A stretch of 62,543 bases of DNA, counting the filler, from Sphacelaria rigidula (taxonomy: Eukaryota), in assembly GCA_964200075.2 (NCBI GenBank). It is 10 parts of 10 records of this genome, joined end to end, with 100 filler letters (N's around TTAATTAATTAA, not from the genome) between each part and the next. Parts side by side here need not be neighbours in the genome. Positions count along the whole stretch, not along the records: positions 6,266 to 12,430 come from CAXNAA020021809.1; 9 more parts are not named here. The stretch is one strand, 5' to 3'. This document shows, in pieces, positions 1 to 62,543 of this stretch. A program made the position numbers and the translations under genes. A model generated the notes under the pieces. The model was given only the letters and a program-made list of their open reading frames with translations, had not been told where the DNA came from and ran no database searches. Each line of letters begins with the position of its first letter. Positions within the stretch are counted from its first letter, which is position 1.

Positions 1-3000
1 GAAGGCACTTCGCCCCCTCCACTACCGACGGGGATCTGCGGTGCTGCTCCGTCCCTCCCACCAACGGAACTCGGCGGGGAGGACGGCGCGCTTGAGGAAC
101 CGCTGGGCGAAGTGTCCACTGTCGGGCTTTTCGTCCTGTCTGCACCCACATCCTGGCCTTGATCGACGCTGGAATCCTTCAGCTCGCCCGGCGTCTGGAT
201 CGCTTACTGTAGTGTGCGGGGGAGGGCGGTGGACGTACGTGCCCATGTTACATGTCTTGTCACGGAGATAGTTCCTCGTACAGTCAGAACTCGCATCGCG
301 TCACGTGGGTAGCCTGGGGCTGGGCTCAAGTACCAGCATGTTTTGGCCTTCGGCTGTAATTTATTTGTCCGCTTCCTCCTACAAAGACCAGGCTTCACGA
401 ACGGAATGAGATCACCTTCTGGTGGTGATCCATACCACATCTCATGCGGTGAGATGTGGTGCGGGTTAGCCGAGGTAGCGGTACAGTTCAGGGTGTGATA
501 CGCCCAGTTTGCCTGTACAGCTTTGTGTGCCGTGAGTGACTATCTCGGACTATCATCGTGTACGACTTTCCCTCGTAAGACTTGACTGGTTTCGGCCCGG
601 AAAGATCTACAGACACCCTAGACGCTGACTTAGCTGCTCTCGTAAGCGTCGATCTTGGAATCCGTGCCCGCAGTCCTTTTGCCTCTGAGCAGCCGCGGCA
701 GGGCTGCAGCACTCCAGCCAGCTGCTTTCCCTGCTGCTTCGCCGTCTTCCTCAGTAAATCCTCGTGGACGTGCGCGTAGGAACAGTGGAATTCGTTGATG
801 TCAGCGGTCTAGGGGCTGGGCGGAGCCCCCGGGGCAATAACAGCATATGCCGAAGCACATTTGTCACTACCACTTTGATCGAGGCGGCGGGCATACATTC
901 TGAGTTGACGTGGTTGTCCGGGTATTATCAGCCTATTGCCTGAATTAAGATCTACCCTGAAACCATTACGAAACCCAGTGTAGGTGTGTCCCATGTATTG
1001 GACCCTCGTGAGTGACAAGAGGTGATGACGGACACCAGGTACATGGTCAACATCCACCAGTTTGAGGATTACATCCTGTCCGTCAGATCTGAAGGCAAGA
1101 GACAAATTTCCTCTGTCTACGATCGGGTAAGTACTACCTCCCGCGCACCGTAGTACCCTACCCTTGCACTCTCTATACTCCGTCATCCCATGGGAATCGT
1201 GGGAGAAATGCTGGGTAGCCCCCGTGTCAAATACCCATGGTTCGCCCTCACCCTGCTGACTACCACCCCCCCGCTCAACACTCAATGCATCCTCGCCTGT
1301 GTCGCCGTTGATAGTGGTGTCGAGAGAGGTGAAAACCTTCCCATCCTCCACCGAACAGACGGAGGAGCTGTCGCTGTCGTCGTCCGCGCCCGTCGCCATC
1401 ACCGCGTCTTCTTTCTTCGCTGTTGATCTCGGACAGTCCAAGAACGTGTGCCCCTGCTGGTCGCACCTCTCGCAGTATCTCTTCGGGCAGTTCCTGGCCC
1501 GATGCGTCGTGTTCTCGTCGCAAACGTGGCAACGGAGCAGCTGCCCAGTCGCCGGTTCGCCGTCCGACGATGCCGACCCAGAGCTACGCGAACTCTGGCT
1601 CCCGCCGTTTTTCTGACCAGAGCCCTGAGATTTTCCCGGTTTTCCCTTGTGGTGAGCACCGCTCGGTTTTCCGGTCCTACCCCCGGCAAGAAAAGCCTGA
1701 TCGCCCGGGGATTACTTCTTTCCCCCGGCAAGTTCCTGTTTCAAAGATGTTGATTCGAAACGCTCTCGAATCGAAGTCAACACAACCTCCCGTGTCAGCG
1801 GTCCCTCTCGATCCTCCAGCAGTTGCTTCTGGATATGATACTCGAAAGGCAACACGTTGAGGAATTTTTTGAGAATATGGTTTTCGCTTAGTCGCTCATG
1901 CTCCTCGTATGAATTCAGGTTACGTTCCTCCATCTCGAGCAGCTTCTGCTCTGGATCATCACGAACACCGATCTTAACTCCATCAAACGTTTCCAACAAA
2001 GCGGTTCTCGCCCCATTTGTTTTGGGGCGGAAGACATCCTCGAGTTTTTCCAAAGATCCGCAGAAGGTGAGTGGATTTCAAGCAAAATATCTTGCTCCCT
2101 CCTTCCTTCTAAACTAGCTACAAGCATTCGTCTGGCCCTCACGTTGGTCGACACTGTGTCCTTTCCATAACTACTCTCTAGATACCCCATTTCTATTTCA
2201 GGATTACCGACGTCTACATCGTAAAAACTATCGCCGGCCATGGTGAACACCAAGCGGATTCCTCCGCCCCTTGCGAAGTTGACCAGTTCGTGACTGTACC
2301 GAGCATAATCAGCCCTCTTCCCTGAAACGTTTGGGACGTTCTGTCGAAAAACGGAAACCCCTGACACACTTTCACTGGTACCGTTAAGTTGGATTGACTC
2401 ACGTGCGGGGACAAAGCCCTTAGCTTCGTCACTGGTGACCCCGTTGTCCCTGTCGTCGCGCGCTCCGTCCTCTGGAACAGCTTGGCTCCCGATGTACCGT
2501 CGCTCTCGCCGAACCCTCGCACCACGCGGTTCCGCTGTTCTATTTACGTTGAATTCCCCCCGTACACTATGGGAACTTTCACTACCGAGGACGCCGTTGT
2601 TTTCTGCGCTCCCGGCCTCTCTTACTGTCCTCATATTGTCCATGTTACTCTGTAATGTAGCTTGGCTTAGCTACATATCACGCATGAGCTGAGCCAAGGA
2701 ACTGATCTGACTACGTTGTTCTCACAACTCCTCAGTAACACCCTGCTCACCGAAAACCCTAGCAGGCCTAACACCTTGTTCTGCCATTCTGCCCAACCGG
2801 TTGGAACACTAGTGTATTCCGTGGCCCGTGGCGAAGGATAGATAGTTTTATCATATGTATTATTGGAGAGTGCCTAGACTGAGTCGACCCTATGACTAAG
2901 GGATCAGATGTTGAGTGAGCGCTCATGGCAGCTACCACGCTGCCATGAGCGGGGTACTGTAGTCACACACACTCGACTACCAGTACCCGCACGTCCGCAT

Positions 3001-3100
3001 TAATCTATCCGAACATGTGCATGTTCACTCAGTGTACCTGTTCACATGAACAGATGCGGCACATCGCGCGCAAGGGAGTCTACGCGCCAACTTCAACCAT
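1..3100 (-). mobile_element. Decayed Ty1/Copia LTR retrotransposon, 5' half; RT/RNase H would lie beyond the contig start
   Basis: Domain order gag-protease-integrase on the minus strand. Probable 5' LTR inner end at 2909 (TGTTG on +, CAACA on -). Outer LTR boundary uncertain. Confidence 0.9.
204..2787 (-). pseudogene. Copia gag-pol relic (gag, two zinc knuckles, aspartic protease, GAG-pre-integrase, partial integrase)
   Basis: ATG at 2787 (MAEQGV...) followed by stops and frameshifts. Gag: KFLNVLPFEYHIQKQLLE. Knuckles: CHVCDENTTHRARNC and CERCDQQGHTFLDC (1433-1531). Protease: WVFDTGATQH (1208-1237). Zn motif: FHCSYAHVHE...PCRGC. Integrase start: RVSVDLSGP...MIVRDSHSR. Integrase C-terminal part: SPHEMWYG...TRHVTW. 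Confidence 0.9.
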
Positions 3101-3202
3101 GGCGCCCACATATTCGGCTCTTTCCTGCTCATTTGTCGTTCACGGACGCCACAACGATCACGCTCCTTTCTCCCGGAAAATGGTTCACTAGTCCCTCCGC
3201 AT

Positions 3203-3380
3203 CGACACAATAAATGGACTCACGATCCACAGCGCGTCGGTCTTTTGTGATCCCGGGGTTCGTGAAACACCGTATACCGTTGCGATCTCTGGGCGACACA
3301 ATAAATGGACTCACGACTCACAGCGCGTCGGTTTTTTGTGATCCCGGGGTTCGTGAAACACCGTATACCGTTGCGATCTC
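3203..3380 (+). repeat. 91-bp tandem duplication (2 copies)
   Basis: CGACACAATAAATGGACTCACGA...CCGTTGCGATCTC starts at 3203 and 3294. Confidence 0.9.
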
Positions 3381-3904
3381 GGGTCTGTGTCAGGGTCAAG
3401 CCAGGCTATCCCGTCACTAACGGGCGGTTGTCGCATCATCGATAGTTGGTTCAAGCAACGGGTACTTACAGTACGGGCCTCTACGCATAACAGGAACAGA
3501 ACACTAATAGCGTTCAACCAGCGCGTCTTCAAATCTACGTACTAGCACTGCGATCCGACAAAATCTAATCAAACGAGATACCAACCCGTACAGTAGTCCT
3601 GCCATTCTTTGCAGCTTCCAGTCATTTGCACATCTTCTGCGGGCATAATCCGAACTTCTCGCTGGCCGTTGGTGATGGCTATGCACGGTCCCGATATAGA
3701 CGTAATGGGTGTGCCGTTGGTCTACAACAGCGGTGGACATTCGGCTACACCCTGTGGAGTGCCTGTCAGGGCAATTTCCCTGTGGAGACCCTGTGATGAC
3801 CTTGTACACAGGGCATGGAACCCTGCCTGGGTCGCGTGACAGTACCTTGTCGGTACGCACACCTTAAGAGAGTTTGATGATGGTGATTCCGTCTACACTT
3901 GGAG

Positions 3905-4136
3905 ACCTTGAACAGGGCAGTGTTTCAATACCTCGCACCAGAACTGACCTTGGCAATGCGATATCCCATACCCTGGGCAAGCATTCACCCTGGCAAGATA
4001 ATGTTGCGATACCTTGTGCTAAGGCCCACCTTGATAGGGTGATATTTCATATCTTGTGCAAGAATCCATACTGGCAGGGTAGTATTTCGATACCCTGGGC
4101 AAGCATCACGTTGGCAAGGTAACGTTTTGATACCTT
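3905..4136 (+). repeat. Degenerate 40/41-bp tandem array, about 6 units
   Basis: ATACC/ATATC anchors at 3928, 3968, 4009, 4049, 4090 and 4130. Confidence 0.7.
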
Positions 4137-5037
4137 ATTATACACCATACGCACAGGGTTTCGCAACAACCCATTGCAGTGCTAGTCCAGGCGATAACGC
4201 TGCACAGTGGCTTTTTCCAGTGCATATCGTACTCGATACAGAAGTGAACGAGCGGTCAGTACACTGAGGGAAAAAAATATTCTGAGTAAAAGGTGAGGGT
4301 AAAAATCAAATTAACGCACGAGGTATCTTGGGTTTTAGGGGCTGACATTCCAACCAGCTACACATGTTCGTTAGAAAATGACCCGTGGACGTTTTCTTGG
4401 CGCATGGTCGCGAAGGCTGGCGCCAGTGGCAGTCAAGCCAAGCCAGCACATATGCAGCGCTGGAAGTGTAGACAGAAAATGGTGTTAGAGTTACCGCTTG
4501 TGGGCAAGACGGTCCAGAACAACCCACGGTGTAGAACGCGAAAGAAGCGAGGAACATTGACGGGAGGATGCCGCATACTGCGTCCCACCTTAGACCGAGA
4601 TATCATAAGCAGCACCGGCGATCGACCCTCGTATTGACTGTAATACATCCACTACTCTACTTGTCCGACGGTCACATACAAAACGACACGTTACAAAGAC
4701 TTGCCTAAGTGAGCTCCGAAGCGTGGTTTCCTGACAACGTCAAATACAATAACTATTACAGTACGGTACAAACGTACAAATGAAAGAAACACTGCCACTT
4801 ATATATCAGGTGTGATAATGACAGATCTTGACACATTTATTTCGTGGAAGATGACAGAAACCTTCATGAAGCTGAAGTTCTTTTCGAGGCCCGCGCTACG
4901 TACGGCACGCAAAATTGCGAGCGTCCTTGAAAGGTAAGGGGATGAGGCAAGTCGCTGTATGCAGCTAGCTCTCTCCGGCGGATATCTCCCGAGCGGCGGT
5001 GATGCAATGGGACCAGCCAGGACGCAGCGTTGGGCGC

Positions 5038-5068
5038 AATGCATGCGCATGCATGCATGCATGCATGT
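5038..5068. repeat. (GCAT)n microsatellite
   Basis: gcatgcgcatgcatgcatgcatgcatg. Confidence 0.8.
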
Positions 5069-5376
5069 TCGAGGAACTCGCAGGTACGACGGGCTACCAG
5101 TGTGTAACCGTACAGCATGTTTCACGTCCCAACTGTTGTCGGGGTTGAGTACATGAGCTGGGTATACAGCACGCGCTTGCGTGAACTCCAATCGAGGCCG
5201 CTGCTGAAACGCTTTGCCCCTGTGCGATTGGCAGTATCTTGAGATTGTGCCAATCACTACAGCAAGCATCCGATATCGGGCTCCACCCCTCCAGCCCAAG
5301 GGGATACGTCGTATCGAGTTATATTAGGTAAATCAATCGTCACTTCCTGCGATACGAGCTGAATGAAACAGGTGTA

Positions 5377-5430
5377 TACACATTACACGTTACACGTTAT
5401 ACATTACACATTACATGTTCACATTACGTT
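5377..5430. repeat. (TTACACR)n heptamer repeat
   Basis: cattacacgttacacgttatacattacacattacatg. Confidence 0.75.
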
Positions 5431-5671
5431 CATCACGCACGACACAACAGCACAGGGTTGTTTCTTCGCGCGCCCATAAATACAAAACTTATTGCCACAC
5501 GCCTTGTCACCTTGTAGAAAACGATGAAAACTGCGCCTTCGACGTTTTATAACGTCTGCATCACATGAGAAGGGCTGCTCCCAAAATTCCCTTCGGAAAA
5601 TGTGTTGTTGGAAACACAAGAGATTTGTTGAAGAAAAGCGCATTTTTGGCCCTTCTCCGTCGTGTTTCATC

Positions 5672-5965
5672 CCGAAACGTGTCGACACATTGGAATGACT
5701 TGCTCTACCTGATGTGACCGTTTCAGAGCACATTCACGTTTCCTGTAGGTGACAGTTTTGTTTTTGGTCAAACTTTTATCTTCAAACCAAAAGGTCAACT
5801 TACCAAAACACAGGAGGGCAAATAGCCTTTTCTTTGGTTACTTGACCGTTTGTGATTGGAAATGAAGGTTGGCCAAAAATGAACTGTTACCATCGAAAAA
5901 CGCAAAGGTGCTCTGGGACTGTATCAACGAGTAGAGTAAGACGTTCCAAGGTGTCAACATCTATT
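5672..5965. repeat. Degenerate inverted repeat, ~100-bp arms (old MITE-like)
   Basis: Reverse complement of 5672-5776 aligns by eye to 5864-5965 (...AACTGT.ACC...GTGCTCTG...GTAGAG.AAG...TTCCAA.GTGTC.ACA). Confidence 0.6.
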
Positions 5966-6165
5966 TTTGGGCGAAAAACGACGCGAATGGCCAACAAGGT
6001 ACCTTTGAACAAGAATTATTTCGCACGTCGGACGAGTCATTACTCGTCGAAACGAGTGCACTCGTGGATATTTTTTTAAAACGACACTTTCTACGATAGC
6101 CCCCCCCCCCCCCCCAAAAGTGCGTGGTTTTGGGAGGCAAAATCTTCACGTAAATCAAAATGTGA

Positions 6166-6265
6166 NNNNNNNNNNNNNNNNNNNNNNNNNNNNNNNNNNN
6201 NNNNNNNNNTTAATTAATTAANNNNNNNNNNNNNNNNNNNNNNNNNNNNNNNNNNNNNNNNNNNN
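6166..6265. other. Artificial contig linker (N44-TTAATTAATTAA-N44)
   Basis: Exactly 100 bp; the 12-mer puts stop codons in all six frames; recurs every 6264-6265 bp. Confidence 0.97.
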
Positions 6266-7384
6266 AGAATCGTTAGGAGCCCCTGAACCAGACAAAAATT
6301 CGCGAAAAAAGTGCACCCCTACCGTAGCATTGCTCACAGCTCGTCATTCAAGATCGGGCCCTCATGCGTGACCGCCTTGAGGATGTCGGCCTCACGTTCT
6401 GTATCTGGTGGTCCCGGAAACGGTGTACGTACCACCTCTAATCTGTTCTGCTGTGGGACGGGGCGTCGACGAGTGTGCGTGATCGCGTGCTGTGCACGGT
6501 GCAGTGCTGTACGGGACTGCCATCACGCTATCTTGCCAGTCAGAACACCTCCGCATGTTCTGTTTACCCAGGGTAGGTGGTGAAAACAAAAATGCCCCCT
6601 CTTCGCCTCCGCCAACAAGACCGTTTCCCCCCCACTTTTCACTCTCGCCGGTCGGAAAACGCGCTTTGGACGGACGTTTGCATGAGCTGTCCTCGTACGA
6701 AATCAATCATATATATCGTTGGAATAACAGCACTTCTCCATATGCCCGTGCCAAAGGAGTTAACTGACCCCGGCCGCCAATTCACAGCCCTGCACATTAC
6801 ATTTCACACAGTGTCACGCCGGGGAACTCGTTTTTTTCTCTAGTCTTTTACACGACTCCGCGAAAAACGGTGGAACATGGTGGATGATGGCAAATATCCT
6901 GATTTCACGACGATGGTCCGCACCAGCTGTGCATGCAGCAGCGGCCCAGACACCATCGCCCAGGCGGAGGGAGCATGCGCGTGGAGGACTAAGGTATGTT
7001 GGTATATAGATAGGCAAGACCTCTGACAGATTGAAATGGCAACAGTGCTCTTTGCCGGGAGCTATCGCAGAATCCGTCCTGCCCCGGGTGAACACCACCC
7101 CCCCCTGCGAAACCTGACCTCCGGTGTCATGGGAGAGCACTGCGCTCGCGTAACACCACCGGCAGAGACAGAGAACGGTTTGAGCATCTGCACAAAGCAG
7201 CAGTTCCGTTGCAAAAGGATTTACTGATATCCATTAATGTCGCAGATAAAACGCGTTGACTAAAGTTTGAAAAGTTTGAATTTTTATCCGCACCAGCGCA
7301 TGGGTGCTGCAGAGAGCCCCCTTTCCGTCGTACAAGCTGTTAAACCCAGTACAGTATAGCCCCGCGCAGTACAATACCATGCAC

Positions 7385-7435
7385 CCCAGCGCAGCACAGA
7401 ACAGCACAGAACAGCACAGAACAGCACAGAACAGC
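7385..7435. repeat. (ACAGAACAGC)n simple repeat
   Basis: Four near-perfect 10-bp units. Confidence 0.85.
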
Positions 7436-7599
7436 TTAACTGCATGCAACGAAGTGCAGTGCAGCACAGAGTATTGTACAGTCTGTGTAGTGTTATGCGC
7501 GGGTATGAACTGAGCCGGCTGGCAGAAGAAACACTGTGTACAGTACTACTTTCGTACGTAAATGGCGGTCGTGATCTTGCCATCAAGATTCACGACGTT

Positions 7600-9380
7600 G
7601 CCAGATGCGGCCCTGGGAAACGTGTACTTCGGAGGGTCGTGTGCTCCATGGAGAAAAGTACCACACGCGCCTGGTGCCATTAGAGGCGCAATGATCGCAT
7701 GTTGGCAACGTGCGCCCGGGTTCCGACCACCACCAATGTGGAGGAAGATAAACGGAGTGTACAGAGCGCGGGAGGTGTCAAGAAACTCTTATTTAGAGTA
7801 ATGCTCGGCATCTTCTTTTCTCTCCGAATTCAGCAGGAATGCTGGTATCCCTTTGTTTTGTTCGACGAGGTGGAAAACGCCGAATGCCCCACTTTCAAAT
7901 TCTTATTCTGCACAGGCATGGGAGTAGCAGGCATCGAAGGCACCCCCCTACTCGTATCCTCTGCCGAAAGGGACTGGAGGATCAGTACTGTACCCTGCGT
8001 TAGCAGTAAGCAAGCAGTACGTAAATCCCTATTGTTCCTAGACAAAATCAGAACATAATACAGTGCAGTATTATAGGAGTATGGTAGATATTGTCGTTAT
8101 CCGTGGGGTATCCCAGTAGATATCAATGTTGTCTGCCAGTATAAGAGAGGAGGCAGCTTGGGGGCTGATGTAGCCATGGCGGCTGTAAAAGCAGGTTATT
8201 ATTATCCTGAGGCGCAGTTCATTGTTGCAGAGGTTTACCTGCCGACCCCCTTGCACTTTCCAACTCCCAAGTCTTATGTTCCCCTTGAATTCACCACGAA
8301 TGCTTTCCATTGGATATTTGAATTTACCAAAAAAAAGAGCCTGCAATTATTAGCTACGAAATGTTCAACATCGGTTGCTCCTGCAATCGTACATAAATTT
8401 CGAGTTGGGAATTTGGATTTTACAACAGTACAATACGATGATCGGATGCGGAGACCATGACAGATGATGACGCAGCAAGGAAGACTCCGTCGTCGTTGGA
8501 CCTTGCAGCACGAGGACCGCAATGTTGGATGCACCTAGAATCAAAAGCATTGATGTGCAATCCTACCCCACCCACCCCCCGGTTCATTCGCTGACCGTAG
8601 ATGCGGCAGATCCCCAAGACTCACACTTTGAATGCTACGTCTGGAGCACTTCTCAGACGCCAGTGGGGGCAGTCCGAACGTGAGATACAGCATCGCAATC
8701 GATCTCAAGGCAAAAGCACCACAACGCACTTGATGCAGCAATGCCGCGGGAAGAGTAAGCGCTGAAGATCGCGGGCACCTTTCTATATTACACTCGTTCC
8801 CGCTGATGGTTGTGTGTCTTGAACGGAATTGAGTATGCATACATTTCGGAATGATATCCTGTTCCATGAGCCCGCGACTCCTACGGTCGGGAAAAAAAAA
8901 GACCGCACGGCTAACACGTCGTGCCGATCTATCGTTATTCCGTATCCTCCCGACAGGTTGAGAAGTGCCTGCGCCATCCCGAGCGCCAACCCTCCAACAA
9001 GACGGGAACGGCAGGAGCAGCGTCAAGCGCGAGTGGTCTTGGCGGCGGTGTGGCGATGGCAGCCCGTCCGTGCAATTCAGCGGCGGCGTCAGCAGGGTCG
9101 GCGGTGTCGCCGATAGCGGCAGCTGTGGTGGGTGGAGGTGGCGATGGCAATGACATGAGAGGGGCGCCCCCGCGGACATCTGTTGACGCAGTGAAAGGCG
9201 GGGGGCGTGGTAGGGCGGCGCCGGCGCCGAGGATGGCGCCACGCGCGGATTTAGGCGCCAACTCGGGGTTCGTATATTGCGGCTTCATCAGGCGGCGAGG
9301 GGGGGGTCACAGCGGCGGGAACGCATCTGCAAGATCCAGGGGTCACCCACCGTCCTACTCATGACTCGAAACCCCATCTC
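7600..9380 (+). pseudogene. Decayed, apparently spliced upstream part of the PIN-CXC gene
   Basis: Protein-like fragments on + (ECWYPFVLFDEVENAECPTFKFLF...LLVSSAERDW; YGRYCRY...INVVCQYKRGGSLGADVAM; VRYSIAIDLKAKAP). Candidate acceptors at ~7833, ~8076 and 8956; donors at ~8016 and ~8756. Stops and frameshifts present. Confidence 0.45.
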
Positions 9381-10964
9381 ATGTGGTGGTGTCATGGCAG
9401 TGGGCTTGACCGGCGTATGCATAGCGCAGTTGGACCCGGTATAGGTGAGGGGGAGGTGTCCACACCCCACTTCATCATTCACTCCGGGACCTTATTCGAG
9501 AAGCATTTGAAAAAATGGCTAGTCACTCCCGTCGATACTGATCAGTGGATGTTTGCACTTTTGGCCATGGCGTGCGGGCATATCGAGCCGCAAGGCCCCA
9601 ACGCGGTTCAAGTAACTGTCAAATGGATTGTTAACGGGGGACCCCGATTCATCCTGGTGAACAGGGTGTACACTGCGCTCGTGACTTTGAGGAACGGGAG
9701 TGAAAGTGCTTGGTCCCCCGACGGACAGTATGATTGGCTGACGCATCCTGTCAAGATGGCGCTGTTCGTTTTCACCAACCTGTTGGCTGGCTGTGACTTC
9801 CTGCCGCGTGTATCCTGGATTCCTTTCCTCAAGATGTGGGAATTCGTGCTAAAGGCCCTGAGAACGCCAAATTTGTTCACTGAACCGATAGTGGTGATCG
9901 GAGAGGGTGGGCCAAGGGTGACGGTCAACGAGGGAGTGAAGCTGCTTGCTACGGTTTTTTTCTTCAGATACGAAAACGCTTTTGCGCAAATCGCCGCGGA
10001 TCCTGGACTTCTATTCACGACGTGTGGGCGGAACTTGGAGTCATTCGTGAACAAGATCCACCTGTGTATCTCCCCAGCGTATGGACACATGCCTTCTCGC
10101 TGCTGCCCGGATTTGGTCGCAAGCAGGATGCACGTGGCTAAGTCCGATGCAGTATTCGAATATTGGAAGGGGGTTGGGAAGAGCATGCCCACAATGAAAT
10201 TCAACGGGCGCGGATGGGGCGTTGAAGCGGAAAAGAAGACACACCATAAGGGTGGGGTGAAGACAGCGAGCAGAGGGACGGTGGAGCTCACACGGGACAA
10301 CATAGTGGTGTGCTTATCAAGCCACGCGTACGTGGATACATCCGGGAATGTGGAAACCCTCCCATGTGCTTGCAAGCCAAAAAGGGCGGCGCAGAGACGT
10401 CATCGGTGCCGGGGATGCAGATGTTTGGGGAACTGCACTCTGAGCTGCGGTTGCCAGGGCCGATGCATGTTGCCCCCTCCCAGTTCCCCGGCGACAGACA
10501 CGACGTCCACTGATAATACCGCCGCAGTAAACATCGGTGCACGCCGCCGACGTCATAAGGGGAGGGGAGGGTCGACGGCGAACCGTGGAAGAGGCGGGTC
10601 AGCGGGGAAGCATGGCAGGGGCGGGTCCGCCGCGAGCGATGGAAGGGACGGGTCAGCGGCGTTGCGTCCTACGGGCGAGGTGAATGGAGCGAGAAAAGCG
10701 CCAGGGGAAGGTGTAAATAATAGTCATGGTGTGGCGTCGTTCTGGCGCGACAGGGGGAGGGCGATGGGAGAGGGATCGGATCCGGAAACGGATCATACCC
10801 GTCGTAATTGTGGCGACAACGAAGGAGATGGAACCTCACAGGGCGGGTCGAAGTATTCAGCGGTGATCTGGATTGGAGATTCTGATTCCGGGTGCAGCGG
10901 GTCGGAGGGAGAGGATTCTGTATCGGATGCGGGCAAAAACCACGATGAGGATTTCACGTTTTGA
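9381..10964 (+). CDS. PIN-fold (XPG/FEN1/XRN-like) nuclease segment plus 9-Cys CXC cluster; probably the 3' part of a larger, possibly transposon-encoded gene
   Basis: 527 uninterrupted codons, frame open from ~9255. Acidic motifs GEGE (9444-9455), DTD (9534-9542) and LLAGCDFLP (GCDFLP at 9789-9806). P...H...W...GW segment. C-x-C-x11-C-x2-C-x-C-x3-C-x3-C-x-C-x3-C at 10365-10466. Disordered G/R-rich then acidic tail. Confidence 0.75.
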   Translation: MWWCHGSGLDRRMHSAVGPGIGEGEVSTPHFIIHSGTLFEKHLKKWLVTPVDTDQWMFALLAMACGHIEPQGPNAVQVTVKWIVNGGPRFILVNRVYTALVTLRNGSESAWSPDGQYDWLTHPVKMALFVFTNLLAGCDFLPRVSWIPFLKMWEFVLKALRTPNLFTEPIVVIGEGGPRVTVNEGVKLLATVFFFRYENAFAQIAADPGLLFTTCGRNLESFVNKIHLCISPAYGHMPSRCCPDLVASRMHVAKSDAVFEYWKGVGKSMPTMKFNGRGWGVEAEKKTHHKGGVKTASRGTVELTRDNIVVCLSSHAYVDTSGNVETLPCACKPKRAAQRRHRCRGCRCLGNCTLSCGCQGRCMLPPPSSPATDTTSTDNTAAVNIGARRRRHKGRGGSTANRGRGGSAGKHGRGGSAASDGRDGSAALRPTGEVNGARKAPGEGVNNSHGVASFWRDRGRAMGEGSDPETDHTRRNCGDNEGDGTSQGGSKYSAVIWIGDSDSGCSGSEGEDSVSDAGKNHDEDFTF

Positions 10965-12430
10965 TATAACCTGTAGAGGAAGCTGAAGACATGTATCGTG
11001 TAGATGGATTGCGCAGGTATATATGTAACCGCGGCTGTTCTTGTCTCCTCTTCTGGGTATTGAGAGCCCGTTCCTTGCGTTGATAGGAAATGTGTGCTGT
11101 GCTTAATGTGGTACTCCCTTGCGTCCACATCCATACGGCGAGTAGTTAGGCGATGCCCTTGGGCGAATCGCCGGTTGAAAGTGAAGATAAGCATTGATAG
11201 TAATCAAACGACTCAGAAAACACAATCAGGTAAAAGAAATGGCCGTGCATTTAACGTCTTGTATTTCTGTGCGACCCGGCCACCGCACGCGCATCGCCTC
11301 CAGGAGTTAGGCTGTGTCCAATTTTGTTCTGCACAGTGGGCGAACCGCCAGGCATCGTTGGTAACACTTATCGCAGTCGATAATCAAGATTGGGGAAGGA
11401 GTTTTTCAATGAGGATGGCTACCGGGAAAGTCGAAATGGTATTGTCTACACCACTTCTTCGACCCCTTGTTGCATTTGTTTAGGTACTGGCAGCCATTGG
11501 CCACAACTTCATGCTAAGCGATTGTGGATGCGGAGCACCGAAACTTTGAGGTCCAAGGTGAAAAGGCGATGTTGGGGAATGTAGGCGATCCTTTTGTATC
11601 GCGTCCGTTACCCATATATATATTTATATATTATCCAGGGGCCCCGAATTTCGGTGGTTGAAACCCAGAATTGTACAGCGTGCAGAGTTTACCGATTGCT
11701 GCCGGTGGGTGAAGGGATGCAACAAGTTGTCGAACAATTTGTGTGGATTCTATTATTTCAGCTTTCCGGTCATCATCCTCAATAAATACCTCTACCCTAT
11801 GACCTAATGTGCAATGTGCTGCACGCTAGAGAGACGATGTCGGATGGTGCTTTACCCCTCTTCCTAGGTGCCACTTTCTCACCGACATTCCGCCTGCACC
11901 ACACCGAACAGTCGATGTGACCACCTATTCTTCGAAGCAAACCGCGACACCATTTCAGCGGTACTACTCTTTTGATTCGGAACGCTTATGGTCTCGCGGA
12001 CGACACAGCGAGTTGGGGGGATGTGACTGTGCGTTACACGTTGCACAGTCATGCCGCAAGCACGCTGCACGCGCCATCCTAGAGACAACGGCATACACAT
12101 GTGTGTAACGTACAGCAGTTCCTACTGGCGGGCAATGTTGGTTGTTGCATGTATGTTTGCGGAAAAGAAAGATCCCCAAGATATATACGTAAAGTGGTGC
12201 TACGGTACAGGGGAGCACGAACATATTCCGAGCGTCGAAATAGCACGTGCCCTCTATCTCATCCGAACCTCGAGTAATGACGAGGTTTTCTCAAGTTTGA
12301 GAGTCTAGCGTTGATTGGGATTTCGTTTTTTATGTTTTACTCCAAATTGTCCATTTTTTCCGTTAACCGGGGATTTTATATATAACAGGGTTGCCAGAAA
12401 AATGAGAACGTATTTTGAAATGAGAATCAA

Positions 12431-12530
12431 NNNNNNNNNNNNNNNNNNNNNNNNNNNNNNNNNNNNNNNNNNNNTTAATTAATTAANNNNNNNNNNNNNN
12501 NNNNNNNNNNNNNNNNNNNNNNNNNNNNNN
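12431..12530. other. Artificial contig linker
   Basis: N44-TTAATTAATTAA-N44. Confidence 0.97.
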
Positions 12531-14294
12531 CCTGCTCCGGCTCGAAAGGGTCGCGGTGTCAAGGTTCAAACGACTAAGGCAAGCAACAAATAAGTACGCC
12601 CCCCCCCCCCCTTTACTACCTATGTTTTTACGCTATCTCGAGTTTTCTTCACGAGCGTTTCCGTGTTTCCGGCTGGGGTACATCAATTTTGCAACGACAG
12701 CTGGATTGGTGTTACAGTAATATTGGATCTATCGATGCGCAATTTTTCATCTATCCGTTCATCCATCAATCCAAACCAAATCTAGACCAAATCAACCAAT
12801 GTCATCCTCGCGCAGCCATCTCTTACTTACCAGCGTGATAATCTGCTGTGTCCATGTCGTGCCTGACTTCACGTAGGTGCACACATACAGGTCGTCGTCT
12901 CGGGTCTCGAACGTCTCGATCAGCTCGTTGATCGTTTTTTCCTGTCGTTTGTCGGCGGGGGGTTGGGTGGGTGAGGGGTGGGGGGGGGGGGGACAACAAC
13001 ATCAACAAAGGGGACACGAGAAATACGACAACTAGTGGAAACGGTCAATATATAGACGACAGAGAGATGAGAGGTAGGGACGGAAGGAGGGACGGAAGGG
13101 GAGTACCTGAAGTATCGTGATATTTGCGTACAATTTCCCGGATTCGAGTTGTGCGCTGGCGGCTGTGGCCCACGACTTGTCAGATGTGTACGTGAAACCA
13201 CTGGATCACCCAGCTGATTGGAGGTGGTGCTCAGTGGTTGGTTACATTTGCGTCTCTGATTTTTCTTCTTCGTTCAATGTTGAAAACAATGACATGGGGA
13301 AGTCGAGTCATTCGTGTGCTTTGCAACAACAACAACGACAACAACAAAACTGGTTACTTTTTGTTGTGCTTTCAAACAAAACTTGGGGGTGGGGGGGGAA
13401 GGATAATTTTGCTTTCTGACAAATATGCGAGTAAGTTGTGCATTACAGCAACAAGGAAAATTACAGGCGGGTAATGTATGCTTTCAACAAACATGTCCGT
13501 ACTTTTTGGCGTTTCTGACAGAAGGCTCATATCCGGGTCTCCTCAGCGGTCAAGGCTAATAGGTCTAGCGTCTTATAGCCCCGAGGGGTTTGCACTCCTT
13601 GAATCGAATACATCATTTCCCCCCCAAATGATCCACAAGCGCGGGATAGACACTGAACCACTCCGGAGCAGGCGAAACGATTTCGCAAAAAATATGGTGG
13701 AAAAAAGCGCGATGTTCACCACTGAACCGCTACTAGTAGACACACTAGCCGGCGCCCCTCACTCACCTGCCTCTGCGTCAAGGACCCGACATACCCCTGG
13801 TTGCACACTGCTGAGTGTAGTGATACTTCCGAGATTCTTCAAATCCCTCGTTTTTCGTTTGATTTCTTTTATATCGTGTTTTTTCATCACCACGACGGAC
13901 CGCACGACGTGGTGGGCAGCGCTGAAATGGGCTAATGATACGTACTGTAGCACTCCCATCGGCCGCAAATGTCACGATGACAGCCTGCCAAATGCTACCC
14001 CACGAGACAGAACGTTTTCCACTACAAAACCGGCAAAACTTAACTCGATAAAGTCACCATGGGCCGGGTGGGTGCTAGTCCAATTCCGAATAAACTGGAA
14101 TGCAAGGAAGGAATGGGGGGGGGGGGGGGGGGGGGGGGGCAATAAGGGGTTTATGGGGGGGGGTAAAAGACCTTCACCCGCCCACACTGCAGGGGGGGGG
14201 GGGGGNNNNNNNNNNGTGGTCGCGAGTTCCGTGCGAACCATGATAGAGGGGGGCGGGGGGGGGCGGGGGGGTGGGAGGGGGGGGGGGGGCGGGG

Positions 14295-14395
14295 GCATTC
14301 ATGATCTTCATGCGGTAGTCATATGACCGTTCACCTCGCATCCCTACAGGGCCGGGACGGAGCACGCCGGGTTTTCGCCGAACCAGGGCATGGGC
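14295..14395 (+). repeat. Dispersed repeat shared with 52795-52915; its downstream motif also occurs at 12575-12600
   Basis: ACCTCGCATCCCTACA..GCC.GGACGGAGCACGCCGGGTTTTCGCCG in both copies. Confidence 0.8.
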
Positions 14396-15431
14396 ATGGG
14401 GGAAAATATCGATTGATCCGTTGGGATTTCTACGGCTGGGTGGGCGGTGGAGGACGTGGAATTGAAAATACACCACGACAAAGATCAAGAGAAAACAAAA
14501 TAGCGATCGACAATGATTGTTTTTCGCTAGTTCTTCTCCGTCCCTTTCCTTTCCCTGCTTGGTATTGGTTTGATTCGATTGTCGCACTTCAACTAGTGCA
14601 GTCTTACGATAAACAGTGAAAACAAAGTACCTATGTGTGCTAGCCCAAGGCCCGCATACAAAAATCACTTCACTCTTGATCGTGAAACTTTGCTCGTTAA
14701 TTTCTCGACCGCGCGTAGAGTCAGGCTGTGTCTTATCATAGTATTTCGACTCGGACACATGCGGTCGAATCGAATTGGTCGTAATTAGCAGGGCACTTGA
14801 CGTTACACGTTACACGTCGGTATTGTTTTCCCTGTTTCTTGTCTTTACCTTGCTCCGGTTTTTCTTGTTTCTTTCCACTTTTTTTCCAATCTCTGACGAG
14901 CGTCTCCGTTTTTTGGTTACCGTGGATACATCTAGTGGATGATGAACATGGCTGTGTCCCTCCCGCGATCAGTAAATGTACGACAACCAATCAGATCAAT
15001 TCATCCGTTCACCAGTGACAAATTATCTCGAAACGGCGGGAACCAGCCCGTTCAGTGTGTTTGTGTGTATGTGTGTGTTGTCATCTCATCTGTTTTAGAC
15101 ACCAGTGTACACCCGTCGGTCTATGTGGGCGCATCAGCCAGAGTCATACTGAAGGAAGGACAACACAGGAGTTTCTTGCGTTTTTTTTATATACGTTTCA
15201 GCATTCCACCTTCCTTCTGCGGTGCAAGCAAGAAAAGAAATCCAATCCACTCTATTCAAGGCATTTTTCAACCTTCAGCCATCGATCATCGGCTGGATAT
15301 TTCTCAAGATGAAACTGATGGGGAACTGCACGGCTGCAAGCTGTGTCAGATTCTCCCGTTATTTCTTCTACAAGTGTACGAGCTGGATCAGCCGAGAAGC
15401 GAATTCATGGCTTGAAGCCCCATTTGCCGGT

Positions 15432-15840
15432 CAATATTTGGAGTTGGATCCTAAAAATTGGTATAGACAATAAATAGGGCATAATAAAATCAATTACCCG
15501 TGCACAGAGATTTTTGTTTTCTCATGCATAAGGGCATTTTAATGATACCTGAAAACTGATCATTGCTCCCAACTCATGAAGAAGAAAAAACCTTAGCGTG
15601 CACGGGTTTTTTATAATGCCCTATTTATTGTCCACACCATTTTTCTCCAACCCTGAATATTGGCGGGCGACTGGGCCGTTTAGTAACAGCATCGGTAGGA
15701 AATCGGAACAGTATTTTGCAGGCCACATACCGGCCCACGTTTGGTGTTTGTGTCTTGAAATTGTGTGGGGAACATCGCTAGGGCATGATGAACCAAAAAA
15801 GGGAGTCATGTTGGTATTTATACATATTTCACTGGTGTGG
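15432..15840 (+). mobile_element. Foldback/MITE-like element; a second copy lies inverted at 19706-20121
   Basis: Inverted arms 15432-15489 and 15608-15662; 15660-15836 aligns to the reverse complement of 19708-19885. Confidence 0.7.
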
Positions 15841-16239
15841 GGGGCGTTTCGGTATGGTAATACCGACCATTTTTTCACGAGAACGCCCGAACCTCTCCCA
15901 AACGAAATCAATATTGAAGGCCCATTTTAGTTACTATTTAGCATACCTCTGTGGTTCTCCATGCTAAAGTTTCACATCACGTTTCTAAAAATTCAGCTAA
16001 AGATTGAGATGAGGGCTGAGAGCAATGTTCATTTCTCCTCGAAACTCCCAAAAAGACGAAAATAAAGTACATAAAACGAAAAGAGTGAAAAAAGCTGGGG
16101 GGGTGGGTTCCCCCACAAGCGGTTTTCCACACGAAATTTCATAGCACAACTATCAAAAACTGAGACGCGATATCCAGATTCAGGGTATCTACAGTAGTGA
16201 ATTTGCTCGTAATATATTAATTTCAGTATCCTAGTATCC

Positions 16240-16478
16240 TTGCTTTAGGTCGGCCATTTCTTTCTGAGCTTTGCTTGTGTTGACTTTTTACTACTTTTTT
16301 GTCACTACTTGGTCTGATGTGTCGTTCTGTTCGACCACTGTTTCTTTTTTTTTTTCTGTTCCTTTTTTTTTCCTCAGGGCGTGTTTGAGTTTCTTTTTTT
16401 TTTGGGTACGTCCATCATGAGACTACGGCTGGACCCCGGAGGGGTCAGTTAAAGTGCGACAATCAATCAAAAATCAAA
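16240..16478 (+). repeat. 3'-end fragment of a non-LTR retroelement-like family (pyrimidine tract, conserved core, AATC tail)
   Basis: GGGTACGTCCATC...ACGGCTGGACCC...GGTCAG...GTGCGACAATCAATCAA; related copies at 12620-12800, 14820-15005, 30085-30370(-), 42060-42245, 50640-50910(-) and 52650-52770(-). Confidence 0.55.
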
Positions 16479-16745
16479 GTATCGAACCTTATGTACGCCA
16501 TATCTCGAGATAAACAACGAATCAGGTGAAGGTGAGGGTATCTACTGTCTGCCTGCGCTCCACGGAATGTATCACGGTTCGGACGCATCATCGCCGGTTT
16601 GAATCACCAAATCCACGAGTTTTCAGGCCTGATTGCTCGAAATAGAGAAAAAAAAATCGACCGCTGGTCAAGCAGGTCTCCACGCAACTTTTGCGCCATT
16701 CCACGTGCCTGGGCTGCGCGTACCTGGGTTGCAACGCTGAAAACA

Positions 16746-17197
16746 AAGCCTAAGGATTGATTCGTACGGTACGAATCAATTACACTCCAGGCAGGCTGGT
16801 TCAGGCCCATCACCCAGAAAACATTCATCGGCAAAACCTCACGCCATTCTAAGGAGTTAGACCCTGAAATTTTGCACAGATGTTCTACGGGGCAATACGC
16901 AACTGCGAAGGTCAAGGTTTTTCGAATTTTCTGCTTTTTTCGCCGTTTTTCGGGGGTCCCAGTTTTTTCCGGAAAACATCGATCCACTCGGACCCCGTGA
17001 AACGGTAAAGAAAAAAAAACTCGAAAAACCTCGTTCATCCAAAGTTGCGTAATGACCCATAGCACAGTTGTGCAAAATTTCAGGGTCCAACTCCTCAGAA
17101 CGGCGTGAGGTTTTGCTGATGAGTGTTTTCTGGGTGATAGGCCTGAACCAGCCTGTAGTGTAATTGATTCGTACCGTACGAATTAATCCTTAGGCTT
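16746..17197. mobile_element. ~450-bp MITE-like element with ~155-bp inverted arms
   Basis: AAGCCTAAGGATTGATTCGTACGGTACGAATC... (16746-16905) versus ...GATTCGTACCGTACGAATTAATCCTTAGGCTT (17043-17197). Confidence 0.85.
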
Positions 17198-18695
17198 CAA
17201 GAGTGAGGGTTTTCGCTGTTGTGCGATGAACTTTGACGGACCTCGGTGAAACCACAAACTACTTGATTTTAGTACGAAAACGGCATTTTTGGACCCTCTT
17301 TGACGTGAACATGAAAATTGAAGCATTAGTTGATCGAGTTTTGCGACAAACATTTGTGGGGCCCTTCCTTGGGTTATATAGCGACAGCTCGTTCACAAAC
17401 AAATCAGAGAAATATCGTAGCGCCGCTTTTCCGGGGTCCCAAACTGGAGACTACTTCGAACATCGACTTGGATCCCGTCGGACCCCCGAAAAACGGTGAA
17501 GAACTCGAGAAATAAAAAAGCATCGTTTAGAGAACGTTGCGTGATTATACTTGGCATTTCCCTGCAAAGTTTTACTCTTTAACTTCTAATAACGGCGTGA
17601 AGGTTTGCGCGTTTGTGGAGGAGGTGGGCTTGAAACGTGCAACTCCCAACTACTTGGTTTTAGTATGGAAACGTCTTTTGAGGTGAATTTTACGTCAAGG
17701 CAAGAAAAACTGTATGAGGTTTTCGACTTTCTCCACCAAACTTTGTACGTGTGTTCCTTGGACTATCCCGGGACGCATCACTTTATCCCTCTTCTATTAG
17801 GGCAATCGGTACCGCATTTCGGGGGTCTTCATACGGGGACCCCCGGAAGCCGGTAGAGAACGGAGAAAGCATGAAATGTTGTCCAGAATAGATTTTTTTC
17901 CGCTTGGAGCATTAACCCTTTGGGGACCGGACCCCCACGAACACAGGGTTGACCCTGTGTTAGTAGAATAATAGAAAATAAGTCTTCGAGCGACCTACCC
18001 AATCACAGCGAGGCGAAAATTATCGACCAGACCCGAACGACCGGCGCGGGGATTGTTGTCCGATGTGATGCCACTGCTGTGATGCCACTGCAAAGATCGT
18101 GTGGGGCCCTATCCCTGGCCCAGATAAGCCTTCGCAGGTTTCCTAATGCAGGGTGGTCGCAGCTTGGTTTTATGGTATTACTTGCACTCAGTATACTCTT
18201 CCCGAGTTTTTCCGGAGCGTTTTTTGGGTCCCAGATCTATGCTGAAACGTAGTTATTTACGCTAACACAGGTTGGGCCGGAAAAACCCGGGAAGGAATGT
18301 ACATGCCACAATGTGGTCATTTTCATGAAGCACAAAATCGAGGTGGGCTGTGGAAAGACAAAAGAAGCTACCGTAATGAATCATGTGTATCCCTCTGCGG
18401 ATGACTTGGAGTGTGCAGTCCAAATGTACGTGGCGAATGGGGATGACCAAGCCGTATATAGGCAGCTGATTTCCGTAGCTGAGAATTGCCCAGGGCGCGC
18501 GAGGGAGTATGCAGCGGCAGCTGCTGCTTCAGTCGGAGAGGCGTACTTCAGTGTACTGTACTATACTGCTGTATGTATGCGCGCCGCAACGCTGATGCCC
18601 TCCGAAGGGAATTTCCTACATGCAACAAAGGGGGTAATGGCGGCCCGCCCCGACCATAAAGGGCTGTGTGGCAAGGTGATGGGGACAAACGTATC

Positions 18696-18795
18696 NNNNN
18701 NNNNNNNNNNNNNNNNNNNNNNNNNNNNNNNNNNNNNNNTTAATTAATTAANNNNNNNNNNNNNNNNNNNNNNNNNNNNNNNNNNNNNNNNNNNN
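18696..18795. other. Artificial contig linker
   Basis: N44-TTAATTAATTAA-N44. Confidence 0.97.
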
Positions 18796-19705
18796 GTGGG
18801 GCTGGGGCGCTGGAACGTGTTTTCGAGGTGTTCAGCCAGCGCGCAGCGCCGCGCCTCAAAGCGAAAAATGCGCTACATTTTTTTCTCGAAAACCCACAAG
18901 AGTGTACCCTTATTTGTATATTGCCCTTCAATATATATATATTGGTGTAGCAATAGCTATGCGATGAGCATGCGCAATATATATTGGAAAAATAATGTTT
19001 TTGCATGGTTTGCGCTCAATATATATTATGGCGACAATATGTTCCGCATCGCTTTGACTCAATATATATTGAAACTTCAACACATACAAGGCCGACATGC
19101 ACAATATATGTATTGAATGTTTTGTTCCCGGAGCAGATGCATGTCCAATATATATTGTCAAGCACTACTTCACGATCATGACACAAGAAATATATGTCAT
19201 TGCTTCAATATCTCCGAGGACATCTCAACACAATATCTGCGCTGTCTCCAATACAAAGTATTGGTATAACATTGGAACATATTGTACTGTCCAGGGTAGA
19301 AGCAACACAGAACCGGTGACCAGAGGGGCACCAAAAGACGCATATCGACCCGCTTTTTCTGTCGTCGTGATGTTTACCGAAGATACATTACATGCTGTGA
19401 AGGGGATGGGCGGCCCCGTACCAGTGGCCCGATAGGTATCAGAAGGCATATATACCGGGTCGCCTCTTCTGCCACAATATTTTCTGACCAGTATATAATA
19501 TATATATATATACATACAAGGGGTTCGGTGGCTTCCGCCGCCACGCTCGATGAGATCGGCAGCCAAGGTACATGAGAACCGGTTATCGTTGCTGGCATTG
19601 CGTGACGGCACAGGTCATACTTTTAAGAGGAGTATTTTCCGCTGTGTGCGTACGAGCTGGGACAGCCTAGAAACGGAATTAGGCTCTCAAAAAAACGCCC
19701 TATTA

Positions 19706-20121
19706 AACCAGTGAAAAATAAATAAATACCAACCTGACCCATTTGTTTGGTTCATCATCCCCTAGCGAGGTCCCACACAAACTTTCAATACACAAACACC
19801 AAACGTGAGCCGGTAAATGGCCTGCAAAATACTGTTCCGAATTTCCACCGACCCCGATACTAAATCGCTCATTCGCCGACCAATATTTTGAGTTGGCCCC
19901 TGAAATCTGGTATGGACAATGCACAGGGCACATGAAAAAAATTATGCATGTATCGTGAGATTTTCTTCTTCAAATGAATCAAGGGCAATAATCAGTTTTC
20001 AGGTAACAGTAGAATGTCCTCAACTCATGAAGAAAAAAAATGGGTACATCGTAATTTTTTTCTTTGTGCCCTGTTCATTGTCCACACCAAATTTCAGGGT
20101 CCATCTCAAAATATTGGCCGA
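19706..20121 (-). mobile_element. Foldback/MITE-like element, same family as 15432-15840
   Basis: Inverted arms 19876-19944 and 20052-20121; shared internal sequence. Confidence 0.7.
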
Positions 20122-20554
20122 CGAATGGGCGTGACAACTATAAACCCGCCTTTAGGCTGGCCCAGCTCGTATGGTGACATATGTCCCGGGAGCAGGATAT
20201 GAAGAAGAGGTTTATTGATGTATGATCGTACCTGCAGGAACGGGTGAACGACAACCTCCACCGTCGAAGAACACACACGGAGACACGCATTCACGTTCTC
20301 CACGCACAGCAACGAATAGGAAACATCGTATACCGTCGACGAACACACACCCGGGGACACTCGTACCATCAGACAAAATATTATTGCGCCGCCCAATCAC
20401 CCGAGGACACAAAGACTTGTGACGGGCACACGCCGGTGTTCGCAACCACGAGTCCAGCACTATTGCACCGCAAAAACGCCCGTAACCGCAGTGACTATCG
20501 ATATTTTCAGTCCCACATCACAATAAGCACGCAATACCCGTACATCACAATAAG

Positions 20555-22392
20555 AAAAAGTGGCATCGGAAACTTCGCCGGTGATAATTGCGTGCTTTGG
20601 TACTTCGAAGAAACGCCATAGCTGCTCATCAGCTGTGCACGTTGTTCTCCGTCGAGGGTAGGTCATCTGTTCATGCAGTGGCTGTTCATTAAAACTGATG
20701 CCGGTTCCACAGAATATCAATGGTCGCGGTCATACAGTGACCATGTCGCCCAAATCTGTTCAGAATCCAATGCGAAAAATAGAGGCCGTTTGTTCTCCCT
20801 CAGAGCTAGTGCGCGAGGGTAGGTCATCTGGCCATGCAGTGATTTTTCAAGTAAAACTGATGCCGATTCCACGGACTACCCATGATCGCGGTGGAACAGT
20901 TACCTTGTCATCTCAGACGTCCAAACGATCCACCGATATATCAGCGAGGAAATCGATCAAACGGAACGCATCACGTCGAAACACCATGCAGAAAACAGCC
21001 CGAAAAGCAAAACCCAAGCAGAACATGAAGGCACCGAAATGTCTAGCGACTGCTCATCAGCTGTGCACGTTGTTGTCTCTTAGAGCTAGTCCGCGAGAGT
21101 AGGTCATCTGGTAATGCAGTGATTCTTCAAGTAAAACTGATGCCAATTCCACAGACTATCACCGGTCGCGGTGGAACAGTTGCCCATCGCGGACGCCCAA
21201 AGGGCTCACCGACACACCAGCGACGAAATACATCAAACGGAACGCATTGCAACGTCAAAACACCATGCCATATCACGATAAGCAGGCAATACCCGCAACG
21301 TGATGGATATATAACTGAGAAACACAACATGTAATGTACACAATCGACGAACAACTAACAGTAGGGACCGTGGAAAGCAGTGAAAAAAAATATTTTCAAG
21401 TTGAGAAACGACCCGAGAAATATGTTTCTGAAAGACGAGATGAAAAGTGGCATCGGGAACTTCGCGGCTCATGATAAAAAGTGTCCTGCGTGGAGGAACG
21501 ATCCGAATTCTGCGGCTCATGATGTAAAGGGTTTTGACAAAAACACAGGAAACGGGTATGTTCCAGAGAGTGGTGAAAAATGGTATCGGAAACTTTGCGG
21601 CTGCTACAGCACGGGAAAAAAAGGATCAAGAAGAGACGGTGATGAGTTGCGCGTGAATCGGTAATGACAGCAAAAGTGGCATCGGAAACTTCGCCGGTGA
21701 TAATTGCGTGCTATGATAGCACAGACGTTCTGTTCTGCACACAGGGAGAGTTCGCGACTCATGCTCGCCGTCATCTAAAAGCAAGTGGAAAAAGTACATC
21801 TGTATCAGAGCTTCTGGCAACAATTCTGACAGGAAACGTAAAAACGGCGGAGCGATTGAAAGGCCTGTGTGCGGTGTAAAAAACGGCGGAACGCTTATGG
21901 ATATGAAATGGATGAAGATACTATGCAAAGCACTGCCGGGAAAGCGATGCTCCTGAAACCTCCTGAAGCAAAATGTCTAGCGGAATGGAAGCGGAAAACG
22001 AGTACTTTAAACTCAAGTAATGCTTCTAAGAGGTTGAGAGAACCGGGCGGAGACGCTGGGAAAGTCCACGACTCATGATAGCAGAGACGTTCTGTTCAGT
22101 GCTCTGTTATTTACACAGGGAAAGTTCGCGACTCACTAATTACGGGGAAATGCTCGGTTCTCAGAGCTTCTGTGAACGTTCTGGGATTCAGACCAAAAAC
22201 GGCGGAGCGATTGGAAGGCCTGCATGCGGTGTGAGGTAGACGAACGAAGGGTCTACTTTGACGGCGAGGGAAAAACGGCGGAACGAAATGGATGAAAACA
22301 CCATGTAGAACACTGCCGGGAAAGCGATAAAAGCGATGCTCCCGAATCGACCTGAGGCGAAATGTCTAGCGAAATGGAAGCGGAAAACGTGT
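20555..22392 (+). repeat. Patchwork of three interleaved duplicated modules
   Basis: Module A (AAAAGTGGCATCGGAAACTTCGC) at 20556, 21443, 21576 and 21672. Module B (GTAGGTCATCTG...TAAAACTGATGCC) at ~20622, ~20790 and ~21050. Module C at 21711-22010 and 22070-22392. Confidence 0.75.
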
Positions 22393-23287
22393 AATCGAGC
22401 GTGAGGTTAAGAGAACGATATGACCCCGTTTCGCTGTACTTCGCTGTACTCTAAAATCAAGTAAGAGGCAATACTGACTTCTCAGAGCTTCTGGGAGAAT
22501 GAAATGGGCGCGAAAATATGTACTCTAAAACCAAGTGAAAAAAGTGAAAAAAAAAAGTGCACCTGCGTTCAAGCCTCTTCAACGGCCAAAAAGATAAATG
22601 AAGTAATTGATACAAGGTTTTTGGCGCTTCGCGCCCCCGCTCAATCGAGCGTTTCCCAAGGCAAAGGGTAATGAGGAGTGTTGCTACCGGCGTCGGCCGT
22701 TGCCCGCATGAAAAAGTGCTGAGAGGCGAAGATATGATTCAGAGATAAATCTTGTGACACGAAGATATTGTTAAGAGATAACTCTTGTGACACGCGGAGA
22801 TTATTCAGAGATAACGCATTCTCTTTTTTTTTTGCCTTTTTGGACTTTCAAACATCGTCCACGACGATAAAACCCGCCCGAAAAAGAATCGGAACGGGGC
22901 AGAAGACACCGGCCCTGCACAACGAAAAATGTAGCAGTGAAGTTCGACCCATTCTCCGTCCAAGAAATCTACGCGAGATGAACGTATTTAACGTTGAAAA
23001 AACGAAAAACTCGAACGAAAATGAAGAATTGAAACAAGGCAGAAGACACTGATCGAACAGAGCCAAAGCATAACCGTCAATCTCCGCCCATCCTCCGTCC
23101 GAGATATGTGCCCAAAATGAACCCATTTCAACGTTCAAACGTAGACAAAACTCGCCCGAAAATAAAGACTCTTAGCGACCCAGAAGACACTGATCCTGAA
23201 GAACCAAGAACTACCTATGAAGGAATATGACTGCATCGACAATATGAAGGAATTCACTGTTGCCCGTCGATGAGACGATGTATATAA

Positions 23288-23378
23288 GACCATGTTTTAT
23301 GGCAACGAATCTCGATTATTTTAGACGGGGACTCAAACTCGCGAACTCGAAATCGGGAGGACCGTTTCATGGTACAGA
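23288..23378 (+). repeat. Dispersed ~85-bp repeat, second copy at 24793-24875
   Basis: GACCAT.TTTTATGGCAACGAATCTCGAT...GACTCAAA.TCGCG.ACTC.AAATCGGG.GGACCG. Confidence 0.75.
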
Positions 23379-24959
23379 CGGTATCATAGTTTTGTGAAAT
23401 AGTTCTGTAGACAGACGAATATTTTCTGCACCAGTGCGGAAGTGCGTACTCGTGCATGAAGCCGAAGAGCAGGCAGACGGTGAATAATCGTTCGAGTACA
23501 GTGTCGTACCATGGTACCCTAGGGTAATACAGTACAGGACACTCCATTATTACAGTGCATGATAATGCCGTGTGGTAGTACATGATGATGGCACAGTCGG
23601 TAATGCGAGAGCAGTGAGCAATCAGTGCGCGAGAAGGGTTCAGTAGTCCAGTACAAAACATCACCCTGCAACTACAGCTACAACAGACCAGGAGAGTACC
23701 GCACCGTTCGGTATAGTGATACATGTGGCAGCACAGGGTATACGGCGTCACTAGTTATTATCAACTCGCCAAACCCCGTGCGAAGCTGCTGCAGCAGCTG
23801 GCGCGGGCAGGCACACACTGTGTTGTCACGAGACTGTCTTCTGCTGCGGTTGCGGAAATATCACACGCCTCGTCCTCTACCATTATACGTCAATGCGTAT
23901 GCGTCACCTCCTCGAAGTCGGGGGCAGTCGCGATCTCGGAATGTTTTTCTCCGATTGTTTCGAAAAATGGGGGGAAATTGTTCTGAGATCTCGACACCCC
24001 AACTTTTTTTCCCTCGATGTTGGAAAAAAATCGGGATCGGTGATTGGCATAATAGATGGATGGTCTATTATAACACCCTGTAAAAAAGTAGTGAAGCAAA
24101 ATAAGGAATTATATATAAAAAAGAACTAGCGAAGCAATGGGCTAAACTAAGGTGATCCTGTCGCCTCAACCCAGCCTTTGTCTTGGTCTGCAGCTCACAG
24201 CGATACGCTCAAATAAATCAGGCTGATTCGGGGAACTTGGAAAGCTGTTGTGTGATGTACATTTTCGTTTCGGCTGGCCCAGCTCGTACGTAACTAGCCG
24301 AAACGGTAGGTACCACCCCCCAATCATGCTTGTAGTAGGATTCAAAAGTGGTTCCATCCGCGGGGAGGGAGAAACGACGATCGTGAATAAGTACTTTATT
24401 GTTCCCGTGTTTGATCGATGCATTCGTGTGTTCAGTCGCATCGCAGTTCGTGTGTAAGAGGTTAAAACAGTAGATATACACACGAGTGCCCGCGTGATCA
24501 TATTCGGGGGGGGGGGAGGGGATGCGCGCATTTAACCCCGGGGTCAGGTGTTCTTTCTTCACCTTTTTACATGTCAAGTGTATGAAAAATATCCGGACAT
24601 AATGCAGAAGTAATGCTATACGCTATACAGGCGAACATCGCGAATACCACCCCCAAGTTCACGGTAGTAGCCACCCCCCGGGGACGGCTATTTTCTCGTC
24701 CGCTGCATCACCAAGCACCCCCTGCCCAAATCCGACTCCACCGATGTTGCATATATTCTATGATGCGTCATCTATTAACATTTGGACTCATTGACCATCT
24801 TTTATGGCAACGAATCTCGATTTCTGAGACTCAAATTCGCGGACTCAAAATCGGGGGGACCGCTTTATGGTATCACAGATTGGTGAAATACAGAGGGCGC
24901 CCGCACTTGAGAACATCTTTTTTTGAGCGAGGCTCAGTTCTTGTTGGCTGCCCCAACCC

Positions 24960-25059
24960 NNNNNNNNNNNNNNNNNNNNNNNNNNNNNNNNNNNNNNNNN
25001 NNNTTAATTAATTAANNNNNNNNNNNNNNNNNNNNNNNNNNNNNNNNNNNNNNNNNNNN
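24960..25059. other. Artificial contig linker
   Basis: N44-TTAATTAATTAA-N44. Confidence 0.97.
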
Positions 25060-25499
25060 GCGTTTCTGGCCATTTTTCGTACCTTTCCTAGGCAAAAAAC
25101 GAGAAGGTATACCTTTTCTAGTCCATTGCCCGAAAAGAAAACCCTATCTGTGCTCAATATTGAGTAACTTACGGGCTGACCGGTCATCGGGGGTCCTGTC
25201 ATGTTTCAGCCCAGGTTCTTACTCTTCGATATTTTCGGTCAATCGAGCCTGTTCCAGTCATGTTTGTGAAGAAATGTACATTTTGTTTTTGAAATTTCTA
25301 CCCACTCATTGCACTAGAGCCGAAAAACTGTATTTCACGGTCGATAACACCGACTAACACTGACCTGGGCACTGTGTACCGAGGATGATCTGTTCACTGT
25401 CACAAAATCTACGGACGCTCGCAATTTCGAGTTCTATCGAAACGTAGTACGCGAGGGAAACCCCCAAACACCCCTGAGCAGTTGGACCGCCCACTACTG
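25060..25499 (+). mobile_element. Partial copy of the Tc1/mariner-type MITE at 53778-54325
   Basis: Aligns to 53930-54325 and ends in the TIR GTTGGACCGCCCACTACTG. Confidence 0.8.
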
Positions 25500-27548
25500 C
25501 AGTACCAAGAGCAACCACGAAGGATCACCTACCACAACAAATGAAATCGTACAGTCCTACCCTTGTACCCTTACGAGGCCGGCGTGCACTATAAATCGGG
25601 TTTATACCAACGATTCCCTCTGCTTGCCCATATCTACACATGCGTGGAGTGCCTAAAAAACCATGGCACATCAGCTACTTGTATACTCCTACATTCCCGT
25701 TATGCTGGGATATGTGACGTTGAGTTTTCACCCGTCAAGTGCACCCTCACTGTACGTACACACTTGAGGGGCAGCCGTATGAACGAGGATACCAGAGAAC
25801 AAGAATACCACATAACACTACACCACATCGGGGGATGGGTGTAATCTGAGGAAGGAATGGACAAGAAAACGAAAGGCGGGGGAATGGTTGGTAAGCTTGC
25901 CTCATCCGCCATATTCTGTGCTATACATGTCCGGCTGCACGCTTTTCCATCTCCACCCTGCTCTCCTCGGCGGCATTGGTATCCTCGGTTTGGAACTTTC
26001 TACGCTCAGTACCCTGTTCAACGATTTGCTCCCCGGCCCCCGCCATCCCTAGCAGTCGTCGCTGGTATGCAGAGTTCCTTGTTATCCCGTTTACGTGCAC
26101 GCAGTCGGCTGGTCTCCTCTTCGTGCTTGTGCCATGGGGTTATCAACTTCTCCGCTCCCTGCAGCAACCACCGTTCGACGGCATAGCCCCCTTCTTCGCT
26201 CCTGTAGTCCAGAGGAGGCTGTAAACCCCGAACGATTGCCCATTGTTGTCCGTAGAGCGCCTGCGGCTGCCAGCGCTTGGAGATGGTTCCGCATGTACTT
26301 CAGCCGGTGCTGCTCCGCACACGCTATTCCTTTACTCGTATCCCCTACCCCCCACACACGAGTGTTCCAAATGCTGGTGGCTTCGGGAGTCGTCCGTCCC
26401 GTTGTGTAGCCAAGACTCCCTCAAACAACAGTGGTTGTTGCCGGACGATGGCTCCAGCACTTTGGCATCCGGTCTCCTTGAGGGCCTGGGTGTGGGAAAG
26501 CTGTCGGTAAGCGCTACGCACGCGGTTTTACCCGATATCTCGCAGAAGGGGTCGGTGGCGTGTCCTTGTCAGCAACCGGTCGCGCTCATGGCGTAGGGCC
26601 CGCGTCATGCGTCCGTGCAATAGATTTTCCATTGTCTCCGCTTTCAGGAAGTCGTGCGGTCAAGAGTTTCGGAAACGTTTGCTCATTAGCGTCACTGTAG
26701 CTTTTGTCGGTGTGTATTCCACGCTAAATCGAAACCATATTCAGATGGAATGTGGCGTCTGAGCCAGGAATGTAATTCAAACGACATTCTTGTGCAGTTT
26801 GTTTACAACGTGCGGGTTATGTTGAAAACATGGAATCCCTCGAAAGGAAAGAGCTTGGTGATCACGAGGCGGTGCATACTGAAATATGATGTTACACCCG
26901 CAGCGGGCGACGAAAAAATCGTAGACCGGGCGGTAGGTGTCGATCAGCTGCTCGGTTAGTGCCGCCGTTGCTTCAATACCGCACGGATTCACGTCAAACG
27001 AAGACTGGTGGTGTGTAGATGGGCAAGGGCTAGCACAGGAGCTAGTATGCCTGTGTTGCGGGGACCTGTGCGTATTTATTTGGGGATGTTTTGCGTTTTC
27101 GTCGAGTGTGGTGTCGTATCTGTGCGGATGCGTCGCCCACTACCAGTGCAAGAGACTTGAGATTGATAACCTGTGCAGAGGGAGACGAAACGCATGTTGT
27201 CGATAGAAACCACTGGCCATTGTGTGCAAGTGTCACGTTTGAAATGGTCTCTGAAGGTGACGTGATGGCTTCCCTATACTATACCAGCGCTCAGCCCTGA
27301 CCGCATGATGCTACACGAACAAGACATGTTGCATGGGCCAGTCGACCAAAGGCAGCTGTGGTGTATAGGGCATGACTGTGGTGCGTATCCAAGTCAGGCA
27401 TAGGTACAAGTCTCCGCAGATGCTCATGATGTTATTGCGGTGCGCACCCCGTGGTGGGCACGTGGTCTAGTATTGTACTATATGGCTTGTCCACCTTTGA
27501 TGCTTCGCAGGTATGCTGAAAGTTCCCCCTTTCGCACGTTACCGGCAG

Positions 27549-27620
27549 GCTCTATTCCTTCTTCCCTGGGAAACCTGACCCGACTGACGGAACTGTGGCT
27601 ATACAACAACCAGCTGAGCG
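27549..27620 (+). CDS. 72-bp phase-1/phase-1 exon encoding one 24-aa leucine-rich repeat
   Basis: cggcag|GC TCT ATT CCT...CTG AGC G|gtgagt; (G)SIPSSLGNLTRLTELWLYNNQLS(G) fits the plant-type LRR consensus. Confidence 0.92.
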
Positions 27621-29316
27621 GTGAGTGACCTTTGTGTTCACCGGGATATGTGATCATGTGCAATAGATGGGTTACTAGGCAGGTATGTAAGTGCAAAGCA
27701 CCACACGAAACGCCACGAGAACACGCTAGACGTACGTGGGAATGAGAATGGCTGTGAGAAGTGATACGGGTGTGTAGTGTGGGTGCAGAGTACGTCATGG
27801 GTGTGTTGAGGTTTCCATGACACTTCTGAGCGCCTTTGTATCGAAGTTCGCGTTGCGTGTCCCGTGAGGCTCCGTATCACCATGCCGTAACGTCGTGCAG
27901 TTTCATATGGTCTAGTGAGTACTTGGGCCGAATACGACCGAGTAATCAGTAAGCCAGCTTTTGGGTAGGTTCAGGTATATTGTCTGCAATCCTGTGATCA
28001 GTTGTGAGTATACTTCCATGTCACGTATTCCCAGCTTTGGCAGAAGTGTGTGGTAAAGAGAAACGACACGAGAAATGTACGATCACCATAACCACGCCGG
28101 AGAGGACCCTGGTACAGAAAGACTCGCTTCGTACCCAATGCTCTTGAGGCAATGTCGAAGTTTTTTGTCAAGTAAGGGGTCCTGGAAACCCCTCCAGGGT
28201 ATCCGACCTTGTCTCCTAGTACTATGGGAGCACGGGCAGCCGTTGTCCACTTCTAGTAGTTCTCATACGTTTGGCGGGTGATATCCACGTATCACGTAAA
28301 TTCCAAACATTTCTTTTTCATTTGCGAGCTGGCAGTGGGAGGTCACGCAGACGAGAGAAGTCAGGCACGATACAAGTATAGTGAGAGATGAGGGAGAGAG
28401 CACAACATCATGTTACTGAGCTTCTCTGTGTTGGTTGTTCTGGCTCCGACTGAAAGTGTGGGCTGCGTTATCATAGACGGGATGGTCATGCGGCACTGAC
28501 CAGCCGCACGTTTTTTGCCATTATACCAGGGTGCGCATATGTTTCCATGGTACACTCGGGTGCACATATGATTTTCCTGGTAGACGTCGTAGAAGAGAAA
28601 ACTGAAACTTGTGTACTCCTCATCGGTTATTCCTGACTCACGCTTGTTCGGGAGCATGAGACCAATCACTACTGGTGGGTCTAGGCCTTTGCTCTTCATG
28701 CGTCTTATCCAAACCAAAAATGCACCTTGTTGAAAAGGGGGTCATGTTGAAGCAGAAACCCCGCCGAGGCGTGACAATATTGATTTTGGTATTCAAGACC
28801 GCAAAACGACCCTGTGACGGTCCAAACCTCTCTCTGCACATCCTCTACAAGGTGCCGCCTCCATTTTGTCCAGAGACGATTAACCCATAGACCGCGAGGA
28901 TAGTTGATCTCGATCACACACACACGTTTTTCAAGTGAAGTTGATGCCCATTCAACAAAGGTTGACAATTTGCTACACCCTCGGAACAGCAGGTTTCACA
29001 ATGTCTCCTACGTTTGTTTAATCCCCAATCCAGCAATCCCCGCGGACGACTTTCTCGTGAATCTGTCAGCTCTGCTTCGGGGTCGCGCAACGGTTGTTTG
29101 GTCCTCCATCGTAATGACTTTGGAGTCCTCGAATAATGTCTCCGTTGGGTTTTGGTGGGAGTCGGGATTCAAACTTGTGACCTTGTGATCATCACGAAGC
29201 GTACGAGTTATCCTATCGTGTCGCCAATGTCGAAAGGTGATCCTTCGACGGACACTTGCGGGAATTTTTCCCTTTCACGTGGTGGTACCCGTACATGACT
29301 TTGTTTTCTAATAACC

Positions 29317-29530
29317 GTCGCCCCGGTGGTTCCCTCGGTAACAACGGAAGCTTCTGATGGTTGGGACGTGGGTTCGAATCTTGGTAAAGTCACATAATCT
29401 GGTATTATATCCTCACATCATGCTCAATAGTGGAGAGCTACGTCTCACGTCCACAAAGTTCGACGTAACGGTCTACGAGGGAAACGAACGGCTGAACCCT
29501 CATCGCTATGAAACATAAGGCAAGCACCGT
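29317..29530 (+). mobile_element. tRNA-derived SINE-like element
   Basis: Head GTCGCCCCGGTGG with degenerate A box; B box GGTTCGAATC at 29371-29380; no acceptor stem; non-tRNA body follows. Confidence 0.65.
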
Positions 29531-30973
29531 AGAAGAACGATGGAGAACTAGATTGAAAAAAACTGAAGAGCATGTGGAAGAGTCTCCTCGAAAATGAGGT
29601 GGAATACTGAAATGAGGGTCAACCCCAAAACAGCTCTCTCCCAGATCCTAAGTCATGGAATATGAATTTCATATGGATGACCGCTTGTCTTCCGATCTCC
29701 CTGAATTAATTTTGGGGGTTCTCTGTCTTCCGTCCCCCCAAAGGGTATGTGCGAAAGCACCGTAAGTCACTTCTTCATGGGGTTCATACGCGCTATCGAT
29801 TGCTACAACTAGCGTAAAACTCTTGAAGCTGTAGCATTGTCAGTGCACCAAAGACTGGAGAAGGTATTCAGGAACTGCTTGACATCTATTTTTAGGAGTA
29901 AAACGCCCAAGGATGATATGCTTGTCACAGAAAATCGGAAACGTACGAACAAGTGGTGAATTCTCACCGAAGAGGGTTTCGGGAACACTGTTTTCCAACG
30001 TCAGCGTACCTTTCGTCAGCGTATTCCTCACGAAGTTGGCGGTTCAGAGAACTCTGATTTTGTTATCGCTGTTAACATGAAAATAAGTTGATATTAAATC
30101 GATTGATTGTCGCACATTCGCTGATTGCCGACGGACCCAGCCGTGGCCATTCTGCACTAGATGGATGTACCCGGCGTAAACACGACGGAAATGCTTGCTG
30201 AAGGAGAAGGAGATAGAAAAGAAACAAAACGTGAAACACAAAAACGAAATAAACACAGTAAGGAGAGAAGTAACAAGCGACGTGAGGTAAGGGAAGGGGA
30301 ACAATTAGAAGAGGATAAAAATACAACCCCGGCGTGAAGAAAAAAAAAACAGAGCAAAAGGAGGGTACAGGGGGCGCGAGGGCGCAACTGATGAATTCAT
30401 CACCCATCCGTCTTCATATACACTCCACGATTTCCCCACGAAGTGGATGTCACGAACGAATAGGACGTGATTTTCGCCGTTCGAAAGCTGACCGTGCAGA
30501 GCCGCCGCCGAACGCTAGCGGCGCCTTGGAGAGCTTACCGTCATACATGATTTCACAAGCTACACACTCAATACAATCCTTTATCGTGTGTCGTTCATGA
30601 AAGCAATGGCGATGATATCACGTGATGGGGTTTGCGCACCCCGAATTGTAATGGCACGAGGCACACGGTGCAAGCGCAGCCCGGCCGCCGTGAGACTTCT
30701 TAGACAAGCGCAATCCAACCGCGGCATCGCCTTCGCGACAGCATTCTCCTGCAGGCACGAATTGATCTTCATTGCATGCCAGTTTCGGGGCCTTCTACCT
30801 AATTTGACGTCAGCTCGAGGTCCAGGATTGGCGCGCTGGGGGGGCTGAGATCATACAATTTGAATAAAGACTGCGCAGGAACAGGAGCTTGGGCGGAGTT
30901 GAGTGAAACGCAAAACCATTCGTTTGCTGAACCCCACCTTCACCACCTTTGCACGGTTCGTCTTGAGCCGCAG

Positions 30974-31045
30974 GTGTTATCCCGAAGGAGCTGATTTTCC
31001 TGGCCCGGCTGGATTGGTTGTACCTAAGCGGAAATGACTTCGACG
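30974..31045 (+). CDS. 72-bp phase-1/phase-1 LRR exon
   Basis: ccgcag|GT GTT ATC CCG...TTC GAC G|gtgagt; (G)VIPKELIFLARLDWLYLSGNDFD(G). Confidence 0.88.
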
Positions 31046-31223
31046 GTGAGTGAGTCTGTCTGAACAAGTTCGACCCTAGCCGCATACATCGTTGTCTTCC
31101 ACATGGATTACAGTGGACTACAGCCTGTGTCCATCGTCCACGCTCAGTTCATACTTCCTCTGTCCCATAAGTAAAGTCCGTTATGTTTATACGAGCCCTT
31201 AACGGTGTCCGATTTGATTCTCG

Positions 31224-31323
31224 NNNNNNNNNNNNNNNNNNNNNNNNNNNNNNNNNNNNNNNNNNNNTTAATTAATTAANNNNNNNNNNNNNNNNNNNNN
31301 NNNNNNNNNNNNNNNNNNNNNNN
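31224..31323. other. Artificial contig linker
   Basis: N44-TTAATTAATTAA-N44. Confidence 0.97.
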
Positions 31324-31589
31324 GCATGGTCATTTTTTTTCGTTTTTCGCTTTCTTTGTCCGCAAGGTACCTTGCCTAAAAAAAAAAAGGTCCATTACTG
31401 TATTCGTGCTCGTTGTAGAGGAAAATTTCTCTTCAGACCAAAATAGGCAACTATTTAGTTGTACAGGGCGTGCAACATTCAACGTCCTCAGATCATGTTC
31501 ACTTTGACAGTAATGTGAATCATTAGGCCTCTGTACCAGCGGCTGCAGCCCATGATGACGAACGTTCAACCTCAGATGTTCCCTTTGAT

Positions 31590-34500
31590 TTGGATATGAA
31601 TGGTGATGCCACTGTCCACCATGGTGATCATACCACTCATGTTCATGATGTACGTGCATTGCTATCGGGATCATCATCGACCACGGGATCCTCACGACCT
31701 AGATCTGTTGATCGGACCCATGTGAGTTCACGATTGCTCATAGATGCCTCGTTGCTTGACATTCCCGCATCTTTGCGAAACGGGCGCAGCACGAACCGTG
31801 CCCTTCCGCCCTACCCTGATGCTGCCACTGTACGTGCGGTGGAACGACCAATTGCAGATCTCCGTCGATACCTGCGATCTGCTCCAACCATGGCTCACAC
31901 CCAGGCACCTTCCACCACCTCTCCTATCGCGGCCACTCCAGCTCCTGCGGCTGCAGACATCGACACAGATGCGGAAAGCACCCGTGTCACGCCCCCCGCC
32001 CTCAGCGCGGCGGCCACTGCCGCTCCCGCGGCGGCGGCCGCGGATGACACCCCCATCACGGCCACTGATGAAAAATCTGCCACTTCGCCGCAGGCTTCTA
32101 CTGCCACGGGCTCGGCTCCGGCGCCTGCCCCCGGATCTATCACGGACGACCGCCCCCTGTTGGGCGTCGACCATTGCCCACCGGGCCTCCTGGCCTGGCT
32201 CTGGTTGCGAGGTCCCCGCTCCGATCAGGAGCAAATCCTCGAGGATTACCGCGCCATGCAACCGGCCACGCACCCTGCGCCACCTTCGCCCCGCCAAACG
32301 GCGGACGACGCTGCCCACCGTCTCCTTCATGACGACCTCACGGCACGTCTCACGCGCCGACGTCGAACCGTCGACTCGGCGACCAGCCGCCAGCAGGCAG
32401 CCCAGGAGACTCTGAATGAGCGTCTCGCGGCCTTTGACAAGATGCGCGACACCACCCGGCGCGATGAACACCGCCTGCGCCAATACACCGCGGCCACGGC
32501 CACCGCCACCTCCACTCTCCGATCTTTGGAACAAGAGCGACACCTTCCTCTTCTGAGGACAACGACGACCGCGTCAGCGCCTGCGCCTACCTCTGAACAT
32601 CCAGGCTCTGCGGAGAACCGTCGGCCATCGCGCCCATACGCTGCTGCTGCCGCTTCTACGGCCTCGCCTACGCGTATCCCGCCTGCACCACCGCAGGTCC
32701 CTCAGGCCTCGGCGTCCCCTACCCCCACACCTTGACTCCACCTTCAGGGCAGCGAACGTAGTTGGCTTTCTTGGGCGCTACGCCAACTTTCAAGGAAGTA
32801 TAACCGCAACGATTTTCTCCGCGCCTCTGAGCAGGCTTGGCGCTCACTAACTCTGCCCATAGATAGTGTGATCGTCCCCTTTCTTCAGCAAGGGGGACAG
32901 CTGCCGCACAGCGACCCAGGAGCTTTCACCATTGAACGAATCGTCCTCTACCTTACAATTGGTACCGGGGACAGTCGCCCCGCTTATGAGACCGCCGTCG
33001 CCGCCCTCTTCGCTGCTATGCGGGCAGCCCACAACTCGCTGCCGCCCGACGATGATGGGGCCTGGATCACACCCCCACCCCCTCGCCACCGTCGTCATGA
33101 TAACGACTCTGACGACGACCCTTCCGGGACCGCACCACACCGTGGTCAAGGGGCCCTCCGCAACAACAACGGTCGACGCACAACCCGGGGCAGCCACAAA
33201 CGGTCAGGTGATCAGTCTTCTAGTTCATCGACTGCCAGGCACCGCCACCACGCCTCAACGCGATCCGTGTGGCCCTCACCGGCCGTCAGGCAAGTAACGT
33301 TTAATTTAGCAGCTGCGTCTGCTCGCCTTTTGGGTCTCACGGATAGTGATAGTGACAATTCGGCTCGCCCATTGCCTTCAAACTCGGCTCGGTCACTAGC
33401 TGCCGCCGCCGCAGCCAAACAACAAGCTGCCGCTGATAAAGTCGCTTCCGATACTCGTTGAGAAGCGTCTCGTGTCGCTGCAATCATGCGTGAGTACTTA
33501 CAGATGGATGTAAAGGAACTCTGGCATATCAAAACCATGCTTGCTGCAGACAATGAGGACTCTGGTCAGTTTTCTTCCGCTCTCATTTCCTCAATGCGTC
33601 GAACGATGCGGAATATCCTTGAGTTGGCCGATGCAACTGGTCAACAACGTTTTGAAGACTCTGACTGGATTGACGGATGGCAAACACCGCTGCATGAGGC
33701 TTTGCACCGCTCAATCAACCGTCGCTCCCCTGACGCCATTGCTTCTTTGACGCAGATTCTCGACTCCTTCTTCGCCGCAATGGATCAAGATTGTGCCGGC
33801 GGGCAAACAGCGCCGCTACTATTCGGCAAATTGGAAAGGCGCATCATAAGTTATTTTGATAAGTCTGATCAGGCAGGCGCCATCAAGCGCCTCAGTTCCT
33901 TCGCCGTGGCAACAGACGTGCCCTTTGCTGACTACCTCCGCGAATTCAAGCTTTTGGTGTCTAGTGTAACTGGTACTGGCCGACAGAATGGCCCTAGTGA
34001 TGCTATGTGTCAGACGTATGTTCGCAATAGCATCGCTCAGCAGTTTCCGATGCTGATGCCGTCTCTATTTCCGGGCGCTTTGGCGCACAAAGAGGTGCCT
34101 TACGCCTCCGTAGACGCGATGTGGAATGCGTTTGTAGATCAAGAACATAATTTGACGCCTGCTATTCGTGGCACACAGTGTTCATCTGGGTCTCCGCAAA
34201 CCTTGCGTGCCGCATCCATTAGTACCTCCGGGTCTCGTGGACGCACTCAGACTTTGTCCAGTAATCCTTGGACACCCAACTCTGTCGGTGGATCGGTCAT
34301 GTCTGTTCGTAGCAAAAAAGACCCGTTCCGTGCAAGCTTCGACGCTTGGCCTTTTTCGTCAGACACTTTTGATGACGTTTATGTCGTTCCCACAACTGCT
34401 TTCATCACCGATGACCCACATTTGTGGACCCCCTTGCTTTCGCCTTCGGCTCGCAAGGATACTTTTCGTCGCCATGCTAACATATGCATCAACTGCAATG

Positions 34501-34856
34501 GTACTGGCCACAGTATGCGTGACTGCCCTGAACCTTGCATCAATACTCTTTTGCTCATGAACCCTGAACTTCAGAGCAACAGGCAGGCGTGGCGCCGATG
34601 GCAAAAATGCATGCGCGAGTATCGTCCACCTTCTCGCCACCATCGCCAGCCTTACCACAATCATAGCGACTCTCGCTCAAATCGCGACCACTGCCACACC
34701 ACCAACACCGTTTCCGGTAGTCGTCATAGAGATAGTTCTTTCCGCCCTTCTCAGTCTTGGCACGGCCATCACCAGCGAACGGGGCCGACGCACGACAACT
34801 CCAACCCCAATGCCAGAAACCCTGGTTCTTTCATGACGGATCGGAACGATCCATGA
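31590..34856 (+). pseudogene. Long gag-like ORF (~1090 codons) with in-frame stops
   Basis: ORFs 31590, 32868 and 33486 share one frame; CCHC knuckle CINCNGTGHSMRDC at ~34485-34526. Confidence 0.75.
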
Positions 34857-37410
34857 CACGCCGACGACGGCGTGAAGTCTTCGGCGCCGCCGATAGCAAC
34901 ATCGAAGACCATCCAACACACACTCGGGTGACAAAACGTTCTCACCCAACACTATGTAGGAGATCTCCTGACGGCCGTTCTTCTCGACCCCGGTCTTTAT
35001 CTTCATACACACAGCGTAACCGTTGTGCTGACTCACAACCCAGCTCTATGCTTGGCTCCAGACTTGGTCCCCCGGAACTAAGTATAAATCTGAGGTGTGG
35101 GGAGACCGACCGCGGACCCTTGAGGCACAGGCTTCCCTCAACGCCCGCACGCACCGGTTGTAGTAGACTTCCTTCACCTGGTTCTGGTGTTGATGGTTCG
35201 AAACTGACCACTTCAAACCCTTCGACTCCTACCCAGCCTGATCGTAGTCGTTTTTCGCACCATTCTTCTGCTGCGAAACTACCCCCAAGTACTGCCGACA
35301 ACACTCGTCCCCTTTCACATTTAGCAGTGCCCTTTGTACCGAGCTTGCCAGCGGACAGTCCACAACTTTCGGCCGAGCATGCCCCGATGCTGGCAACATC
35401 ACCTCAACTGGACGCAGTTGCAGTTTCCCAAGAAGTCTCGGAAGTTCCCAGCCATTTGTCACGGCACGAGAGGAAGCCTCGTCGTCATGCCCGCAAGGAA
35501 GCGCGAGCATTGACACGCCCCCCTCCCGTCAGCGGAAAATTCCGACCTCATTCTTCCCAAAAAGCGGCGGCTTTGAGCTCGATGACATTGCCAGGCATCC
35601 AAGAGGAATCAAAATCGGACCTTTCAGACGGTACCGCATCCTCCACCGATGACCCCCGTAGCGCATCGCAGCAATCTCTATTCAATGATGACCCTTGTAC
35701 TTCCAAGCCAGTCATCTACGAGATTCATCAAAATCCTTATTCACGCTGCCCTTCACGGTCGGATCAGACCCCCGCGCTGTCTACCGATACCTTCGAACCC
35801 CCCGCAGATCACCCGCCATCCGTTTTCACGGTCAGTCCAACTAATCCTGACCTATTTACCTTATCTGAACATGGCCCTGACCTTGTTGGTGGTCAGGTGT
35901 CCGTTGATCCTGCCACCTTCACTACTGGCGTAGCATTACACTGCGACCCTTACGCCACCGCGCGCGCCAAGTGCGTCTCGTTGTTAGACAGCGGTAGTCC
36001 ACAGAAATTCATCAACGAATCCATATGGAATCATATGAAGTAGACTAGGGCTGCTTCCGATGTCTGCGAAATCATCACCCAACCTCGCGTTTGGGGCGGT
36101 TTCGGTGACTCCAAAACACCCTTGACGACACGAAACTCTGTTCATCTTAGTGTGCAATTTTTCCACAATGATACACGTTCGGCTAGTCTCGCACTTTGCG
36201 CTCACATCGTCCCTGATAGCACCATGCATCATGCTCTCCTTCTTGGCAGAGATAGCTACATGCGGTTCGACCAACGTACGTACCGCACCCTCCCACCATT
36301 ATGGCCTCAGTCGGCGTCTCGTGGAGAACTCCGATTAGAACACTTTGGTACCCTCAGTGGTGCCTTAGCCTACAAAAAGAATGAGCAGGTTACCGGAGCG
36401 GCTTACCATCTTCGGTACAATGGCAGTTCTGGCGTCACCCTTTCCGACGAGCCTCAACTCTTGGAAGTTTTGCTTGTTCGCTGCAACGGTATGCCTGCCC
36501 TCACCGACGACTACTTTGCGGAATTTCTGCGTAAAGTTGGCGCGCCCGCTGGCACTGAGCATTTTGTCTCGGACGGCGAACAACTCCTACCTTTCACAGG
36601 CCGTGCTAATTTGGAACCTAGCGATGACTTGGACATCGCCGCGGCTCCTCTTATGCACATTCCTCTGGAGACCTGTGTAGCCGACCCTCCGGGGCCTGAT
36701 CTCACGCCACCGACTGATGGTTTTGTTCACTGCGTTGATGAGCGACACTTCAATATATCCGCCTCACCCCCGACTCGGATTTCTACGGTGGAATCCGACC
36801 GACCCCCTGCTGAACCTCCTGATGAAGGGCTTCAACGCTTATCAGTCGAGTCTCGGGAACATTTCCTGCAATTGTGGCACCAACTTCCACATCATTTTCG
36901 TGATGTTCATTTTGACCTACATGGTCCGGGCTGGGAGCCCACCGTCATCCAAGAGCTACAAGATGTTCTCCTGGAATATCAGGACAGATTTTCCCGATCC
37001 AAGACGGATCTCGGGCATTGTAAAACATTGCCATTCGAGATAAAACTGCAACCTGGCGTTTCGCCAATCTCATCTCGACCACATCGAACGAATCCCCTCC
37101 TCACCAAAAAAGGCAATGCTAGTTTGGATGCATACTTAAGAGCTGGTCTGATTCAACACTCGTCTTCGCCATGGGCCTCACCCCTCGTGGTTGTCCCCAA
37201 AAAAGATGGCAACATACGTATCACCGTGAATTACAAACGGCTGAATCGCGTCACTGTCGTGGGGAAACTCCCCATACCTCGCATCGACGATGTCTTCGAC
37301 TCCGTCGGCGAAGGCAAAATATTCAGCACTTTCAATCTGGCATCTGGATTTTTCCAAAATGCAATTCACCCTGATACAGTTCCCTTGACAGCGTTCTGTA
37401 CATCTTCAGG
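34757..37410 (+). pseudogene. Gypsy pol (protease and N-terminal RT)
   Basis: SLLDSGS and LLLGRD protease motifs with a stop at 36041; RT SPWASPLVVVPKKDGNIRITVNYKRLN...PIPRIDD...GFFQ...TAFCT; similarity ends at ~37410, before the YxDD motif. Confidence 0.92.
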
Positions 37411-37487
37411 TTTCTTTTTAACCCTTTTGGAACCGTTGATGGACTGAGGATTTACAACTGAGGTTTTTCCCACAATAAATGGTTGTT

Positions 37488-37587
37488 NNNNNNNNNNNNN
37501 NNNNNNNNNNNNNNNNNNNNNNNNNNNNNNNTTAATTAATTAANNNNNNNNNNNNNNNNNNNNNNNNNNNNNNNNNNNNNNNNNNNN
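37488..37587. other. Artificial contig linker
   Basis: N44-TTAATTAATTAA-N44. Confidence 0.97.
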
Positions 37588-38432
37588 AGGTCAGGGAAAG
37601 CACGGCTTTTGAGTTGAGCCTCATTTTTTTTTTCAACCCCATTTTCGAAAATCGGCTGTTATGTTTCTGTCTGCGAAATTAGAGGAAAATATGTCATTTT
37701 TATTGACATGGGTCACCGTGCGAATCTCAAAAGCGGATTTCAGCTCACCGTGCGAATCTCGCATCACTCGGCGTATCTCTGTGTAGGCAAGATGATTTCG
37801 TGAGCTCCATGTTCTTGAGCAGCCGTCTCCCGCCGCATGCGAAATCGATGTTGCCTTCTCAGTACAGGCGATTGAAAACACGCCGAAACTGGCGCAGATT
37901 CCAAATTTAATACGATCCTATAACGGTCATATTTATACTGATCATCACTCCTTCATCGATCAATTCCCGAAACCCGATATAAGTCGACAGTGCGAATCTC
38001 GCGCTACTCGATGTATCTCGGAGTAGACTAGGTGACCAAGTGAGCTGCCCCATGTCTTTGAAGCAGCTACCGTATTTCGTGCTCGCGAACATCAATTTTG
38101 CGTTCTTGGACAGGTTTTGCCGCAGATGCTGAAAGAAACTCACCTGTTCGGGTTGGGGTGTTCCACCCTGCGATCCGTAGCTCAAGCTTTAAGCCTACCT
38201 GCAGTGGACCCTAAAGTGAACACAACGCCATCACAGACCGCCTGGTGGGCACCTACGGCTCTTGCAGCCCTTCAGGACGTTTAGAAACGCCAGGTACACA
38301 CTATACGCCTGGCAGCCCTTCGGGTCGCTAACATATCCTACGGCACGAAATCAAAAACGAGGAGTGTTGCACGTGGATGACAGCACCGAGTGACGAAAGA
38401 GCGGGTGCACAGTCACCGCGTAACTTTTCCTA

Positions 38433-39798
38433 CGTCGGACGAGCACGAGTGTGACTCGTGGCACTCGCAGTCGTTGGGCTGCTCGTTGGCCGTAAAAATG
38501 AATCGGGTGAGCACTCGAGTCATTGCTCGCTGTGGAAACAAATGAATAGGGCGAGCACTCGAGTCATTGCTCGTGATGAACGACTTCAGTGCAGGAGTCA
38601 GCAATCCGATGAGCAAATAGTTGTAATGAGTTCTTTGACGATCTTGAACCAAGAATCTTCTAGTTCATATGCATATCTGCCCATGTACAAGTGTCAACCG
38701 CATACACAGGTATTCAAGTACTTGCCTGCTCGACTGGCGGAACTTGACGACTTGGATGTATCCATCGTCGCGGGAGCCAAAGATGAGAGAGATGCAGTTC
38801 TGTCATGGGCGGAAACCCCAGGGGCCGGGGCGGGGGTAGAAGAAGCTAAGATATAGACACCTTGACAGACGTCCGTTGGTGGTTATTTTACTGAATGGTT
38901 TTGTGGTGGACGGAGCCACGGTTGTCTCGTCCAGGTAGGTCTCTGCGCCTCCATTTTTCTTGCAGAGCGATGATCGATCTGGAAAGGGGTACGTGTTCCG
39001 CTTGAGCCCCATTTCCCCGCGATATTGTGTTTGCGATAGGTGTCCATTTGTGTTATTTTTTCGTAAAAATGATATTGCAGGGGCCTCATTGATCATTTCA
39101 CTTGAAAATAAGACAAATGGACACCTGCCGCAAACACACGATGGTGGGGGAGATTGCCACAAGCATATTATCCAAAGGGGTTCGTACGATTTATAGTGGT
39201 CACAATATTACCAAATCCTACCGTTGGTTCACCAGGCTTCCACCATGTCTCGCGCCTCACTCACTCGTTCATCACTTCAGTGATAGATGATTGGCCCCTG
39301 GGTTGTTCAGAAAAGACACAAGCAAGCGAGTCATTGCTCGTGATGAAGAAATAGATGACTCGAGCAAACGAGCAAACGAGCCATACCACGTGAAAAATTG
39401 AATGACTCGAGCACGAGCCCTCGAGTCATTGCTCACTGTGGAAAGAAAAATTATAGGGCGAGCACTCGAGTCTTTGCTCGTTGTGGTAACAAATGAAAAG
39501 GGCGAGCACTCGAGTCATTGTTCGTTGGGGAAAAAAATAATAGGGCGAAACTCGAGTCATATCTCATCGTGGAAAAAGATCAATAGGGCAAGCACTCGAG
39601 CGTTGCTCGTTGTGGAAACAAATGAATGGTGCGAGCGGTCGAGTCATTGCTCGTTGGGGAAAACATTAATAGGGCGAGCACTCGAGTCATTGCTCTTTTC
39701 AAGAAAAGTAATGACTCGAGCACACGAGTCATGCTCGTTGTCTTTTGGAAAAACACCCACGAGTGCACTCGTCTAAATGAGTAATGACTGGTCCGACC
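38433..39798. mobile_element. TIR-bounded non-autonomous element with a ~43-bp subterminal array, interrupted at ~38590-39320
   Basis: Ends GTCGGACGAG / CTGGTCCGAC; about 10 units of GGGCGAGCACTCGAGTCATTGCTCG; the right end recurs inverted at 6024-6090. Confidence 0.65.
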
Positions 39799-40217
39799 TT
39801 TGAAGTGTTCGTCAAGGACTTCATCATATCTCCACCAGTGGGCATTTATATTTCTTGTGAGGAGTTCGCTCTCCATGTGGCACGGGCACTATAGTATGAC
39901 CAACCGATCGCACAAAATTTTCATGGCATTTTCTTTTACCCCTGGAACATGAGTTGAGGAACGGCCTTTGATGACGTTAGCTTTTCACTGCCGTACCGTT
40001 CGGAATTTCCACTATTCAGGAGATTCCACAAGAGACGCAGTAAACAATGTTTTCGTAAGATTGAGAGTAGAGGATACTTTTGAGAATGAACGGTCAATTC
40101 ATGAATGAATTTCTTCAGTTCCGAAATGTCCCTTCATGAGGTCCGATATTACTTCTGCAGTGGCTCGCCACTGAGGCGCTTGCTATCCCTGAGTAGGATA
40201 TCGACATGCAATTGTAT

Positions 40218-40575
40218 GCCGCCACGCCCCGGTGGTGTAATGGTCGGACTGTCGCCATTGGGGTGGGAAGAACGGCGGTTCGACTCCCGATACGTTGAGT
40301 TTCTTCTTCGTGATGTATGATTTCCACCGTGGAAAGCGTGAGAACGAGAGTAAACAAAGTGGTCGACTGGGTTCGTGTGACATGCGTTGACGCGGTGCGG
40401 GAGTGCTGACGCAGTCCGCGTGACCGACAAAACAGGCGCGTAACGGGGGAAAGACGGGTCGATCCCTTGAGGTGCGGAAGTGCTGACCCAATCCTCGTGT
40501 CCAAAATCAAAGGCGCGTACCGGGGGATAGACGGGTTGATCCCTTGAGACCACGGACTCATCCCGAGGAAGGGGA
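40218..40575 (+). mobile_element. tRNA-derived SINE-like element with an internal ~78-bp duplication
   Basis: A box TGGTGTAATGG at 40233-40243; B box GGTTCGACTCC at 40277-40287; second copy at 50116-50401(-). Confidence 0.8.
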
Positions 40576-41501
40576 GGAATTAGAAGAGTGAGGGAAAAAA
40601 AGACGCTGTAAGGCACATGGCAGTGATGGAGGCAAAGGTAAGCACACACGGAATGAAAAAATGGCTAAGGTAAAGGGAATGATCAAAGTCACCCTCAATC
40701 CGCGCTCTACTCTCAATCTCACGAAAACGTTGTCAGTAGTATTACTCAATAGTCATTATTTACACCCCGCGTACTCTGCATTCCGTCGTTGCCCCTATCA
40801 TACTCGCGACCACTGCGTTTGCTCCGCAGCGTCCATGACTTGCTAACCCACTGCGCTAGCGCCACATTACCTGGACCATGTACCATACACCGCACTCCTG
40901 CTGTTCAGCAAGCCGCATACGTGCGCCACGACGTCGCTATTAGACGGTGTCTCCGCTTGCTACGTTTCATCACTCGGCGGAACAACTGCAGAGCGGCTTT
41001 CTCAGCTGCTACAAATCAAGATAAGCCGACAGCTCCCTCACATTACTTGCAGACGAGGTACTCAAGTTTGCTTCAAATAACTGCAACGTCGACTATGTCA
41101 GATAAGGCCATGTATCATCAAAATCATCCACAGCCAAGCCCCACGAAACGGATCCATGACCCCCCCCCCTCCCCCGAAACTCCCCCTGGCAGAAGTCTGA
41201 CTTAAAAGTTGCAGACATGTGTACACAAAAACAGAACGATGGTCGATAAAACGAGGAGCAGAAGGGGAACCATCGAACGTCGCTTCAGGTATTTTCAACC
41301 ATCGCAATAATATCTTGAAAGACCAAAATTCATCACTTACAAAAACAAGATTACAAAAGGGACCAAATGATACTCCTCGTGTACACCACACGCACGCAGC
41401 ATACCACAAGGTTTATGGTATTCCGGATGCCCACGGAGCGACCAAGTGATCAACACCGGCCCGTTGTGCCCCAGCAATCAATGCGTTAGAGAGTAGCCAC
41501 A

Positions 41502-41729
41502 CTAGATGGTCTTAGCGCTTGAGGACTCGTCTACCGTGGTGCCACTAGCCGCCGCATCTCCTCCCGGAGTCGGCGCCTGCGGTGTATGATTTTCTGGACC
41601 CTGCGTAGCGCCTTGCTTTGCACCGTCCATGGCTTGAAGGGCCAAGTCGCTGACTTGCCTGACCACGTTGTTGAAAGCCGCGCCAGTCTGCTGCACGCCT
41701 GATGCCACCCGAGGATTGTTTTCAAGTGC
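41502..41729 (-). CDS. Terminal exon of a host gene; C-terminus loosely resembles Vip1/BPA1-type RRM proteins
   Basis: Pyrimidine tract and caacag| acceptor; ALENNPRVASGVQQTGAAFNNVVRQVSDLA...AKTI*; phase matches the upstream exon. Confidence 0.7.
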   Translation of the reverse strand, partial: ALENNPRVASGVQQTGAAFNNVVRQVSDLALQAMDGAKQGATQGPENHTPQAPTPGGDAAASGTTVDESSSAKTI

Positions 41730-42540
41730 CTGTTGCAACGAAGGTGGCGTAGAGAGTAGAATGGAGGCAGATGGTCTTCGGGTTTGAGGTTGAAAACAAA
41801 ATTTGCGACGGGAGAGCGGACTGCATGTCTCACGAATGATCGGAACGTTATACGGAAACTGGGCAAAAAGTTCGGCACTTTGCAGGTATGACCTCGGTAA
41901 ATAACCGGACATATCCCACTGCCACATATCGTGCGCGGCACCATCACCTCAACACTTTCAACCAAACCATTACAGATGGACTGCCACGAGGAAGTCAAAG
42001 TTCGAGAGAAAAAGGGTACTGCATTTAAATTATATGGATGCGTGTCATCGGCACCGTTTCTTTTCACCCCTACTTGTTGTCCTTTGCTTTCGTTCCCTCC
42101 TTCTTTTCCTTCTTTGTTTTTTCGACTTCCTCCGTTTGATTTGTTGTTTTGTTCACCTTGGGTAGATCCATTTTGTAGATCATCGTCAACGGCGGGATCC
42201 CCCGGGGATCAGCTGACGTGTGACATCAATCAAGCAATTGATCAATGTCTATCGTCCGTCACGGGCGATTGACGACACAAAAAGTACCGCGGTTCACATC
42301 AAAATCGTTTATCGCACAGCATAAGTGCGGGCGTATCTCACTCTCAACTTGGAGGTTGGAAACCTCGATTGCGCCAAAATAATCGTCGTTTTTCACCTCG
42401 TCACACATCGCAATAGTGTTGGGCGTGCGGGTGATATCCTGACTACAAGAGATTATCCCCCCTCCCCTCCCACGCCAAAAAAAAGAGGAGACATGAAAAA
42501 ATGTATCCCCATGTATTTATTACGGTAGATTGGACCATAC

Positions 42541-42601
42541 CTTATCCGCTGACTCCTTCGTCTTCTGCGCCCACCTCTGCGCCGCCTCAGATACACCCAG
42601 C
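42541..42601 (-). CDS. Penultimate 61-bp exon of the same gene
   Basis: ttgcag|G CTG GGT...GAT AAG|gtatgg; xLGVSEAAQRWAQKTKESADK splices in phase 0 to 41729. Confidence 0.7.
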
Positions 42602-43017
42602 CTGCAACACCAACACACAAACGCATGTGCGCCTTGGTCATACAACACTATTAAAAATTTGCAAGCTTCGCGACGTGATAGTTGTCAAGACAAACAAAAA
42701 TACTGCAGCGACCGACACGCGTGCGTTACAAGTGTCCTGTCTTCCCGCTACTCCTGCTCTTCGGTCAACGTGGAAGATACTCGTTGCGGACCCCTCAAAG
42801 CCACGAGAAGGGTGATGGGTTCAGAGAAACAGTGGGGGGAAGCTCAGGGATGAAACATAAGTCCACTTTGAGGTGGACACCAACAATAACTAATTACGAC
42901 GTTTACTCGAAAAGCGAGAGGAAATACCCCGAAGCAGCATAAGCCGGTAATGCGGCCCAATCGATCGTACAACGCAAGTACAGTTATGGTTGTGGGCTAC
43001 AACAGTTTCTGACACAA

Positions 43018-43076
43018 AATGTCGCGTGGTTCACTTCACCGGTCAATGTCGCGTGGTTCACTTCACCGGTCAATGT
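43018..43076. repeat. Perfect 27-bp tandem duplication
   Basis: AATGTCGCGTGGTTCACTTCACCGGTC x2. Confidence 0.9.
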
Positions 43077-43464
43077 GCCGAGCTTCAATCAAGGACACGA
43101 GCCTGTCTTGTGATCACAAAAAAATCACGATTAATTCAACGACAACGACAACAACAACAAAGCGAGAAAACAAGAAGGCTCTGCTAACCATCACAGCAAA
43201 ATAAACCCACAGCACGATAAATCCACCAATGCCTTATGCGACCGTCACACAGCAGTACATGGCCCTTCAAGGGTTGGTATCCGCTGGCAACAACGCTGTA
43301 AAACACGACCTTCACTGCGCAAGCTAGGTAACCAGGTTACCGTTCTCTTCCTCGCCTGTGTTTTTTTGCGGTGATCATGATGGTCGAGTTTGATTATAGC
43401 GTGCGGGGTCGGAGAACCTCAACTCCGCGCAAAGTGGATGGCCGTACTACGGAGTATTTAGATA

Positions 43465-43620
43465 GTGAGACACCCATGAAGCAGTGGGACCCGTGGCTGT
43501 TCTCTGGAGGTGACGATACCAGAAAATGAAGCAACTCATTGTAGGCTGTCATCCGTATGCAAGATAATTAGTGCGCTGTGGGCCGAACAATCTTAGCAGG
43601 ATGAAAATCGCCCCCCATCC
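43465..43620 (+). repeat. Dispersed repeat shared with 56115-56275
   Basis: CACCCATGA.GCAGTG...AAGCAACTCATTG.AGGCTGTCATCC...AACAATCTTAGCAGGATG. Confidence 0.8.
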
Positions 43621-43751
43621 GACTCGCCGAATATATCATGATGTTGCGATCGGTACGTACGGAATGGTTCAGACGAAAAAGGGGCGTACTCATTTGTTGC
43701 TTGCCTTAGTCGTTCGACCATTGACCACGCATCCCTTTCGAGACGGAGCAC

Positions 43752-43851
43752 NNNNNNNNNNNNNNNNNNNNNNNNNNNNNNNNNNNNNNNNNNNNTTAAT
43801 TAATTAANNNNNNNNNNNNNNNNNNNNNNNNNNNNNNNNNNNNNNNNNNNN
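43752..43851. other. Artificial contig linker
   Basis: N44-TTAATTAATTAA-N44. Confidence 0.97.
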
Positions 43852-43949
43852 GGTGTATGGAGAGTTGTTGTTTCTGTGATTGAGAAACAACGCTGGTTTT
43901 TCTGGAACTGCTGTTGAGCTGGTGAGGTGCTGCTTTGTGATTTTCTACT

Positions 43950-44300
43950 ATGTACACATATCGTGGTGACTCGGCGCTTGATGAGCAGCGTGGAGGTAGC
44001 GACAAAGCCTATCCGTTTGTTTTAACTGATGTGACGCAGGAATATGTCATCGTCGATGGTCGTGTTGTTCCTATACTGGCGCTGGAGATGCCGTACTACG
44101 GCCGCAAGTTTTCGAGCGAGAAATCAGCCGAGTTTCCACGGAAATATGAGCAATATTTGCGAGATGTAGATCAGGTAAACGCGCGGTGGACGAACCTTTT
44201 TGAGGTGGCAGCACTTTCTGACCTCATGTCGAAACATATTGCGATATGTCTGTGTGACACGTTCATGAAGCATGATTATGATGCTGAGAACGAGCAACTG
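43950..44300 (+). pseudogene. Gypsy gag N-terminal fragment, homologous to the gag at ~45290-45500
   Basis: LEMPYYGRKFSSEKSAEFPRKYEQY...LMSKHIAICLCDTF aligns with LKVPEYGRAFSEQASRRFYQRYREY...LVPKHIQNCVSDTIF. Confidence 0.7.
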
Positions 44301-44344
44301 CTTTGCTTTTCGCGTTGCGCAAGCGTGCGTCGTCCGGTGGGGCG

Positions 44345-44768
44345 CATCGCACTGTGAAGCGCGCACTTGTCACACAGCACCTGTCTGTGGAAGGGGGCAG
44401 GTATGAGAGCGCTCTCGCATGCACTGTGAAGGGCGAGAAGCATATGTGTGTCATAGGGGACAGGAACGACCGTGCGCTTGCCGAACATGCAGTAGGTGGT
44501 GCACGTTTGAAACGACACCGGGCAACTGCTTGCACTGTGAAAGCCGGAAAACATGTGTCTTCCCGAGGGGACGGGCACGACAGTACACCCGCTGAACGTG
44601 CAGTAGGTGATGCGCGTCTGAAACAACGATATGGGGCAGCTGCTTGCACTGTGACAGCCGAGAAACATGTGTCTGCCCAAGAGGACAGGCACGATGGTGC
44701 ACCCGCTGAACGCGCAGTCGGTGGTCCGCGTCTGAAACAACGATACAGGGTAGATGCTTGCACTGTGT
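44345..44768 (+). repeat. 111/114-bp in-frame tandem repeat (3 full units plus a partial)
   Basis: TGCACTGTG anchors at 44420, 44531, 44645 and 44759; translates as ACTV..EKH...DRHD...AERAVG..RLK.R. Confidence 0.85.
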
Positions 44769-45249
44769 GTAGAGAAAGTACAGTAGCACCTCTAGCATGA
44801 GGAGTACGGTAGCATATGAATATCAGTTTGGATCGTGTGACAACGGTTTGGAGGATGATTATTAAATGCGTAGCATACTATGTTTGTGAGGGGAGCAAAG
44901 AAGGACCACTTCTGGTCAACGAAAAACTGCTGTTTGTGTGACTGCTTGAGTCGTGAAGTCTCTGTAGCCTGTGACCGAGAGGAAGCCTTTGGAGCAGCAC
45001 TGTGACCTTGTTCTGATTTCAGACAGGTTCACAGTAAATGTTTATTCAGGAAACTTGTCGTTTCTGGATTAGGTTTTAGACGTCGCACCCGACTGTTTGT
45101 AGAACGTGAGGGCGCTCACGTTGAATAACGGGGGGGGGAAAAAGCGGCGGAGAGAGAGGCGCAGGCCACACGAATCCAAGGCGACGGCGGTGACAGGAGG
45201 CTGTTGGAAGGGTGGCAGCGCGAAGGGAAGGGGGCACCAGCGAGACGGT

Positions 45250-48200
45250 TGATGAGGTGAAGTTTGCAGTAACCGATTTGACCTTGGGTGGATCCTTAAA
45301 AGTGCCCGAATATGGGCGAGCATTCAGTGAGCAAGCTTCTAGACGCTTTTACCAAAGGTATCGCGAATATTAGGAGGCAGTGGGGAAAAGTAGCAAAGGC
45401 CGGCCGATTAAGTGCGCACTCTTGACCATGCAAGAGTTGGTGCCAAAACACATCCAGAACTGCGTGTCTGACACCATCTTTGACGGGTTGCCACTCGACG
45501 AAGACGGATTGCAGCAAGGGATTGCACGCCATGCCAAATGCTGGATCACTATGGAAATTGATCCTTCCGAAGCTGCAGCAGGTGCGAAAAAGGCCCTTGC
45601 CGCACGGTCTGAACCAATTGCAATGGGTCGAGTAGAAGTGCAATGGAGTTCACTACAGGAGTACTTCGCGGAAAATGCTGGTGCGAAGTACGTTTTCCTT
45701 GAATCTGACCGTACGTTCAAGGCTGGTCCAGCACACATTATTACCCGAGCTATGGTCGCCGGCCTGACCCCATCTGAGTTCAAGAACAAAGTTCACAATA
45801 TACTCTACATGAAAAGGAACTGGAAAGAGAGCCCGAGAGTGGTTTATGAGGTAGCTCATGACTTGGCGGAAAAATGGAAGACTGCTGAGGAGGTTGACAA
45901 ATACCGCCGCCAGCAACCGCAACTCAGGCAAAAAAGTGGCCCACAAGGCTCGAAAAAACTGACATCGAATGCCGGCGCGGCGGCTGCGGCCGCCGCAGCA
46001 GGTAGTGGCGGTAAGAGCTCGAAAAAGCCCCACAAACCTGGTCCGAGCTATGCAGGTTGTTTTGAGTGTGGCGATAAGGGCCACAACAAGAAGGGCTGTA
46101 ACAAACAGAGCACACCTGCGGCCGTGGTGAGTGCGTCAGATGGACAAGCAAAGTCGTCGCCGCCGCTGCAGCAGCAGCAGCAACAGGTCCATGGTCAGCA
46201 GGGGGGCAGTAAACGTCCTGTTCCCACACGGGCTGTTTTCCCAGAGGATGGAACGCCAGGGGGTGCTAGTAGTGCGGATAGCATGGTGCCGCCCCAGCCT
46301 CAGACAGCCATACAGGAATAGTACGTCTCAGACAATGCCGGTATGGCGAGGTCTGCCCACCGCTGAGATTGCAGATTTACAGGCTGAGGGTGTAATAGTT
46401 GACCGCAAGCAGCGATGCTACCGGGCAGACTTGTCCGTTCCACGTTCCATAGTCAAGAACGTTTGCCCTGTTACTGCAGTTTTGGAGTCGGGGGCTGGCA
46501 TCACTATCATGTCTGTAAAACTGGCGGCCCAGTTGCAAGCAGTGTTTCCTGATGTGTCAGTCGTCACAAGTATGACTCGTGCACACCCGGTGAAACTAGC
46601 TGATGGTAATGTACAGAGTATGCAGTCGAAGACGTGCCTAGTGCGCACCGCTCTGCACACCAGCTGGGGACCAGTGGTGTTGGACCCGTGTCACTATGCG
46701 GTTATGCCAGGTGCCGATGATGTGGTGATCCTCGGGAGCGGTACGCTGGAGCCCATGGGCATTGACGTGTACAGTGGGCTGGACGCATGCTCACGCTCAA
46801 GACACGCGTTGGCGAGAGGTGTAAATACGCCTGAATTCCGAGAATATAGGCGTGTGAGCATTGCGATTGAGGCATTACAGAACCCAGGTGGACAAGAGGA
46901 GCCTGTGAATCCCTCCGTTGAGCGATTGATGTCGCGTGGTCCCGAGATGAACGTGATCCCAGAGGAGGAGCTGGCAGAGCGTCGTGTCGCACTGGATCAT
47001 GCAGTACAGGCGGCTGCGGACAAGGGTATGTCGGCGAGCGGCGTTGATAAGCTTCGGGAGGTTATTGGGCGCCGTGTCAACGCTTTTCGGCGAGCACTGC
47101 GCGGTGATCCGTCTGTTCGAGTAGAGCCATTGAAGGTGAGATTCAAACCTGGGGCTAGAGCAGTCAAGGCAAGTCCGCGGGTGTATTCCCCTGTAAAGGC
47201 AACGTGGTTAGCTGGGTGTATGGCGACGCTGGTGGCGCTTGGGCTAGTATTTCGCAGCTTACAGGCGGTGTGGGCGAGTGCGGCTATGGCGACGCCGAAG
47301 ACGGGCGGTTATCGACTGGTGCGTGATTATCGCGCAGTCAACAAGCAGATTGAGAAGGTTTCGAATGTTATGCCTAACCACGAGGTGGAGATGATCGACC
47401 TGCTAGGCGCTGCGTGTTTTGGCAAGATTGATATGCTGCAGGGGTACTAGCAGATGCCGTTGGCGACTGATGCACAAGAAATATTCACGATCGCGACTCT
47501 CAAAGGTATGTTTACCCCCACACGGGTGCCGCAAAGGGTGTTGAATGCGACGGGGTACTTCCAAGGCATCATGACAAGATTATTGACCGGACTTCAGTGC
47601 AAAGCATGGGTGGATGATATCTTGTGGTGGGGTAAAGATGAGGATGATCTGTTGTGTACAGTGGACGAGATTTTGGGCCGTTTGGAGGATACTGGTCTTT
47701 TTGCGGCTGCGCATAAGTGCATGTTCTACGACACAGAGATCACGTGGTGCGGAAAGGCCTTTTCAGGTGGTCAAGTGGCTGATGACCGCGAGAGACTGAG
47801 TGGGCTGGCCAATCTCAGGCACCCACGCACAGTAGGCGAGCTTATGTAGCTCCTGCAGGCGGTAAACTTGCGGAGGTGGTGAAGCCGCTGCGGGTATGAC
47901 TGGAGGAACACATGCAGGGGAACGTGCGCCGTACCAAGCGAGTGGTGTCGAACCGGACAATCGAAGAGTCGGCATGGACGTCTAGGCGTGCTCAGGCGTG
48001 GCACGAGGCGCAAGATTTGGGGGCGCATGCTGTCGCTTTGTCATGCCCCAAGCAGGGGTATGAGGTGCTCACGTTTCCAGACGCATCGGATCTACACTGG
48101 GGAAGTTTTCTTACGCAGGTGCCGGAGGATGAGCTGGGTGGTACATTGGCGGTGGAAGACATGAGCCATGAGCCGATGGGGTTTCTCAGCGGTACGTTTC

Positions 48201-49149
48201 GTGGAGCGCAGGTTTGTTGGGCTACGGTAGACAAGGAAGGCTATGCAATCCTAAGTACTTTCCGTATGTTGGAGTATCTTCTACGGGGTGGGGTACATAT
48301 CTCTACAGATCATCATAACCTGGCATACATGTTTAAACCCGAGGCGTGCGTTGCATTCGTGTCTAAGACTACTGCCCAGAGGCTTGAGCAATGGAAGGCT
48401 GTGCTTGGGCAGTACGATCATTACTCCATCAGGCACATTGCTGGTAAGCGCAAGTACTGGGGAGATTTATTATCAAGGTGGGTAACAAACGTTCGGGCGG
48501 TGTCTATGCGTGCTGCGGCCGTGTTTGCGAGCGGTCAGCCTGATGAAACGCTGCCGTCGAAGAACGCTATTCGTGAGGCCCAAGAGCAGGCCCAAGCCGG
48601 GTTCGGAGTGATGGATGCTGGAGCCCCTACTTTTGCAGCAGCTGTTGGGCGAGTTTCGAAAGCAGTGAGGGTTTATTTCGCGTGCATGTAGCAGGGCGGA
48701 ATTTGTTGTGGATCCCGCCGCAAGCAAAAGAGGTGCAAACGCGCTTGATGGTGTGTGCTCACATGAAGGAGGCGGGTCATCGGGGTGTTGTAGCGATACT
48801 GCAGCGGCTTCAAGAGTATTGCTATCGGTTTCGGATGGAAGCTCATGTGACGGATTTTGTGAGGAAATGCTTACATTGTGTGGACTCGAAAGCGGGTGAG
48901 ACGGTCCCGCGGCCACTGGGGGAGACAGTGCATGGCACACGGCCCGGTGAGGTGATACATTTTGATTATCTGTACGTTGGCGAAAGTGGTCCGCTGGGCG
49001 AAAGCGGCCTGGATAAAGGCGACGGGTACATATTTGTAATGATGTATAATCTGTGCCATTTCGCGTGGTTGGAGCCCACCGAGTCTGGTACAGCTGCAGC
49101 GACTGTGCAGCATCTGCTGGCGTGGTGCAAGACGTTGGGGGCATCGTGA
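45250..49149 (+). pseudogene. Ty3/Gypsy gag-pol relic (gag-PR-RT-RNase H-partial integrase)
   Basis: Knuckle CFECGDKGHNKKGC; protease VLESGAG (D to E); RT DYRAVNK...KIDMLQGY*QMPL...AWVDDILWWG; RNase H FPDASDLHWG, DKEGYAI, TDHHNL, GDLLSRW; integrase HMKEAGH...CLHC, HFDYLYVG; truncated at ~49145; several stops and frameshifts. Confidence 0.95.
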
Positions 49150-49871
49150 TCTGACCTGATGCGGTCTGATATTGTACGCTTGTCTCTTGCTGACATCGTA
49201 GGGTACTGTCAGTGTCTACCGTTTGTCACGTTCGCTTTACACTTCGAGTAGTGCGAAGTTTTGGAGGGTGCTGTAGAGTAGTCCACCTACAATATAATGC
49301 AACACGTAGATATGCGGTGGATCCTGGATTGGTTGGTTGGAGGATGACTATTGGATGTGTAGCACATCGTGTTTGTGAGAAAAGCCCATGAAGCTTACTT
49401 CTGGTTAACGAAGACTGCTGTTTGTACAAGTGCTTGAAGTCTTGAAGTCTCTGGAGCCCGTGACAGCGAGGAAGCCTCTGGAGCAGCACTGTAACCTTGT
49501 TCTGATTCCAGGCAGGTTCACAGGTCCTGAATCCAAGTTGGAATATTCTATCTGGGTGCTTTCCAGGGTGTACTCGGTACATTGAGTTTGAGAACGATTT
49601 CACTACGATGATCAATGATGGTGGAGATCGAGGTCCGTTTGCCGTTGTTGGATTGGTATACATGGCTTGAAGAGTGGTTTGAGCCATGGCTTTTTTTTTC
49701 AGTATGATCATGAGTTGAGTGGCGCAATGAAGCTTCGAAGCTTTCACGAAGAGGTGTGCGGTGCATACGTTTTCACGGAGTTGAACAAGCAAGAGACCAG
49801 CTGCGTTCTAGACGTGTTGGATACTCACTTGATTCTAGTTTCAGGTATATTGCTTGGAGCCATCCTACGAT

Positions 49872-50015
49872 AGAGGGGGGGTGGTATTTGGTTGCCCGAA
49901 AAACGAGGCTCACAAGTGTGTCGAACATTCTTCCACACTTGCGTTGCGCTCGTTTTTGGTTTCAAACGGTGTCAGGCAGTACGGACGAGCGTTATTGATC
50001 CACATCAAGCTTGTT
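49872..50015 (+). mobile_element. Possible polypurine tract and start of a 3' LTR
   Basis: AGAGGGGGGG (49872-49881) followed directly by TG at 49882, downstream of the Gypsy pol. Confidence 0.45.
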
Positions 50016-50115
50016 NNNNNNNNNNNNNNNNNNNNNNNNNNNNNNNNNNNNNNNNNNNNTTAATTAATTAANNNNNNNNNNNNNNNNNNNNNNNNNNNNN
50101 NNNNNNNNNNNNNNN
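50016..50115. other. Artificial contig linker
   Basis: N44-TTAATTAATTAA-N44. Confidence 0.97.
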
Positions 50116-50401
50116 CCCTGCCCTTCCTTGGGATGAATCCGTGGTCTCAAGGGATCAACCCATCTCTCCCCCGGTACGTGCCTTTCATTTTGATCTCGCG
50201 GATTGGATCAGCACCCCCGCACCCCGTCAACTCACGTCACACGAACCCTGTCGAGTATTTTTGTTTACTCATGTTCTCACGCTTTCCACGGTAGAAATCA
50301 TACATGACGAAGAAAAAAACCCAACGCATCGGGAATCGAACCCCCGTTTTCTCCACCCTGATGGCGACAGTCGGACCATTACACCACCGGAACGCGGCGG
50401 C
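50116..50401 (-). mobile_element. tRNA-derived SINE-like element, same family as 40218-40575
   Basis: Reverse complement aligns throughout; A and B boxes retained; lacks the internal duplication. Confidence 0.8.
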
Positions 50402-51344
50402 ACTACCCTGCGCTACTGCAGAGCGAGGGTGATGGGCAATGGAAGACGGTCAACTGTACGTAAGCGCATAACTGACCGAGAAAAGAGACCGCACAAAACA
50501 CATGGCGACGGAAATACAACGACGCACGGGACACCTGAACTCGCGGCTTTTCCCCTCACATGCATTCAGGTCCTCCGCGTCCACGTTTACTAGTGTATGA
50601 CTGATGCGCGTACACGCACACACATGTGGAACGATATCTGATGATGGATGGATTGATTGCTGGATTGTCTAGCATGCGGTGACATCCAAGGAATCTATTC
50701 ATGATCTCCAGATGGACGTACCCCAGGTAAACAAAAAACGGAAGCAGTTGCGGAAGAAAGCTCGAGAAAGTAATAAGATGGAATAATCAGAACAAACGGA
50801 GTAAACTGAAACACAAAAACAGGAAACAAAACAAGAAGCACAAACGACAGAGAGGGAAGAGGGAAAAAATGAAATAGCAGACGCGCAAGAAAAACCGGTC
50901 CCAATAAAAATTATTCAACAAAAACTGGCCGGCCCGTCCGGCATGGCCTCATGGAAAACGAATCCGTGCGCGAAAAAAAAGCAACACACACAAACAACAC
51001 AACAAAAAAATAAACGAAAAAGCCGCGGAAGCAGGTGCCGGCTCAGCTAGATAGGAGCCACTTTACTTGGTCGTAGACCCTCACCCACGAGTTGACACAC
51101 CGGAAGACAAAAACAGTCACTCGATTGAAAATTAATACAAAATAGAGCGATGGAATTCAAGGACCAAGCAGAACTCAAGACATCAAGAAAACCCGTGCGT
51201 ATGGACACAAATTTGACACGTGCGCACGTGTTTTCGTGTTGCTCGTGAACAAAATGGAATAAGACAGAAATGCTATCCCCTTATCCGGGGAAAGAGGGAA
51301 AACTAATCTACTTCGACGTCGTTGTGTTTTAAGAGAATACTCAC

Positions 51345-52045
51345 GTCCTCGCCACTCCCCTCTCCGCTGCCGCCACCACCGCCCCGACCTGTCCCTCTGC
51401 CCCCGTCGACGCCGCTGCTCTGCCCGATTTCCGCCACCGTCCCCAACCTCTGGCCGAGCATGGCACTCTTCGTTTATCCGATGCGCTCAAGTGGGCCGCC
51501 ATCGAAGGCTCCATGGCCGCCGCCTCCACCTTCCGCACCTTCAACTCTCGCGCCACCAACCGGGGAACTAAGCGAACCAAGGGATCAAGAGGGGACGAGA
51601 CCCTCACCGCTCGATGCAATGCCGCCGTTTGTCACCAAGAGACGTATTGTAGAAACAGGTGGTCTTTGCGTCGTTGATGTTCGCAAACGTTGGACTAAGC
51701 GGCCTGGGCGCACCCACGCTGCCTCCAGCTCCCCCGGCCCGACCGGGTACAACGTCGCTGACGCCATACCGCCGCCGCCGCCCCCGGCTCCACTGGTGCC
51801 CCTGGCACTGGTGCCGCCGAGGCCGTCGACACAATTTCGCCCGCGTTGGCGCCGGTGTCATCTCTGCCCGCAGTGCTGGCAGCGACGGCGGCGGCCGCGG
51901 CAGTGTTATCGGCTGCTAATATAGGCTAGTGCTGGAGCTGGTGCTCCTGTAGTTGTAGCCGCGCTTGATGGCCAATGTTCGATGACTGCCTTTGGATGCC
52001 ACCCGTGGGCGGTGAAGGGCGAGAAGGGACACCCTGATCTCCAGC
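51345..52045 (-). pseudogene. Decayed G/A-rich low-complexity exon
   Basis: cgtacag| acceptor and |gtgagt donor flank a GC-rich coding-like segment with stops and frameshifts. Confidence 0.4.
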
Positions 52046-53777
52046 CTGTACGTTTCGCACGGTCAAGGGTATCACCGTTCAGTCCGAGCATGGTTTGGGG
52101 CTAGGTCGGTGGTGTATACGTACAGTAGGATGATTTTCACTCACAAGCGGAGTATCACCGCAGCAGGCAGATTCTAGCTTTTTCCAGTACCCTGGTCCCA
52201 CGTAGTGGCACAACAATGTGAGTGGGGAGTGAGAGCGACATAAACACGTGGGAGAAAGGCAACGGAACACTTCTTTAGTCCGGACTGCATCACTGATAAC
52301 CCCCCGTTATAACTCGTTGAACAATCACCTTCCTAGCGTAGATCATTTCTTGGCGTGTACCTCCATGCAGTGAACGATTCGAAATGTATCATGGAAGAAT
52401 AATATCATTGCGAGTTCTGGGGCCACACGGGAAACCTCGTATTCTACGGTTCGGTACACATGATGCGGTACGCTCTCGAACTTGACTGAAGAGCACAACA
52501 ATATGATACGTGCTGATTCGTATGGAACAGGGAACACAGCATGATTGTTCTTCGAAGGCAAACTTGAAGAAGGACATGTCGACATTCGTCGGGGTCAGAC
52601 AAGGCAGCAGTGGACATTCCCTGCGTGGTTGGGATGACCTCAGCAGTGGTCAAGAGATGGACCTACTGACGGTAGATTAACGGAAATATCCCCTGAAGGC
52701 AACTCTAGAAAAAGGAATTGTTGAAGAAAGGAGAAGACGAACAAAGCGAAATGAAAAATATAAAAAGGAAACAATAATCCCCCCCCTTTCGAAGCATGGT
52801 GATCATGCATGCCATAGTCACAAGACCATTGACCTCGCATCCCTACAAAGCCAGGACGGAGCACGCCGGGTTTTCGCCGGAGCAGGCATAAGGCAAGCAA
52901 CAAATGAGTACGCCCCTTATCGTAGCATGACTCAGAGATTGGGATGTACCCACTTGAAAATGGAGACGTGAAGCTTGAAATGACAGAATGATGTTGTGAC
53001 GTGAATTTCAGTTTTTAAAACGCCACCTTCAGTCTACAAAAACTTCCTGGGGGGTTGTACATCCGAGGCCATCATCTACCGTGCGTGCAGACGGTGGTAG
53101 TGGTCATCGTTTACGTTCTGTGCTTGTGCCACCTGCGGTGAACTAACACGTAATCTCGTCCAGGTACAGAATAGATGGGATGGCAACACACTTACACAGT
53201 AGCTACTGGTATAATGGGGGTCGAAACAATAGACGCATCAACCCTTACTTCAGCCGACCACAGTGGTGCAGTGTGCAGCAGTGCAGTTTGTGCCATACCG
53301 CTCACAAGAAACTCACGTGAGTCAGTGGTGCGGGAGCAACAGTCTCGGTACACAATGCTACAGAGTTCACAATCAGTGGCGGGCACGACGACTATGAAAC
53401 GCTACGAGTAGTCGATACAGCCAGTAGGGGCCATACCGTCCTATTTTATAGTAGTTACACGGCCGGTGAAAAGGCACTATGCTGTCAAGGGTCTGTCGGG
53501 GGTAGATGTTTTGGACACACAGCACCCCCCCCCCCCCCCCACCCGCAGAGATTTTTTCGAAAGTTGTCATGTTTTTTTCGTTTTTCTTCGAAGAATATCG
53601 TTCAAGAGATTGATCAAGAAACACCGACAAGAATAATTAGTATCTGGTGGGCTTTGCGAGATCCGTATGTTTGCTTCTGCTCCTTGCCCGCTCTGTCCCA
53701 ACGACCTCGGATGCCCTTTACACTTACACACATGTATGCGAACGAGGGCACGGTAGCGACAGCCTGTATCGAAAGTA

Positions 53778-54325
53778 CAGCAGTGGGGGGTCTAACTATT
53801 CATTTTTGCCATTTTGTGAATTTTTCGTAATTGGCGGTTTTCTTGGGCTCTTTTTGCTCGCCAACGCTGATCACATTGAGTATATGAAGGCATCATTAGT
53901 ATCCGCTCCACATTCCAAGAAACAAAAGTGATCTGTACTCAATATTGAGTGACTTATAGGCTGACCGGTCACCCGGGGTTCTGCAACGTTTCAGTCCAGA
54001 TTCTTACTCTTCGATATTTTTGATCAATCGAGCCTGTCCCAGTCATGTTCGTGAAGAAATATACGGTATTATTTTCTTCAAATTTTAGCTACCCATTGCA
54101 CTAGAGCCGAAAAACTGTATTTCACGGTCAATAACACCCTCCTGATAAAGGGTATTTCCTCGTATATCGATAACGACAACTGACACTAAGTTGAGCACTG
54201 TGTTTCGAGGGTGATCTATTTATTGTACCAGCATCTACCGACGCTAGCAATTTCGAGTTTCGTCGAAGAGTAGTATGCGAGGAAACCCGCGAAACACCCC
54301 TGAATAGTTAGACCGCCCACTACTG
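53778..54325 (+). mobile_element. Full-length 548-bp Tc1/mariner-type MITE with TA target duplication
   Basis: TA|CAGCAGTGGGGGGTCTAACTATT ... AATAGTTAGACCGCCCACTACTG|TA (23-bp TIR, 2 mismatches). Confidence 0.88.
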
Positions 54326-54574
54326 TAGCAACATCATCTCACGCCTCGCTAAACTTGCCCAGACCACTGGTAGGTACACGAGACACACGACACGGAACAT
54401 GATCCCATAAATGTAATCACGGTAAGTGATGGGCTTGGGGGGGGGCGTGTCCGCCATCTCAGCGGTCTCTATGTCAAGGATCTCTGTACACGGCAGCTGA
54501 CCGCATCCGCCAACGCCTCTGTTGCAGACGAGGGGACAGCAGGCTCGGTGCCCCCCCACCCCCCCTCGAAAACT

Positions 54575-55516
54575 AAATTTTTCGATCTTGGGGCCTACGT
54601 GTCTCGAAATCTCTTTTCGACAGACCCCGGGTAAAGGATGTACTCTTTGGATGTGGTGTATGTCTTTCCCAACGAACAAGGTCCTTGGTGTGCAGACCCA
54701 GCATTCCTGCCCTGTAGCTGACAAAAGTAGTGTAGTGCCATGCAAAGACGGTTTGGGCTGCGCTGAGGATTGCCTGAATTGCTGTACTGCTGTTGTTTTG
54801 TCCCGATCGGTATATGCTGCCCAAAGCGCATCATGGTGCGTTGGATGCGTAGTGTCGTTTAGGAAGTCAACAATGCGATGCGTGCCCACATCCATGACTT
54901 CTATGCCGTACTCGTCGTTGTACGGACACGGTTCGATCTACGCTGGAGATAGCCTAAGATGCTGTACTGCCGCTGGTCCGGTCTGTACAGAAGGTGGGTG
55001 GGGACAAAATTCTGTTGACACAATTGGAAAAATACGTGATGGCTGCGCAGCAATTATGTCTTCTTCGGGTGTTGTTGTTCAGGTGCATATAACTCCCATA
55101 TGTACAACTCCAACTTTATGCCATAGGAGTGTGCTTTCTAATCCCTGTTAAGAATTGCGGCAGGCTAAAAACCGCGATGGAATTTTCCCAAAATAATTTT
55201 TTCAACGGCTCTCGAGCACGCTGGGCAAGGTGGACCACTGGCCAAGGCAGTCTGCAGGAAGATTACTCGGGTGCACGCTAAGTTCTTGTTGTTAGTTCAC
55301 GGAGTAGGTAAGCTGATATTTTTTATTGACAACAGTGCACTCGTATTTACCTATCGCTCTGCCCAACGCTCCTCCACTCGTCTTACCGGACTCGATAGCT
55401 TGCGATGATACCCCGCTAAGACGGTGAGTGCAAAAGTGATCACGGGGCGGCTGGACGCAGCTGATTGTGTGATGTATTTCTTCATCAGACCCATGCTCGT
55501 ATTTGGTCCGACCCAT
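54575..55516 (-). pseudogene. Decayed ~310-codon reading frame of unknown family
   Basis: ORFs 55292-55531 and 54320-54895 share one frame and are separated by about five stops; protein-like composition. Confidence 0.35.
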
Positions 55517-56279
55517 GTTTGGTATGATCAAGCTTGATCAGACCTGCAGTCCCCTGACAATTTTTCCTAGAGCTCGGAAATGGTTTGTGTACCCATCAAC
55601 CAGTTGAATGGTTACGCGTAGCGCACTCATTGACTAGCTAGATGGTACGTAATGATTTGGCCATCGAGCGCGGCAGCCGCGAGCCCAAAACTCCCCCTCC
55701 CGGCAGAGGGGGCACCGCGGAGGGCCCCGCTGGAAGCGCCGTGCCGAGGGCGCGTTTTTACGCGATTTGGCTTCACGAGAGCTGAAAAATACTTTATACT
55801 GTAGATTTGGGCAAAAGTCTAAGGATTGTATGTAGCATACGTAGCCGGTGACGGCTTATAAAATGCCGGTAACGGTATATAAAGGTTTGAAACCATTATT
55901 CGAAATTTTCATATAACCATTACCATACTTATCATTACAATGATAATGGCCAGTTATAACTGGTATTATTTCCGAGCTCTAATTTTTCCAGTTCGAAACG
56001 ACTGCCAGATCTAGGAGTCTGGGAAGGCACAGTAATGAACACCTTCCAACCTCATGACAACCCACACCAATTCTTCAGAATAGTAGGGTTATATTCCTCC
56101 CCCTACTCGTAGCTGGTGACGCACCCATGAGGCAGTGTATAATAAGCTGTGGCTATCTCTGGAAGTAGCGATACCAGATAATAAAGCAACTCATTGCAGG
56201 CTGTCATCCACACGCAAGATAATCAGTAGGCTTCGGGTCAAACAATCTTAGCAGGATGCAGCTCACCCTTCGTGCGACT

Positions 56280-56379
56280 NNNNNNNNNNNNNNNNNNNNN
56301 NNNNNNNNNNNNNNNNNNNNNNNTTAATTAATTAANNNNNNNNNNNNNNNNNNNNNNNNNNNNNNNNNNNNNNNNNNNN
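56280..56379. other. Artificial contig linker
   Basis: N44-TTAATTAATTAA-N44. Confidence 0.97.
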
Positions 56380-56429
56380 GATTTTAATCCTTCGGGTTCT
56401 CATCCTCAATGAAAATCTCCATCCTCAAC

Positions 56430-56813
56430 ATAGATGGTCCGCTGTCTTTATCAGGAGGGTGTTTTTGACCGTAAAAACACAGTTTTTCGGCTCTAGTGGG
56501 CAATGAGTAGGGATAACTTGTAAAAACTAAAACTGTACATTTCTTCACAAATATGATCGGGGCAGGCTCGGTCGACCGAAAATACCGAACAGCAAGAATC
56601 TGGGCTGAAACGTGGCAGGATCCCCGAAGACCGGCTAGCCCGCAAGTCACTCAATATTGAGTACAGTTTTTTCCCTTGGAATATGGAGCGGATACAAGTA
56701 TCTCCAGATCCTCAATATGACAAGCGGTGGCAAGCGAAAAGAGCCCAAGAAAATCGCCAAATACGAAAAAATCACAAAATGCCAAAAAAGAATAGTTAGG
56801 CCGCCCACTACTG
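56430..56813 (-). mobile_element. Partial inverted copy of the 53778-54325 MITE
   Basis: TIR AATAGTTAGGCCGCCCACTACTG|TA at 56791-56815; internal alignment. Confidence 0.8.
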
Positions 56814-56829
56814 TACGATGTGGGCCCCT

Positions 56830-56856
56830 AAGCACGTGGTCCTCTCACGCATTACA
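56830..56856. repeat. Solitary TIR of the TTAGGG-carrying element
   Basis: TAAGCACGTGGTCCTCTCACGCATTACA. Confidence 0.75.
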
Positions 56857-56948
56857 AGCCTACCGAGGAACGGCGTCAAACGTGCACGCGAATGAAATGC
56901 AGCTGAACCAAGGACGACAATCATAGTGTCCCTCATTTTCCCTCTCAC

Positions 56949-57124
56949 CTTGTGGTTGATGTCGAGCCAACACTCGTCGTCCGCGCCTTCGAGGAAGTTG
57001 CCCACTGCCCCGTCCGGAAACATGTGCGCGTCATCTCGCCAGGTCTCAACGGTGCCGACGCTGATGTAGCAAACCACAGCCTTCCCCTGCCGGTGCAGGG
57101 TGTTTATCGCGTCTTGGTTGTAGT
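56949..57124 (-). CDS. GH114-like endo-alpha-1,4-polygalactosaminidase, exon 3; gene continues past the contig end
   Basis: ggtag|AC TAC...CAC AAG|gtgaga; (D)YNQDAINTLHRQGKAVVCYISVGTVETWRDDAHMFPDGAVGNFLEGADDECWLDINHK matches the GH114 N-terminal motif. Confidence 0.88.
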
Positions 57125-57417
57125 CTACCATACGGTCATGAAGCGCACACATCAGCCGGTGGGGGGGCAGGGAAGCACAAGTTCCCGGGATTTACTTGTA
57201 TGGTACATGTGAATGTTTGGCATAACACATACATAGGCAGCAAGCCTGCACCCGCGTCGACGACTACCGATTGAGAAGACACGCAGAAGGTGATACACTT
57301 ACAGTATATTCCCTCGCTACGTACTGGGATCAAGTGTCTGTAATAGAGTTAATGTATATCCGCTGCTGTCAAGAGTTACGGGCTTGACTCGCTTCACGGC
57401 GTAGGCGAAACTAACTG

Positions 57418-57628
57418 TGTAATGCATGAGAGGACCGCGTGCTAAGAGGACCGCGTCGGAATTTGAACATCCCCATGGTTAAGGTTAGGGTTAGGATTAG
57501 TGTTGGGGTTATGGTTAGGGGCGTGGTACCTGCGGGAACTGGCCCGATTGGTTTTGAAAAACATCGATCCTGAGGTGTTTTGAACTACGGCGCGGTTCTC
57601 TAAGCACGCGGTCCTCTCACGCATTACA
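57418..57628 (+). mobile_element. 211-bp TG...CA TIR element containing degenerate (TTAGGG)n
   Basis: ~37-bp TIRs TGTAATGC(G/A)TGAGAGGACCGCGTGCT.AGAG.ACCGC; telomere-like tract at 57477-57521. Confidence 0.85.
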
Positions 57629-58013
57629 AAACTCCCAGAGAAACGCTCAGAAAAATACATAATACGTGCAGGTTAGGGGTGACAACTACTGGATTCAGTT
57701 GCGGGCCTGAGCGTCCATACGTGCTCAGTCAAGGATTTGATATCGGCGATATTTTGTTCATGTTTGACAAGTGTCCACAGGGAAGGCTTCGAAGTTCGGT
57801 TCAAGGCAGCGGTAGAAGAGAGGCAGCAGGCGCCTACGCGCGCGCGTGGTGTGCAAATATATATATATGCTGAGCCACTGCGGAGATTGAGCGACCTGCC
57901 GAGATATGCTAGACTTTTTGCATGTTTGCTTCGTATTCAACAAGAAAATCCAATCAAGATACAAACCAATGTCTACGTCCAGAGCCAGAGACACAAATAT
58001 ATTTCGTAGTAGG

Positions 58014-58227
58014 TGTAATGCGTGAGAAGAGGACCGCGTGCTTAGAGGACCGGGCCATAGTTCAAAACACCCCAGGATCGACGTTTTTCAAAACCAATCG
58101 TGTCAGTCCCTGCAGGTACCACGTCCCTGACTATAACCCCAACACTAACCCTGACCCTGACCCTGAGCATGGGGATGTTCGAATCCCGATGCGGTCCTCT
58201 AAGCACGCGGTCCTCTCACGCATTACA
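58014..58227 (-). mobile_element. Inverted second copy of the TTAGGG-carrying TIR element
   Basis: Same TIRs; CCCTAA-like tract at 58125-58167; flanks GTAGG / GTCGG (possible 5-bp TSD). Confidence 0.85.
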
Positions 58228-58675
58228 GTCGGGAATTCCGCTGTACGTCATGGATTGAAACACACGGCTCACACTGCCAGAACACGCGACGTACTGTCAT
58301 GAGGGTTCACTCATCACCCACATCACAACAAGACCAGGCACGATAATATTCGGACACTAACTTGCCAGTGTCACCGATGCTGACTGTGGAAGACGCACGA
58401 GACCCACGTACCAAGATTGGTTTTCGATGCGTTCTGTTTTCACCGTGGACAACAGATTGCTTTGTCAAACAAGTAGTGTGTACTGTGTACAGTGTCGACT
58501 GTTGCGTCTATTGCAAAACGGTAGACAAAATATCCTGTACTCTACGCAGTATCCACTTCTTCTTGACAACGTTAATGTTTTGTCCAGGGTTTGGTTTTTT
58601 TCGTCAATTACCGAGAGGGGGCAAGACATGGACGAAAAGAGCCCCGGCCGATTGGGACCCCATCGAAACACTTAC

Positions 58676-58743
58676 CCATCTCGATGACCACGACGTCTAC
58701 ATCGGCGTCAGTTGCGACGGGCTGTCCCAGGTTGTAGTTCCAT
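58676..58743 (-). CDS. GH114-like gene, exon 2
   Basis: tacag|A TGG AAC...ATG G|gtaagt; (T)WNYNLGQPVATDADVDVVVIEM(D); phases 2 and 1 match both neighbouring exons. Confidence 0.88.
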
Positions 58744-58941
58744 CTGTATATACGGAAGACAGTTGTTGGAAGGGAGGGCAAGAAAGTCGATCTTGGTCCA
58801 GTGGTGAGATATATTCGAGAGGAAGCGAAACCGCATGTGGGTATTGACAATACATCGAAGTATTCGGTTTCGATTCATTTCATGAGGTACTGTATACTTT
58901 TCAACATGAACAACTGAGTGACGATGAGCTTGAAATCTCAC

Positions 58942-59408
58942 GTTTGCCCAACCATCGGAGTCCACCCAGGCGTCGGCTCCGCAGGCGTGTTGTTCTTCGC
59001 ACCCCGCCCTTTACTGTCCCTTCTAGCCTTCCTCCTGGCAGCGATTCTCGCCTTCCTCCTGGCAGCGATTCTCGCCCTCCTCCTCGCGGCCCTCCTCGCG
59101 GCAACTCTCTTGGCCTTCCTGGCCCGCTTCCTCCTCAGAGCGGCGGACGGGATCTTGCGAGTCTTTTTCTTGCGAGCGGATTTCTTAAACTTGGTGGTCT
59201 TCGCTCCGAGGTGGCGGGAATCGGCGCCCTGCCTCAGGTTCCTGTTCTCCCCTCGCGCCACCTCCGAGACAAGGGTCTCCTTCGTGATGTGGTGGGCATC
59301 GGGGGGCACGGTCAGCTCCTTCGTCACGTCTCTCGCCGCCTGCACGTGCATTGTCGTGCCAAACAAGGCGAGAGACACTGCCACTAAATCCCAGCACTTC
59401 ATCTTCAT
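58942..59408 (-). CDS. GH114-like gene, exon 1 (signal peptide, propeptide-like region, polybasic linker)
   Basis: MKMKCWDLVAVSLALFGTTMHVQA signal-like N-terminus; ends WTPMVGQ-AC|gtgaga. Confidence 0.85.
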
Positions 59409-62171
59409 GTTTTTTGTGTCGGGGTGTATTCACCTTTGAGTTGCGTAGTTTGTTGTGAAGCTGTGTATAACAGAATGTTAAGCTGAAGCGGTTGCTGTGT
59501 AGTTGTGATGTAGCTAGGGCAGGAAAAAAGTGTCAGGCGTGGGGGTGCTGTGCGTTTTCGGTGACGATCTACGCTGAACGATGGACGAAGCAGATATAAG
59601 TATCTCCCATACGGTGAGATCGGAGATCGGTAGATCATTCATCCATGTTTCACGTGCGTAGCGGATAGAATAAGTGGACGTCACCTAATGCGTGCGCTGA
59701 GAGGCCGGAGGTCCGAAGAACCATTAATTAGTTTATATTTCCAAACAACGTTTTCGTTAGATATTCTGCTCAGGGATATGAAGAGCGTCAGTGGCGAGCT
59801 ACTACAGCAATCATATTATCGGGCCTCGTACACGGGCATTTCGGAACTGGAACGATTGATGCACTAATTGATCGCTTTCGATCTCAATCGTATTCTTTAC
59901 TCTCGATCTCACGAAAACAATGCTATACGTACTCGACAGGGGGAACAGATAGATCCCATCTATCATCAGGGCGATCATCGGAAAAAATATCTGAACCAAC
60001 CCTGCTTTAAAAGTAGGAGGGCGGATGACCTCAAACTCGCGGTTCAAGATATACCCAGTCCCAATCTACTGTTTAACATGCCGGAAAATTGAGTTTGAGA
60101 CACTTCTTCTAACGGGAGGCGTTCTTAGATATCTAGTCTGTTGCTTTCAGATTCGTTCATATTTTCCCTCAACTTGTGATTTTTTTGCGGATTTCCAACA
60201 AAACAGTCCGGAAATCCAGGCCATCAAACGACGGCAGTAAAGAGCTTGCTTCGCGTGGCCGCTTTCCTTCAAAAGCCCTTCGTGCGTGTGAACCCAAGCG
60301 CTGCTCTGTTAACGATGTTGAATTGGTGAAGACGATGTCGAAAATCCCCGTCTCACTCCTACCGCATTTCTGTACAGAAAATTGCGCAACAAAAGGACAA
60401 TCTCATGGGATCAGGAATATAATCAAAATCGGGTAGAACCGCATAAAGATATTTTCCGAATATCCTAGCGTACAGGCGGTCTCTTTTTTTGTTGGATTTT
60501 TTCTTTTTTTCGTGCAAAATCTGTCTGACTAGGGACGGCAATATCAATCATCTCCGAGAATTTTGCATCCTCATAATAAGGCGAGTTCTTGTACGAGGGG
60601 ATTATTCCGTCTTTGAACATCTCCCTTTTTAGAAACGAACGCTGGTTGGCGGCTGCGATTTCACCCCCTCAAAAAATGTTGAAAAAATCCCGTTTGAAAG
60701 GGGGATTTTCGAAGGGGGATTTTTGGCCACCTCGAAGGGAGACATGCAGGTCCCGTTGACAGGAGCACAAGACGCCAAGGCTTGCCACACAACCCAATAC
60801 AATCAGAGCTCAACCTGACTGAGGTACGCCATGCCTTCACAAGTCAAACACACCCAGCTCGAGCCGTATCTGATCATCAGCTGAGCACGTTGCGCGTGAC
60901 CTTGCTCAAAACCGTTCGGATTCCAACGGGTAAACGATGTATTATGTTGTGTGAGCCGCGCGCACAGCACAAACGGTCAACGAAGTCTAGGGTTGTACAC
61001 CAACTTGAAAAATTGAGTTGGTTTCGTAATTTGATCATTGTCCCAAATCTTGGTGGGTAAATCATGATTATCTGATCATCAACAACAACCATTATTCATG
61101 GTGGATTACTTGATTATCATAAAATATCATGATCATTATTAGTCGGCTACTTTTCAAGTGACATCAGAGCAGCAAAGAGCACCCAATGAGTTGATGTTTC
61201 ATGCCACACGCGCACGCCAGTAGCGACATCGGCTTCCTGCACGAGAGCACATGAAACGCATCTCCTCTCTGTCTGGTATTGATAGAGAACACTATACTAC
61301 TACTCCCTACTACCACGGTGGTTCAAAATATTATCTGCTGCGGTTCACTCTTTATTTTGGGTGTCTTGAGATAGTACTGCTTGCAGGGCACCGTGCGGGA
61401 AGGGAATACAATGCATGCCTCTCATGAAAGATACGAGTGTTTGAGTGTTTCATCTCTGACGGGCGGTAATGGGTAATATAATAGTGGACAGGACGATGGT
61501 ACCGCACCAGTTCATCCGCCGCACTCGCAGGGTGACGTATTGCACATCTTCATGGCCAATGATAAGGGTTTTTCAGCACCATATAAGCGGACTGGTGCAT
61601 GATGCTTCGAGTGAACGTCTACTGTATATCACAGTCTATCACGTTACGATCACATCACAGGCAAAGCTACTGACGGCGCGACCTATTTGCAGGTGGGGTT
61701 TGCAAATAGGAGCGTACAGGTCGCGAACGCCTCCAGAACCAACCCACCATGAACCCAATTTCAAATCGAAATGCTGGGCACACGAAACAACGACCAGTCG
61801 CACTTCACAGCAGTCCACAGCCGGGGGGTAAAGAGAGCATCTTGTCGTAGGGCAGGAGACCACACACGCCCACGGCGATGAACTCTCTCGTCGATATTGA
61901 CGAGCAGACAATCGTCTTTTGTTCTTGGCCAGCCAAGCACCGCGCATATGCTCGATTGTATGGATGCCCTTACGACACGGACTGTATACAGTACCCATCA
62001 GCTGCTTTTGTATAAGGCACCACGCTCTCTGTACACTGTGGTTGTGTACTGTGCAGGTTATCCAGGTGGCAGCACGAGTGGTGGGAATTTTCCTGTATCG
62101 CACCGCTTGTCAACTGTTCGGAGCACTACAGGCCCTGTACAGTAGTACTCCTGTACTACTGGTGTCCGCTG

Positions 62172-62362
62172 TGTAATGCGTGAGAGGACCGCGTACTTAG
62201 AGGACCGCATCGGAATTTGAACACCCCTGAGCACCCCTGTGGTTAGGGTTAGGGTTAGGATCGATGTTTTTCAAAACCAAACGGGCCAGTGTAATGCGTG
62301 AGAGGACCGCGCGCTTAGAGGACCGCATCAGAATTTGAACATCCCCATGGGTAGGGTTAGGG
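62172..62362 (+). mobile_element. Two adjacent partial copies of the TTAGGG-carrying TIR element
   Basis: TIRs start at 62172 and 62290; GGTTAGGGTTAGGGTTAGG at 62241-62259. Confidence 0.8.
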
Positions 62363-62543
62363 GGCTCCGCGCCCATAGGGTAACCTCTGCATTGATGTGC
62401 GCAACTTGATTAAAGCATAGGACCCATATTTTTTCTCAGGTCATGACCTGAATAACGCCTGCCAATTCAAAAAATCATTGATGTGCATTGATGTGCACAG
62501 CCAATCACAGCCCACAGAAGCGAGAAGTATGGCACGAACGTGC

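What the first reader, a model, noticed from the sequence alone, without database searches (positions are those of the whole stretch)
9381..10964. PIN/XPG-XRN-like nuclease fused to a 9-Cys CXC cluster: candidate uncharacterised mobile-element protein
Seen: a 1.58-kb uninterrupted ORF with GEGE, DTD and LLAGCDFLP in order, then CCPD...H...EYW...GWG, then nine Cys in a CXC pattern, then a disordered tail. Known: FEN1/XPG/XRN nucleases use ExD/GEGE, DxD and G(C/N)D(Y/F) acidic motifs in this order, and Tesmin/TSO1-type CXC domains are 9-Cys zinc clusters that bind DNA. The characterised FEN1, XPG, EXO1, GEN1 and XRN proteins do not end in such a cluster. Inference: a DNA-processing protein of a poorly described transposon or integrated element. 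I recall similar PIN+CXC hypothetical multicopy proteins in invertebrates but cannot verify that here. The N-terminal PIN aspartates are not in this ORF and would have to come from upstream exons.
Basis: partly seen in the sequence, partly recalled or inferred. Interest (0 to 1): 0.8.

Follow-up and report, generated by a model that had tools for sequence, protein, structure and literature searches.

The report
Truncated transposon nuclease gene, brown alga
The open reading frame is real. It is the rear two thirds of a DNA/RNA-cutting enzyme plus a zinc-type cysteine cluster from a many-copy jumping-gene family of brown algae; this copy has lost the front of the enzyme and the transposase, so it is a relic and not a new kind of system.

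Summary

No Pfam or PDB sequence search recognises the protein. A confident AlphaFold model of a full-length relative (P0005) matches only the FEN/EXO1/XRN 5'-nuclease superfamily. The top 17 VIA rows score Z 8.7-15.4, and the next, unrelated row scores 6.2.

The family is large: 531 cluster representatives at E<=1e-3. Every named member comes from a brown alga, and many members are fragments.

Full-length gene models, such as the 1802-aa P0190, place a DUF6589 domain (the putative transposase) in front of the nuclease within one protein. As I recall it, this is the AcademX lineage architecture of Academ DNA transposons: transposase plus XPG-type nuclease plus a Cys cluster.

The window copy starts at residue ~208 of the nuclease. 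It lacks the first two of seven active-site acids and the whole transposase. Neither was found in the 3 kb upstream.

No terminal repeats or target duplications could be defined, because the window is a chain of ten unconnected 6.2-kb blocks.

Verdict: an ordinary, truncated transposon gene from a little-studied superfamily, possibly in a new host lineage.

The parts
9255..10964 (+). Open frame of 569 codons plus the TGA stop. The first in-frame ATG is at 9381. Homology to relatives starts at about 9270.
9270..10170 (+). Rear two thirds of a FEN/EXO1/XRN-type 5'-nuclease domain, aligning to P0005 from residue 208. It keeps 5 of the 7 acidic residues: E65 and E67 (9444-9455), D94 and D96 (9534-9542) and D181 (9789-9800). 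The first two Asp and the first core strands are absent.
   Evidence: P0001 agrees with 50 of 57 highly conserved family columns.
10171..10364 (+). Strand-rich linker carrying the GWG motif, between the nuclease and the Cys cluster.
   Evidence: (strands 529-566 of the P0005 model).
10365..10466 (+). Nine-cysteine cluster (C371, C373, C385, C388, C390, C394, C398, C400, C404), presumed to bind zinc.
   Evidence: Each Cys is kept in 32-41 of the 36-42 family sequences that cover it. No Pfam CXC model matches.
10467..10961 (+). Low-complexity tail, RG-rich and then acidic. It includes a 27-nt tandem repeat at 10569-10661 (3.4 copies).
   Evidence: The equivalent tail of P0005 is modelled with pLDDT below 50.
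10965..11748 (+). Probable 3' untranslated part of the repeated unit.
   Evidence: contigs of the RNA-guess runs X8 and X9 (1345 and 1309 nt, about 90-92% alike) run from 10430/10431 to 11724/11748.
6910..6991 (+). Probable upstream exon A. Its end at 6991 is followed by a GTATGT donor.
   Evidence: joint 6991->8599 in X8 and X9 only, none in DNA runs X1 and X4.
8599..8709 (+). Probable upstream exon B. It is preceded by an AG acceptor at 8597-8598 and followed by a GC..AG intron at 8710-8956.
   Evidence: joints 6991->8599 and 8707->8955, the latter with 3 ambiguous letters.
8957..9254 (+). Start of probable exon C, GC-rich and low-complexity. Frame 2 is open here and resembles the N-terminus of Sphacelaria protein P0003, which suggests a frameshift near 9250 relative to that relative.
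   Evidence: local alignment scores 70 in frame 2 and 64 in frame 0; the sequence is low-complexity, so this is weak.
6166..6265 (.). Artificial linker (N44-TTAATTAATTAA-N44) that bounds the block on the left.
12431..12530 (.). Artificial linker that bounds the block on the right.

Best explanation
**What it is.** The ORF is the 3' part of the single large gene of a cut-and-paste DNA transposon family of brown algae. Its full-length protein reads, in order:
- a Cys-rich N-terminus
- a DUF6589 domain, the putative DDE transposase
- a FEN/EXO1/XRN-type 5'-nuclease
- a nine-Cys cluster
- an acidic tail

As I recall it, this is the architecture of the AcademX lineage of the Academ superfamily.

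**How the intact element probably works (inferred, not shown).** The transposase would cut and join the 3' ends. The second, structure-specific nuclease would cut or trim the other strand at the element ends, as TnsA does beside TnsB in Tn7. The zinc cluster would hold DNA.

**The window copy.** It begins at residue ~208 of the nuclease. It lacks the transposase, the first core strands of the nuclease and two of the seven metal-binding acids. It is therefore a truncated or internally deleted, non-autonomous copy. Its product, if made, cannot be an active nuclease.
For: **Shown.**
- Fold: the P0005 model has mean pLDDT 77.8, with 391 residues at 90 or more.
  - Foldseek against PDB gives 34 hits at E<=1e-3. 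The 31 of these that are listed are all XRN1, XRN2/Rat1, EXO1 or mycobacterial FEN, with the best at 2.8e-9.
  - The top 17 VIA rows are all 5'-nucleases: EXO1 at Z 15.4 over 272 residues, XRN1 at Z 15.1 over 358 residues. The next row scores Z 6.2.
- Seven acids lie in the canonical order and at the canonical strand or helix ends in P0005: D85, D130, E271, E273, D300, D302, D388.
- The family is large and fragmentary. There are 531 representatives at E<=1e-3, 302 at E<=1e-10 and 75 at E<=1e-30, and most of the 150 listed are shorter than 300 aa.
- Of 42 proteins, 26 carry a source name, and all 26 are from brown algae. Sixteen of them are from one Ectocarpus assembly.
- One protein carries both domains. 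P0190 (1802 aa) has DUF6589 at 685-935 (E 6e-5) and the nuclease from about 1195. P0191 matches DUF6589 at 28.7 bits, above the cut-off of 27. P0170, P0171, P0177, P0178, P0183, P0192, P0194 and P0099 span the same junction.
- In the source organism's DNA runs, 9305 (X1) and 7954 (X4) contigs lie on the 6.2-kb block at 85% identity or more. Single ORF positions are covered by up to 37 variant contigs.
- The window lacks the N-terminal part and any transposase part.

**Leads only.**
- Atlas look-alikes of both domains occur in Mollusca, Arthropoda, Cnidaria and Mucoromycota.
- PMC10045372 (passage read) says AcademX encodes a nuclease and makes 3-4-bp duplications.
Against: - No terminal inverted repeats or target-site duplications were found. 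The best inverted match between 6336-6950 and 11500-12430 scores 21, against a shuffled mean of 20.6.
- The equation of DUF6589 with the Academ transposase rests on earlier AI notes and recall. The fold of the DUF6589 part could not be obtained, because the model had pLDDT 51.
- No Pfam XPG or XRN model matches any of the 87 members. The nuclease is therefore far from the XPG-like sequences by which AcademX was named, and an independent fusion is not excluded.
- The retained part of the ORF is well kept, at 50 of 57 conserved columns and with no stop in 569 codons. Three Sphacelaria gene models start at or after the same point. Together these fit a maintained truncated form as well as a recent relic.
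- Fused gene models may merge neighbouring genes.
Confidence: 0.7

Rival explanations
1. The N-terminally truncated nuclease-plus-Cys-cluster ORF is a maintained form in its own right in the Sphacelaria lineage. It would have its own 5' exons and be transcribed. It would act without catalysis, for example as a DNA-end-binding repressor of the parent transposon (as the KP protein of the P element does), or as a domesticated host factor.
For: - The ORF is open for 569 codons and keeps 50 of 57 conserved columns.
- Sphacelaria rigidula models P0002 and P0003 begin at the same point, and P0004 begins further in.
- Contigs of the RNA-guess runs X8 and X9 join two upstream exons with GT..AG and GC..AG introns. 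These joints are absent from the DNA runs. The same runs cover the ORF and about 780 nt beyond it at 89-92% identity, while the intron bins have depth 0-6.
Against: - The contigs are 8-11% different from this copy, so they come from other copies.
- The RNA label of X8 and X9 is a guess by the tool.
- Gene-model starts can be prediction artefacts.
- There is an in-frame stop at 9252-9254 and a possible frameshift near 9250.
- Many diverged copies fit a transposon better than a host gene.
- No selection test was possible.
Confidence: 0.17
2. A host housekeeping nuclease gene, an orthologue of XRN, EXO1, FEN1, GEN1 or Asteroid, whose first exons lie beyond the block.
For: The fold is that of these enzymes. 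Only 3 kb upstream is available for inspection.
Against: - No sequence model of these families matches.
- There are hundreds of diverged and fragmentary copies.
- Relatives are fused to DUF6589.
- The Cys cluster and the tail are foreign to those enzymes.
Confidence: 0.03
3. A gene of an integrated giant virus (a phaeovirus-type provirus) of brown algae.
For: Brown algal genomes carry such proviruses (general knowledge). Giant viruses encode XRN-like nucleases, and these are the best viral fold matches at E 3e-8 to 1e-5.
Against: - No relative was found in 2.9 million viral contigs: 66 pattern matches, 0 confirmed.
- Viral fold matches are no closer than cellular XRN1.
- Splice-like introns lie upstream.
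- The rest of the window holds retrotransposon pieces and no viral hallmark genes.
Confidence: 0.03

Closest known systems
AcademX lineage of the Academ superfamily of eukaryotic DNA transposons (Kapitonov and Jurka 2010, Repbase Reports; Kojima 2020, Mobile DNA 11:15). Neither paper is held, so I know them from recall and from a passage in PMC10045372.
   Same: In full-length relatives, one large protein joins a transposase-like domain to an XPG/FEN-type nuclease and a Cys cluster. The family is many-copy and fragmentary. Atlas look-alikes occur in molluscs and arthropods, and molluscs (bivalves) are rich in Academ elements (PMC10294476 passages).
   Different: - The host is a brown alga. As I recall, the described hosts are animals, fungi and a red alga.
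- The nuclease is too diverged for any Pfam XPG or XRN model, and Foldseek ranks it nearest XRN.
- No termini or 3-4-bp duplications were seen.
- The window copy lacks the transposase and the front third of the nuclease.
XRN1/XRN2 (Rat1) 5'-3' exoribonucleases
   Same: These are the best Foldseek matches (9e70_A at E 2.8e-9). XRN1 gives the longest structural alignment, Z 15.1 over 358 residues reaching model residue 566. The order of acidic motifs is the same.
   Different: - Sequence identity is 11-15%, and no sequence-level match exists.
- The domain sits inside a transposon protein, behind a DUF6589 domain.
- A nine-Cys cluster follows it.
- The substrate (RNA or DNA) is unknown.
EXO1 / FEN1 / XPG / GEN1 structure-specific DNA nucleases
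   Same: EXO1 gives the top VIA score (Z 15.4, rmsd 3.6 A, 272 residues). FEN1, XPG and GEN1 score Z 11.5-12.9. The family has seven acids in the same order, and its GCDF motif sits where FEN1 has its last aspartate (recalled).
   Different: - Pfam XPG_N and XPG_I do not match.
- No PCNA-type tail is present.
- A Cys cluster is fused at the C-terminal side.
- The family is many-copy.
Tesmin/TSO1 CXC (Pfam TCR, PF03638) and other Zn3Cys9 clusters
   Same: Nine conserved Cys lie within about 34 residues, with CxC pairs. One Atlas look-alike cluster carries TCR in 36% of its members.
   Different: The TCR model does not match the window protein at E<=10, nor any of 87 relatives at E<=1. The spacing differs. 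Zinc binding was not tested.
Tn7 TnsA/TnsB two-nuclease transposase (analogy in mechanism only)
   Same: A DDE enzyme is paired with a second, unrelated nuclease that could cut the other strand.
   Different: The folds are unrelated, since TnsA is restriction-enzyme-like. The system is bacterial. The analogy is inference and was not tested.

Membership tests
FEN/EXO1/XRN 5'-nuclease superfamily (PIN-like) | The characteristic alpha/beta fold with a helical arch and DNA-binding region. | tested here: met
   This was tested on relative P0005, not on the window protein itself. The top 17 VIA rows score Z 8.7-15.4 and the next row scores 6.2. Foldseek gives 34 hits at E<=1e-3; the 31 of these that are listed are all from this superfamily.
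FEN/EXO1/XRN 5'-nuclease superfamily (PIN-like) | Seven conserved acidic metal ligands in a fixed order. | tested here: inconclusive
   Full-length relatives have D85, D130, E271, E273, D300, D302 and D388 (P0005 numbering) at the expected strand and helix ends. No residue-level superposition was available.
FEN/EXO1/XRN 5'-nuclease superfamily (PIN-like) | The complete catalytic domain is present in this window's ORF. | tested here: not met
   The ORF aligns only from P0005 residue 208 and keeps 5 of the 7 acids. The N-terminal profile finds nothing in the window, with best E 8.4 among 2011 pieces.
FEN/EXO1/XRN 5'-nuclease superfamily (PIN-like) | A match to the sequence models XPG_N, XPG_I or XRN_N. 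| tested here: not met
   No such Pfam match occurs in P0001 at E<=10 or in 87 relatives at E<=1. PDB sequence and profile searches return nothing.
Academ / AcademX DNA transposons | A single protein containing both a transposase and an XPG-type nuclease. | tested here: inconclusive
   DUF6589 plus the nuclease sit in one gene model in P0190 and in eight further models. That DUF6589 is the Academ transposase rests on earlier AI notes and recall. Its fold could not be modelled.
Academ / AcademX DNA transposons | Terminal inverted repeats and 3-4-bp target-site duplications. | tested here: inconclusive
   No inverted repeat exceeds chance within the 6.2-kb block. The block is cut at both ends, and no other genomic copies could be fetched.
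Academ / AcademX DNA transposons | Sequence relationship to Repbase Academ proteins. | not testable with these tools
   Repbase sequences and the defining papers are not held.
Tesmin/TSO1 CXC domain (PF03638) | A match to the family model. | tested here: not met
   There is no match in P0001 at E<=10, and none in 14 and 87 relatives at E<=1.
Tesmin/TSO1 CXC domain (PF03638) | Nine conserved Cys able to form a Zn3Cys9 cluster. | tested here: inconclusive
   Nine Cys are present and conserved. Metal binding and cluster geometry were not tested.
KDZ-transposase-associated CxC domains (Pfam CxC1-CxC6; family names recalled) | A match to any of these models. | tested here: not met
   The whole-Pfam scans list none of them.
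Integrated giant virus of brown algae | Relatives in viral genomes, or viral hallmark genes nearby. | tested here: inconclusive
   In IMG/VR, 0 of 66 pattern matches were confirmed. Viral fold matches are remote XRN-like proteins. The other blocks of the window are not adjacent DNA.

The most novel reading that the evidence does not exclude
Two readings remain open.

1. Brown algae (stramenopiles) host a deep, so far unannotated branch of Academ-type transposons. Its second nuclease is structurally nearer to XRN exoribonucleases than to XPG.
2. In the Sphacelaria lineage, a front-truncated, catalytically dead nuclease-plus-zinc-cluster derivative, with its own spliced 5' exons, has been amplified and is transcribed. 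It would serve as a DNA-binding regulator of the parent element.
Probability: 0.18. Interest if true: 0.5.

Novelty: new member of a known kind. Interest (0 to 1): 0.3.

Why it matters
- It gives a name and a fold to a large set of brown-alga "unnamed protein products". At least 16 gene models in one Ectocarpus assembly belong to it, and all inflate gene counts.
- No Pfam model covers this nuclease domain. Structure prediction places it in the FEN/XRN superfamily.
- If the Academ assignment holds, the known host range of the two-nuclease AcademX design extends to stramenopiles.
- The family offers intact Ectocarpus copies in which to test what a second, 5'-nuclease does in cut-and-paste transposition. 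That question is still open for the superfamily.
- The window copy itself is a relic.

Tried and rejected
- **Own-genome search.** No genome is held for this window. Copy number, flanks and synteny could not be examined directly.
- **Other copies inside the window.** None. After the self-match, the next tblastn hit has E 0.71.
- **Public collections.** The IMG/VR scan gave 66 pattern matches and the JGI metagenome scan gave 135. None was confirmed.
- **Sequencing runs.** No RNA holder is listed on record.
- **Sequence-level annotation.**
  - Pfam on P0001 gives only a chance-level GCM hit (E 4.2).
  - Pfam on 14, 20, 11 and 87 relatives gives nothing relevant.
  - PDB sequence and profile searches give nothing. 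A single uS2 hit at E 0.58 is noise.
- **Second AlphaFold job.** P0170, which carries the DUF6589 part, gave mean pLDDT 51 and was not used for any fold search.
- **Terminal inverted repeats within the block.** None above shuffled controls.
- **Other ORFs of the block.** Seven ORFs of 124-263 aa on both strands, including the antisense ORFs 8541-9284 and 9608-10399, have no Pfam family. I take them as by-products of GC-rich coding sequence.
- **Literature.**
  - Kojima 2020 and Yuan and Wessler 2011 are not held.
  - No held paper contains Academ together with XPG and transposase.
  - The only held paper with both Academ and Ectocarpus is the Fanzor paper PMC3627910, seen as a listing only.
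  - DUF6589 occurs in one preprint, as a passing mention.
- **Complex prediction.** Not used, because no binding claim is made.
Full report
**Observation.** On the + strand one frame is open from 9255 to the TGA at 10962-10964, 569 codons in all. All listed motifs are present in the stated order:
- GEGE 9444-9455
- DTD 9534-9542
- LLAGCDFLP around 9789-9800
- CCPD 10101-10112
- EYW 10158-10166
- GWG 10212-10220
- nine Cys at 10365-10466, in the pattern C-x-C-x11-C-x2-C-x-C-x3-C-x3-C-x-C-x3-C
- a 164-residue tail rich in G, S, A, R and D

The tail contains a 27-nt tandem repeat at 10569-10661. The ORF is not a chance frame, because its best relative matches at E 2e-176 with 70% identity.

**The window is not one stretch of genome.** It consists of ten blocks of 6164-6165 nt joined by 100-nt linkers of the form N44-TTAATTAATTAA-N44. 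At the one junction I could test, a reverse-transcriptase frame stops before the linker at 37487 and does not resume in the 1.5 kb after it. Only 6266-12430 therefore counts as the surroundings of this ORF. Other blocks hold Copia- and Gypsy-type pieces. The window has no second copy of the ORF.

**What sequence searches say.**
- Pfam finds nothing in the protein beyond a chance-level hit.
- PDB sequence and profile searches find nothing.
- A word-indexed search found 13 relatives. The six with names are from the brown algae Sphacelaria rigidula (three, up to 70% identity), Scytosiphon, Ectocarpus and Pylaiella.
- A full HMMER profile search found 531 cluster representatives at E<=1e-3, 302 at E<=1e-10 and 75 at E<=1e-30. 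Most of the 150 listed are short fragments.
- A second indexed search listed 42 proteins. Of these, 26 carry a source name, and all 26 are brown-algal. Sixteen come from a single Ectocarpus assembly.
- None of the 87 members I scanned matches a Pfam XPG, XRN or CXC model.

**Fold.**
- Full-length relatives (P0005, P0008, P0009) carry about 200 more residues in front. These include two further aspartate motifs, VDLPVSIHQG and YDR.
- I modelled P0005 with an 87-sequence alignment. Mean pLDDT is 77.8, 391 residues are at 90 or more, and only the two ends are disordered.
- Foldseek against PDB gave 34 hits at E<=1e-3. They are led by human XRN1 (2.8e-9), XRN2 and Rat1, and followed by EXO1 and a mycobacterial flap endonuclease; FEN1 follows at E of about 6e-3 and weaker.
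- The search that does not rely on Foldseek gave 17 top rows that are all 5'-nucleases. EXO1 scores Z 15.4 with 272 aligned residues at 3.6 A, and XRN1 scores Z 15.1 with 358 aligned. FEN1, XPG, T5 exonuclease, GEN1, T4 RNase H, ExoIX and Pol I 5'-exonuclease follow, down to Z 8.7. The score then drops to 6.2 for unrelated folds.
- Against viral models the best matches are giant-virus XRN-like proteins at a similar distance.
- In the model, the seven acids D85, D130, E271, E273, D300, D302 and D388 sit at the strand ends and helix starts where this superfamily places its metal ligands. The canonical placement is established knowledge, and I could not superpose residues.

**The window copy is incomplete.**
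- It aligns to P0005 only from residue 208. It therefore lacks about 155 residues of the fold, including the first two aspartates, and keeps E65, E67, D94, D96 and D181.
- tblastn with 13 relatives places every significant match (E 3e-5 or better) within 9258-10961.
- A profile of the N-terminal domain scores no better than E 8.4 among 2011 six-frame pieces of the window.
- What is retained is well kept. P0001 agrees with 50 of 57 columns that are at least 80% conserved, and two of the seven mismatches lie at the ragged start. The nine Cys are each kept in 32-41 of the 36-42 sequences that cover them.

**What the gene belongs to.**
- Longer Ectocarpus and Pylaiella gene models continue upstream of the nuclease.
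- A search with that upstream part found P0190, an 1802-aa EukProt protein, and nine other proteins.
- Pfam places DUF6589 at 685-935 of P0190 (E 6e-5). It matches P0191 at 28.7 bits, above the curated cut-off of 27, and P0192 at 25.9 bits.
- The nuclease starts at about residue 1195 of P0190.
- The alignment shows the same continuous junction...PYSMANAxGGAKHANKxxGP..., in P0170, P0177, P0192, P0194 and P0099. Conserved DNxD, GDEET, PGDWH and DERQE motifs lie further upstream. Some models also have a Cys-rich N-terminus.
- None of this upstream part is present in the window.
- I could not obtain a fold for it, because the second model had pLDDT 51. A PDB profile search was also empty.

**Behaviour in the source organism.**
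- Runs coded X1 and X4 (DNA) hold the block. Some of their contigs have no differences and a depth of about 70-80.
- In total, 9305 and 7954 contigs lie on the 6.2 kb at 85% identity or more. They are spread over all identity classes. At single ORF positions up to 37 contigs carry another letter.
- This shows many diverged copies. The tool warns that summed depth is not a copy number, and I use it only in that qualitative sense.
- In X8 and X9, which the tool only guesses to be RNA, contigs 89-92% alike cover 9418-10120 and 10430-11748.
- Two joints are seen only in those runs. They are 6991->8599, with a GTATGT donor and an AG acceptor, and 8710->8957, a GC..AG intron. The intron bins have depth 0-6 there, against 995-2485 in the DNA runs.
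- One abundant contig joins these exons to 10298-10445. This suggests that further internally deleted forms are transcribed.
- These contigs come from other copies, not this one.
- The N-terminus of Sphacelaria protein P0003 aligns weakly to frame 2 just upstream of the stop at 9252-9254. This hints at a frameshift in the window copy.

**Interpretation.** A large, fragmentary, lineage-wide family fuses a transposase-like domain, a second nuclease and a Cys cluster into one protein. That is a DNA transposon gene.
- The architecture is the one I recall for AcademX: one protein with a transposase and an XPG nuclease, and 3-4-bp duplications.
- The defining papers are not held.
- From PMC10045372 I read only the passage saying that AcademH encodes a helicase and AcademX a nuclease, with 9-10-bp and 3-4-bp duplications respectively.
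- Earlier notes of this scan describe AcademX with the same three parts and link DUF6589 to Academ-type elements. These are leads, not evidence.
- Atlas look-alikes of both domains occur in molluscs, arthropods, cnidarians and Mucoromycota. Of these groups, bivalve molluscs are reported as Academ-rich (PMC10294476 passages).

**Mechanism.** This is inferred and not shown. The transposase handles the 3' ends. The FEN/XRN-type nuclease cuts or resects the complementary strand at the ends. The zinc cluster binds DNA. The window copy cannot do this.

**What remains open.**
- No termini or target duplications were found, and no other genomic copies could be fetched.
- Membership in Academ is untested at sequence level.
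- The good preservation of the truncated ORF, and the shared start of the Sphacelaria models, leave room for a maintained, non-catalytic derivative.
- A host housekeeping nuclease and a provirus gene are both unlikely. The reasons are the copy number, the DUF6589 fusion and the empty viral scan.

**Verdict.** Interest is low to moderate.

Noticed in passing
window 6166-6265, 12431-12530, and every ~6264 nt up to 56280-56379: The window is built from ten equal blocks of 6164-6165 nt joined by N44-TTAATTAATTAA-N44 linkers. At the one junction tested (37487/37588), a reverse-transcriptase frame does not continue. Neighbouring blocks should not be read as adjacent DNA.
   Followed up: partly
window 809-1711 (-), 31527-37447 (+), 45374-48691 (+): These are LTR-retrotransposon pieces. 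One is Copia-type, with a Pol beta-barrel domain. Two are Gypsy-type stretches, carrying a zinc knuckle, RVT_1, an aspartyl protease and RT_RNaseH.
   Followed up: partly
window 6266-6335 and 12384-12430: Both ends of the block belong to an extremely abundant repeat. Summed contig depth is about 918,000 and 484,000 in run X1, against about 75 for unique parts. Hundreds of contigs diverge right after 6335, as at the end of a repeat.
   Followed up: no
window 6910-6991, 8599-8709, 8957 onward: Splice-like joints, one GT..AG and one GC..AG, are seen only in the RNA-guess runs. They link two short upstream exons to the ORF region. One abundant contig skips on to 10298-10445, as in an internally deleted copy.
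   Followed up: partly
window 10569-10661: A 27-nt tandem repeat (3.4 copies) inside the coding tail encodes RGRGGS-like units.
   Followed up: no
window 7392-7435; 12954-12991 and 14102-14299: There is a CAGCACAGAA microsatellite (4.4 perfect copies), and long G-runs of up to 48 nt.
   Followed up: no
relatives P0164, P0193, P0195 (Ectocarpus gene models): The far N-terminus of the full-length transposon protein is Cys-rich and looks like a zinc-finger region. It has no Pfam match. P0150 joins it directly to the rear of the nuclease, as a deletion derivative or a merged gene model would.
   Followed up: no
relatives: No Pfam model covers this nuclease domain in any of the 87 members scanned, although the fold prediction is confident. 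The family would be a candidate for a new profile.
   Followed up: partly
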